A stretch of 64,000 nucleotides of DNA, taken from contig LSRY02000040.1 in assembly GCA_001643675.2 (NCBI GenBank), forward strand, positions 806,001 to 870,000. The letters run 5' to 3'. The notes beneath the pieces were generated by a model that was given only the letters and a program-made list of their open reading frames with translations, did not search any database and was not told the origin of the DNA. Made by a program: the position numbers and the translations under genes. Each line of letters opens with the position of its first letter. The first letter of the stretch is position 1. Positions 1 through 64,000 of the stretch are shown here, piece by piece. The DNA is from Monocercomonoides exilis PA203. Its lineage: Eukaryota; Protista; Preaxostyla.

Positions 1-2037
1 TCTTCTTCTTCTCCTTCTCCTTCTCCTTCTCCTTCTCCTTATCCACTTCTTTCTCTTTCTCCTTCTCTTTCTTTTTCTTCTCCATCTTCTTCCTCAAATT
101 CATTATCATTAAATTCTTCCTCCTCCTCAAATTCTTCTTCTTCTCCTCCTCTTTCTCTTTATCCTTCTTCTTCCTCATCAAATTCATCATCATCAATTTT
201 TTCTTGTTCTTTTTCTTCTTCTTCTTCATTATATCCTTCTTCTTCTTTTTCTTCTCATATATCTTCCCATCCATTTCATCATCTTTCTCATTCAACACAC
301 AATTCAATCGTTGCATCAACAGCTGCCTTTCCTTTGGTTGATAGCTTTGGCAATGGATGTGTTGGAGAAGAAGAAGAAGAAAGAGAAGGAGAAGAAAAAG
401 AAAGAAAAGGAGAAGGAGAAGGAGAAGGAGAAAGAGAAAGAGAAGAAGAAGAAGAAAGAGAAAGAGAAAGCGAAAGCGAAGAAGTTCATGAAGACATGAA
501 TGAAGAAGATGAAGAGAGAAATCGCGATAATCGCACAAATATCAGAAACAAAAGCCAAATTCATCAAATTCATCAAAACAGAACTGAAAAGAAAGGAAAA
601 GACAAAGAAGAGCAGAAATATGTGATTGTATCTGTATCTCCCTCTCAATCACCTCAGATTTCAGTGTTGCCTTCTTCTTCTTCTTCTTCTACCTCCTCCT
701 ACTCCTTATCTTCCTCTTCTCCACTTTCATCATCATCCTCCTCCTCTTCTTCTTCCCTTTCTTCTCCTTCATCATCATCATTATCTTCTTCTTCTTCTTC
801 TTCTTCTCTTCCCTTTCCTTCTCCTTCTTCTTCTTCTCCTTCTTCTCCTTCTCCATCATCCAACCGACCGATTCTTTCTGATTCTCAACCAGATCTTTCT
901 CTTTCTCTTTCTCCAATCACTTTCTTCTTCTCTTCCTATTCTTCCCTCAAAAATATTCCTCCTCTCCTCACTTCAAAATCCTTTGCGTTGTCTATTCCTT
1001 CAATGAAACATCAAATAAATGTGAATTTGGCTTCGAATTCTTCTTCTTCTTCTTCTTCTTCTTCTTCTTCTTCTTCAAGTTCTCATTCTTCAATGTCTCC
1101 CTATCCTTCTCCTTCTCCTCTTTTTCCTCCTCCTCCTTCCATTTCCAATCTTCAACAAACAAACACAAATGACATTGCAGAAACAATAAATAAATCAAAA
1201 GAATCACCAAAAAATGACATATTTGAATCAAAAACAGATTTAATTGCTGAAAGAAACGAAAAGAGAAACGAAAAGAGAAACGAAAAGGGAAACGAAAAGA
1301 GAAAAGAAGAGGGAAAAGAAGAGGGAAAAGAAGAGAATTCTCTTGAAGGAAAAGAGAAAGATAACAAAAACAAAGAAAAAAAAGAAAGTTTCAATGATTT
1401 TAATGAAAAACATCAAAAACATGAAAATGAAAATGAAAAAGAGAAAGAAAAAGAAAAAGAAAAAGAAAAACAAGATTTGAAAATGAATGAAGATTCTGTT
1501 TCTATTCGCAAAACAGAAAGAAATGAAATTTCTGATAAAAAAGAAATTGAAGAAGCAAATGGGAGAATGGAGCAAATGATTGAAAATGCTAATGATCTCT
1601 TGTTACAGCTTAAGGATTCTTCAACTTCCTCCTCATCCTCCTCATCCTCTTCTTCCTCATCCTCCTCATCCTCTTCTTCCTCATCCTCCTCATCCTCTTC
1701 TTCCTCATCCTCCTCCTCTTCTTCTTCTTCACTTCACCCCTTTCCTTCTTCTTCTCCTTCTCCTTCTTCATCTTCATCTTCCTCTTCCTCTTCATCTTCC
1801 TCTCCTTCTCTCTCACATTCACATTCACCTTTACAATCTCAACCACAATCATCATCATTACAATCATCATCACAATCTTCATTTCAATCCCAATTACAAA
1901 CAGACAAGCCAAAAGCCTTTCTTAATTTGTCGATTGAGTCTTTTCTGCTGGCTCCTCCGCATCTTCAGCCTCTTCTCATCAGACAGGCACTTGCCGAGCT
2001 TAGCCAGAGAACAACAAATGCTTCATTGGAAGCAGAT

Positions 2038-2071
<34 letters not shown>

Positions 2072-5000
2072 CTTCATCTTCATCCTCTTCATCTTCATCT
2101 TCATCTTCATCCTCTTCATATTCATCCTCTTCCTCTTCCTCTTCCTCTTCATCGTCTTCTTCTTTCCCAATTCCTCCAATGTTTAATGATAGCATTCTCG
2201 AGACATCCAACAACAATGCCAAAACTCTGATTTCTTCCTTGCCTTTAAAGCAGGATTTTCATCATCATCATCATCATCATCATCAACCGCAAAATGAACA
2301 TATATCTTCTTCTTCTCCTCCTCCTGCTCCTTCACAAACATTATCTTCTTCTTCACTCTCCCCTTCTTCATTGAAATCTCTCGATCAGAACATTCCATTC
2401 ATTCATTCTTCATCTTCTCCTTCTCCTTCTCCTCCTTCTCTTCCTCTTCATTCTCCTCTTATCATTGATTCAAATACAAAATTTTCATATTCATCATCTT
2501 CTTCCTCTTCCTCTTCCTCTTCTTCTTCCTCTTCATCTTCTCCTCCTCCTTCTTCATTAACATTTTCCATTCCCAACACACTCAACCCCTCTTCATCCGC
2601 ACATATCCCATCAAACATGACTCCTGATGCCTTTCTCTCTCCTCATCGCATTCTTCACACAAGAAAAAGAAACTATCCGCCTTCTCTTCGAATTCCTCCT
2701 TTTCGCGGGAGAGCAGAAAAGGAGAAAGAGAAGCATAAAACAAGTGAAGTCAGAGTGAAAGATGAGAAAGATGAAGAAATGAGCATGAGAAATTTGAAAA
2801 ATGACAATGAGGTTATTCAAGATGAGAAAGGAAATATTCAAATGAATGAGAAAAACAAAAATGGCCTTTCATTTAATCAACTGGAGTATTCAACAAAGCA
2901 GACAAATGATGAGCTCACAGGAATTGTGGACCCATTGAAGCAATATTCGACTCATCATTATCATCAGCAGCAGCAACAGCATCATCAGCAAAATTATCAA
3001 CAGGATAGTCAAGAGAATCAATTTTATCCACATGATCAACAAAATGTCTTCAATCAACAGCAGCGACAACAACAAAACAAACAAATGAAAAGAATGATTT
3101 CAGAGCAAAGAGAAGATGGAATGATCAATTTGGGTGATTCATTTGGGCGAAGAGCAGAATTTCTGAGAAAGACGATGGAGAAAGCGAATGCGCAGATGAA
3201 AGGGGAGAATGTGAGCAAAGGAAGAAACCAGAGTGGAGAAGAGAAAGAAGAGAAACAAGAAATAGAAGGCAAAGAAGCAAATGCTATTCATGATGATGCT
3301 AAAGAGAGTGAGAATGAAAAAGAAAACATATTCAATGAGAATAACGAAAACAATAAACAACAACAACAACAAATTGTTTCTTTGCAGAATTCACAATTCG
3401 AACAATCATTTTCTGATTCTGGCAATTCGAAAGCAGTTTCACAAACAAACAGTTCAGCAAATGGCTTTTTTGTCTCTTCAATTCCACATTCATTGCATTC
3501 ATTGCATTCGTCGCAAACAGAAGAGCCAAGTTATCAGAGAGAAAGAACTGAAGATACAGCATTATCACAGAATTTGATGGATAGAAAAAACATTATGCAA
3601 AAACAAGAGACAGAGCAAAGGAATAATGAAAGTGGTGCAGTGGAAGAGAAAACAACGAATGCAAATGATAATAACAATAATGAAATGGAAAGTGCAGAAG
3701 ATAGAGTGAAGCAGAATGCACAGAGGATGCTCGACATCATTTTGCCATTTTTGAAGGAGAAGATGTACTCAAACGCGTCTTCATCATCTTCATCATCTTC
3801 ATCATCATCTTCTCTTCCTCCTTCTCTTGATGAAATTAGTTCCATTCCTTTGTCAACACTTTTGGCTTCCTCATTTTCATCATCATCTTCTTCTTCCCTT
3901 CCTCCTTCTTCTTCAGCAGTTTCGACTTGCACAAATACAGTTCCCATTCATATCCCCAAACCTTCCTTTTTTGAAGAAGAAGAAGAAGTAATTCCTTTAC
4001 CCACACAAAAAGTTCCATCATCAGATCAAACAGCAAACAGAGCAGAACTGAATGATGCTTCTTCTGCCTCTCTCGTTGGATATAGCAGTCTTCCTGTGCT
4101 TCCACAATGCAAGCAGAATAGTATTTCGTCTGCGATGGGAATTGCTTCATCCAATGTGCCGGAAAAGAAGGAAGCGAACAGATTTGTTGAATCGAACTCT
4201 ATTGACAATCCAGATGGGGTCCTTGCACAATCAAGTCATTCAAACGAAAGCACAAGCAAAATGGATGGTGAATCAATGGAAGCATGCGAGCCATTGACTG
4301 GAATGCAATACAGCAATTCATTTGCCTCTGAGAAACCATTTGCGGCACGAAGACATCATCATCAAAGAGGAGCAAGACAAGTGCTTCGTCCCGCGATGCT
4401 GAATGGGATGTATTTGAGAAGCAGTTCACACTCAAACAAGCTTCTTTCACAGAGCAGGCACAGCAGAATGAAGAAGTCGAGATCGTATGACAGAAACCTT
4501 CCTCTTTCTCCTCTCTCGCCAAACGCTTTGGATTCGGCAGCACTTGCTGATATGCAGATCTTCGATTGGGCAGTGAATGAGCGGCTGAGGAAGGAGAAGG
4601 AGGATGAAGGAGTATTTATCCTGTCTGGAAACCAGCTCTCACCCATTTCTCCTCCAATAACTCAGTCACAAGAAGGAAATGGAAATGGATCAGGAAGGCT
4701 TTCAGCACTGCCTTTATCTGCGTCTTTGTCTTGTGAATTGTCAGCAGATAATCCAACCTCGCCTTTTGCATCAGAAGCAACAACATCATTTTATGAAGAC
4801 CTGAAAAGAAGAGAAGATGAGAATGCTTCAACGAATGTTCAGGTTCAAGTGCAGAAAGTTGGAGGCAATGAGAATTTCATTCAAAGCGAAGAAAGCACTA
4901 ACCATCCGAAGGATATCATCATCCAAATAACTCAGCCAGCCACTGAGGAAAGCGAGTCTGAAGGATCAAAACAGAGTTCAGAGGAAGAAAAGCCTCTGAA

Positions 5001-8000
5001 GGCAACAACGCACATTCTCGACCACCCAAAGAACCCACTCATCCGCACAGGGACGGTTCCAGCCATGCACAATGCATCGACCACGTTCCTCTCTTCTCAC
5101 TCAGAGGTGTCTGTGGTCAGAACAATTCCTTCACCACTTTCAATGAGGAATGGATGTGGGGTGAATGAAAGTGACGGAGGAAGGTCGACGCAGAAGGATA
5201 TTGATTCGTCGCCTCAGCTTGTGTATTGCATTGATTCTGAGCCTGAAGAAAAATTCAACGTTGAGTTGAATAAAACATCAGAGCAAAGAGAAAATGAAGA
5301 GCAAGGAGTATCCTCAACGACTTCTGCTTATTCCTCTTATTCCACTTCTTCCTCTTCCTCTTTTTCATCATCATCTTCTTCATCATCTTGTTTTTCTCCT
5401 GTTTTCAATCATTCATCCTCTCAGAGTGTCATTAATTACGGTCCAAATGGTCAGCAATGCAAACAGCAATCATCCCTTTTGAATGGACTTTTGTCGCCAA
5501 AACGCGACCGTTTGAAGGAAAGCAAGTTTCCACTGCTGAATTCATCCCACTCGCAAATGTCACTGCTTCCTGCAATATTCCGGTTTAACACATCTTATTC
5601 CTCGCCTCCACTTTCACCACAATCGCCTGTTCTTTTGCCAAACAGGACAAACAACTTCGGTGCCAGTGGATTATTAAAAGGGAAAAACTTCAGCAGAAAT
5701 GAAACAGGCATGCTGAGTCCCACTGGGTTTCTGTCTCCCCCACTCCATTCTCCGCCAATTCATTCTGTTTCAGAGGCTCAACTTAGTGCTTTGTTCCCCT
5801 CACTTCATCCTTGTTCACCCGAATCATCTCCTCAAAGAGAGCAACATTTGTCATCTCGCTCAGAACACCGCCCTCCACTGCTTCATCCCACATCCCAATT
5901 TCCATCGATGAAAGAGCTGCCTCAGAACTCATTTGATTCATCTGAAAGCATCCTCTTTGATAGCATCGGTGTGGCTCTTCCCAGGTTGCCTTCTTCTGCT
6001 GCTCTGACAGACTGCCACTCCAAGGAAACAGAGCAAAAAGGGGAAAGCGAAGCAGAAGGGAAGAATTCGAGTGTGTTTGCTGTGGGAGCAAACGGGATAG
6101 TTCGATTGAAGCCAGAGAAATGCAATACATTAATGCCCATGCAAATAGCCAGCCCTCCTATCCACTCTCCTCCTGTGTTCTCTTCTTCTGCCTCTGCGTT
6201 TTCGAGATATGTGCCAGCAGACTTCCAACAGAAGGGATTTGCACTTTTGGGGATGCAGAAGATATCGTCACGAGAGGAAATGCAGCAGAATGAAAACAAT
6301 TCTATTCAGGAATCTGTGCCATCTTCTTCGCCTGCTTTGTCATCTCCTCATTTTGGAAGTATTGGAAGTCTGTCTGCAGAAGCTTTTGCTGGAATCAGTG
6401 CTTGTGCCAAAAACAATAATAACGTGAATGCCACTTCCAAGATTGTGAATCAATCTCCTCTTCGTTTCGATTCCAAGCCAGAGGAGTCAGACGCATCTGC
6501 CTCCACAAACACCTCTGGAAAAACTTCAACAGAAAGAGAAGGAACACTCTCGGACATCAAGTTTGCACCACTGAATGAAAATCGCTATTTGGAGAAAGAA
6601 GAAAACTTGACTGTTGGCAATGTTAATTCAGGAACAGAATCACATTCAACTTTGAAGATCATAGATATGCTTTCTCACACACCTGTCTCGCTTCCCATTC
6701 CTGAAGCATCGTCTAATTCCATTCATAGAACAACTTCTTCATCTTCCTCATCTTCATCGTCATCTGATCCATTTTCTAATTCTCCGGCAAACAATAATGC
6801 TGAAAAGATGATGCTGTCATCTGCTTCTTCTTCTTCTTCTTCAACTCCTTCTCGCTCTTCTCCATCCTCATTCACTCCCGTTAGCAACTATCTGACTTCT
6901 GCAACAACAAACTCCTGCACATCGCAGTCACCAACATTCTTGTATTTAACTCATCCTTCTCCTTCACCCACACCACGCACTCCGAAATCGTCATTGATGC
7001 ACCGCTTGTGGAGCAAGTTCAAACGTTCTTTTGGAATCACAGAGGCACAGGAGACAGAAGTTGAAGCGATGACTGAAGGGTTGCTGACGTCTCAGCACTT
7101 AAGCATAGTGCAATCATCATCTGCTATCACACCAGGAAGAGCATCTGTGCAAAGCATGACAAAGATACACACAACATCGCATCTTTCAGCAAGTGAAGAG
7201 GAAGATGAAGAAGGAGAAGGTGAGGAAGGGCAGCACAAACAGGAAGCATGGAGTGTTCACAAACAAGATATGCAAAACTGGGAAGTTTGTGGAGATGGTC
7301 GAATAAGCAGCAGTGCAATTGGGGAAGGCGATGGAGATGATGATGATGATGAATCAGAGATGGAGAGGATGCTGTTCAGCCCATTTGACGGTGCAGATGC
7401 TGGAATCACAATTAAGTCATCGAAGCAGCTGCAGATACAGGAAGATCGTTCTGTGTGCGCGAATGGGGAGTTGGCTTCTCCAATTCAGCAAGAGCTGCCT
7501 TTAAAATCAGAAGCATTTAATTTGGAAGCAGACTTGAATGATGCTGACAACGAGCCCGAACACATTCTCTCGCCCACACTTTCAGAGAAGCTGTCACATG
7601 CAAATGCGATTGATTGTCAGCCTCACGGCAAAGAAGTTGTCCAACTTAGAACACTTTCATCACTTCCAGACATGCAAAGAACTTCTCATTCATTAAGTTA
7701 TCAGCATAATTCTCCCTGCAGCGAAAGGCAAATGAGGATGATCCAATCTGTTTCAGTGGCATTAGCAACTCCTGTGCAGGCAGGAATTAGCTTATTCAAC
7801 ACTCCTCATTTTCCTGAAGCGCCATTGTCAGGAGGGTGCCATCTTCACTTGCTTTCTCCTCGTCTTCTTCGGATCTGTGCTCCTCAGCCTACAAATCCCA
7901 TTGTTCGTCCTCATTCGCCCTGCTTTTCTCTTTTTGATTCGCCAAATACTTCTTCCTCTTCCTCTTCCTCTTCTCCTGCTGCAACTTCGTCTTCCAACAA

Positions 8001-8793
8001 TCGGCGCTCTCCAATTTTAGGAGCGCTTTCATCTCCGAAAGTTTATACAGCGATATTGTCTGTAACAACATCAACTCCAACCACTGCTTCCACCTCTTCA
8101 TCAGCCTCGTGTGCCTCAGAAATACCAACTTCCTCGTGCTTATCATCACCTTGCATTTCTTCTGAAGCATCTCCTCAGTTCAGCAGCATTCAAAATCGAT
8201 TTCCCTGCAGTGAAAATGCAACAGGACATGGCATATCCCGTCTTTTATCACAATCTTCAGAGGAGGCAAGAATCGTTCGAGACATTCAGAGCTTCCCACA
8301 GCCCAGTGAAATTAGTTGCGAAGCTGAGAAAAGCCCTCACTCAATTTTCAGTCCAAGCAGTTCCAGCTCTTCTGAAATGTTTTCGCCTCATTTCTCAGCA
8401 TACTATGACGATCTTAGCATTACACACGATGCGACAGAAGAGATTTCGCTACCAGACGGGATTGAAAGCACGCTTCAGAGCGCGAGAAGAGTCGAAGATT
8501 GCGAAAGCAGGTGGAGAATGAAGAGCAAGGAACTTCTCCCTTCGAATGAAGACGAGGAAATAATCAATCTTATGCAGCAGATTGCGATTTTGCAGAAGAA
8601 GAAAAGGAAGAAAACAAAAGCGAAACAGAATGAAGATTGGATGAATGTGTCAGAGAAGCATGAAGAAAAGGATATAATCGGCGGATTATATAACTCGACG
8701 ATTCCGGAGGTTGTGGAGGAAGAAAGGGTGGTAAGCGAGGAGGATGAACAGATGAACAGCAAAGAAGCAAATGAAAGAAACGTAATTCAATAA
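1..8793 (+). CDS. Giant low-complexity (Ser/Glu/Gln/Pro-rich) hypothetical protein, 5'-partial (>2900 aa)
   Basis: The ORF track gives 334..8793, and frame 1 is also stop-free from position 1 to 333. The protein has poly-S, poly-E/K, poly-N and poly-H tracts. No recognisable domain. Confidence 0.75.
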
Positions 8794-10628
8794 ACGAATG
8801 GAATAGAACAACAATCCGAAGAAGAATACGATGATGTTGAATTAAGTCAGAGGAATGATGGATGAAAAAGAACATATTTCACAAAAACAATGAACAAATA
8901 AGTGGGAAAAAAGGATTTGTATCTGATGAGCAGGATGAAAGACGAGGAAGCAGAGGAGCGCTGAGTTCAACTGCCAAAGAAGAAGAAGATGCTGATGAAC
9001 GGCTGAGCAGAATTCGGGGCAAGCTTCGATGTGAAGGATGGATTGACAGCTCAGCATAGCAGATTGAGCTTGGTGGGTGGGAAAACGGGCAGATGTTCCG
9101 CTTGCCAAGTGAGAGCATTTTACACACAGTTATGCAACGAACGATGGCGTGTTCAGCAACATTGCAAAATCGGATTGTCAGAGAGAAGAAAGGATCAGAG
9201 GTAATGAAAGAGAAGGAACAGCTCGCATCAGCAGATGAAGAAGAGATTAGCTGTCATTCGAAGGAATATGAAGTGAGGCTTGGATCAAAAGTTGCAAAAT
9301 CAGAGCGTGTTATATTGGCTCATGAAGATCAAAAGCCAGGACCAGGTTCGCAGTTACTCTGGAGCAATGACGGTACAGGAAAGGCCTGTTTGCAGATGCA
9401 TCCAAGCGCAATTACAAAAGACAATTCTACTCAAACATCTTCTTCTGCTTCCTCTTCTTCTTAGGCTTTGTTGGCATCTTTGTTGATTCATTCAACACAA
9501 CCAATATCTATAAGCCAATCTCAGAAAACGAGAAATTTCAGCAAAGATTCGAAGGGGAATGGTTATTCATGGAGCGATCAGTCCACTCTTCGTTCAGCTT
9601 CTCAGCAGTACGCACCTCAGACAAGTTCATCTGATGCGTTAAAAATAAAGAGCAGCATTCGAATAGCGAATGTTTTTCGTGGAAATGTTGATGTCGACGA
9701 GCCATTGATTCTCGAACAAGTTCAGCAAATGCAAAAAGAAAAAAGGAAAGAAGGTGCTTTTTCAGAAGAAGGACATAGGTCTGGAAAAAGAAAGCGTTGA
9801 ACGCAAAAGTCTATTGAAAGAAGCATTAACTGAAAGTCCTTTTAATGCAGTGAGAAGCAGCTTGCAATAAACATTAACGAATTTTTTTGTTTCGGATGCT
9901 GTAATGCCTTCTCTTTTATCTCCATCCTTGACATCGGAATCCCCTCTCCAAAATCTGTTTCGTTTCGCAGGATCTCATGGAGATGAGTTTTCAGCATCAC
10001 CAAGGCTGTCTTCTGATGAGGAAGCATAATCTTTGAACCATCACGTTGCATCTTCTTCATTTGCTACTTTTCATGGTTTCTGCTATTAGAATTGAACAAT
10101 TCGCTAAGCAGCCTATTTTGGTGGTGAATTGATGGAATTTGAAGGATGCATGAAGAAGGGAGTGCAGAATTGTTCTGGCAAAATTTTGTCTTTTGATAAT
10201 AAAAACACAATTTTGATTGGTGAAGAGATTATAAAAAAACTGTGATGTGGTTGTAATTTGTCTTGAACAACTGCAAACAATGGTGAAAGCACTTGCACTG
10301 AAAAAAAAATTGACGAAAAAAATATAACGAACTGCAAAAGTTGTGAAAAATGTGATTTTTTATGGATCCACACTGAAAGTGGAATTGAATAAAGTGTTCG
10401 TCTTTGTTCATCGTCTTCGGGTCTTCAATACACTGTGAATGGGCAAACGTATTTAATGGAGTTTCTTTTGACAAGCAAGAGGAGTGAGGAACTGTGCCAT
10501 CCAAAGATGAAGACATGAGAAATGTGAAAGCAATAATGTCAACAGATTTTGGATTATCACCTTTTCAGAAGGATGTTAATGAGAGTGGCAGAGTTGTTGG
10601 CGATGCGCGCAACGAAATGCCCGAGTGA
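8794..10628 (+). pseudogene. Degenerate coding-like continuation of the giant ORF
   Basis: Coding-like composition continues past the TAA. ORFs 8862..9059, 9093..9464 and 9468..9800 share one frame and are separated by single TAG stops; more TGA/TAA stops follow. AT-rich intergenic DNA starts at ~10680. Confidence 0.45.
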
Positions 10629-11006
10629 AGTGCGAAAAGAGTAAAAGGTGAGAGTCTTTGTTGCACTGTTCTTTTGCAAATCTTTCATTTATAATATTAG
10701 ATTAGTTTGTTTAATTATGTACAAGGTGTAATTTTTGGTGTTTATGTATGATTACAAAAATCAAATTTATACTCCAGAAATGGTTGCTTTTTTTTTTATT
10801 TATTCTTTTGGATATTGTTTTTAGTTTTCATTGACTTTGTATTTAGATATTTATTTTTGATTTAATCATATTTTTATAATAGTTTTAGCTGAAGAGATCT
10901 TCAATGAAATCAACACATGAAAATTTTTTTATTATATATAATTTTATTTTATTTTAATTTTTAATTTTTTTTTTTTTTTCTTTCTTTCTTTTTCTTTTCT
11001 TTTTTG

Positions 11007-11031
11007 GGCAAATGCAGAATATACGCGTACC
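11007..11031 (+). repeat. Merlin left TIR
   Basis: 22/25 match to the revcomp of 12429..12453. Confidence 0.9.
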
Positions 11032-11228
11032 AAAAGAAAACACTTCATAATCGATACGAAGAAAGGTGTAGCTATTCTTGATCATTCCATTGCATTTTTA
11101 TCTTGCGCAAATAGCTTGTTGGATTTAAATGAATAATTTTTTCTGCAAATTTTGAATAAAAAAATGGGTTAAAATATTTTTTTATTATTTTTTATTTTCT
11201 GAAAAGTGTATGAAATTGTTAAAAAGAA

Positions 11229-12266
11229 CTAATCATCAGTCCATTCTGATGCGTCTGCTCCATCATCTGCACCGAAATCAGTATCTTCATCAGGAAGATC
11301 ATCCATATCAGGGATTTCTTCCTCTTCGTTAGCCTTTTCTGGATCATTTTCGTCTTCCTCAGCAACCATTTCTACGTTTTCAATGTTCAAATGAATTGCG
11401 GATTCAACGAGTTGATTAAAAGTCAGTAAACCCATCGAACGAACAATGAAAGATGCTATATATTGTTGAAGAAATCTTGTTCGAATTCCAAATCTGGGAA
11501 GAAATATCCGAAAGTGTGCCCAAAAACCTTCCACTGTGTTTGTATATACTGATTTATTTTCCGGATTGACAAAATGTCTCTTATGGAATACGGTTTTGTG
11601 TATAAAACCTTCTTCATCTTGACAATTATAGGCCTTCCATTCATCGCTGTATATAGTTGTTTGAGGTTAAATGTGCTTCTTGATAGCTGCAAGAAGAGTT
11701 TCCTTGTTCCTGTTTGGAACAACCACCATAAAAGATCTTTTGTAACGTTATTCAGATCTTTCTCCACCACCAAAAATCCAAACTTGCTTTTTCCTTTTTC
11801 CTCTATTGTATTTCCTTCTTCTCCACAACATTTCGTCAATTTCCACCTCCTTCCCCACTCCTCCGATTTTAATTGGGTTCTTGAATAGCACATCCACACA
11901 AACTTCCCTGCAAATATTATAATAGTATGAAACGGTGTTTCTATCCAGATATAATAAAAAACAAGTTTGCTTAATGCTTAATTTCAGCCAAAACAGCAGA
12001 AACACATGCATATTCTTATTGACAGTTGTTTTTGCCTTTGATAATGTTGTTCCTTTTAGAACAGATGTTGTTTTCAGGCACTTTTTGCACTTTTGAAAAT
12101 ATGCGTTGTCTCTTTTGCACAATAGTTTTTTCAATTTGCAGTGTTTGCATTCCCCAGTATCATGAAGAAGTCTATGTTCGAAAATCCACTTCCAAGTGCG
12201 TTCCAAATTAGCAAACAAGTAATTCATGTTTGAGATCACGTCTTTTGTTTCTGTTATCTTTGACAT
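11229..12266 (-). pseudogene. Merlin/ISXO2-like DDE transposase, 345 codons, with two in-frame TAA stops
   Basis: One reading frame carries a CxxC..CxxC zinc ribbon, IGGVGKEVEIDE, KYNRG..WIFGG, TIYSDEWKAY, HFVNP and TNTVEGFW. Internal stops lie at 11748-11750 and 11667-11669. No frameshifts. Confidence 0.9.
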
Positions 12267-12428
12267 TTTTTATTAAAGATTATTGATCTCACCCATTTTT
12301 TGAGGAAAAATTGCCAAAATAAAAAATTCATAATTTATCAACAACTCGTTTCCGCAAGGTCAGGTTTGCACATATGTTATTAACAATTAATAATAAATCA
12401 TTCACAAAAGTTTCTCGCTTATTTGAAA

Positions 12429-12453
12429 GGTACGCGTATATTCTGCTCATGCC
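12429..12453 (-). repeat. Merlin right TIR
   Basis: 22/25 match to the revcomp of 11007..11031. Confidence 0.9.
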
Positions 12454-12737
12454 TTTATATGTATTTGCATATTTTAATTTCATTGATGTGTGATGCGATC
12501 AGGCGTTGCCAGAAGCGCTTGGGGAGCATGAAATATGGGACATGGAAGCACTGCTTTTTTTTTCTGGGCATTCCTGGAAGAAATTGGTAGAAATGGGCAA
12601 CCGAAGAGTGTTTGGCAGAATGAGCCAGGCGGAAAAAACTGAAGAGAATGGGGAAAGAAATTTTTGTGGAATTTTTTTAACAAAAATCTTTTCGGAAGCA
12701 GCAGAAGAAGAGGCAGAAAAAGGTGAATTGAAACTTA

Positions 12738-14228
12738 ATGCGATATTTTACGATATGGCGCCAAGAGGCATGGGGAAGAGAAGGAAAAGGAAGAACTTCT
12801 TTGAGAGAATCGCATTTCTCATCTTCAACGGAATTTCTCTCGTCACATTCCATTCCCCTTATATCCCTCTCCAAACTCACTTTTTTCAATATCTCAACAG
12901 CAAATGAGGCATGCTCACCTTCAACAACTACATTTTCACAAACCTCTTATTTTATGAACAGTTGCTCATTCACTTCTGTTTGTGATGCATATGATGGCGG
13001 GATTGTTCCTTCTCTGAACAGCCCCTTGGCTTCCTTATCTGTTTCGAACACATCATTCATTGGGTGTTGTCGAACAAGAAATGTTGTATGTGAAGGAAAA
13101 GCAGATGGAAAGTTGACTCCAGGAAGACAGAATGAAACGTTCAATGGAGCAAACTCATTCACTTGGTGTGAGTGGAACGGATCGAAGGCTAATGGAAGCA
13201 AAGATGATTATGCTGATGGAGTGTCAAGCGGAGGGGCTATTTATATGTACAATCTGGGGAATGGAGAGCTTTTTGTTTCACATTGTCTGTTTAATAATTG
13301 TTTTGCATACAGCCGGGGTGGGGGGATAATGTGCGCAAGCATAAAAGAAGTTAAAATAGAGAACAATTCATTTAATGCTTGCACCGCGCAAAATCAGCAT
13401 GGAGGAGGAATGCTCATTTATACGATTTCAACATGTGTTCGGATCAGCGGATGTGAATTCCAGAATTGCACTGCAAACAGTCGCGGAGGAGGACTTTTTC
13501 TTGAAAATTTTCAGGTTTCGGGAACAGGATGTGCTGAAGCAGAAAATGGAGAAGGGGAGAGTGCGTGTGTGTTTGACTGCATTTTCACTTCATGCTCTCT
13601 TTCAAATTCTTATGGTGGGGGGATGTATTGCCAAAGTGTTCCATCTGCATTCAAAATGAGGATCCTCCAATTTATTTCTTGCTCAGCAGTGTCATATGGT
13701 GGAGGATTTTGGTTTAATCCAAGCCAATCAACAGCTCCAGGCGACAAGCTTTATTGCTATTTCTTCTTCTTCCACGATTGCAGCTGCAATGCCTCCACTC
13801 CATATGGACACGATGTGATGTATTACGATTATTACAATCTCTTCTCATCGGCTAACCCATTCTATGAATCATATACAACGAATAGCAATGATACGAGAGT
13901 GTGCCGTTATTATAAATCTGGAAGTTGGTATTATCAATATACAGAAAAGAAGGATTGGCTGAAGGAAGGGATGAAGGATCGGTATGTTGGGGTGGGTGGA
14001 AGTGACACAAACAATTTGTGTGGAATGAGTGAGGCAGCACCTTGCAAGACAGTGGGGCATGCGGTGGGGTCGAGCATGGCGCAGCTGAGCTCGACAATCA
14101 CAGTGCTGGGTGGAAGGCATGTGAGCGAAGAGAAGACGATCAATGTTGGGGAAAAGAAGATTTCTGTTGTTGGGAGAGGGAAGGCAGTGAGTGTGATTGG
14201 GACAAATTCTCTCTCTCTTCGTCTTTGA
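12738..14228 (+). pseudogene. Truncated Cys-rich beta-helix-like (GGA/GGG..F.nC repeat) surface-protein family fragment
   Basis: Repeated 'F.nC.A...GGG.Y' units and a 'CG....PCKTVGHA' motif. It ends abruptly at ~14215 with no TM or C-terminal part, and the 5' end is degraded. Confidence 0.7.
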
Positions 14229-15444
14229 CAACGGAATAGGAAGTTCGTCGATAAATGTGTTTGCGATGTCTTTTTGAGTCGAAATATTTTTGCTGGCTGA
14301 AATAACTGCAAATCCCAAGTCTGATGGAGAGCGTCCAATAAAATCATTCGTATTTGTGCTGGCGCTGCCACTGATGCCAATAACTGCCTTTGAGATGAAA
14401 AAACAAAATTCTGCTGCATCCCCTCGTCTCCCGCTGCACCGCTCACAATATCCGTTTTCATTGCTCCCATCGCCTCCCCCGCCGTTTTGGCCCACCCAGG
14501 AACCCGGGTCTTAAAAAAATTCTTCTGCTGAGAAACATTCCCAGCTGCGCCCTGTTGAGAAATAAAATACGGAAAAAAGAGACATGCAGAAGGTGTAACA
14601 CGCGAATGATTCCCTCGAGAGGCATACAAAATGGCACACATTCACCAGTTTGGAAAAAAAGATAACATAGCGAAAAGAAACAACACCACCCACTGACACC
14701 AGACTGCCTCACAATCCCACTCATACGGCCAATTCACAAGATTTTGCTGGTATAGCGCATTGAAAGAGGCATCACAAACATGTTCCATGTATAGGCGCAG
14801 CCATCTGGTAGATAAATCGCTGCCCCATTTCCCAGACACCCCAGAGGCTCAGCAGCCGATCCACATCAAAAATTGAGTAGCATCCCTCAGAGAGTCCAGT
14901 GCATTATGTCTGCTCCACGTTACAAATTCTTTTTCTACACGTTTTTCGTTTTTCATTTCAAATAACACATGTGCGCAATTCATTCATTGAACTTTTCCTG
15001 TTCTCTTTTTTAAACGAAAAAATATTTCAAAAATTGAGAAATGTAAATTTTTCATAGACAAAGCAAAACACGTGAACAATGCCATAATAGAGTTTTCCGT
15101 AAACTTCCAGCAAAATGCAGAATATGAAAAACTTGAGATGAATAAGATGGGTTCTGATTGGATTAGAACAAAAAAAGATGAAGAAATGAAAAAAGAAATA
15201 AATGAAGTGAATTTCAAATTCGAGAAAACAGACTTTGAAAGTTATCCAAAAAAAGACTAGACAATTGTTGAAAAAGTTTTTTTAATTGACTGTCATCCGT
15301 CCCAACGTCGCATCTTTCAAATAATTGTTTTCCTTCACCTTCCATCTTTTCTTGCAAAATTCCAATTTCGCCACACCCACTCTCTCATTGCAAACAATTT
15401 ATTTCTTTCAAAGACAGCAATTATATCTATCTTTCATATTAATT

Positions 15445-15702
15445 GGGTGATTATTTTTGAAATCATATTTTTTCATTCAAAAATTTCGGTGCGAAATTAT
15501 TTCTTGAATATCAGTAAAAAAAATTGAAAAGTGATAAGGCTTCATATAATCATTTTAATCTTTGATTGAACTAAAATGTTTGCATATAAAAACAATTATT
15601 ACGCTTTTTTTTCTTTTTTAAAAAAAAATAACTTTCAAAAAATCAACAATCTTTGAAAAATCAACACCACGAAAAAATGTATGATTTCAAAAATAATCAC
15701 CC
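15445..15702. mobile_element. 258-bp MITE, GGGTGA-TIR family, AATT target duplication
   Basis: TIR GGGTGATTATTTTTGAAATCATA occurs at both ends in inverted orientation. AATT lies at 15441-44 and 15703-06. Confidence 0.8.
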
Positions 15703-16169
15703 AATTCAATGTTTATCACAGAATGAAAAAACAAAAATAATAAATGTTCCAATAATTATAATTTCATTGTCAACTGTTTTTCACAATAAATAAAACATTT
15801 TCCTTTGAAAATAGAGTCTTTCGATAATTTATTAAACGAAATATCCGTTATTTTGCTGAAACTATTGAATAATTCAGACATTAATTTTTATGTAAATAAC
15901 ATCATTGAAAACAATACATGCAAAAAGTCGATAATTCAAACAATAACTATATTATATCTTCTTTGAATATTGCATTGTGAAGTTGTCCTGAACTTTGCTA
16001 AGCCAAAAAATTGTGTTTTCAATTCTTTGTGATCTTCATGAAAATATTATGGGTTGCAAAAATCAAATATTTTTGTTCATTTTCAATGTCGAATTTCGAT
16101 ATTTCCCTCCTTGAATCGCTTTGTTTTATTATGTCGATTAACATCGTTATATTCAAATTTTAAAAAAAA

Positions 16170-17247
16170 ATGCAAACGAAAGTTGTTCAATTTAAACTTA
16201 AGCCATTCATATCGAGAAGAATGGGAAAAAATTGGAGGAGCACGAAGTATTGGGAACGGAGTCGTCCTTGTTTGGAGAAGCAAAGCTACGAAGGAATCAC
16301 TCAAGAAAACAGAAGTATTCAACCCTTTGGAGCATCAGAGTCAAAATGTCCAACAAGTCTTTTCAGAGTTGGTCAAGAAGCAACTTGAAACAAATATCAT
16401 CAAGCTGATTCAGGAGAAGGATGTGAAGCATCCTAACCAAGTGTTTGTTATCAGAAAGAAAGACCGCGGCTGGAGGCAAATTGTGGATTGTCGAAGACTC
16501 AACAATGCAATCAAGACGATTTATTGCAAGCAAGAAGACCACAGAACAGTGGAGAAAATTATACAAGAAAAGGATTATACAGTCACATTGGACTTGAGCC
16601 AAGCTTCCTTTCTTAAAAAAAGTCAGCGAAGAATTATCTCCATCCCTTTCTTTCGTTTTCAAAAGAAAATACTGTGCTTTCCACGGAATTCTTTTCGGAT
16701 GCAAAGACGCGCCTCGAACGTTCACAAAAGTGATAAGAAAAATTCTGAAATACTTGAGGGAGGAATGGAATGTGAGAACTATTGCGTTCCTAGACGATAT
16801 TGTTCTTTTTCATCAATATTGACAGGAACTCAATAAATTGTGGAGAAAATCCTTTCGTTGTTCAACAAATTGGGACTATTGGTCAATCCAGAAAAATGTC
16901 ATTTAATTCCAAGTCAGCAGTTCAAATTTTTGGGATTCCAATGGGATACCAATCGGTTTGTGGTACAGATGGAGGAATCGAAGAAAACCGAGCAGATGAA
17001 AGAGTGCAAAAAATGGAGGAGGATTGCCCAGTACAACAGAGTTGTTTCGATAAAGAAGTTTGCCTTGTTAACAGTGAAACTGAATGTGACCAGATTCGTG
17101 TTTCAAGAAGCCTCCATTATTTTGTCACAACTGTTCAAACTTCTGAACAAAGCTTTGAGTCTGAATGGATGGCAAGGAGAATTCCGCGTGAATGCATCGA
17201 TAACAAATTGTTTCGGGAAGTGGAGCGAAAGGCTGAAAGAGAATTAA
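16170..17247 (+). pseudogene. DIRS reverse transcriptase (frameshifted)
   Basis: VFVIRKKDRGWRQIVDCRRLN, TLDLSQA, IAFLDDI (16781-16801, shifted frame) and NPEKCHLIPSQQFKFLG. Confidence 0.88.
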
Positions 17248-17256
17248 CCAAGGAGA

Positions 17257-17985
17257 TTGAATCCAGAGTTTCGACCAGAAGCTATTCCAACAATTGAAAC
17301 ATCAGGATATGCCATCGGAGCAACAGTGAAAGTTAACAATCAGATGCTGGACTTTTTCAAACCTCTTCCACTATCAATCAAAAACCAAAGTTTAAATCAC
17401 AGAGAGCCATTCGCTTCAAATCAAGCCATCGCGCATTTCTCAAATTCCATTCGAAATCAAGAAATTAGAAATCTGCTTATTCGTTAAGACAACACAACAT
17501 AAGTTCACAATCTGAATCGATGGGGAACTGATCCGAATCTCAAAACCTTTCAGAAAAAATTAAGGAATCAAATCCAAGGGCTGAAAGTTGTTGTGAAAGC
17601 TCAACATATTCCCGGAGAGAGAAACGTCAGAGCAGACAATTTATCGAGATTGGCAAAAGGAGGAGATTACAAAGTCGAACAAGAAGCACTCGAAGAGATC
17701 ACCAATCAGCTTCAGATGCATATCACCTTCTGTGCCTAAACAACAATAGAAAACTCAAAATCAATGAGATGGTGCGGACCAGGAAGCAATTTAAGTCAAT
17801 ACCGGTTACAAATGTCTTGGAGAAACGAGACAGATCTTACGCATCCACCGGTTCCTTTGATTCCAGCAGTGATCCGAAAAGCCACGATAGAGAATGCTCG
17901 AGTTCTTCTTCTTCTCATTCTTGATTGGAAGGGTCAGATATGGGAACCTCTCCCGAACAACAAAAATCACATCTCTTGGACATGA
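17257..17985 (+). pseudogene. DIRS RNase H and downstream Dam-methyltransferase-like domain (degenerate)
   Basis: ETSGYAIGA, LNHRE, DNTT, HIPGERNVRADNLSR and GDY, followed by W.NE...HPPVPLIPAVIRK...DWKGQIW. Confidence 0.75.
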
Positions 17986-18439
17986 AGGAGAACGAAGGAG
18001 ATTATCAAGGAATGTGGATGGATGAAGCAAATGAATGCAACTCTTCATTCAGGAAGACTGAGGACATGCCCACCCAATCCATAACCGAAAAGGGAGAATC
18101 GTGTTGGAATGAGATTTTTGTATCAAGCGACATGTCACGTGAACTGGCCGAAGAGTGCAAAAATTGCGTGGCAAGTCCAACATGGATGGGATTCACTTAT
18201 GTGTTTGCACATTTCAAAGACGGATGGCATCAGCTGAAATTCAAAGAAATCTCTTCAAAAATTACAGATTTCGCAAAAAAGATGCTTAAATGTGTTTGTC
18301 GCCTTGAAAAACAACGGAATGAAAGCTTCTTCATTGAGAATTGTCAGATCTGCCATTTCCTTCCTAACATCAGTATTATACGGAAAATCACTTGGAGAGA
18401 GCACCTTGATCTCAATTCTGTTCTGATCATTCAGGAGAT

Positions 18440-19030
18440 CAGAATGCAGAAAGAAAAAGAGACAAGATGATATGTGGAATCCTCAACAACTCTTCACATA
18501 TATAGAAACGATTGGACAGAACGAAAATTTGTCATTCTCACAGCTAACGAGGAAAACAATTTGTTTGTGTATGATGTTCTCTGCGTGCCGCTTCACAGAA
18601 TTGGAAAGAATCAATCTTTAGGAATCAGAAATAGAAAAGCAATCAATAAACCTGAAAACATCACTGAAAACTGGACTTGAAAGAAGCAACATTGTTACCC
18701 CATTCCTCAGCAAGGAAAGTTTGATATGTCCAGCAACAGCCATAAAAGACATATGGAATCGAGTGAAAATTCACAATCCAAATTCCAATAAACTATTTCT
18801 GAGCTCTTCAACATATGATCCAATGAAGGCTCAAGCAATTAGAAAAGCAGTTAATGAAATGATGAAAGACTGAAGAATTCCTTTTCACTACTGCCCATAC
18901 ACTTTGAAACACATTTCGATATCAGCCTTTGCAATGGAGGGAACTTCAGTTGATCAGGTGGCAAATTTCGCAAGATAATCATCGAGAAGCAACACACAGA
19001 TCAAACATTATTTCAAATCCAACATTTCAA
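18440..19030 (+). pseudogene. DIRS tyrosine recombinase (degenerate)
   Basis: RYDDMWNPQ-like start, MMFSACRFTELER (catalytic R), CPATAI, LFLS, PYTLKH, and ANFAR*S.....KHYF with the catalytic Y at 19009-19011. Confidence 0.8.
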
Positions 19031-20296
19031 ATAATATGGCCCAGATTATTTTATCGAATCAGGAGACAGAAGAAAACAATTCAACAGCCATCCACAATTC
19101 CTCCATCATCAACTGCACCAGACGAAAAAGATTCCATTATTCCCATCAATCAACAATCTCGTTTGCCAGAAGGCCATGAAACAGAGAAAGCAAGGGAAGA
19201 GATCTCACAACCAGACAGTATAGAAGAACCAGATGATAATGAGTCTCAATCAATCCACGAAAACAATTAAATATCACGAACAATGAAAATAAGATAAACG
19301 AAAATGAAATCATTGAAGAAAAATTCTTCCAGTTTATTATTGGAACAAGATTACAGAGACGAAAGGAAATGATGGAAAGTGAAAATTCGGAAAGAAATCC
19401 ACAATGCCCAATTACAACAAACTCTCAGATCGAAGAGAAGAAAGTGAATTTCATATTTTCTTTTTCAAAAAAAAATATTAATTATTTTTGATGAAAAAAT
19501 TCTTAAAATGGGACAATATTTTTTTCCTTCATGAATTTCGTTCCATTCAGAATTTTCCAATATTTTTCTTTATTATTAAAAATTTCTTGATTTTCATGAA
19601 TTGCAATGGAAGACTAATAAAAATAATATTGCAGAAGAAGTTAGGAACAAATCTCAGTTTCTTTCATGATTGCCAAAATTTCGTTTCATTCGAAAGTTTT
19701 CTATTTCAAAATTTTATTTATAATAATGAAGTTTGCAAAAAACAAACACACATTTTCATCTTCAGCTGATAACATTTCACACAATTCAATAAAAATTTTC
19801 ATTTTAAAAAAGCTGCAAACTTCAGTTTGCGATGATGGATATTTTCCAAAAGAAAAATATGAAATTCAGAGGAACAAAATTATCTTATTGTTTCATTTCT
19901 TCAAACATTTACTAAATAATCTGAAATTTTCAACGATGTTTTTGAACAATATTTTGTGAAAAGATTATGAAACATTTTATGAAAGCTTGCAATGATATTT
20001 TCTTCTTCTTCTTCTTCTTCTTCTGAGTGTTCATGTGAATGTTCTGCTGAGGCAGATTATAAAACATGTGAACAAATGGAACTGAATGAAACAAACAAAA
20101 GAAAGAAAGAAAAAGACAATGAAGGAAAAGACAATGAAGAAAAAGACAATGAAGAAAAAGAAGGAAAAGAAGTTGAAAATGAAAGAGCATCCTGTTTGTC
20201 GCAGAGTGTGGGAAAAGTAAAGGGAAAGGACGAGCGTTTCTCTGGTTCATCGGGAGGAGTTGAAACTCTGATGAGGCTTGCGAGATTTTTTGTTGC

Positions 20297-20423
20297 GATG
20301 GAAGAGATGGAAGAGATGGGGTAGATGGGGGAGATGGGGGAGATGGGGGAGATGGGGTAGATGGGGGAGATGGGGGAGATGGGGGAGATGGGGGAGATGG
20401 AAGAGATGGAAGAGATGGGGGAG
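20297..20423 (+). repeat. 9-bp tandem repeat (GAGATGGGG/GAGATGGAA), ~14 copies, inside a degenerate ORF fragment at 19992..20576
   Basis: Read directly. Encodes EMG/EME repeats; two copies have GAG changed to TAG. Confidence 0.85.
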
Positions 20424-21163
20424 TCGGCAGAGTTGCAGCAGGATGTTTATCTGAAGAGGGACGGGCGCCACGACACAAATCTTGTTGGGGCAGCAGCTGA
20501 GACAATCAAGAGCCTTTGGAGCAGAATTGGTGAGTTTCGTTCGAGTTTAGAGGAATTCAAAAGGATAAATTTATAAACATTGATTGAAAGAAAGATGAAA
20601 GATCTCGTTGTGGTTGTATTTAACGTTTTATTTTATCTTTTTTTCTTATTATAAATTTAAAAAGTGATTTTTCGTTTGCGCGGGTTTTATTTTGATTTAT
20701 TTATTTATTATGAGAAAAATGACCTTCCCTTATTCATTTTTTTCTTAAATATGGACTTATTTTCGACTTGCGGTAATATTCAATTCAATTTGATTTAATT
20801 TTAATTTTTGTTTTAGTTTAATTTGAATTTTAATTATTGTTTTTTGATTTGCTTTTCTTTGCTTTGCTTGCTGTTTGTATTGTTATTTTTCTTTTATATA
20901 ATTTCCATTTACAACAAAACAGGGTCTTTTTATGAAATCTTGTTATTTGGATGAATATTTGAAAAAAAATAAACGAAATTATAATTTGTAACAAGACAGC
21001 TAATTTTAGCATTTTCACAACAACGAATTCACGAAATGAAGTGCCACTTATCTTCAATATCTTCAAAGAATACAAAGATCTGAATTCTGCTTTATTGAAA
21101 TGTGTGAACCAAAAGCACAGTTTGAGGAAAGATATGGGTAATTACTTTTGTAATCAAATATAT

Positions 21164-21421
21164 GTGTGTGTCATTATTTTTGAAATCAAACTTTTTTCGG
21201 TGTATTGATTTTTCAAAGATTGTTTGCCTTTGGGAAGAGATTTTGTATTCAAATGCTAAAATTATCACAACTGTTGCAAAAGAAAATGCATGATCTGAAA
21301 TAAAAATAAAGAGGTCTTGAAAATGCCTGTTCACGTTTAAGTGTTCATTGGTTAATATTCAAAAGAAATTATCGAACCGAAATTCTTGAAAAAACAAATA
21401 TGATTTCAAAAATAATCACAC
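21164..21421. mobile_element. Second 258-bp MITE of the GGGTGA family, diverged and in opposite orientation, ATAT flanks
   Basis: Its ends align with the opposite ends of 15445..15702 (…ATTATTTTTGAAATCA…TTGATTTTTCAAAGATTG; CCGAAATT…ATATGATTTCAAAAATAATCACAC). ATAT lies at 21160-63 and 21422-25. Confidence 0.7.
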
Positions 21422-22870
21422 ATATTTTCTTTTTCAAATAGAATTAAAACATAAATTCCAAATTGAGTCGGAATCAATCCAGAAAGATGAAGGTTTGACG
21501 TGATGTTTTGCAAGCAGTATTTATATTTTCACTCCTCAATGTTTGACAGACATCGTTAAAGAGGAACGGAAAACATCCAAACTTGCAAACTGTTGATTGC
21601 AGCATACGAAATAATTTCCTGTGAATTGTTCAAAAAAGAAGCTGTTCTCTTCATTCTGATTCAACTGATATTTTATTGAATTTCTTTCTTTCCTCCAAAA
21701 TCCCATTTTCCCTTTTATATGCTGAGAAATAACCTTGCTGGAGTGTATCTCATGGAAAAGCCGTCTTCCTCCTTCTATTCCAAATCTCAGTTCAACTGAA
21801 ATGAAAATGGCCTTGAATGCACAAATTTGATAACAACATCAAATCAAATGAATAAATTTCCTTTTGATGATGCACTCTCAATGAACTGAAGAACCTCCAT
21901 CATTTCTGTTGGAGCTGAAATTCATCCTTTTCTTCATGGCACAAGATAATTTGGCAATTAATGCATTGGAGCCTTGATCTTCTGCAATACAACAAGCATG
22001 TTCTCCATTTTCATGAATTTTTCTTTTCTTTTGTTCAGACAATTTGTGATGATTTTCTGAATTTCATTTCTTTTCATCTTTCGCAACCCAATGATCCATT
22101 GACAGATGAGTTCAAAATGCAACAATCCGTAAAACATGTCAAACCATCAAAAATCATCTGTTCTTGTTTTCAAATTCATTCTTCTTCATAAAAAAACAAC
22201 TAAAAACATCTTCCGTTCGCTCATTCAATCAGCCAGATTTCTTTTCCTCTTTGATAAAGTATTTGCTATTTATTCCATTGGTGAAAAAGATGTGATTCAA
22301 ATAGTTAATGATTTTTTTAAATAAGGTGAGAAATTTTTTAAATTTATGAAAAAAATCATGTTTTGTTCCAAACTAATTCTGCACACATATCACAATGTGT
22401 ATAACATTATTATTCAAAAAAAATTTTGCAACGAAATCCATAATAATAATTTATTTTTATATTTGAAAACAAGCGTGATATTTAAAGAAATAACAGAAAA
22501 AGACATGTTAAATGTGTGATTATGATTTTTGCCTTTGTATTTAAATGCGTTGAATGTGAATAGAAGTTTCATAGTATTGTCAATGCTTCGGGCACTGATT
22601 TCAAATGAACGGTAAATATTAACGCATAATTATTGTATCTGCTTTCGGATAACTTATGCATTCAAACGGAAAACTCTATGAGGACATCAAAACAAAAAGA
22701 TTTACGAATACAAAAAATTTTCAGGAAGGATTTTTCAGAAGAAGACATATAATTATCTGTTTGGAAATAATCACCTTTATTCCTTCGTCTTATTGTTTCT
22801 CTTCATCATCTTTAACATTTTCATCATCAAAGCCAACACATCACCCAATTCATTCCTCCGCCCTCTCCAA

Positions 22871-25800
22871 CTACAACACTTTAGCCACTATCATCGTCTG
22901 CGACTTCGCCTTTGTTTCTTCTCTTCTAGCACACTTCTGCGCCCCTGTCACTACTATCTTCTTTCCCTGCCTTCCATCGCTCTCTGAGATATCTGCCTTT
23001 GCTGAGGGCTCTTGTTCTTCACATGCCAGTTCAGCGCAACCATTGGATGTGTTTGTGGAGCATGTCTCGCTTCTTTCAACAGATAAGAAAAACGACAAAA
23101 TAACATAGCTGCTAATGACACTTGGATGTCTCATAGTGTTGAATGGGCTTGTGCTGTTTGCAGTGGCGAAGATATCTTTTCGAAAGAAGAAGAAGGAGAA
23201 GAAGGAGAAGGAAGAGAAGAAGAAGAGGAAGAAGGTGAAGGTGAAGAAGAAGAAGAAGGAGGAGGAGGAGGAGGAGGAGGAGGAACATGAAGATAGAAAT
23301 GTTGAAAAAATTGTGAAGTGATTTTCTGAAGGAAGAGGAAGAAAAGGGTTTTCGAATGAAAAAGGAAAAGAAGAATGAAAAGAAGAAGAAGGAGGAGGAG
23401 AAGAATGGGAAGGAGAAGGGGAAGGGGAAGGGGAAGGAGAATGAGAATGAGAAGGAGAAGAAGAAGATGATGATGATGAATATGCTTGTGTCACTGTGCA
23501 TGTCACAACAGATAAATACACATCCATCCACTTTTCATTCATCTCTCTGTTTAGTGAACACAGCAACTCTCTTGACTTGAGGAGCAGCCAGCCAATCTCA
23601 ATCCGTGTCAAAAACTTCTCCAAAAGCAAAAGATATGACCTCTGCTCAGCGACATCTGGACAAATGGTATAAAAATAGGACAAAGCGAGAGAACAAAGAG
23701 AAGCAAAGTGGCTGGGAGCTTTTGTGGAAGAAAGAAGAACATCACAAAATGACTGCGAAATGATCGAATTAAATGCATCTTCTTGTGAAATTGGTATAGA
23801 TGGAAGCGAAATTGAGGAAAAGGATGAATCTGAAGCAAAAAGAGGTGTCGGCTTCGTTCCTTTCAAAATCATAAGAATAGAACGAGAAGCAGGCGCAGAC
23901 GGAGAAGGGGCATCATACAGACAAGAAATAAGAGAGATCAACAACACCATTGCAGATTCACGTGGAAACGGATGCAGCTCATCCTGACAAGCACTGTTAC
24001 TATCCAAAGGAGCAAGAGAATACAGCGACCTCACTGCATTTGTCCACTTTCCCGACTGTATTGACAGAGAATGGGAAAGAAAGTCCTGGCAGCACTGAGG
24101 GTAATTAGCAAGGAGGAGCAGCCAAGAGCAAACAGGAGACAGAAAGCAGGCAGCGCACAGGAAGGGGAACAGAGGGACGAATTGGATGGCTTTCTTCTGT
24201 TTGGAGGGCAGAAGATCTTGCAGCGATGTGAAGAAGAAGAAGAGCTGCTGGAGCAGAATGGAGAGGTGCTGCTGTTACAGAGAGGCATCTGTTTTGGACA
24301 AATACACTGAGACTGACTTCAGAACAGCAGAAAGGACGCAGAGGAGCGCGCGGAAAAAACACAGACGCAGCTGAGTGTCTTCGCAGCGGAAGAGAAATAC
24401 CTTCGCAATCGACGGCGCACCTGCAATGTCTTCAGATTCCAGCTTGTTCAGCTCCACAGCAGTCATTGCATTCACTGCGGTGGATGCAGTTGAACTCTTA
24501 TGGTTTCACTTTCTGGCAAGGCAGGCATCCCTCTCTTTTGCTTCTCCACTGAGGAACTCAGTTGTGATGTGCTTGATAAGTTTGAACGACAAGTCTGGCG
24601 AGCGGACAAGAATCTGCTCCAACTCCATGTTCAACTGCATAAACACAGCATTGTGCACAGAATGAGAGAACGAATAATGCAAAAAATGCACCCAGAAATT
24701 CATGAAGTCGCGAGAAAATGTCGGATCTGCCTTTGGCACATTCGGCACACGCAAAGTCAGAGAAGCTGAGGCAGATAAGGATGAAGATGATGAGCTTTTG
24801 CCAGCAAGTTTCGTTTCAATCAAAGATGAAACAGATGTTGCAGATGAAGCACCAGTTGAAGATAATCTGGGATTAGTGACTGTTGTTGCTGCTTTTTCCT
24901 CTTCAGCATATTGTTCGCATCCAAACTGCTCAAACAGCCTTCTCACAAACGTAAAGAATGTGTTTGAGAAGTTCTGTCTGTCTCTCACGATGCCCAACTG
25001 TCTCACCAACACTCTTTCATCCACACTGCTCATCCCATCTGAAGACGATTTCATTGGCGAATGCTCTGTCAAGGCAGAATCTGCGAACACATCTTCATTA
25101 AAAGGAGAACGCATCTTCAGCGGAGACGGGTGGGGTTGTGGAGGATGCATTGTAAAAAGAGGAAAAGAGCCAATTGCTTGTGATACAGTTGGAAACAGAT
25201 GACTACACTTTGTCATTTCTTTCAGCTTTGCCTGCGGAATCTGGCTGAGCAGCTGGTGCTGAAGGCTCCAGTCGTCCACCGGCTGCTTCCGCTCGTAGAT
25301 GAGGATGTATGCCGAGTACGGCTTGACCGTATCTGCCTCGCTCAGCAGGCCCAGGCGCTTGTACTTGAGGATCTCGGGATCGATCAGCGCGGTATCGTCC
25401 AGGAAGCTCCCGCCAAAGGCCTCTGCCTTTAGTGTCTCGATGGCAGGAGAAGGGAGCAGCCTAACTGTCGTCGTTGAACTCGTTCAACTGGTGCGGTGCA
25501 TCTTTTTCTCGTGCAAATGAGATGTTGTATCCAGCATTGGCTGTGCCCGAGTGGTTGATGATGCCCTGAAGACGGTATTTGTTGTAGCTCTCCGGACGCA
25601 ACTTGTCTTTGCTTTCGTTGTTATGCAGCACCTGCAGATTCTTCAGATTCTCTTTGCGTCCAATCTTTTCCAACATGATTGCTGTGTCAGCTTTGGATAA
25701 CCGCTTCATACTGCTTCGTTTTTCTTCCCTCACCTGTATCGCCTCCCACGTAAATGGTTCGAGATCCAATTCCTCCTCATTGGGGAACTTAAACTTGTCG

Positions 25801-28800
25801 TTGATCTTCACCCTGTTCCCCGTCAGCGGCTATTAGTCAAAACGCCTGAGGAAAATAATGAGTATATTCAGCAGGTCTCTCAGAGCTGTTCGGTTGATCG
25901 CATCAGCTATGCGACACTTGCCACACTCTTCGCATTCGTAATTCCCAACCTTCGATCCAACCAAAATCGACACCAATGACTCCACCAGACTCTTCTTCCC
26001 TTTAACTTCCACCTCGAGCGCATAGAATCCATCCGAATGCCATCGCTCGTGCCCGCATCTGCAGACATGCAGGTTCATCGTGCGGTCCTTCAGAAAGCGC
26101 CGGACAAAGTTTGGAGCTGCCACCGCGTCCAAATGCATTTCCACCTTGTCCACAAGACACATGAAAAACTCGTGGATGTCACAATGCACGCCATTCACAA
26201 CTTGCTTCCTGTCCTGGTCGAGATATACCTCCAGAAACTGCTCAGCATCAATGAACTCCTTCCTGCTCGGGTTGTCCTGCAGCTCCCAGAAGAGATAGCG
26301 TACTGCTCTCCACACAGCGCTGTTCTGCACTTTCTCCTCCTCTGTCACGCTGCGCAGCCGCATCTCTGCCATCTTCGCCTCCAGCTCGTCTGGTGGGCGT
26401 GTGCTTGTTTCTTTGCTCTTCTGCCACTCACTCAGCACATCCGCATGTGAAGGTCTTGCCAGCTTCTCCAGGGCGCTTCCTTGAAACTGCTCGCCTTCCC
26501 ACAGAAGAAGCGTGGAGCGTGGCTGTGTGTGCATAAACAGCTGCACAAACAGAGAGTTCATGGAGCACAGTGTGCCTGGATTCACAATCCCTCTGTATTT
26601 AACCTCTTCGCTTTTTTCAACTTTCTTCTCCTTCTTGTATGACTTAGCAATCAACTCGGCGGGTGTGAAGTGGAAAGACGGGTACGTGTCCTTGTCGTTC
26701 ATCGTCTGCGTCTCGTTCAAAAGATGCAACAGAAGCTCTGTGTTTGCCTCATTCCCGCTGCACAGCGCAGCAACCAGACTCAAAATGGCCTTTCTGCTCT
26801 CTTCATCTTCTATAAAATGGCTCTGAATGAGTTCCACTTCTGAGTTGCCACGTGAATGCGACAAAGTCAGCTTCCTCTGCGAATCGAATCGTGCAATGTT
26901 TGAGGGCAGATATGAAGAAGAAGAAGAAACAGAAACAGAGGGACTGCGCATCATCTCTTTCCCAGCCATTCCTGGTGATGAAGCACCCGTTGAAGCAGCA
27001 ACAGCATCGAATCCAGCCACCAGCTTGTCCATTCACAGATAATGAAAGAGCATCAGCCCAAAGCACTTCTCAGGCAGCTTCAAGCCAACTTCTGTTTTGA
27101 TCCATCTTTCCAGTTTCCTCAAATTATTTTCTGTTGTCCGGTTGCATGCGCAATGAAGCTGAGAAAGCTCGTTCAGAATGACTCTCAGAGCCACTGAGAC
27201 AGGCAGAAGAGACAGCTGGCGCTTCTTTGTGAGATTGTTCAGAGAAGACAATGAAGAGGAAGGGAATGGGGCAGAGGAAGAAGAAGGTGATGCTCCTGAC
27301 AATTCATTGATGTTCTTATCATCATCATCATCATCACCTCCCACTAACAGACACCTCGGAACATCCATAATCACATCTGCCTTGTATTTAATGACAGCTC
27401 CAAGAGACTTAGCCACACTTGCTGGTGTCATCCCTGGCCACTTCGTGTTAATTTCACTGTTGTTCAGTGCAGAATTCAGCAGTTCAAAGAGCGAAGAGAA
27501 CAAGACAGCATCGTGGCGCTTCTACATTCTCCGAGGCAAATATGGCCTGCCGAGAACGATGGAGGCAGAGGAGATGTCCAGGAAGGAGGAGAGGAGAGAG
27601 ACAAGAAGCGTATCGTGTGGTGTGGAAGGGGAGCTGAAAGGTGAAAGAGCGAAAAGAGAATTGAAGAATGAAGAAGAAGAAGGAGAAGAAAAAGGCAGTG
27701 TAACAATGGTATTTAGAAAAGCAGAAGTGGAAAGTGGCTGAATGACATCAGCTGCATCTGCAACAGCGCAGAAGAAGAGAAGGAGAAATGTCTGGAAGGC
27801 GCTTAAAAGCAGAAGAGGAAGGACAGAAGAGGAGAAAGAGTGGATCATTACGATGAGCAAAGCAAACAGTTGCTGAAGGGTTTCTTCTTCGCTTTCTGAG
27901 TAAGATGGAAGAGTTTCAGTAGAAACAGAGTTGGGCTGCTGAGAGGAATGGCCGAAGGAGGAGGATGAGGATAATGAGGAGGAGGATGATGAGACAAAAT
28001 GTGAAAATGAGTCATTCGAAGAGAAGCTGACAAAAACTCTAGCCACATCCAGATAAGATTCAATGAGTGCTGTTGATGAAACATCTGGTCTCTTCACCAA
28101 GGAACAACCAGGAGCTGATGTAGAAGAAGAAGAAGAAGGAAATGGCAGAAGATCGAAAGTTTCCTCGAAAGGAGAGAGAAGCACACAGAGCAGAGCGAAA
28201 AGCGCGCGAAAGAGAGAAAAAGAAGATGGAATTTGCGATGGACATTGACAACACACTCGCAAAAGAGGCACAGATGATAGTGATGACAGAGAGCCCGCTT
28301 CTTGTCCGCATTCTGATGCAGCTGGTGAATCAATATGGAAAAATCTAGATGATCTCCCCAAAGAAGAAGGAGGGTGTGGCCAGAGAGATAAGCAAAGCGG
28401 CTATTTCGTTTGAGACGGAAAAGAAAAGCGAGCTATCTCAAATAGAAAGCGGATCAATGCAATCTATTTCGTCTGTCTCTCGTTCGTTTGATTCGCAAAC
28501 TTCTTCAAGTCCCAGGCAGCCTCCATCATCTTCAACGCAAATGTCGAATTATTTATCTCATTCTTCATCATTTTAACATTTTTCCTCGTCTTCTCCACTT
28601 CTTGCTTCTTTATTTCTTTCAACTGCTTCAACTCCTTCCTCTTCATCCCGGACATCACCTTCAGATGGAATATCTCCAACTTCTCAGGATTTTGCGTCTC
28701 CACCCTGAGACAAAATACACCAATTATTTATCAAATTCAGTCGGCACCTCGTTCGAGTTCCTATTCCAAATGCCAAGGATTTTCTCATTCATCAGGAGGA

Positions 28801-29400
28801 GCAAATGCTCATTCATCGCTGGACTACTCGACTTCATTCGGGATGTCTTATCTTCTTTTCCCACCGACTGGGCCACTTCCAATTTCCAAGCAGATCCCCT
28901 CAAATCGATACAATCGACATCTACAAGGATCATCTTCACAGAGCGTGTCTGTTGGGAATGTTGTGCCGCTGGGTGCGTCTTCTGCATCATCTGTTTCATC
29001 TGCCTCTGTGGCTGAGCAGATTCCGTCTGTGATGCCCATCGCAGGCGTTGCTGGAAACCCTTCACTGACAGACTTCACCATTCTTCTAACACAAATGAAG
29101 CAAGCTTTCCTGCCTCCTCCATATCCCCTTCAAATAGAACCATTCTTTTCACCTTCTGAGCTATTCCATAACGTAAATCACTCATCACGCTCGACCTCTT
29201 CTGCTTTTCATCCTATTCCTCAACGCCCTCTTCTTCTTCATAATCATCATATTCCTCCACATCATCATCTCATCCACCAAATGAAGGCATTTTTCTTTCG
29301 AGTTCTCAGAAAACGTCTCATCCAGCTGGAGATCTAACTGATTAGAACATCCAAAAATCATCTGCTTTCTGTTGTTTGTCTTCATCTGCAGCATCTGAAT
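22871..29400 (-). pseudogene. Large ubiquitin-specific protease (peptidase C19, USP9/24/34-like) pseudogene
   Basis: Cys box YRGIVNPGTLCSMNSLFVQLF, HCDIHEFF, zinc fingers CRCGH and CEEC, LRRFD**PLTGNRVKINDKFKFP, His-box YRLQGIINHSGTANAGYN, EFND, then AFGG…SAYILIYER after a frameshift at ~25465. Outer limits are approximate. Confidence 0.8.
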
Positions 29401-29768
29401 ATAAAAGCGTAAATAATTATTATAATAATAACTGTTATAACATTAGCAACAAGCAGACTTCATCAACCGAAATGAGCAAAGGAAGGGAAACAGAAGCTGA
29501 TGGCAACGCGACACTCAAATCATCAGCATGAACACTACACTATCATCTCGTGATGTTTGATCCACTTCACAAGAATCTTCTTCTTCTTCTTCTTCCTTCT
29601 AACTTTCTTTATTGCCTTCTATACAACCTGCCTCAACATTTCATGATGCCCAATCCCTTTACAGTTTCATTTTGAATCGAAGTGAATTGATTAACGTGTC
29701 CAATTGCTTATATATGATGATATTCAAACTTTATCGAAAAAAAGGATGAAAATAAAAAGGAAATACAA

Positions 29769-30325
29769 ATGATTCACAAATCAAAAGTGTGTTTTTTTTT
29801 CATTGTATTTATTTTTTGATTAACATTAATTATTTTGTTTTCCATAATTTTTTCCTATCTATAGTTTGATGATTGGAAACTTTATTGACTTGCCTCGTGC
29901 AAGCAAAACTCGAAAAGCCGATAAAGTTTTGGAAGCTTTGGAGTCCGCTGCTCCATCCGACCCTATGGGGTGTTTTCTTTATTTTATTTTTCGCTACAAA
30001 AAAAGAAAGCCTTTCCAAGAGGCAATCCAGACCCGCTTTGAAGGTTTTTTTTTATTTTTATTATCATTTAAACACAAAGCGAATAAAATTTTATTTTTAA
30101 TGTTATTATTATTTTTATTATTATTCGTTAAAAGAAAAAATTGAAAGTTCAATTCAAAATATCGGTGAAGTGCGGAAAAGAAGCCTCTTGGACCTTCGTG
30201 TTGAGCTTCTTCGTTGCGTTTCTTCGTCTTTTTCAATTGCGGAATTAAACAAAAACGGCTGGGGCATAACTCCCGGTGAATATTTCTATTCACGGGAGAA
30301 AAACAAAGCCCCAGCACCATCTTAA
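29769..30325 (+). CDS. Small 4-exon hypothetical gene (~120 aa)
   Basis: GC-richer exons are separated by T-rich GT..AG introns (~29789-29864, 29970-30005, 30044-30134). They splice in frame to …LESAAPSDPMG-KPFQEAIQTRFE-EKIESS…ELNKNGWGITPGEYFYSR…*. Two acceptors are AAG. Confidence 0.4.
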
Positions 30326-32094
30326 AAATCATTAATTTATTACAGCGAAACAGAATTAAAAAGTTTTTTTATTATTCTTTATTTTTTTGATTATTTTTCT
30401 TTCATTTTTCATTTAAAAAAATTTTTTTGTGAATTATAAAATGAAATATGTTTTTTTGAATGATTTTTATTTATTTTTTAGATGAAAAAGAGTTTCGAAC
30501 CGCAGAAAGCTGACTTTGAAGCCATAGCTCTTGCATCTGCGAAAACTCGAGACGCAAAAAAACAAGTTTGATTTTAGTTTAAATTTTTTTTCTTTAAGTT
30601 TTTAGTTTGAAAATTTCTCTTAATTACTGGTGTTGAATTAATTTATAAAATATCAGATTTCGCAACAAATGAAAAAAAGCCAGAAGATATTGCGAAGCGA
30701 TTGAGCAATACAGTGTGTTATGAAATAAATTCAAAAAAAAGAAGAATTAGAAAAAGAAAATATAGAAAATAAAAAACAAAATAAACAATTAAAATAAAAA
30801 TTAATAAATAATAATAATTAATACAAAAAAGTGAAACAAATATTTATTAAAATCATTGAATTTAAAAAAGCAAATATGAAAATATAAATTCATTCAAATA
30901 AAAACATAACAATACATCATCAACTTTTATCTATTAAAGCTCAAAGGCTGCATCGTTGTGTGATGGGGGGAATATTGGAATATTGACAAATACAAAAACA
31001 AATTTCATCATAAATGATTTTTTCAATAAAATAGAAATGAATAAAAAAAAGATAGAAAAGAAAAATATTAAAAAAAATGAAGAAAAAGAGAAAAATGAAG
31101 AATATGAAAATAAAGAAAAAAATGAACATAATCTTCAACAAAAAAATGATAAAAAAAATATGCACATATAGATAATTAATAGGCCTGGTTGACGGATTGA
31201 AAAACTGACGGTTGCGTCAGTCAGTGGAATATTTTCACGTCAATTGGCCTTTTTTCTCTCTCTTTTGATTTTTGAGGCAATAAACACAAATTTTATTGAA
31301 TAAAAATATTAATTATTTAAAAAAATAGCCATGCAATGTTTTTCTTTTTTCAACAAAAGAAAGAAAATATTATGAACCACAATTCGAATAAAACTGATTC
31401 TGAGAAATATCTTTTTGCAAAAACACGCTTACAGTCAATGATAGCTGATTGGTTTGCATATTGTTGTATTTTGCTATTATCTGTAAATGTTCTTCTTTCA
31501 GGCAATCCAGTGGAAATTTTCGAAAATAAACAAAAAGTGGAACATCTTGTTCATCTGAATGAATATCGAGTTTTTTCTTCAAATTCAAGAAGAAAGTTCA
31601 CAGGATGAAGAAACTTGGAAGTGAAAACTGAGAATCAGATGATGAAACATTAGAAAAAGGAAGGAATAATGAAATTGATAAAGAAAACAGTTGCCAATGG
31701 ATGAAAAACAGAAAATTTGCTTATAGAAATGTTTTGAAGGTTTGATATTGTTATTTTTTTGAAGTGATTATAATTATTTTATTCAGGATTCTGAAAGAGA
31801 GAAGGAGTGGATGGCTTTGAAGAAGAAGAAAAGCGAAGAAGAAAAATGAAATGAAGATTGATGAAATGAAAGTTAAATCGAAGATGCCTTCCATTGGGCT
31901 TTGGCGAAGAATTATTTTTGAGGAAAGATGATTTTTTTTGTGAAAGAAGGGGAAGTGAAAGAAGAAGGCATGGTATGAAAAAGGGAACGCTCAATTTTTC
32001 ATATTTTTGGCATAGGTGTATTTAAGGTCCATTTCCAATCCTTGTTAATTCTATAAATCATTGTGATAAACAAAAAGAAGATTTAATAATAAAA

Positions 32095-35000
32095 CATTTG
32101 TATGGACTAGAATTTTGAAATTCGTTTTGTTCCTTGAGAAAAAACGATTTTTTAAATCACCCATAAATAAGAGTATTATTTCAAATTTTTGATAAAAATT
32201 GATAATTTCGAAATAATAAGTGGATAAAAGGTTGTTAATTATTATATACTCTTATTATATTGATGATTTTTCAATAAATAAAACATTTTGAAAAATAAAT
32301 TAAAACAAGAAAATTATTTGATCTATCCCACAATTATATTTTTAATAACCAAAAAAGAAGACCTTGCTTTTTCTCATCATGCAATAAACACCCGTTAATG
32401 ACCATTAGAGAAATATTAAATATGTATTTTATAATAAAATGTGTAATTAATGATTGTTTGTATTTTATTCATTTATGTTTATAAACAAATTATAATTTCA
32501 GTAATAAATGAAATATATAAGATGTTTAATCAATTGTGTTTTTGAATATTGTTATATATATTTGTTGATATTATTTAAATGAAAAAAATCTCATTTTATT
32601 CGTCAACAGAACTTTATGCAGTTGTTTTTTCATTTCACAAATCATTTCGAAATTCGTTTGTTCAATTTTCAAGAGAAATGAAAAAATAGCGTTAACATTC
32701 ACTCAACGGTATTTCATTCGCAGTGATCATCAACTGCAATTTTTGAAAAATGTTATAAACTTTGATTTATTGATGGATAAAATAAAACAGCACAACTTTC
32801 ATAAAAATTTCAAAAAATTGAAAAACAAACATCATTTAAAATTCTCAACAATTGATGAATTGATTAAACTATCAATATTCGTAAGAATAAGAATTTGATA
32901 TCATTTCCGTCAACAATTGAATCACTTCTGCCAATTTGGGTCTGTCATTCGGCTTATCTGCCCACGTCTTCTCCATCAGCTCAACCATTTCTTCTCCTTC
33001 GATTCCTTCTGTCAGCAGTCGCACCCCATCCCTCATCATCTCCTGCGCTTCTTCTGCATCATACTCGCTCAAGGGTACTTCGCCTGTTGTCATCTCATGG
33101 AGAATCAGTCCAAGTGCGAAAACAACTGCCTTTTCTATTCTCTCTTCTTCATTTCCCACTTCTGGTTCTTTCCATCGCTTCATTTCTTCCTTCTGATTTT
33201 CATCTTCCAATTCCTCTGTCAACAAGTATATTTCATTTTCGTTTCCTTCCCCAATAAAGATTGAATATGGACACAATCGTTTCCCCATCATTTCCACTCT
33301 TTCATCATCAACCGAAATCAAATGCTCAAAAAGTCCTGCAACTGCCAAAACCACTTCCTTCCCATCAACAACATCCATCGCTCTTGTTCCTAATGTAAAA
33401 TTACCTTGAACTGAATGAATCACTGAGTGCAATGTTTTGATGTTCTTTTTCTCCTTCTCTCGAAATGGCTTCTTTGCTGATATAATATTGAATGAATGAG
33501 ATTGAGGTATTCCAGAAACAGAAGCGTCCTCAGTCAATGGCAATGGAGATTCCAAATCTGGCAGATCATTTTCATTTAGAATGTCATCGGTCATTAATGG
33601 AGGCTCTGGAAGATCTTCTTCATCATTGTCAATGAGAAGTGGAATTTGGCTCGTCATTCCTTCCAGCAATGTTGATGGAATGTCACTCATCTCAAAGCTT
33701 CCTCCATTGTTTTCCCTTCTTCTCCTCTCAATCTTCCCCATTATCTCCTCGTTTTCCAATCTCTCTTTCTCAACTTTCTTTTCTGATTCTCTCAGTTTCT
33801 TTCGCTGAACCACAGCCATCACAACAATTACGAACAATAGAATGATTACAACTACAACACAGCCAATAAAGGCAAATTAACTCCATTCAAATTTGTCCTC
33901 TCCTTTTGAGATTCTTTCATCTCCCTTTTATTCAGATTCACTTGTATTCTTCAGAATGAATGACTGAGTTGATGAAGGAGATTCTGCATTTCCAAATAAA
34001 ATATGCACACTCACCTCAACATCATTTCCACAATTGCTGATCAAATCTTTTCCCACACTTCCTTCAACTTTTCTTTCTGATAGAAATTCATTTGAATCAA
34101 AATCGTGTTTTTCAATCTCTTTCTCTTCTCCAAAACTCTTCACAACTGAGAATGACAGATTGCATGGAACAAAAAGCATTCCTTTGAATATCAATTTCAT
34201 TCTATCTGTCTCTTCTTTTGCCTCCACACTTTCCAGTACAGGAATGAAGAATGATGAATCTCTTTCTGAAGCAATCCCTTCAAAACTGCACCCATCATTC
34301 AACATCCAAAGAAAAGTGTCATCCTTTAATCCATCTCCTCCTTTCAAACTCATCACATTCAATGTTCCTGAGCTTGAACAGATGATATTTCTTCTCGATG
34401 ATGGATATCCTTCAATCGATGGATTATTGTTTATAAACTCTCCTTTCTCAATTATCGCATTTCCTCCACTTATTGATATTCCACCTTCTGGTGAATTCGA
34501 GATTGTTGTGTCTTTCATCATCACAAAACTCTTCACAACATCCACAAGAGATCCATCCCATCTGCACATCTCTTCTTCCTCTTCATTCAAATATTCCTCG
34601 CGTCTTTCCTTTGAACTTCCATCAAAAATGCAACTGTCCATTTTCGGATTTGTGCAATTCTCCACTTTCATCAATTTCCCTTTTTTGGTCTTTGAACCGA
34701 CTCCACCTATTGTGCAATTTGAAAATTGCATCGTCTTTTTCATTGACAAGCAAGATATTAATGTTTCTTCATTTCCTTCAACTGTGATATTTTCTGAGTT
34801 GAAATTCTTGATTGTTAATTTTCCACATTCATGAATAATTATTAGAGAAGTTTCAATTGTTGAATTGCAAATCGATAGTGAATCGATTACTAATGCAAGT
34901 TGTGAAGAAAAATGTAATGCAGATTCTTGAAGAATGAGATTTGATATTGTGCATCCATCAAGTTGTAATTCTCCTTTTTCCATTTGAATAATGTGAAATG

Positions 35001-36827
35001 GAATATTTGCATCCACAACTTTTCCATCTTCTATTAATGCTTTGATGTGAATGAGCAATTCACCACTTCAAGAATCCCTCCCACTGGTGATATCAATGAT
35101 TCATGTGTGGAGGTGAAATTTGATTCAAACACAAAGTTCACTCTCACCAATGAAACTGTTCCTGTTGTTGAAACCAATATCTCTCTTGTTCTTTCAATCC
35201 CTGTTTCCACCTCAACTTCACACAATCCTCTGCTCTTCGAACTCAAACTCATCTTCTCCCAAATTGATCTCTCCGCCAATCATGCTCTTTGCCGCAATGA
35301 ACATCAGACGAACAGATTTTGATATAAGATGCACCAGGCCATGATATATCGAATAACAAGGAAACGCATAACTTCCACACCACAATGTGTAATGTCCATC
35401 TGCAGATACAGACACAACTATCCACTTCAAAAAAACGAGAAAAACTCGCAGATCCATTTCTTCATATTTTCCATCCTCCCCAACAAATGCATTTCCATCA
35501 TCCTTGTAATATGTGCAATCAAATGCAAAACGCTCTGTATTCACACTGTTCACCAGATTGCTGCTCTTCACAAACATGTTCTTCCCAACTGTTGCTGAGC
35601 ATCCAAAAAATGATATCGATGAAAGCTAAAATGCTTCTTCATTCAGAATGAAATCCAGATATATCCCTCCTCCTTTTCCTCCCTCACTTCCGTTCTCACA
35701 AACACATCCAGCAAATGAACTATTTTCAAGTGCAACATATCCAACTTCGCTCAATGCTATTTTCAGAGCTCCTCCTTCTTTGCTCTTCTCTGACAATGCC
35801 CCATCAATTCTGCTTCCATTCATCGCCATCCCAATTCCCAAACTGCCTCCAAATACTGCTGCCTCTGTTCCTTCATCAATTTCCAATCCTTCCAGTGAGC
35901 AATCCAACAACTTTACTTTGTATTCCTGTTCATTCATATTTGCTGAGGAAAGAGAGAATGAAAACAACAATACTACTAATTTTTCTTCTGAAATCGTGAC
36001 AGAATCCAATTCAACCATCTTTCCTGTCAATTTAATCAAGAAAAATCCAATTGTGTTTTGCTTTCCTCCAACCACATTCATAGCGCAGTTCTTCATGTGC
36101 AACTCGCCATTATGAGTGTTTGATTCGATCACTGATGTGATTGTTCTGTAAAAACTTGATGGATTAACAATCTCAACGTACATCATTTCTTTTTAACCTT
36201 GCGCTTCTTTTGCTTATTTTCACTCAAATCGGCTATATCACTTAACATTTAACTATTTTCAAAAAAAAATAAATAATATTTTATGAGTTTTGTCAAAAAT
36301 TTTAATGAAACGGTGTTTATTATTGATTAAAATGTTTCGCACACTTTATAAGAGCTTCTATATTCATTTTCAACATGGTCTAAATAGGATATCCAACCGC
36401 TGCACAAAAGTTTTCATCCAAAAAATCATAAACAAAAATCATAAAAATTTGAACGATACATTGATAACAATTCATCGCACACTTTTAAACTACATTTATA
36501 TATATGATTTGTTTTATGTTCGAAAGCGAGGGTTCAATTCTTGACGAAAGAAAGCAAATTCCAAATTTAAGGATTTTAAAAATATAATTGTGGGATTGAT
36601 CAAAATATTTAAATTTTTCAATTTATTTTTTTTAAATGTTTTATTTTTTGAAAAATCATTAATGTAATAAGAGTATATAATAATTAACAACCTTTTATCC
36701 ACTTATTATTTCGAAATTATCAATTTTTATCAAAAATTTGAAATAATACTCTTATTTATGGGTGATTTAAAAAATCGTTTTTTCTCAAGGAACAAAACGA
36801 ATTTCAAAATTCTAGTCCATACAAATG
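32095..36827. mobile_element. 4.7-kb nested element with long inverted arms, carrying a surface-receptor gene fragment
   Basis: 32095..32257 appears identical to the revcomp of 36665..36827 (163 bp). Similarity decays inward to ~32345/36577. It interrupts the left TIR of the 10-kb element. Confidence 0.85.
32872..36186 (-). pseudogene. Surface-protein family member: beta-helix-like ectodomain, TM helix and degenerate kinase-like tail; 5'-truncated
   Basis: Collinear ORFs 35626..36186, 35218..35577, 35034..35279, 33928..35058 and 32872..33837. Motifs: GGKGGGIYL, WCGSYAFPC, TM FAFIGCVVVVIILLFVIVVMAVV, and kinase C-lobe-like VFALGLILHEMTTGEVPL and DRPKLAEV. Two in-frame TAA stops near 33870-33930, plus frameshifts. 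Confidence 0.8.
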
Positions 36828-37761
36828 GGTCATTCTTTTTGAAAAGTCGCAAACATTTAACTGATCTGAAAAAGAGATCGAAAATGATCAAAAAATGTTG
36901 ATCATTCCGTTCCCATTATTGCTAAAAAAATATTATCTTTTGCTATTTATTTCCCTTATCACTGAGAAATGTTTCATAAATCTGATGATGTCATATCGAA
37001 CGTTAATTATTTAATAGAATACGCTTTTGTTAGATCTTCTTTCGAGCTATTTAAATCAAACATGTAATATGTTCATATATCTTCATTTTCATTTCATTCG
37101 TTTCAATTCACGTTTTTATATTCTGACAAATAACAATATTTTAACATTTCTTTTTGTTATTAGCAAATTAGATATTAATATCTATCTTCCAATATTATTA
37201 TTTTAGAAAGTGATAAAAAGCAAAAATACATCAAAACAAAATGCACAACAATTGAAAATCATTCAAACAGTTGTTCTCATTGAGAACAAATAAATGTTTT
37301 TTTTATAAAATAAAGAGGCATTTCTACAAATTAAACACAGAAAAGCGTAATCATGAAAAGTTCGAAAAAACATGTTTTTCATTTTTATTGTTTAAAAATG
37401 AATAGTGTTCTTTGATTCTTTCATTTTCTTATAAATCTTTTCATTCCTCAGCTGTCACATTCTATTTCGATACAATTCAAGAATAAAATGTGTTCTGTTC
37501 TTCATTGTGTGTTAACAATTTGTTTTTTCACCTTATAACACTTTCTTCTTTGGAAACTGAATCAAGACTTGTGTTTTCAATGCATTGCTGCAATTATTTC
37601 TTCGAATTGCACCTTCGTCTTCCTCATCTTTTTCAATTGGATAAGGATGCCAGTCTGCTTCTCCATTCCGGAGGCGGAGAAGCGAAGAGAAGAAAGAAGC
37701 AGTAGATGATCAGTCATCTTCATCTTCATCATCAGCACCTGTAACCAACACTTCAAATGCC

Positions 37762-38615
37762 TTGGCAGTGGCTGCGTCATTCACTTCGGCAGAAGCGATG
37801 GGTTTCATCAAGAGACGGCTTCAGATTGTGGAGCCTGAGGCGGCTGGGGTGTATGCGCGGCAAGCGGTGCTGTATGGGGTTGTTGCGTTTGAATACGATG
37901 TGGTGCTTCCTGCGATGCTTTCTATATTGCTGGTGGCACCCCTTCCTGCTCCTGCAGCGTCGGTGGGAACGAAGTCGGGGATCAAGCTGATCTTTGCAGT
38001 GGCAGATGTGAATGCGTTCCTGTCGATCTTCGATCTGTTTGGCCCATCGCTGCTGCAGTCTGCGATAGCACGGCTGGTGTCGCGCTCACTGTAGTCGAGG
38101 AGTGTGGTGGTGAAGCTGGAGGACGAAGTGATGGGACGAGAGGTTGCCGTGCGTGAAGTGGGGGAGATTGTGGAGAGGGGCTCTCGGCGGAGGGGTTGAG
38201 GATGGAGGATGTGGTTATGTCGCTTGCAGCGATTGCGCTGGCGGTGCTGGAGGAGCGGGAAGAAGTAGAGGAAGGAGAAAAGGGAGGCAAAGAGGTAGAA
38301 GAAAAGGGAGAAGAAGATGGAGGCAAAGATGGAGGGAGAGAGGGAGGTGATGGGAATGAGGAGAAAGGCGTGTATCCGACAGCTCACAGAGAGTTTGTGG
38401 AGAGAATCAAAGAGAACCAGGGGAAGCTGGAAGAAGCGATGGCGCCGCTGGTTGTGGAGGCGCTTGGGCTGAGTGGGCTGAGGTTTGTGAAGGCTGATGC
38501 TGAGGTGGGTGCAGACAAGCAGCATTCTGTGAAACCAGAAGTGTGCAGTTCTTCTTAATCCGATGGCATTCAACAGAAGATTTCAAGAGCAGCAGCAGCA
38601 GAAGAAGAAGAAGAA

Positions 38616-38650
<35 letters not shown>

Positions 38651-39600
38651 CATTTGAGAAGAAGGGGCGAAGGAGGTGGGGAAGCAGAAGACTGAGGAGG
38701 AGGAGGAGGAAGAGTAGGAAGAGGAGGAATAGGAGGAAGAGGAGGAATAGGAGGAAGAGGAGGAAGAGGAGGAAGAGGAGGAAGAGGAGGAAGAGGAGGA
38801 AAGACTGAGTACACATTGAAGAACGGAGCGACGAAGTTGTTCTATCTGGTCGAGGGCTGATGAACAGTGTCATGAACCAAAAAGGCAATCAGCGAATGAT
38901 GCGTGTGCGAATTGCACACGGGCAAACTTTGGATGTGCTGGGCAATCTGAACATTAACATGCCCAGAAGCTGTGGGAAGACGCAGGTGAAATGGTGGAGA
39001 TAAAGCTGAGGAACAAAGCCGAAGAGAAATCTGTCTCTGGGGCTGTGCGAAATCCTCATGCAGCATGGGACAGAGAAGAAGCAGGGATGAAGCAGGTGAT
39101 TGTGGAAGACTTGGCGGTTATGTTTTTCACCCTTGTTGAATAGTCCGAGCACAAAGCAGAGGAGTACGAGTTTGTGTGTGGCATCTATATTTGCAAGGAT
39201 GAGTTGATCCGCCTTGCGAATGCGCACATTGTGATGAATCAACGGTTACTGTTCTGTGGAGTTACAGCGTCTATTGTGATAAGGCACAGATGATTCGGCG
39301 AAGGTGAAGTTCACAACGGAGAAGGGAATTGAGGCGGAATGGCAGAGTGGAGAAGGAGCAGAATCAGGTTAGGTGAAGGAGATGCCGAGAAATTGTTCAG
39401 CGATGCTTTCAGCGCATGCGTTTGAGGGTGTGTTTGATGGGGCGTCTGATGCGGATACACAGCTGACTTGACTAGGTAAGTGAATGAAGGCAGAGGTGCA
39501 GAAGGATCGGAGGCCGGTTCATTCAAAAAGTTAGACAAGAGGCTCTGTATCGAAGAGTTGTTTATTCAAAGAAGACAATCGAATGTGTCCAAATGATAGG
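37762..39600 (+). pseudogene. GC-rich degenerate host-gene fragment(s), helical/HEAT-like, product unknown (cargo of the 10-kb element)
   Basis: GC-rich codon-like DNA with ORFs 37762..38094 and 38196..38558, broken by stops and frameshifts. Confidence 0.4.
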
Positions 39601-39756
39601 GGAATGCGGCTTTGATGCTTCGTTCACCATTTCTATCGGACGATGCTTTCTCAGTGGTTGTTCCGATGGATGCTCCCATGGCATTGAAGATGGAAGCAAA
39701 GAATGTGCAAGATAACTTTGTTTCTTCTTTCTATTCTTTTTCTTTATCTTCTTCTT

Positions 39757-39997
39757 CCCCCTCTTCTTCCTCTTCCCCATCTTCTTCCTCTTCCCCCTCT
39801 TCTTCCTCTTCCACCTCTTCTTCCTCTTCCCCCTCTTCTTCCTCTTCCCCATCTTCTTCCTCTTCCCCCTCTTCTTCCTCTTCCACCTCTTCTTCCTCTT
39901 CCACCTCTTCTTCCTCTTCCACCTCTTCTTCCTCTTCCCCCTCTTCTTCCTCTTCCCCCTCTTCTTCCTCTTCCCCCTCTTCTTCCTCTTCCCCCTC
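39757..39997 (+). repeat. 18-bp tandem repeat (CCCTCTTCTTCCTCTTCC; SSSSSP/T), ~13 copies
   Basis: Read directly. Confidence 0.85.
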
Positions 39998-40495
39998 TTT
40001 TTCCTCTCTTTCTCCTTCACCTTCTTCTTCTTCTTTTCTATCATTTTTATTTTTCATTCCTCCTTTCTCTTTCTCTTTCTTCTTCCTCTTCTTCTGCTTG
40101 TGCTTCTGTATCTGTAAATGTATCCGCTTCTGCTAATTCTGCTTTATGCGTAAATGAGGAAGAGACTACACAAGTTGCGAAGTTCCAGCAAGCAGAGTTA
40201 ACGAAGGAACGCCGAGAGAACAAATTTCAACTCTTGGCGCCTTTTCTATATGCTCAAAGTGCGCAAAACCATTTATTTTTGGTTTATTCGCTGTGTCTGT
40301 TTGGGTGTCAAGGAAATAAAGCAGGCAGCGATGCATATGAGTGTACGAGAGTTGTTTTTTTGGAGACTGTATATGAGATTAAACAAGATAATTATTTTGT
40401 TGCAGCTACGTTTGAAGAAAAGCAAACAGACGTTTGTGTGTGACAGGCTAGCGTGGAGATGGAGATAAAGACAATCTGAAAATGGGTAATTCTTC

Positions 40496-40556
40496 TTATT
40501 TGAGCAAGGATACAATAAAAGTGCTGTTAATGTGTGAGATGCAGATAGTTGTTGAA

Positions 40557-40592
<36 letters not shown>

Positions 40593-41425
40593 AGAAGAAG
40601 AAGAAGAAGAAAAGGAGGAGGATGAGGAATAGAAGAAGAAGAAGAAGGTGAAGAAGAAGAAGAAGATAATGATGATGAAAGAGAGAAGATAAGTTTCAAT
40701 AATTCTGTTTCAACACTTGCTGTTATCATCGCTGAGTTTGATGTTGAACTTGAATCAGAGACTGTCCAGCCACTATGATCATCATTTCCTTTTATTTCGT
40801 GTTTCTGTTCATCAAATGCCAATTCATCGCTCATCAAAATCATTCCATTCACAACAACTTTCTTTTCTTCTGTTTGTCGTGTGAGTGAGTGCTTCATTGT
40901 CAAACAAGGGAAGTGAACAATTCCACAATGTGAGTGATCGGATGCCTCAGCATTACTCACATATATTTCTACTGGTGTGGGAAGGAGATAGATGCACAGA
41001 GGAATGGCCACGCTTGTGTTTCCATTGTTGTATCCTCTCACCTTCTCAAGAGAATCCAAGGAGGCTTCCACACATGTAATGTTTACTGATTTTGCAGTCA
41101 CTTCTAGATTATGAGAAAGAACAAAGATGTCTCTGCACCATTTGGCTGTGTTTATTCCAAAAGAAGAGGATATCAGGAAATCTGGATTTTCAGTCAATAA
41201 TTGAAGAAGAATTCCTCCCCCAAATCCATATGTTGCAGAGCAAAAGCATCCTTCAAAAGATCCACCTTTCACTTTCACTTCATTTTCATTCCCAACACAC
41301 AGCATCATCGATCCCCCATCAGCCGATGTTCTGCTTCCACATCCTGAAATTGCTCTCGAATTCAGATCTTTGTTAATTATGCCATTGAAAAAACAAATGT
41401 TGGCTGTCAACTGTGAACTTTTCAA
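40496..41425 (-). pseudogene. Internal ectodomain fragment of the Cys/GGG-rich surface-protein family (cargo of the 10-kb element)
   Basis: GGSFEGCFCSATYGFGGGILL and DHSHCGIVHFPCLTMKHSL. Truncated at both ends, running into a microsatellite. Confidence 0.7.
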
Positions 41426-41897
41426 AAAAAAGAATGATTTAATAATAAATTAAAAATACAATATTTTTGTAAAAATTAAATGCAAACCACTAAATTTATT
41501 AAATTTTCAGATGTATCGAATATATGTGCTCAATTTTCGCATTTATTTCATTTTCATGTGTATAATGCAAATGAAAAATGCCATTAATTTGAAATTTAGA
41601 ATAAACATAAAAAATCAAATTTATCTGGAAAAAAAAATCGAAACACGCCTTGCTCATTTCATTGATAAACAATTGCAAAGCAGTTCAATCGGGTGAAACA
41701 CTTTTTCATGGAAAAATTGATATTTTAATTTAGATAAAAAAATTTGAAACATAATTTTTTGTTAAAGAAAATATCTTTTCAAAAAGAAGTTTGCTATGAA
41801 CAAACAAACATCAGTGTGAAAGTTTCATATATTTATTTGTATTATGGAAACGGAGTTTTTTTTTATTTACTTTCATGGGACAGAATTTTGATCTGCA

Positions 41898-42012
41898 GCG
41901 ACTTTTCATAAAGAATGACCAAAATGTTTTATTATTAAATCTTCTTTTTGTTTATCACAATGATTTATAGAATAAACAAGGATTGGAAATGTACCTTAAA
42001 TACACCTATGCC
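41898..42012 (-). repeat. Right TIR of the 10-kb element; also the empty-site reference for the nested insertion
   Basis: The revcomp reads …AATAATAAAA CATTTT GGTCATTCTTTATGAAAAGTCGC, joining both flanks of 32095..36827. Confidence 0.88.
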
Positions 42013-42378
42013 ATATTTTTTGATAAAAAGAGAGAGAGAGATTGAGTTGAAAGTGAAAATTGTTCAGAGATTTCTCCTTTGCAGAAGAAAAAGGAACATA
42101 AGACAAGAATTTCAAAGAATTTCTCCGTTGACAACAATTGACTCTCATCTTCTCAATTTTCAAAAATTAATCATCTCATTCAAAGCATTCATCACAATCA
42201 TTGTCTTCTGGATCTTCTTTAAATATATCATCAACAATTCACACAACTTTTTCTTCTTCTTCTTCTTCTTCTTCTTCTTTTGTTAATTTGACATGTCTGT
42301 TTTCAATTGAGTTAAGGAATTATCTCAGGAATAATTTGAACGTAAACGAACGATGGAATTTTTTTTGGTAATTTTTTG

Positions 42379-43900
42379 CTAAATTATTTGCTGAAGAAGA
42401 AGAAGAAGAAGAAGAAGAAGAAGAAGGGGAAGAAGAAGAACATGAAGCTGGTTGAGAGCTTGCCACCAACTGCGGAATGTGCTTAACAGAGCGAGAAAAA
42501 GAAAAATGTTACCAGGAAGACTTAAACGAGATAGGAGGAACTTCGTCCATGCCACTTGACTCAAAAAACAGCTTTGTATCTCTTTCAACTTCATTCGGTG
42601 TTCTGCAGATTGTTATTTCAACATGGAACAATGAATGACTCTTGTGCTTATGTGAGTGTATGCTTCATTGTTACATGCACAATCTTCACAATCCTTTCAA
42701 ATGGCAAATGAATGTTCGACCTCTTCTTCTCCTTCTCATTCTCATTCTCTCTCTGCATCGTCCATCCCAGCTTCCACTTCTCCGCTTCAATTTCTAAATT
42801 ATTCATTCTCTCTCTGCTGAATGTGCTCAAACGGATTTAAACCACAACAGAAGACAAGTGCACAAAGGGCAAAAAGCAACAGGAAAGCGAGCAACTAAAG
42901 AATTTGGCAGAGAAAATTACACATACGAAGATGAATACGAAGAAGAAGGGAAAGAGGAGGTGGAAGAGCTGGTTGTTTGTGGGAAAGCATCAGGAAAGAG
43001 ATGGGAATGAGCACAAGGCGAGCCAACAATGGTCGAATAAGATGAAGAAGCCAATGGAGATATTGTATTATAATTGGAGAGAGAAGGCGACAGATCTGAA
43101 ATTGCAGAAGAAGAGAAAGAAGAAGATACGCAAAAGGGAGGAGAGGAAGAGGAAAGCGAATAAGAGCCATTGGAATTCCTGTTTTGAACAATCTCATCAA
43201 TTGAAGTGGAAGCATTGAAGAAGAGAGAAGAGCCACGGCTTGACAGATCAGGTGCTGCATTTGGAGAGTGAAGCGGGGTTGATACAAAAGGCAGCTGAAA
43301 CGCACCTCCTTGGAATTCGACTGATGAATTGAGAAGAAACGAAGAAAAGGAAAAAGATGAAGAAGGATATGACAATGATGGAGATGACGATTTATCACTA
43401 GAGTCATTCTGTTGTTTCATTTCTTCTTTTTCATCAACACTTCCTTCTTCATCGCTTGTTGTGCTATCATCCATTCCAATGAGAATGATGTCAGACATGA
43501 TGAGTGCTGCCCTCAAAAGCGACAGGTCGTCTTTGCCGAGAGAGAAGCAGTCGTCGATGGAAAACAGCACATCCTGTTTCAGCTGAACGCAGGAAACGAG
43601 ATGGATGACTTGCTGTGGGATGATGGGAAATATTGCAACGATCTGTGGAGTGGGTGTGGGAAAGGACAATAGCTCCGTTGGGGAAGAAGAAAGTTAAAAA
43701 GAAGAAGATAGTGAAGAAGGAAAAGATGCTATTACAGAATAGGAAATATCTGAAAAGCGTTAAAATAAAATTGAAAAACTATCAAGCAATAAAAAAATTC
43801 AAAAGGCATAGAGAGATGAACAAAGCTGTTGAGAATACAGAATGAAAGGCAAACAGGATATGTTGAAAGCTATTAAAGCACTTCGAACATTTTCACAGAA
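42379..43900 (-). pseudogene. Ser-rich hypothetical gene fragment
   Basis: 250-aa ORF 42917..43669 plus flanking broken ORFs. No recognisable domain. Confidence 0.35.
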
Positions 43901-44190
43901 CGGAAGCGATGTTTGAGTGAAAAAAGAAAGAAATGCAACACATATTCTCCTTCTTATTTTCTTTCATAGTGAATATTGCTTTCAGTTCCCTCTTTCAAAT
44001 ATTATTCTTTCTATTTGCTCATTGATATTAACGCTTTTCAAGAACTATTTTCAAATATGCAGTTTATTCATGAAAATATTGATTGATGATTTTTGAAAAA
44101 ATCAAAAAAGAAAACAGACGATTAGTTATTTATTTCAAAATAATTGATTGTATTGTGAAATGAAAAACTTATTGTAAAAAGGCTAAAGAG

Positions 44191-44663
44191 TTAAAGAGCT
44201 ATTAAAGCTTCAAAAGATAATGAATGCTTTCCGTCACCAGAGATCCTTTTCATCCTTGAAAAGATACGTTCGCAGCTTCCTTCGCTGCATGGAGACGAAA
44301 CCAATGAATAACAGATGTTTGAGTATATTGTTTGAATAGGTCCTTTTTTTGTAATCTCTGTGTAGAACTTTTGTATGTCGTCTTCAAATATGAAGCTTTG
44401 TGCTTCATTCAAAAAATCCAGAAACAGTTTGAAGCATAAATCACTGATCTCTTTCGATTGATTTGATAAAACTGTTGTAACATATCTTTCAAAACTTTGT
44501 CAAATTTGTGTATCCCAGCAAGATGATATGGAGCACACCACTTGATCGCAAACTTCTTTCTCTTTTCTAGTTCCAGTTGGGAAGTTAAATTGATCTTCTG
44601 GTTTGAAAACAGCACCTCCACATCATCTCCTCCACATTCTATTTCATCAGTTCCGTCTTCCAT
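44191..44663 (-). mobile_element. hAT transposase C-terminal remnant (dimerisation domain)
   Basis: SLVSSPCSEGSCERIFSRMKRI…SLS matches the hATC 'P.SS..CER.FS' signature. Frameshifted and N-terminally deleted. Confidence 0.7.
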
Positions 44664-45478
44664 TGCATCTTCAATTAAGTCATGAGAATTATCTCAGAAA
44701 ATTGTGATGTGAGAATATGTCAAACATGTCGAAGAAAAACTATCAAAAGAAGAGCACGAGGAAGTTGTTGAAGGAAACGAAAAAGACTCATGAATGCTTT
44801 CATCTTTTTTCTTTTCACTTTATTTTGTTAATCCGGTCATTTGAAGATACATTTTAAAGTGTGTTTTCGCTATTCAAAGTGAATTAATCAATCAAAAAAC
44901 GATGCATTTAATATGTTAATCAATAAAGGCATTCTGAAATTCACTCAAATGATTTTAACATTCAATTATGTTGGGTGTTGACACAAAAATTTGACAAAGT
45001 CAAAAAAAGATCGACCAGACTGTGACTTAGGCAATTTCCAAAAAATTGATCCGGTCAAAACCCATTAACGTGTTCTTTATTTCTTTAAAAAAGTATCGAT
45101 TATTTTTTGTTCGATTTGAATTTTTCATTTTCCTTTTATTTAATTAAGTGTGTGAACGATAAACTGTTAAACTTTTGAATAATTTTGATGAGACATAAAT
45201 ACTTTTTGACTTCAATAATTTTTTAAGTCAGTCAAAAGTAGATTTCCTTAAGACAAAAGTCTGAAGTCACCCAGGCTTTGAAAATTATAACAATAAATTA
45301 TGTTTTTTTTAATAATAACCATTTGAGTTATAAATTTTCTTTCCAAAATTTTTATTCAAATGTAATTTTATGTCATCTTGATATTAACAATCATTCGTGC
45401 TTCAATGCTTGCGTCGGTTGATTTCAGGCTGCGAGTGGGGCTGGTTCAGAAGGATATCAGGCTGCGAGCAGGGCTGGC

Positions 45479-47120
45479 ATGTTTAATGATGGAAGGGAGG
45501 GAAGGGCGAGTGCGTTTGAAGCTGGAGTTGAAACGGAAAGTAAGTTAGGTGGTGGAGGAATTGTGATGGAAAGAGAGTTGAATGATGGAGAAGTTGAAAT
45601 GGAAGGAGGATTTGATGGAGGGAGGGATGAAGGAAATGTTGAACGAAATTCAGAAAATAATATATGTTTGTTAGAAAAGATGGAAAGAAAAAGAAAAAGC
45701 TTTGGAGTTTTTTCTCCAAATGAAAAAAGATTAACTGAAAAAACAAAAAAAGATTTACATTTTTAAATGAAAAAAGATATTAATATTAAAATGTTTTTTT
45801 CAACATTCTGTAAAAAAACAAGAAATTTCAAAAAATCAAAGAAAAAGACTGATTTGTGTGAGATTTGTGAGAGAGGGAATTATTTGGAAAAGAAAAAGAA
45901 AAAAATAGAAAGAAAAGAATTAAAATTGGGCCAAACAAAAGATGATGAATTGATGTTGGGCCATTCATCATCGAAAAATGTCACAACATCAAAGAAACTT
46001 TTTTTATGAGAAGAATGAAAATTTACGAAAAAATAAAGTTATTATTTAAATGGATTTAAAAGAGAATTGGTGTTTATTAATTTCTAATTATGAGACTGGA
46101 AAATCATTTTTTAATAAGAAACAAATTTCTCATTTGTGTTTTGTTGTTTTTAATGTTGATAATTTCGGAAATTTAAAAAAATGTTGTTTTAATTATTTTT
46201 CCGAAATTTTATCTCATGATTATCGTTTTGTATGTGAATGTTTGAAACAACTACTGCAATTTGATATTTTTTTGAATGTTGATGCTTTTAACTTTTTTTG
46301 TGACAATGGTCCGCATTTTCGTAATTCTCATATTTTTAATTTTATATTTTCTGATAATTCTTTTTTGTTTGAAAATAAACATTGTTCACTTTCATTTTTT
46401 GCTTAACATCATTGTTAAAATGAATGTGATAGTGAGTTTGGTTTTTTTACAAATTTGATTAACAATATTCTTTCCAATAAAGTTTTGAATAATATTTTTG
46501 ATTTAATTGATTTTTTTTTGATAATAGTGATTCATATTTATTTAACACAAATTCTGATAATTCTTCTTTTTTCATTTCTGATTCTTTAAATAGTAACTTT
46601 AATTATTCTTCTAATATTTTTTTCTCTTCTTCTCAAAATCAGGAAAAAAAGAATAATGAAACGAGGCATTATTTTTTAAGGTTTGAATTTATTTATTTAT
46701 TTATTTGGGGTACAATTCTTTCATTTATGAAAAAAACAACGATTTGTTCCAAACTTTTTATCCAATCTTATCATAATATGTCTTTCATTTCCATGTCTAA
46801 AAAACACAGAAAAATTCTAATTTTGTGAAAAATATTTGTCAAAGTTAAATGGAACAAAATTCTTAAAGCGAAAAATTTCGTCCCATTTATTTATTTATTT
46901 TTTTAGTCACAAAGAATTAAAAGAAACAAACTGGAATAAAATGAAAATAAAAGGGATTAAAAATTATTTGTTTTTTTAAAATAATTCAGTGAAACTTCTC
47001 GTTTCATCAATCAGCTGCGAAAATAGCTCAGGTGTGTTTGAAATAGAATATGAAATTATGAAAAAGTTAGAAACAAATAAAAAGAAAAATTTTTTTGAAG
47101 AAAAGATTATAAAAAAAATG
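45479..47120 (+). mobile_element. Degenerate Sola2-like DDD transposase
   Basis: KTDLCEICE, MDLKEN, LSHD, FFCDNGPHFRN and FFA*HHC*NECDSEFG, compared with the family pattern DF.EN / SD....F.N / HGK..CD..(F)G. Several stops and frameshifts; possible intron at 46681-46906. Confidence 0.6.
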
Positions 47121-47899
47121 ATATTTTTATATCAGAAAAAGGAAAATTTGGAAAAGGTGTGAAGAAAGTTATTGTAAATATAATGAAATTTTTTAATTTA
47201 CATAAAGAAAAAGATTTTTCAAATTTGAATAATAATATTTTTAATAATTCGAACAATTTTTTCGATTCAAATAGCTTGACAAGTGAAACAGGTGTGTCAC
47301 AGGTGTGTAATTCAAATTCTGAAAATTCATTTTGTGATACATTTTTTGATAATTATTCTTTTAACGATTCAATTGATAATTCTTTTTTAAATTAAAATAT
47401 TTTTTTAGCTAAATTTTCACTGTATAATTGGGTGATTTTTTTTGATATCATCAAAAATTCCGACGTTTGATCAAAAAATTTTTTCATTAAGGGTGGGATT
47501 GATACGAGATTTTTTATTTGAAATTACATAAAAATAAAGTTTAATATATATTTATTATTTATTATTTGTTTATTTCAATTTGTTTTTAATTTGTTTTTGC
47601 TTCATATTTGATAAAAAATATAAACTTTTTCCAAAAAATAATCGAAACTTCAATGAACAGAAAAAATAAAAAGTTTTCTGGTTTTAAAAATATGATAACA
47701 ATAATCACAATAACGATGAAAATCAATATTCTAAGTTAAAAACAGTTAAATAATATTATTGAAAAAATATAAAATAAGATTAGTTGAAATCGATAAATAT
47801 TTAATGAAAACATTCAATTTTCAGCGTTTCATCATCTGATTCGCAAACAGTCCTTTCTTGAAGTCATATCAGCTTCAAATGCCTCTATTTCACTCTTCT

Positions 47900-49100
47900 G
47901 CAAAAAGTGAGATTTATGCATTCTATTCAAATCTCACCTTTCTCAATTCAAATCCAATCAGATTCATACGAAAATGTCAACGCCAATTCCCTTCCCAATC
48001 ACTTCACCCTGGGTACTTTCCATATGGATTCGCTCTCCCAACTCCATAGCCACCCTGGACAACGAGATATCCCGCTTTTATTCATTTACATTCTTTTCCA
48101 CCTCCTGCCCTGAAAGAAACACAAAAACATTCAAAAGGCAAATATTCATATAAAAAAAAAAAAATTAAATACCAAACTTCCCTTCATCTTTATTTTGCCA
48201 GAATGCACATCTCCACAGCCATCATCATTCAAAAAATCAATCTCTCCATTTCAGCCTCAGAATGGTTGAATACAGCACTGAATGCATCTCCACAAAATAC
48301 ATTGAATATCTCACTGGAGGGTCTTCTCAGCCCGTACACATTGTGGTGGCTGTCCAGAGGTGTTTTTTCTGTTTTTGTCATGATCTTCTCCTTTAATAAT
48401 ATTCTCAAATACCCAAAGCAGTATTTGATGTTTATCTCATCAACACCAGGCACAGGATTGATATGGGGCAGAGAAGAGATGGAAGAATATTTTTTGTGGC
48501 AGGGGATGGGAGTTGAGAGTTTTATGGAATGTTAATGTTTCGAGAGAGATTTTTGAATGGAAGAAATTCTGAGACAAAAAGATGGGGAAGAGTGGGTCTA
48601 GATTTGGGGAAGATTATATAGTCAATATATAGAGAAGTGGCTGGGGATGATGAAGAAGGTGATTATTGTTGATTGGAGAAATGGATTTTGAAGAGAAAGA
48701 AAAGAGGGCAAAAGCTTGAAAGAAGAAGAATATTTCGAAATGTTCTAATGGAAGAGAGGTAATTTTTGAGAGGAGAAGAATGTATTTTGGAAGAGAATGG
48801 GAAAGATGAAGAAAAGGAGGGGTTTGATATTTTCTGAGAATATTGAGGGCTGAATGGAAGAGGTGAATGGAAAGGAAAAGAAATTGAGAAATATTATCAT
48901 TTTCTATTTTTGAGAGGAATGGAGAGGAAATTGCAAAAAGAAAGTGAATTGGCTTTGAAGAAATTCAACTTTATTGATAAATAACAGAACAAAAGCCAGA
49001 AATTCTTCAATTTGGATTATTGTTTCCTTGTGAAGTTGACTTGTTTTATACGGCATTGCATCAATCGCCAACATCACATGAAACATATCAACTTCTTCAC
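47900..49100 (-). pseudogene. Degenerate gene fragment, possibly class III nucleotidyl cyclase-like
   Basis: FCGDAFSAVF…AVEMCI resembles the 'F.GDA..A.F' cyclase motif. Otherwise heavily broken. Confidence 0.25.
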
Positions 49101-49414
49101 TAAATTTATTGGAATATAAATGGATTTCTCAATCACCATAAATATTTATTTTCATCATCATCTCATCTTCTTCACCTTATTTCTCATCTTCCTCGTAATT
49201 TCCTTCTTCTTCACCTTCTCCAAATTCTTCACCTTCTTGACCTTCTTTTTTGGTTCCTCTTTTCACTTTGTGTTGCATCACATTCAACCTTCAGATGTTT
49301 GTAAGCTGTTCAATCAGCATCACCAGTTTGCCTTCCAAAATGAAATCTCAATAACTATTCTTCCTCTCTACAGTATCTTCGTCGCTGTATAAGCCTTCTG
49401 TGAGATAACGAAAT

Positions 49415-52400
49415 GTGCTTTTGAACTATTTTCTTCTTCCGAAGAGGAACATTCAGCTCTGCTTCAGCGATTCGAATAGCATCAATTCGCAAGCTGTACA
49501 GAATGAGATGAAAGGAGTGAATGGACATCGAATGAGAAATGGCAGTGGGAGATGGAAGGAGCTTCAAGGCACATTGCGTTCATCCGCTTGCTTTATGACA
49601 TCGCCAAGAAGCGAAGAGAAAGGAGAGTGAGAGTTCAAATGGAAGAAGCAATGAAGGTGGATTTCAGAAGCAAATTGAGCGCAGAGCAGAAGGAAGGAAA
49701 TCAGAAGGAAGAGCCTAAGGCGAAGACGAAGACGAAACGGAAAGACGAGTTTTGCACATCGCAAATTGACGCTTTCGACACAAGGCTTGCACAGGCAGCG
49801 ACAGAAAGGAGGAGGAGGGACAGAGGAAAAGAAGAAGGAGGTGATGAAAATGATGATGAACAGTACCAGACATTTTACTCGTTTGACAGCACATTCTCAT
49901 CTTCCCAGTTGCATACTCAAAACATCACAGCCTCCTCGTCAGTTTCCACTCATCCTTTTTCTCCCTTGCCACACACACAATTGTCTGCCCCTTCTGTTCT
50001 TGTTGGAACTTCTCCAGAGCCACTCGCTCATTTATCTCCTGCTACATACTCCTCTTCACTCACACTAAAGTCCATTTGAGCATCCGGCCAAATCTCTTCC
50101 TCTCACTCTCATTCATCTATTTCTTCAGTTTCGCTGCATATCTCTTTTATGATTCTCCGGAAGAGCAGATTGGGCAATGCTGGTGTGTTTGCAAGCATCA
50201 GCGCGTCAGCGACGAGGGATGTGTTTGAGCCACAGAGTATCCTTCTGAACTATGCAGCGTATGTGGCTAGCTAGGGGATTCGTGTGCGTTGTGGCGAGAA
50301 GGAAGTGAAGGAAGGGAAGGGAGAGAAGAAGGATGAGAAGAGGAGTGAAAATGAGTTTGTGAGTGATAAAGACGAAAAGGGATCGTTGTGTCTGACAGAT
50401 AAATGCATCGATAATGAGAAAAATGAAGGGGAAGAAGAGGAAGAAGAAGATGGATTTGACAAACACATTAAAAAGGCTCAGAAAGAAAGAGGAGCAAAAG
50501 AAAAGAAGAAAACAACAAATGAGAAGAATAAGCCTGTAACGATTCAAACCACTCTTGGCTCAGATTTTCTGCCTGAAATCAAAAATCGAAGAATGATGCA
50601 GCAACAAATATCGGAATACAATTCACTCTCTCAACATTTTCATCTGCTAACGCATCATCTTCATTCTCAACTTCTTCGTTTCCAACTTCATCACCATCCT
50701 TTTTTGCTTCAACTACTTAATCATGTTTTTATTTTTTCTTTTATTCAAGTTTTTTCATCAATTCATCATTTCTTTCTCTTCTTCTTCACCTGATTCATTT
50801 GCTAACAAAGAAGAAATTCCTCAAAATCATCATCCACTTCCACAAGTGACGCCAATCAATCCTCCTCTTCCAACAGCCAATTAGATACAGGCAAATCAAT
50901 CCAAACTGTTCAAGATTCCTCGTTCAGGTATTCATCCTTCACCTGTATCATTGTCATTGGGAATATATGGAACTTATTCTTCTTCTTCCTCTTTCTCTTC
51001 TTCTTCTCATTTAAATTCTTCTTCCTCTTCTTCTTCTTCTTCCAATCAACCAAATGAAATTCCAGCTGTTTTTCAGCGTTGAACCGAAGACAAACAGAAA
51101 AGAGTAGTCGAAATGGCAATTTTGTGGGGGAAAAGAGAAAAAGAAAAAGAGGAAAAGAAGAGAAAAGAAGAAGAAAGAAAAAATGTGATTTGAAACGACA
51201 AATCGGAAGAATTAGCAGAAAGAAAGAGAATATGAGACGAAGAAGAAATGATAAAATGGATAGAGAAGAAGAAAGAGAAGGAGAAGAGAGAGAATGAAAA
51301 AGAGAAGGAGAGGAAGAATAAGGAGAGGAAGGATTTGGTAGTGAAAAAAGGAAAAGAAGGAGAAAAAGGAGGAAAGGGAAGAAAGGGAAGGAAAACAAGA
51401 AGAAGAAGAAAGAAGAAAAGAAGAAGAAGAAAATACAGATGAAGACTATCAAGATGAACTTTTGCTTTTGAAGCTAACTTCTCTTTTCACTCAGCGAAGA
51501 CTGAAAGAAATCGAAGAGAAGAAGCAATTGACAAAAATGTTGGCTTTGAGAAAAGAAGAAGAAGAAGATGATGTTGTTGGGTTTTATTTTGCTGGCAAAA
51601 ATAATTCGAAAAAACAAGGCGAAAAAGGGAATTAAAAAGGAGAAAATAAAAATAAAAATAAAAATGATGAAAAGAAAGACAAAAAGAAAGAAGAAATGAA
51701 AAAGAAGTGGGAAACCCAAAATGAAAAAGAAATTTCTCCGTCGCCGCTAATTCTCCAACTGTATTTTCACGATATAAACACACAAGCGGAATGGTTAGCA
51801 GCCGAAGAAGCGAAAAAGACGAAGGAAAACGAGAAAGAATTGACGTTTCATCCGATTATTTACAAAGGGACAGATTGGATTGAAAGAGAGAAGAAAAAGA
51901 AAACGAAAAAAAGACATAAAGAAATAAAGAAAAAATAGAAAAAAGAAAACATTAAAACATTATCTTCTAAGCCAACACACCATCAACCAATCTTTTCCAA
52001 TCTTCTGGGAACAAATAAGGCATTCCATCTTTTGTCATTCTTTTCTTCCAAAACAAAAAGAAGTTGATTTCTTCATTGGACTTGTTGTGAATGGAGCTGA
52101 TAGAAGAGATGGGTTTGGTGGGAGGATAAAGAAGAAGAAGAAGAAGAAGAAGAAGAAGAAGAGGGATCGGAAGAGGAAGAGGAAGAGGAAGAAAAAGAAA
52201 AAGAAAAAGAAGAAGCAAAAGCAGAACTTCTCTTTAAAGTGAGTGTTTCGCTTCCGAGCGGTCCAGCTTCTTTTCGTGTTTTTGAAGGGGACTGTTTGGA
52301 AGAGGATGTGAAACCGTTTTGCGAGAGGTATTTTTTGAGAGAAGAGAAAGAGAGGAGGATAAAATAGGTGGTGGAGAACGCATTGGAAGGGAGAGAGAGA

Positions 52401-52932
52401 GGGAAGAGAAGAAGGAAGAGAAGAAGGAAGAATGGAAGAAAGAGAAAGAGAAAAGAAAGAAAACTGTGCTGTGAGAGACAAACATTCTAATCAATCACTT
52501 CATCCTTCGTCTTCATCATCGTCATCGTCGTCATTTTCTTCTTCTCATTCTTCTTCATTTTTTAATTTTAATTTTTATTTTAATTTCTTCTTCTTCATCA
52601 TCATCTTCTTTTTATTTTTCTTCTTCTTCTTCTTCTTCTTCTTCTTCCCACTCGAATTATGGATCAACCTCTTCTTCTTCATCCTCCTCCTTTGCTCACC
52701 TCGTCGCTCACACAGCGGCCAATGAACTTTGTGTAAAGGAAAATTTGTTTCCAGAAGAGTTTCACAAGCAATTGTAGTTATTGAGGAATTCAACGAGAAG
52801 AATGACGCAGAAAGAACCGGAGAGGAAGCCAACAACACCACAGGTATTTTCGAAGGGAGAATTTTCAAGAAGCGGAGTGGAAATGGAAGGAAGATGAGAG
52901 AGGATGGAGAAGGAAGAGGGAAGGACAAGTGA
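49415..52932 (+). pseudogene. Degenerate low-complexity host gene fragments (cargo of the 6-kb element)
   Basis: Broken ORFs including 49552..50079, 50284..50793 and 51696..51938 (KELTFHPII, resembling E.TF.P.I repeats), with S/E microsatellite tracts. Confidence 0.45.
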
Positions 52933-53623
52933 TGAGAAGAATAAAGAGTAAAAAGACTAGTTCGAATAAGTTTTATTCATTGATTATCGATTTCATTGTA
53001 TTTCATTCAACGTTTGATGAAGAAACTGAATCGAAAAGAAAGGACTGATATATTGTGATGATATTTCCGTCGAAGAAATAGATAAAGTCAAGAAAACAAA
53101 TTGGTTTCAAAAGTTTGAAGTTAAATAATTTTTAATTGAAACAAATTTATAGCAAACTTCTTCAATTGTGTTTTTCAAAGTATTTTTTATTTATTAGGAT
53201 AGTTTTAGCAAGTTGAGAAACTTGATATTTTTATCCAACAGTTTTATTTTTTATTTTTCACATTATTTTTCTTTGATCAAAAAAATTCTTTTCCACAAAA
53301 ACCTCAAAAATGTATGTTTTTTTTATATAACAATAAAACAAATATATATTACAGATATTTTAGCTAAATGCTGAAGAAAAATCAATTTGATTTTTTGATC
53401 AGTAATACCACAATAGTATTTATTTTTTCGATTTTTGATCTTTTTATATGATATCAAAAAAAATCACCCAATTGAAAAAACAAGTTTGAAGGGACGTTTT
53501 TTTTTTTTGACTATAGAAAGTGATTGATAATAATTTTTGTAATAAACAAACTATTAAATTATTTTGTATTCAATTTCAATTTTATTGAAAAATTTTGTTT
53601 ATTATTATTTTTTTAAAAATTTG

Positions 53624-54385
53624 CACCAAAAATAATTCAAATTCGAAAAAAAATAATTCAATTTCGAAACGTGAATTTTTTTGATTTGTGGAATGAATAA
53701 CTTGTGTTTGTTGTTATAAATTCTTTAAATTTTTATCTCATCAGCAAATTTTGTTTATCAATATTTGTAAAATGATGCATTTTTATTTAAAAATATTCTT
53801 TCTTTTTGGATGAAGATTTATTGATTGAAGTTTATTTGAAAAGGAAAGAAATGCATTTTCATGTTTAAAACCGATATTATTCAAAATTTTGCCAATGAAA
53901 CAATCACATTATTGTGAAAAAATAATACAATAATCGTGATTAAATTTTTTCAATTTTTATTTTGTTATTCAATGGAATGAATTTTTATGAAATTATAGTT
54001 ATTTGAGTGATGATTTTCGAAAATGAAAAAAAAATTTTTGAAAAATTTATTTATTGATTGTTGCAATAAAAAAACAGTTTTCTATGAGTAATAAAATTTG
54101 ATTGGTTAAAAAATAACTTAAACTTTTCTGAAATCCATTCTCGAGAAAAAATAAAAAATTACAGTTAATAATGAATTTCGAAATTGAAATAATCATTTTC
54201 GAATTCGAATTATTAATTCCGAAATCGAATTATTTTTTTTCGAATTCGAATTATTAATTCCGAATTTGAATTGTTTTTTTTCGAAATTGAAATATTAATT
54301 CCGAATTCGAATTATTAATTTTCGAAATTGAAATATTAATTACGAAATTGAATTATTCTTTTTCGATTTTGAATTATTTTTGGTG
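53624..54385. mobile_element. 762-bp non-autonomous CACC…GGTG TIR element with subterminal tandem repeats
   Basis: CACCAAAAATAATTCAAATTCGAAAAAAAATAATTCAATTTCG at 53624 matches the revcomp of the end at 54385 (~43 bp, 2-3 mismatches). Flanks are TG / TA. Confidence 0.7.
54175..54381. repeat. ~20-21-bp tandem repeat (TTCGAAWTYGAAWTATTAAT-like), ~10 copies
   Basis: Read directly. The same unit forms the TIR of 53624..54385. Confidence 0.8.
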
Positions 54386-54967
54386 TAACAAACTAACAAA
54401 TTAATAAATACATCTAAGTTTTATTAATTAAGAAATAACAAATATTTGTTAATGCTTATCCAATGAAACCGAATAACCTTCGGCTGAGGACTAGACTGAT
54501 TCCATCCAGTTTCTTCATTCTTTTTTTTATAATTGAGAAACTTGAAGGACTTGGGTCCAGAATCAGTTTCCCAGGTAAATAAATGTTTATAATTATTATT
54601 TTTATAAAAATAAAAATTTCGAAAACAATTAATTGAATTATTTAATTAAACGTTGAAATTTTTATCTAAATGACGGGTGGAACAAAATTTGGAAAAAGAA
54701 AATTTCGCCCCATAAATATCATTCTTCAAATAATCTGTTGGTTATGATCAAAAAGAAACAAAAAATTACCATTTCTGGAATCGAACAGCCAATCTTTGTG
54801 GCTTCTTCTCAATTTCTTTTGCACTTCATTTTATATTACAAAAATTTAACTGTTTGTATTGCGATCATTTTAGTACTGCAAGATAATCAACGATGTGTGT
54901 ATTTATCTTTCATTTTGTTATTTACCAAGCTTTGCCCTCTTTTTGAATATTTTTTATAACAAACAGA

Positions 54968-56452
54968 ATGAGTTTGCCAGATGATGATAATCCTGAAGAT
55001 AATAAATCAGAAGAAAATAATTCAGAAGATGATTGTTCTGAAGATGAAATTCCGACTACGGCCAGAACAGAACAGTTTTCAAGTTTGCCATTTTATTTGA
55101 ATTGACCAATTCTGAACATAATTTTTGTTTTTTTAAATTCTATTGCAGAATTGTTTTGCGAACTGGAAGGTCGCAGAGAAGATGAACAGAAACAGAAAAT
55201 TGAAGAAATGAATGAAATAGTTGATGAAATGGATGAAGAAGAATTTGAATCGATTTTCGCAAAAGATCTATACAATAAAATGTCAAAAATGATTGAAGAA
55301 AAGACATTATCATGGGGAAACACAATCTTGCTGTTGAAGCATGTTGGATACTGCAATGAATTGAAATGCTTGTCATGCTATGATTTTGATTATACATTAT
55401 TGAGCGAAAGGATGAAAGAGATGATAATTGATGAAAATGAGAAGAAGAAAGAAGAAAAGAATGAAAAGTTTCTGACTGATCTTTGTGAATGTTATGCTTT
55501 GCTAATCTACCAGTTTTCATGTGAATTGCTTTCAATAATTGTGCCGTGCCTTCTGAAAGCTGCCTCGAAGAAAGAGGGAAATGAGGAGACTCAAAAAGAA
55601 GTGAAAATGGCTTTATTGGCGTTAAGCAACATTAAACAATGGGATGTGTGTTTATTTATATATTGATTGTTTTTTTTTCTTATCTTTTATTAGTTATTAG
55701 AAAAAGAACTGTATTTGAATGGGATAACAGAAGTCATCAAATATCACCAGGATAATCAGAATCTGACACGCCTTGCCTATCAGTCTGCTTGGAGGTTTTT
55801 GATAAAAAGATTTTACAACGACGAAAGCTTGGAAGACATAATTGTGAATGACCTGCATTTTGCGAGAGAAGCAAGAAGAGAACTGGAAGATCTGTCAAAG
55901 AGTGTGAATTGGAAGAGAAAAGAAGAAAGAAGAAAAGAAACGGAAGAAGCACTTGTTATCAGGAGATGGCTCCCTGAAATAAAAAAATACATTTACTTGT
56001 GCACATTGTGGAACGAAGAATGCTCTGGGCTTATCAGAAGCATTTGTCAAGTATTTCACGCATCAAGAGATATTTACCCAGATATAAGCCATGCATGCAT
56101 TATTTCTTTAGGAATTGCAGCAGAAAAGCGAGATGTGGAGATTGATGTTTTACAGAAGAATGGTGTCATAGATGTATTTTTGGAGAAAATGAATCAATCA
56201 ACTTTTGATTATAAAATGATAACTGATTGCTTGTATTTCTTTTCGAAAATTTCAGAAAGATTGAATGAAAAGGAGGATGAGGAAAAGGAAGAAGCGAAAA
56301 GAAAAGAGTTGAAAAGAAAGATATTTGAAAAGATGGAAGAAGAAGGATATGAAGATATTATAGTAGGATTTCACAAAGTATTTGATTTTCTTCGCAGACA
56401 ATATTATTACAAATTGTCATTGGACTTTTCTGATTATTTCGTGAATTTTTAA
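54968..56452 (+). CDS. Multicopy helical (ARM-like) hypothetical protein, 3 exons: join(54968..55082,55149..55645,55694..56452)
   Basis: GT..AG introns of 66 and 48 nt splice in frame (TEQFSK-LFCELE; KQWD-LLEKELYL). Motifs EMNEIVDEMDEEEF, VPCLLKAA..KE.NEETQKEV.MALLALS and KMEEEGYED. Confidence 0.85.
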
Positions 56453-57375
56453 GGAAATGAAACGAATTGAACAATGAAATTCAAAAATATTTATTTAATA
56501 ATTTTTATTTTTATTTTTATTTTTTTTTAGTTGTCATTTCACAAAATTGAAAGCAAACCATTGAATTGTTTTGTTTTTAATTTGAAAAAATTGACATTTT
56601 TCCATAAAAAGAAAGAAAGAAATGTGAAATGAATGCATTTAAAACAACAATAGAAAGCACGAAAATTGTAATACATTACTGTTTTGCATTTCCAGTGGGC
56701 TTTAAATTCATCATATTTCTTTGGCGTATCTATTGATTAAAATAAAATAATTAATATCAAGTATTTCTTTGTAAAATCATTATGAAACGCATACAGAAGC
56801 TTCCATATATGACTAAGAAAAACGAAAATGAACAAAGCCAAAATATACTTATGTTTAACAAATTAACACAGCAAAAACACCTTTTCTTCACTTTTCTTTT
56901 TGTGATGCGTTGGATCTTCAGCATCAGGATCATGCAAAATAGTAAATTGTTCTGCAGTATATGTATCCTTTGTAGTTGATTTCCAATCACTGGTATCATC
57001 AATAAATCCAGAGTTATACTTCATCCAAAAAGATTGTTTATTTTCATCTTCATGAAAACAAAACAGCACACTCTACCCCAGAGAGTTTTGGAAAAATCTT
57101 TTGTTTTTTTAATGGATGCTTCTCTTTCTTCTTCACTCTCTCCTATATTCCGAGACATTGAAAAAAAGAAAAAACCGATTTTCTGATCAATAATGCTGTA
57201 TTTTATTTCTTTTCTTTTTGAATTTTTATTTTTTGTTTTATTTTGAACAAGTTTGAGTTTAATAAAGTTGACACAATTTTAAAAAAGGTTATATGACTGC
57301 ATATATCCATTATAGCAATGAAATAAATTCACGAAGCGAGGGTTTGGAAATTTTTAAATTATCAACAAATTTTCA

Positions 57376-60300
57376 TTGTTCGATGAAGATCAATGTTCTT
57401 TGACCTTCGACAAATTGAAAAATGACTTGCATGGGAAAATTGCGGATCTCCTTTCATTTCAAAAAAATCATACAGAGCAACTTAATGAATCTTTTGAATA
57501 TGCAAAGTTGCATTCAACTTCATTTGAATTGAAAAGTGAGACTTCAAACGCAGGTTCAACAGAAAGTCCTTGCTTCTGCATTGCAACAAATTGCCCTTTA
57601 ACAAATTTTATTTGCTATTTAAAGCGATATGAAGACAAAAATAAACAAGGAAACAATTTTTCGACTTCTTCGAAAGAGCGCCAACGAAAAAAGCGTGACG
57701 AAGAGTGTATACAAAAAAATGACAGTCTTTGGCCTTGCCAACCAACATGTGGAAAAGGAAAATCAACGCTTAATTTGATAAGAAAGATACATTCTATCTT
57801 GAAAAAGAGTCGTGACATGGGAATTTCCACACCGACTCACCCTGCACAAAAACCTCCATATTCGAGCTTTGAAAAGTTTCACAGAGAATCTTTTTTCGAA
57901 TCGTCTTCGATTGATTCAGCCCAACAATGCGATGTCAAGATTTCTGAATCAAAAATTCAAAATAAGAGTTTGGAATTGTTTCAAAGTGAAAATCAATCAT
58001 CAAATACCAAAAGCCATTCGAAGCTGCAAGCGCCTTCTCTTTACACTGCAATGCCGTTGACGGACCTTCTTCATTCACCAGTAGTTCATGCAACAGCCAA
58101 GCTACATCTTACGTCTCATTCATCAAACCTTTCCTCATTTAGCCACTCTGAAGAGGATAGAATTTCCACAACTGCAAATGCTTCTTCTTCCTCTTCTTCT
58201 CCCTCTTTTTCCTCTTCGTCTTCTTCTTCTTCCTTCAATTTTCCTTCAGGAATCCTTCCTCCTCTTCCCTCTTCGCCTTCTTCGACTTATTACACCAAGT
58301 CTTCACGCCTTCCTTCACCTCCTCCATTGCGCCTGCAATCGTTTCACATGCGTCTGAACAAGAGCTGCTCTTCGGATGCCTTTTCCCAGCTGCCTCCTCC
58401 GCCATCACCGCCTTCTCCTTATTTTCTTTCTGCTTCTGCTTCTTCTTCTTCTTCGCCATCTTCTTTTTCTTCTTCACCGTCTTCTTCTCCTGCAACGTCA
58501 TTCAAACAAAATAATTCTTGTACCAATTCTTTCAAGTATTTAAAAGAGAAAGAGAAAGAAGAGGAAGAGGAAGAATACGAGGAAGACGAGGAAGACGAGG
58601 AAGACGAGGAAGAAGAAAAATCTGTAAAAAATGGAAGGGAAGATATCGAAGAATCTGTCGCAGAAAAAGAAGAGGAACGCAAACACTCATTTTTCACTGC
58701 AGGTGTCGGAAATTCGCCTCTTTCTCCGATTTTTATTTTCTCGCATGCAACACAGAGGAAGGAGAAGAAGAAGAGTGTAGAGAAAGAAGTTAAAGTTGAA
58801 GAAGAGGAAGAAGAAGAAGATGATGATGAAGGATTTGATTCAAGTGCAATGAAAACACCAAAACGCACAAAATTATTGAAACACTCGAAATTTAGTGAAA
58901 AAGGAATATTTTCAGAAATTTTTGCAAAAGACGGACTTTCTCACGATGTCCAAAAGGAGACAAAAGCAGAAAATGAGAGGAAAATGAAGGAGCTCATTGG
59001 GAATATTCGCAAGGCTCAGAAAAAGAATGAAGGAGAAGCCAACGATGAAGAGAACAAAAGAGAAAAGGAAATATTTTCAGAAATCGAAGGAAAAACAGAC
59101 AGAAAAGAGGAGATCGAAGAAGAGGAGAAAAAGAAAGAAGAGGAGAATCGAAGAGAAACAGAAGGAGAAAAAGAAGAGCGGAGAAATAAAGAGAATAAAG
59201 AGAATAAAGAGAAAATTGCAAAAGGAAAAGGAGATGAAAATACCAATTCAATTGAAAAAGAAGAAGAAGAAAAAGAAGAAAAATCAATAATGGATGTTAG
59301 TGACAGTGAAAGCAACTTGAGTGATGTTAGAGAAGAAAGAGAAGAAGAAGAAATGAAGATTGAATACATTAATACGAATAACGTTGACTCAAAAGCAAGA
59401 AATGAAGAAGAAATGACAGAAATGGATGAAAGAGGAGGAAAAAAAGGAGGAAGAGAAGGAGAAGGAGAAGGAGAAGGAGAAGGAGAAGGAGAAGGAGAAG
59501 GAGAAGGAGAAGGAGATAATGAAGAGGAGGAGGACGGAGAGAAGGAGGAAAAAGAAGAATTTGATGGAAATGCCGAAGAAATCTGCAGTCATCAGCAAAG
59601 AATGTTGAATAAGAGCAATAGAAGATCTATTTTTGAGCAGCAAAATGAATTCAAAAACGACAGAGAAGCTGAAATGGATGATGAAGTTTCAGATGAAGTG
59701 GACGGAGAGGAAGAGGAAGAGGAAGAGGAGGAAGAGGAAGAAGAAAAAGAAGAAGAAGAAAAATTCGAAGAAGAAAAGGGTGAGATAAAGGCAGACGATT
59801 CAAAAGAGGGCAAAGATATTGAAGAATCACATGTGAAGGAAAATGATCAGTTTCTTTTCGAAGACGAGGAAGAAGGAGAAGAAGCATGGGAAGCGTGCAA
59901 TGAATCAGGAATATTTGAAGAGGAAGCAGTCAGAAAGGATTTGTTAACACAGGAAAAGAGAAAAATAAGCAGCAAAGAAGAGGAAGAGGAAGAGGTTGAG
60001 GAAGAGGAAGAGGTTGAGGAAGAGGAAGAGGAAGAGGAAGAGGAAGAGGAAGGTGAGGAAGAAGAACAAGAAGAAGAAAGAGAAGAAGACGAAAAAGTTA
60101 AAGCAGAAGAGGAAATGGAACCAACAGAGAGGGAAGGAGAAGGAGAAAGAGAAAGAGAACAAGCAACGGACCTCTTCTGGACAAACACATCAGCCTCATT
60201 CAGTTCGCTGGATGATTCGCTGGATGATTCGACCTCTTTTTCGCTTTCTGTGAAAGAGTCGATGGAAAGGAAGAAGAGGAGGAGGAAGAGGAAGAATGAG

Positions 60301-62040
60301 GAGGAAAAAGAAAAGGGGAAAGAGAAAGAGAAAGCGAAAGCGAAAGAGGAGAAAAGGAAGGAGGATATGGAGGATATGAAGAGTTTGGAAAGGAAAACTT
60401 CTTTGGTCCAGAAAAAAAGAAAGAAAATCAACACCAACGGACTGAAGAATGAGATTCGAAAGGAAGAGAATGCAAAAGCAGCAAAAGCCAAACAAGATTT
60501 GAGCATTCATTCAAGGCATTCAAATGGCCAAGTGAAAGTTAATTCAACTCGTCTCTCGCCTTCCTCAAAGATTTTCGAACAAGCGAAATCAAACAATTCT
60601 GATAAAGCCAGAAATCCTTCAACATCGTCGTCATCATCAACTTCTTCTTCTTCAGTTTCTTCTTCTCTGCAATCAGCAAAATCATCACAAAAGCTGAATG
60701 ATAAACGGACCAAAATCCAATCAAAGCCAAAAGTATCGCAAAGAAAGCAATCAACAAAGGCATCATCGTCTGTGGCATTGGCAACTGCTCCATCGAGAAT
60801 TCAGCCAAAAAACAGAGCAAAATCAGCACAAAATGAGCAAAAATCACAAATTAAACAGAAAGAAACAACCGAAAACAAGCCAAGGTGGAACTGTTCAGCC
60901 AATCCGGCCAGCAGGCAATTGAAGCAGAAGCCAGCAATGTTTTCGGTGTTCTTTCAGAAAGAGAAGAAGACAGAAAAAGAAAAAGAGAAGGATAATGAAA
61001 AAGAGAAGGAAAAGGAGCAAGTGAAGAAAGAGAATGAGAAAATTACATCAGATTCTTTTGAAGGTGGCATAGGAAAGACGAATGAAAAAGAAGATGAAAG
61101 AAAAGAAATAGATTTCTTGAGCAGACAAGAATCAGTTGCTGAAGAAGAAAAAGATGCGAAACAGAAAGATTCTGAAGCAGAAAAAGAAGAAGCGAAAAGA
61201 AGTTTTGCAAAAAAAGGAAAAGAAAACGAAATGTTGAGTAATGTTTACCCATCGGAGCAAGTTTCGGAGGCAGAAGCTGCAGAAGCAGAATCATTGAAGA
61301 AGGAATTGAGAGAGGAGAAAAAGATGACAAAGCAGACTTCAAAGCAACATAAGTCAACAGCAACTCCAAAGAAAACAGCACTTTCGGCTGCAAACAAGAA
61401 GTTTATCCATCTTTCTGCTCCTTCTCAAACAGAATCGGATGCAAAAAAAGAAATGAATGTTCATTTGCATCCAGTTGATGCTGAAAGAAACCAAAACAAA
61501 CAAAGAAAAGCTCTTTCCCCCAAAATTGCAAAAGATGTTCAAAAGCCCAACGAAGCCGAAAAAACAAGCAAAAATGCCAATCGAACAAAATCGAGTTTCA
61601 GAAAATTTGTGCCAAAGAAGATAAGGCAGCTGGGCACGTTGAGAGAAATGTTGGAGAAGAAAAGCAATTTGACAACAGAAACAATTGGGAAAGCAAATGA
61701 TCGTCAAGCAATTGACAGCCTGTTGAATGCATCTTTGAGTTCTCGGCTTTCTTCCTCGCGTTCTTCTTCTGCCTCAGCTTCTGCTCTTGTTTCTCCGCAA
61801 AGAATGCGAAATTCGTGTTTGACATCAGAAAATATAACACCTCCTCCAAATTCTCTCCATCTCAGTCAATCTCACTCTGTTTTAAAAGAAGATTCGCTGA
61901 ATTGTTTGTCGAGTACTTACTCTTCCCAAAGTTCGTATATGACTTCTCCTCCTTCCATTCCTGTTCGCATGCAGAACCCACATCCCGTCACTTCTTACGC
62001 CTCTGCATTCATCAAGCGAATATCTTCTTCTGCTCATTAA
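57376..62040 (+). CDS. Large low-complexity Glu/Lys/Ser-rich hypothetical protein (~1550 aa); true start uncertain
   Basis: Uninterrupted 4.6-kb ORF beginning at TTG, so an upstream exon is likely. No recognisable domain. Confidence 0.75.
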   Translation: MFDEDQCSLTFDKLKNDLHGKIADLLSFQKNHTEQLNESFEYAKLHSTSFELKSETSNAGSTESPCFCIATNCPLTNFICYLKRYEDKNKQGNNFSTSSKERQRKKRDEECIQKNDSLWPCQPTCGKGKSTLNLIRKIHSILKKSRDMGISTPTHPAQKPPYSSFEKFHRESFFESSSIDSAQQCDVKISESKIQNKSLELFQSENQSSNTKSHSKLQAPSLYTAMPLTDLLHSPVVHATAKLHLTSHSSNLSSFSHSEEDRISTTANASSSSSSPSFSSSSSSSSFNFPSGILPPLPSSPSSTYYTKSSRLPSPPPLRLQSFHMRLNKSCSSDAFSQLPPPPSPPSPYFLSASASSSSSPSSFSSSPSSSPATSFKQNNSCTNSFKYLKEKEKEEEEEEYEEDEEDEEDEEEEKSVKNGREDIEESVAEKEEERKHSFFTAGVGNSPLSPIFIFSHATQRKEKKKSVEKEVKVEEEEEEEDDDEGFDSSAMKTPKRTKLLKHSKFSEKGIFSEIFAKDGLSHDVQKETKAENERKMKELIGNIRKAQKKNEGEANDEENKREKEIFSEIEGKTDRKEEIEEEEKKKEEENRRETEGEKEERRNKENKENKEKIAKGKGDENTNSIEKEEEEKEEKSIMDVSDSESNLSDVREEREEEEMKIEYINTNNVDSKARNEEEMTEMDERGGKKGGREGEGEGEGEGEGEGEGEGEGDNEEEEDGEKEEKEEFDGNAEEICSHQQRMLNKSNRRSIFEQQNEFKNDREAEMDDEVSDEVDGEEEEEEEEEEEEEKEEEEKFEEEKGEIKADDSKEGKDIEESHVKENDQFLFEDEEEGEEAWEACNESGIFEEEAVRKDLLTQEKRKISSKEEEEEEVEEEEEVEEEEEEEEEEEEGEEEEQEEEREEDEKVKAEEEMEPTEREGEGEREREQATDLFWTNTSASFSSLDDSLDDSTSFSLSVKESMERKKRRRKRKNEEEKEKGKEKEKAKAKEEKRKEDMEDMKSLERKTSLVQKKRKKINTNGLKNEIRKEENAKAAKAKQDLSIHSRHSNGQVKVNSTRLSPSSKIFEQAKSNNSDKARNPSTSSSSSTSSSSVSSSLQSAKSSQKLNDKRTKIQSKPKVSQRKQSTKASSSVALATAPSRIQPKNRAKSAQNEQKSQIKQKETTENKPRWNCSANPASRQLKQKPAMFSVFFQKEKKTEKEKEKDNEKEKEKEQVKKENEKITSDSFEGGIGKTNEKEDERKEIDFLSRQESVAEEEKDAKQKDSEAEKEEAKRSFAKKGKENEMLSNVYPSEQVSEAEAAEAESLKKELREEKKMTKQTSKQHKSTATPKKTALSAANKKFIHLSAPSQTESDAKKEMNVHLHPVDAERNQNKQRKALSPKIAKDVQKPNEAEKTSKNANRTKSSFRKFVPKKIRQLGTLREMLEKKSNLTTETIGKANDRQAIDSLLNASLSSRLSSSRSSSASASALVSPQRMRNSCLTSENITPPPNSLHLSQSHSVLKEDSLNCLSSTYSSQSSYMTSPPSIPVRMQNPHPVTSYASAFIKRISSSAH

Positions 62041-62414
62041 ATCAGGAAATGTGAATTTATTAGAATATTTTTTCTGGAATTTCTGTTGGAAATTTTATAA
62101 CTTATGAAATAAATGTTTTCATTACAAACGAATATTGTTGTTTGCAGTGATATTTCGCAAATGATCGCATTCAAAATGATTTTTATTAAAATTGCGAAAC
62201 TTTGATTGAAAAAATAATTATAATAAATATGAAAAAATGAAGGGGACAAAAAGAATTTAGCACTGGATTTGCTAACACTTGAATAGCACCTTTCGCACTT
62301 TGATGAATCAGTTTAAATTGCGTAGACTGATTTATAAAAAAGAAAAGTTTTTTTTCTTGAAAATTTGACAAAAGTTGAAAGAAAGGAATAAATTGTTTAC
62401 AATAATTGGATGAA

Positions 62415-62540
62415 ATTTGAATAAGACTTTTTTATTTGAATAAAGAAAGTTTATTTGAATAAGAAGCTTTTATTTCAAATACAGGCAGTTTATTCGAATA
62501 AACACGGTTTATTTGAGAACTGAGCCCTTTATTTGAGTTA
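62415..62540. repeat. Degenerate ~19-20-bp tandem repeat (TTTATTTGAATAA core), ~6 copies
   Basis: Read directly. Resembles a transposon subterminal array. Confidence 0.55.
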
Positions 62541-62649
62541 TTTATTATTGAGGGATATTCGATCAAAAAGTTAGAAAAAAATAAAGTTTCTTGATGTTTC
62601 ACATATGTTTTTAAATGTGGATTGAACCTTATAATAACAATTAACATTC

Positions 62650-64000
62650 ATTTCATGTTATATTTTGTTGAAATTCTTTGAAAATAGAAGAGTGAACGGA
62701 AAAATAAAATTTATTGAATTGTGAAAAAGAGTTTAATACTATTAGCAAAGGATTTCTAAAGAAAATATTACTCATTGATAGATCAAAACATATGACGAAC
62801 AACTGGTTTAAATTTGTATTCAAAAGTGCATGTGCTTCCATAAAGGACAAAAATATCTTTGACAAAAATAAAGCAGTAAACAGAAATGGCAACATTAAAA
62901 ATTGAAGTGCTGAATTGAATATCACTGCTGCATTTCACAAGATGAGCATCGTCAAACACGTTTCGCTCTTCATCAATAATCACTTGTCAGCAACAAAATC
63001 GATTCAAAATGGTTTCCTTTCCCATCGAATCAGCTAAGTTAACTTTCCATTCAACAATCGTTCCGCTTGAAAACTTCAGGAAAGATAGAGAACATAATTG
63101 AAGACAAGAAGACAACACTGAGCACAACGGCCTGCTCTTCTTCTTCTCCTCCTCCTTGTTCTATTTCATCATCATTATCTTCCTCCTCCTCCTCTTCTTC
63201 TTCTTCTCCTTCGTCACTTACAATGAAATTGCTTGCCAGCAGCCCTGCTGATATCGATTTCAGTGTTAATGTTAATGAAAATGCGCCTTCTATCGATCAT
63301 CTCCTTCAGCCACTCCGCAATCTATTGGCAAACTTCTATCACGTTCTTATCAATTCAGTTCCTCTGCTCCTTCTCCAAAACAATTCTCATTCATTTCCCT
63401 TTCCTCCTTCCCTCTTCCCTCTTCCCCTCTTCTTCCATTCATCCAGTCCTCTCTCACAGCTCACATTTGCCAGTGCTGTGTGTAAAAGAATGTGGATGAA
63501 ATTGCACCGAAGAAATTAAACCGATCGACAAATGCACTCATTTCCATTCGCCTTTCTGTTTCTTCCTTTTAATGATCGAATTGTTCTCATTGTTCTTCAT
63601 TCATTCTTTCATTTCCCTTGCTGCTCTTTGAGCCTTCCTTTTCCTTTCTCCAGTGCCTCCCAATCTGTTCATTCTCCATGGCACCTCAGTTGCCAAGTCC
63701 TGTTATTTCCTTAAAGAATTCAGTTCTTCCCTTTGTAAAAAAAAGATAAATAATTAAATGAATCAATCATACAAACAAACAAACCTTTAAACAACATCAA
63801 TTTGATAGTCTCTTCATCCATTTTCCCCTTTCCATTGCAAATATCAAATGAATATTTCACGCTTTCTTCATTTCTTCATCCAAATTGCTTTGCTGTCTCC
63901 TCCTCAATAAAGAAAACAATTTGCGAATAACGCTCCTCATTCATCTCTCTGCTTCGATCTCCTTCTTCTGGCCTGTCATTAATATGAGGTTGAACGTACA
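62650..64000 (-). pseudogene. Degenerate or partial gene running off the window end
   Basis: Coding-like Glu-rich composition on the minus strand, an intron-like segment at ~63713-63785, and no long open frame. Confidence 0.3.

Follow-up and report, generated by a model that had tools for sequence, protein, structure and literature searches.

A transposase-less Merlin transposon of Monocercomonoides exilis bears a receptor-gene fragment and was very probably interrupted by an unrelated element

Introduction

Merlin elements are eukaryotic DNA transposons related to IS1595/IS1016. The superfamily is characterized by target-site duplications (TSDs) of 8 bp (or 9 bp) and by terminal inverted repeats (TIRs) of 24-462 bp with a conserved terminal 5'-GG (PMC8101967). 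Merlin families have been reported from Monocercomonoides sp. PA203; their TIRs measure 23-29 bp and no cargo was described for them (PMC8101967). A limited search of the literature found no cargo-carrying Merlin elements, which is weak evidence of their absence. In the M. exilis assembly, "unclassified repeat" makes up about 35% and overlaps a kinase family (PMC8767320).

Here we analyze a 64,000-nucleotide stretch of M. exilis DNA (the window). A previous sequence-only reading proposed that the block 32095-36827 is a long-armed element, which inserted into an older outer element. Comparison with related copies in the genome indicates that 32009-42012 is, with high probability, a single transposase-less Merlin transposon, which bears a gene fragment and was later interrupted in its right TIR by an unrelated element, termed X. 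The locus is ordinary nested transposon biology, which had been read in the wrong order. The Merlin copy also resembles the plant Pack-MULEs and other Pack-type elements: it is a non-autonomous TIR element with a host gene fragment inside and probably moved in trans. Unlike the Pack-MULEs, which are Mutator elements, it belongs to the Merlin superfamily.

Results

The inverted arms are inner parts of longer TIRs

The inverted arms in the window, 32085-32319 and 36603-36837, are 92% complementary over 235 nt. They contain the 163 bp of identity that had been noted before; this perfect run extends from 32095 to 32257 and the first mismatch occurs at 32258. An end alignment of 24 arms placed the true tip, GGCATAGG, 86 bp outside 32095. 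This 86-bp tip was contiguous with the arm in all 59 other arms that were examined genome-wide; compared with these, the right arm of the window copy is the sole arm with no tip attached. None of the 59 arms ends at the position of 32095/36827, the boundary (CATTTGTATGG) chosen in the sequence-only reading. A TSD around 32095/36827 is also absent.

The second tip is located farther to the right in the window, where 41927-42012, when inverted, matches 32009-32094 over 86 bp with 97.7% identity. The tip motif occurs in this region only at 32009 and 42012. An identical octamer, ATATTTTT, at 32001-32008 on the left and at 42013-42020 on the right, is the 8-bp TSD of the Merlin element.

The end alignment of the 24 arms and an arm-to-arm alignment define a left TIR of ~340 bp, which starts with GGCATAGG and occupies 32009-32348 on the plus strand. 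The left arm of the sequence-only reading is the inner portion of this TIR, from 32095 onward. All of the following Merlin parts are on the minus strand. The 3' flank of the cargo gene (32349-32871) is collinear, at 89-95%, with a 4.9-kb sister copy, L037. It is followed by the cargo itself (32872-36186) and by an AT-rich spacer between the start of the cargo and the right arm (36187-36573), in which all frames are closed and which is 76-93% identical to L037. The arm alignments assign 36574-36826 to the inner part of the right TIR (arm positions ~88-340); the last four bases of this part, 36823-36826, are AAAT. The outer 91 bp of the right TIR are found at 41922-42012, 86 bp of them matching the left tip as described above, and AAAT is repeated there at 41922-41925. 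This outer part has been pushed 5.1 kb away by X.

Once X and one AAAT (36827-41925) are excised, the right arm is whole again and free of indels, and 250 of 254 positions are identical to the left arm. The perfect run is thereby extended from 163 to 210 nt; beyond the 254-nt stretch the two arms are 85% identical out to about position 340. Without X the element has 4,905 bp, close to the lengths of its relatives L037 (4,916 bp) and L040 (4,897 bp), and it is collinear end to end with L037 at 84% identity.

The arms belong to a Merlin family with transposase-bearing copies

A genome-wide search with the arm, as the sequence-only reading had suggested, gave 113 candidates. The 40 that were scored occurred mostly as plus/minus pairs; the arms are neither unique to this locus nor unpaired elsewhere. 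The tip motif was found 58 times in the genome (30 plus, 28 minus) and not at all in the control, with at least 23 pairs of tips within 15 kb, and the family size is ~29 copies. All copies have the tip GGCATAGG in common, which carries the terminal 5'-GG of Merlin. Ten of 15 sampled copies are flanked by a perfect 8-bp TSD and five lack a clean one. The arms within one copy are unusually similar to each other.

Same-ended copies, 7.8-9.5 kb in length, encode a predicted IS1595/Merlin DDE transposase. Homologs are present in all six of the copies L031-L036, which share the ends of the window element. The L032 protein (4464-5564, 366 aa) matches PF12762 (DDE_Tnp_IS1595) with an E value of 5.4e-20 and 72 bits (cut-off 27), and NF033547 (IS1595) with 87.6 bits (cut-off 75); the assignment of this predicted enzyme rests on the domain-level match. 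A same-armed copy with a transposase, for which the sequence-only reading had proposed a search, thus exists, with an enzyme of the Merlin/IS1595 type and not of MULE, Kolobok or Crypton. The transposase domain is a property of the family; no transposase ORF occurs in the window between 32009 and 42012, and the 8-bp TSD is present.

On the basis of this predicted enzyme and of its ends, the arm family is a TIR transposon of the Merlin superfamily with an IS1595-type DDE transposase. The hAT, P and MULE superfamilies also produce an 8-bp duplication; they were rejected for the arm family, since the transposase in the same-ended copies is IS1595/Merlin.

The family resembles Merlin in the DDE_Tnp_IS1595 domain of its autonomous copies, in the 8-bp TSD and in the 5'-GG start of its TIRs. 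It shares with published Merlin families the many degenerate copies devoid of transposase, and the host species is identical. The TIRs are long: ~340 bp in the window copy and 850-2,700 bp in copies that have a transposase. As judged from the published descriptions, these lengths set the family apart from the Monocercomonoides Merlin families F1-F7, and the autonomous copies also exceed the 24-462-bp range of the superfamily. A further difference from the published families, again by description, is the receptor-gene fragment that is present in most copies of this family.

The cargo is an inherited, broken receptor-gene fragment

The sequence-only reading was correct in that the arms enclose one truncated gene with an ectodomain, a transmembrane segment (TM) and a kinase-like domain. 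Translation and Pfam searches of the minus strand at 32872-36186 gave a broken C-terminal fragment of ~1,105 codons with a TM and the C-lobe only of a kinase (PK_Tyr_Ser-Thr, E 1.1e-12). The fragment comes from a class of giant receptor genes with a beta-helix-like ectodomain, TM and kinase-like domain, and it is the sole gene-like feature between the inverted arms. The contrast drawn earlier between decayed cargo and near-perfect arms also holds. The frame is interrupted by in-frame stops at 35626-35628, 33928-33930 and 33877-33879, and by frameshifts near 35260 (+1) and 35038 (-1), while the arms of the copy are unusually alike. L037 has neither of the two frameshifts nor the stops at 33928-33930 and 33877-33879; its frame is open for 736 codons and its own in-frame stops are at other codons. 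The M. exilis assembly is nanopore-based (PMC8767320), and the two frameshifts could be small-indel sequencing errors.

A 376-aa piece of the cargo has at least 1,686 candidate matches in the genome, with open frames mostly of 2,600-4,400 codons. With its ~1,105 codons the cargo is a fragment of such a host gene and, as in Pack-type elements, the window copy carries it without a transposase. Homologous cargo occurs in 12 of 15 sampled Merlin copies, including autonomous ones, and it is collinear in L037. The window element therefore acquired it by descent within its lineage and not by a capture of its own. In this respect the family differs from the Pack-MULEs, in which a fragment is captured privately by one element. 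The cargo dN/dS between copies also differs, at ~0.3 here versus ~1 in Pack-MULEs. Synonymous divergence of the cargo is 0.30-0.58, which is several-fold above the divergence of the arms.

The long ORF at 334-8793 (2,819 codons) was considered as a member of the host family and rejected; it shows no relation to the cargo, and Pfam gave no match.

X is an independent element within the right TIR

X occupies 36827-41921 on the plus strand. Family comparison identified it as a 5,095-bp non-autonomous TIR transposon with tips GGGTCATTC..., and it splits the right Merlin arm 91 bp from its tip. The X tip motif occurs 500 times on the plus and 495 times on the minus strand of the genome (~995 in total; control 0). 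The family includes 237-bp miniature copies as well as copies of 5-7.2 kb, and the X in the window is collinear end to end with three of its relatives, L071-L073. A 4-bp duplication of the form A-W-W-T flanks 14 of 16 X copies. In the window this duplication is AAAT, at 36823-36826 and 41922-41925. The right tip of the window X ends in ...ACCA and not in ...ACCC, which is the norm in the family; the AAAT duplication hence depends on the assumption that one terminal base has mutated.

X contains a 309-codon fragment of another giant-gene subfamily (40496-41425, minus strand; 4,275 genomic candidates). No transposase was found by Pfam on the ORFs of the window X or in the ORF lists of other X copies; the Pfam search gave a weak, sub-threshold match to an IQCH-like ATP-grasp domain.

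The family has tips and duplications of its own and resides in unrelated contexts. Merlin sequence did not precede any of the 13 other X ends examined, and their flanks are unrelated. The idea that X is a piece of a variant Merlin TIR was rejected on these two grounds, namely the absence of the Merlin tip before the 13 ends and the separate 4-bp duplications.

Order of the two insertions

The junction between Merlin and X is unique in the genome; the only other match, with 3 mismatches, is an X end whose surroundings are unrelated. This uniqueness favors an arrival of X after Merlin, although a source copy with the same junction may have been lost. We infer that X arrived when the Merlin copy was already in place. 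Alternatively, X could already have resided in the right arm of a source copy and the 10-kb composite could have moved as a whole. Such a composite would be structurally mobilizable, with both 91-bp Merlin tips intact and the 8-bp TSD around it. Its junction is nonetheless found only at the window locus, and the closest sibling copy is only 84% identical; we consider this course of events improbable.

The opposite order was the central proposal of the sequence-only reading. When the window is viewed by itself, it is formally possible that 32095-36827 is an independent element in the left TIR of an older element, composed of the tips and 36828-41920. Deletion of the block indeed lets the left 86-bp tip adjoin GGTCATTC, in rough agreement with the right end, and the same 23-bp GGTCATTC... 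motif adjoins the tip sequence on both sides. The rejoined left end does not mirror the right end exactly, however, since the latter has six additional bases, CATTTT, between AATAAAA and GGTCATTC, whereas the alternative excision of 36827-41925 is exact to the base. The apparent empty site is a product of two inverted X tips that adjoin two inverted Merlin tips. Further evidence against an independent block is the lack of a TSD at its ends, the contiguity of tip and arm in 59 of 59 other arms, and the X family itself, in which 0 of 13 other ends follow a Merlin tip and 14 of 16 copies have their own duplications. This order of events is thus very unlikely. The block consists of the body of the Merlin element together with the inner 250 bp of the Merlin TIRs, and the order is the reverse of that proposed. 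Because the block is the body of the outer element, there is no second, unrelated vehicle; only one Merlin vehicle is present.

A further scenario is that 32009-36826 and 41922-42012 were derived from two Merlin copies, which were joined by ectopic recombination or by a rearrangement linked to X. The mismatched TSDs in five of 15 copies suggest that recombination between Merlin copies does happen. At this locus, however, the two 8-bp duplications are identical, for which the chance is on the order of 1e-4 (an estimate for an AT-rich base composition). The tips in the window are 97.7% identical and nearer to each other than to those of any sampled copy, and the AAAT around X fits a simple insertion exactly. 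A chimera of this kind has very little probability. An assembly artefact or a local fold-back duplication is hardly credible: small indels are possible in a nanopore-based assembly (PMC8767320), but both the arms and X recur as multi-copy families, whose ends and duplications agree over many contigs, and a 340-bp repeat spaced at 4.3 kb is well under the read N50 of 8.9 kb (PMC8767320).

Discussion

Together, these results suggest the following history for the insertion of X into a resident Merlin copy. The Merlin in the window is a non-autonomous cut-and-paste element with TIRs of ~340 bp and an 8-bp TSD. It has no transposase and was probably moved in trans by the enzyme of the same-ended 7.8-9.5-kb copies. 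Its sole content is the inherited and now broken C-terminal fragment of a giant receptor-kinase-like gene. X, a 5.1-kb non-autonomous member of a very abundant and unrelated family, very probably entered the right TIR later, at a distance of 91 bp from its tip, duplicating AAAT and moving the right Merlin tip 5 kb outward. The arms described previously correspond to the Merlin TIR inward of this insertion point, and the outer TIR of that reading to the tips of Merlin and X combined.

As in ordinary nested insertions, X is located within the Merlin TIR and is flanked by a 4-bp duplication of its own; the sole oddity is that the adjoining sets of inverted tips imitate a composite TIR. The locus has corrective value in this regard, as adjacent sets of inverted tips can simulate a composite TIR as well as an "empty site".

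The sequence-only reading also regarded the element as a vehicle that spreads the expanded surface-protein family. This role does not agree with the numbers. The Merlin family cannot explain the expansion of the receptor family because its ~29 copies face thousands of 8-kb genes (at least 1,686 matches). As causes, the Merlin and X families do not explain this expansion.

The low dN/dS of the cargo, together with a synonymous divergence well above that of the arms, would fit a fragment that is not inert. It could be kept functional for the transposon, or it could undergo continual gene conversion with the thousands of host receptor genes; we regard such an active role as unlikely. If the version with gene conversion were true, Merlin elements would be mobile donors and acceptors of sequence and would contribute to the diversity of the largest M. 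exilis gene family.

Boundaries that are exact to the base are now available for two repeat families. A long-TIR, fragment-bearing Merlin family and a ~500-copy X family with giant-gene fragments would aid the annotation of the unclassified repeats of this genome. The two families also offer a small and tractable setting in which to study possible sequence exchange between fragments borne by transposons and a huge host gene family. Nesting in the reciprocal direction, with Merlin inside an X end, is seen at L031.

Ends and type of the Merlin element

The inverted arms lie at 32085-32319 and 36603-36837 (235 nt, 92% identity) and include, at 32095-32257, the perfect 163-nt run described in the sequence-only reading. 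An inverted copy of the 86 bp that precede the left arm (32009-32094) is present at 41927-42012 (97.7% identity), and 41898-41920 is an inverted copy of the 23 bp that follow the right arm. The genome-wide arm search proposed in that reading was run on the 82.3-Mb assembly (101 contigs) and gave 113 candidates; the 40 that were scored are 81-94% identical and mostly form +/- pairs spaced 2.4-15 kb. Eleven copies were aligned at both ends with the element in the window, which showed that the arm similarity continues 86 bp beyond 32095 to a sharp tip, GGCATAGG, outside which the flanks are unrelated between copies. This 86-bp tip is joined directly to the arm in 59 of 60 arms examined, the sole exception being the window's own right arm; the interval 32095-36827 is therefore not the element's own extent. 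A genome-wide count of the tip motif gave 58 occurrences (30+/28-; control 0), which make at least 23 pairs; those at 32009 and 42012 are the only ones in the window region. Perfect 8-bp duplications lie just outside the tips in 10 of 15 copies, including the unit 32009-42012 itself (ATATTTTT).

Merlin transposons are defined by an IS1595-type DDE domain, 8-bp duplications and 5'-GG tips. Six sampled copies of 7.8-9.5 kb (L031-L036) have a transposase between the same ends; the earlier reading had suggested looking for a transposase enclosed by the arms. Six PF12762 matches lie inside tip pairs of the family. The 366-aa transposase ORF of L032 matches DDE_Tnp_IS1595 (PF12762) with an E value of 5.4e-20, exceeds the cut-off of the NCBIfam IS1595 transposase model and has an N-terminal CxxC...CxxC motif. 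The element in the window is a real transposon of the Merlin type. More than 100 Merlin copies in at least seven families have been reported from M. exilis, with TIRs 23-29 bp long and TSDs of 8 bp (PMC8101967). Genome-wide we obtained at least 575 PF12762 candidates, several-fold above the number of transposase copies reported from the older assembly; all 150 that were scored exceed the Pfam cut-off. One Merlin copy, L036 (C16:1003600-1011750), has flanks that are inverted repeats of each other (C16:1002503-1002934 and 1012414-1012845) with identical PF12762 matches on either side, and appears to lie inside a larger palindromic Merlin structure.

A second element, X, in the right TIR

At 36827/36828 a foreign repeat, X, begins. 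Its tips read GGGT[C/A]ATTC, and the 23-nt tip is found about 995 times in the genome (500+/495-; control 0). The family includes 237-bp miniature copies and copies of 5-7.2 kb. A 4-bp A-W-W-T duplication is present in 14 of 16 X copies examined; because it includes the non-palindromic ATTT, AAAT and AAGT, it is a direct duplication outside the TIR. The window's X (36827-41921) is collinear end to end with three other copies (L071-L073), and no transposase was found in the family. X (window 36827-41921, loci L062-L077) represents a non-autonomous TIR family of very high abundance. Merlin sequence precedes none of the 13 other X ends examined.

The sequence-only reading had held that removal of the block 32095-36827 rejoins the outer TIR, and hence that this block was inserted after the outer element. 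After that excision six bases are left unexplained, and the block has no flanking duplication. In contrast, the window's X is bordered by AAAT on either side, and once 36827-41925 is deleted, the two parts of the right arm, inner and outer, meet without a gap or an extra base. Of 254 positions in the restored right arm, 250 agree with the left arm; the perfect run lengthens to 210 nt, and the similarity has faded by about position 340. The Merlin element minus X measures 4,905 bp, close to L037 (4,916) and L040 (4,897), and is collinear with L037 over its full length (84% identity); the Merlin|X junction occurs nowhere else in the genome. Together, these results make it simplest that a 4.9-kb non-autonomous Merlin copy would have inserted at the window site first, and that X would have landed later in the right TIR of the resident copy. 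The nesting had been parsed the wrong way round: X is the true nested element, and there is one Merlin vehicle, not a second, unrelated one.

The reverse nesting also occurs. At L031 (C35:8600-18300) a 9.4-kb transposase-bearing Merlin copy with its own 8-bp duplication, CATTTGTG, is inserted in an X-family end, with flanks at about 126-164 and 9553-9606. Just upstream of the X start at L048 and L058 there is a second, related X-like tip in head-to-head orientation to the X tip, with only ATATG between the two; these double tips could be two insertions at one preferred target or a tip-to-tip junction.

The X family carries giant surface-protein gene fragments and a GC-rich low-complexity core. 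The 309-codon fragment in X comes from another subfamily, with genes of about 2,600 codons and 4,275 genomic candidates. The core (window 38000-40100) reaches about 50% GC against a background of about 33%, and contains long GAG/GAA-type triplet arrays (Glu/Lys/Ser/Pro-rich low complexity) in which several frames on either strand are open.

The cargo and the arms

The sole content between the Merlin arms is, as had been claimed, a truncated receptor-kinase-like gene: a minus-strand frame (36186 to 32872) that comprises a beta-helix-like ectodomain, a single TM segment and a kinase C-lobe (PF07714, E 1.1e-12, limited to profile positions 158-257). No more of the kinase than the C-lobe is recognisable in this copy or in L037. 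A 376-aa ectodomain piece has 1,686 genomic candidates; the scored matches (73-81% identity) lie mostly within open frames of 2,600-4,400 codons, and the cargo therefore represents the C-terminal ~40% of a giant gene. Of the 15 Merlin copies sampled, 12 have homologous cargo, autonomous copies among them; the cargo was therefore inherited within the Merlin lineage. The dN/dS between cargo copies is 0.26-0.41 (dS 0.15-0.58, mostly 0.30-0.58). Such values are not those expected of freely decaying junk, and may point to past selection or exchange with functional paralogues.

Three in-frame stops interrupt the window's cargo (35626-35628, 33928-33930 and 33877-33879), and between a +1 and a -1 shift, near 35260 and 35038, about 220 nt are read out of frame. 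L037 lacks both shifts and the last two stops, its frame being open for 736 codons, and L037 and L039 have different lesions of their own, so most of the decay is private to the window copy. The two single-base shifts could be nanopore errors.

The contrast between perfect arms and decayed cargo had been explained either by recent movement of an already dead gene or by homogenisation of the arms. In the 15 Merlin copies sampled of ~29, the two arms of a copy share 92-100% identity over their first 330 nt, and the closest match in another sampled copy is at 87-93%, the young L031-L034 cluster excepted; arms of transposase-bearing copies (850-2,700 bp) are 97-100% identical. In this sample, the pattern is suggestive of arms homogenised within the element.

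The proposal that the element spreads the surface-protein family did not hold: with ~29 copies carrying fragments, Merlin cannot account for the receptor family expansion. In the published nanopore assembly (N50 1,379,369 bp) repeats make up 46%, and the "unclassified" fraction, 35% of the genome, overlaps a very large protein-tyrosine-kinase family (PMC8767320). Two very long open frames on the plus strand of the window, 334-8793 (2,819 codons) and 57376-62040 (1,554 codons), gave no match in a Pfam search, and the first has no relation to the cargo family.
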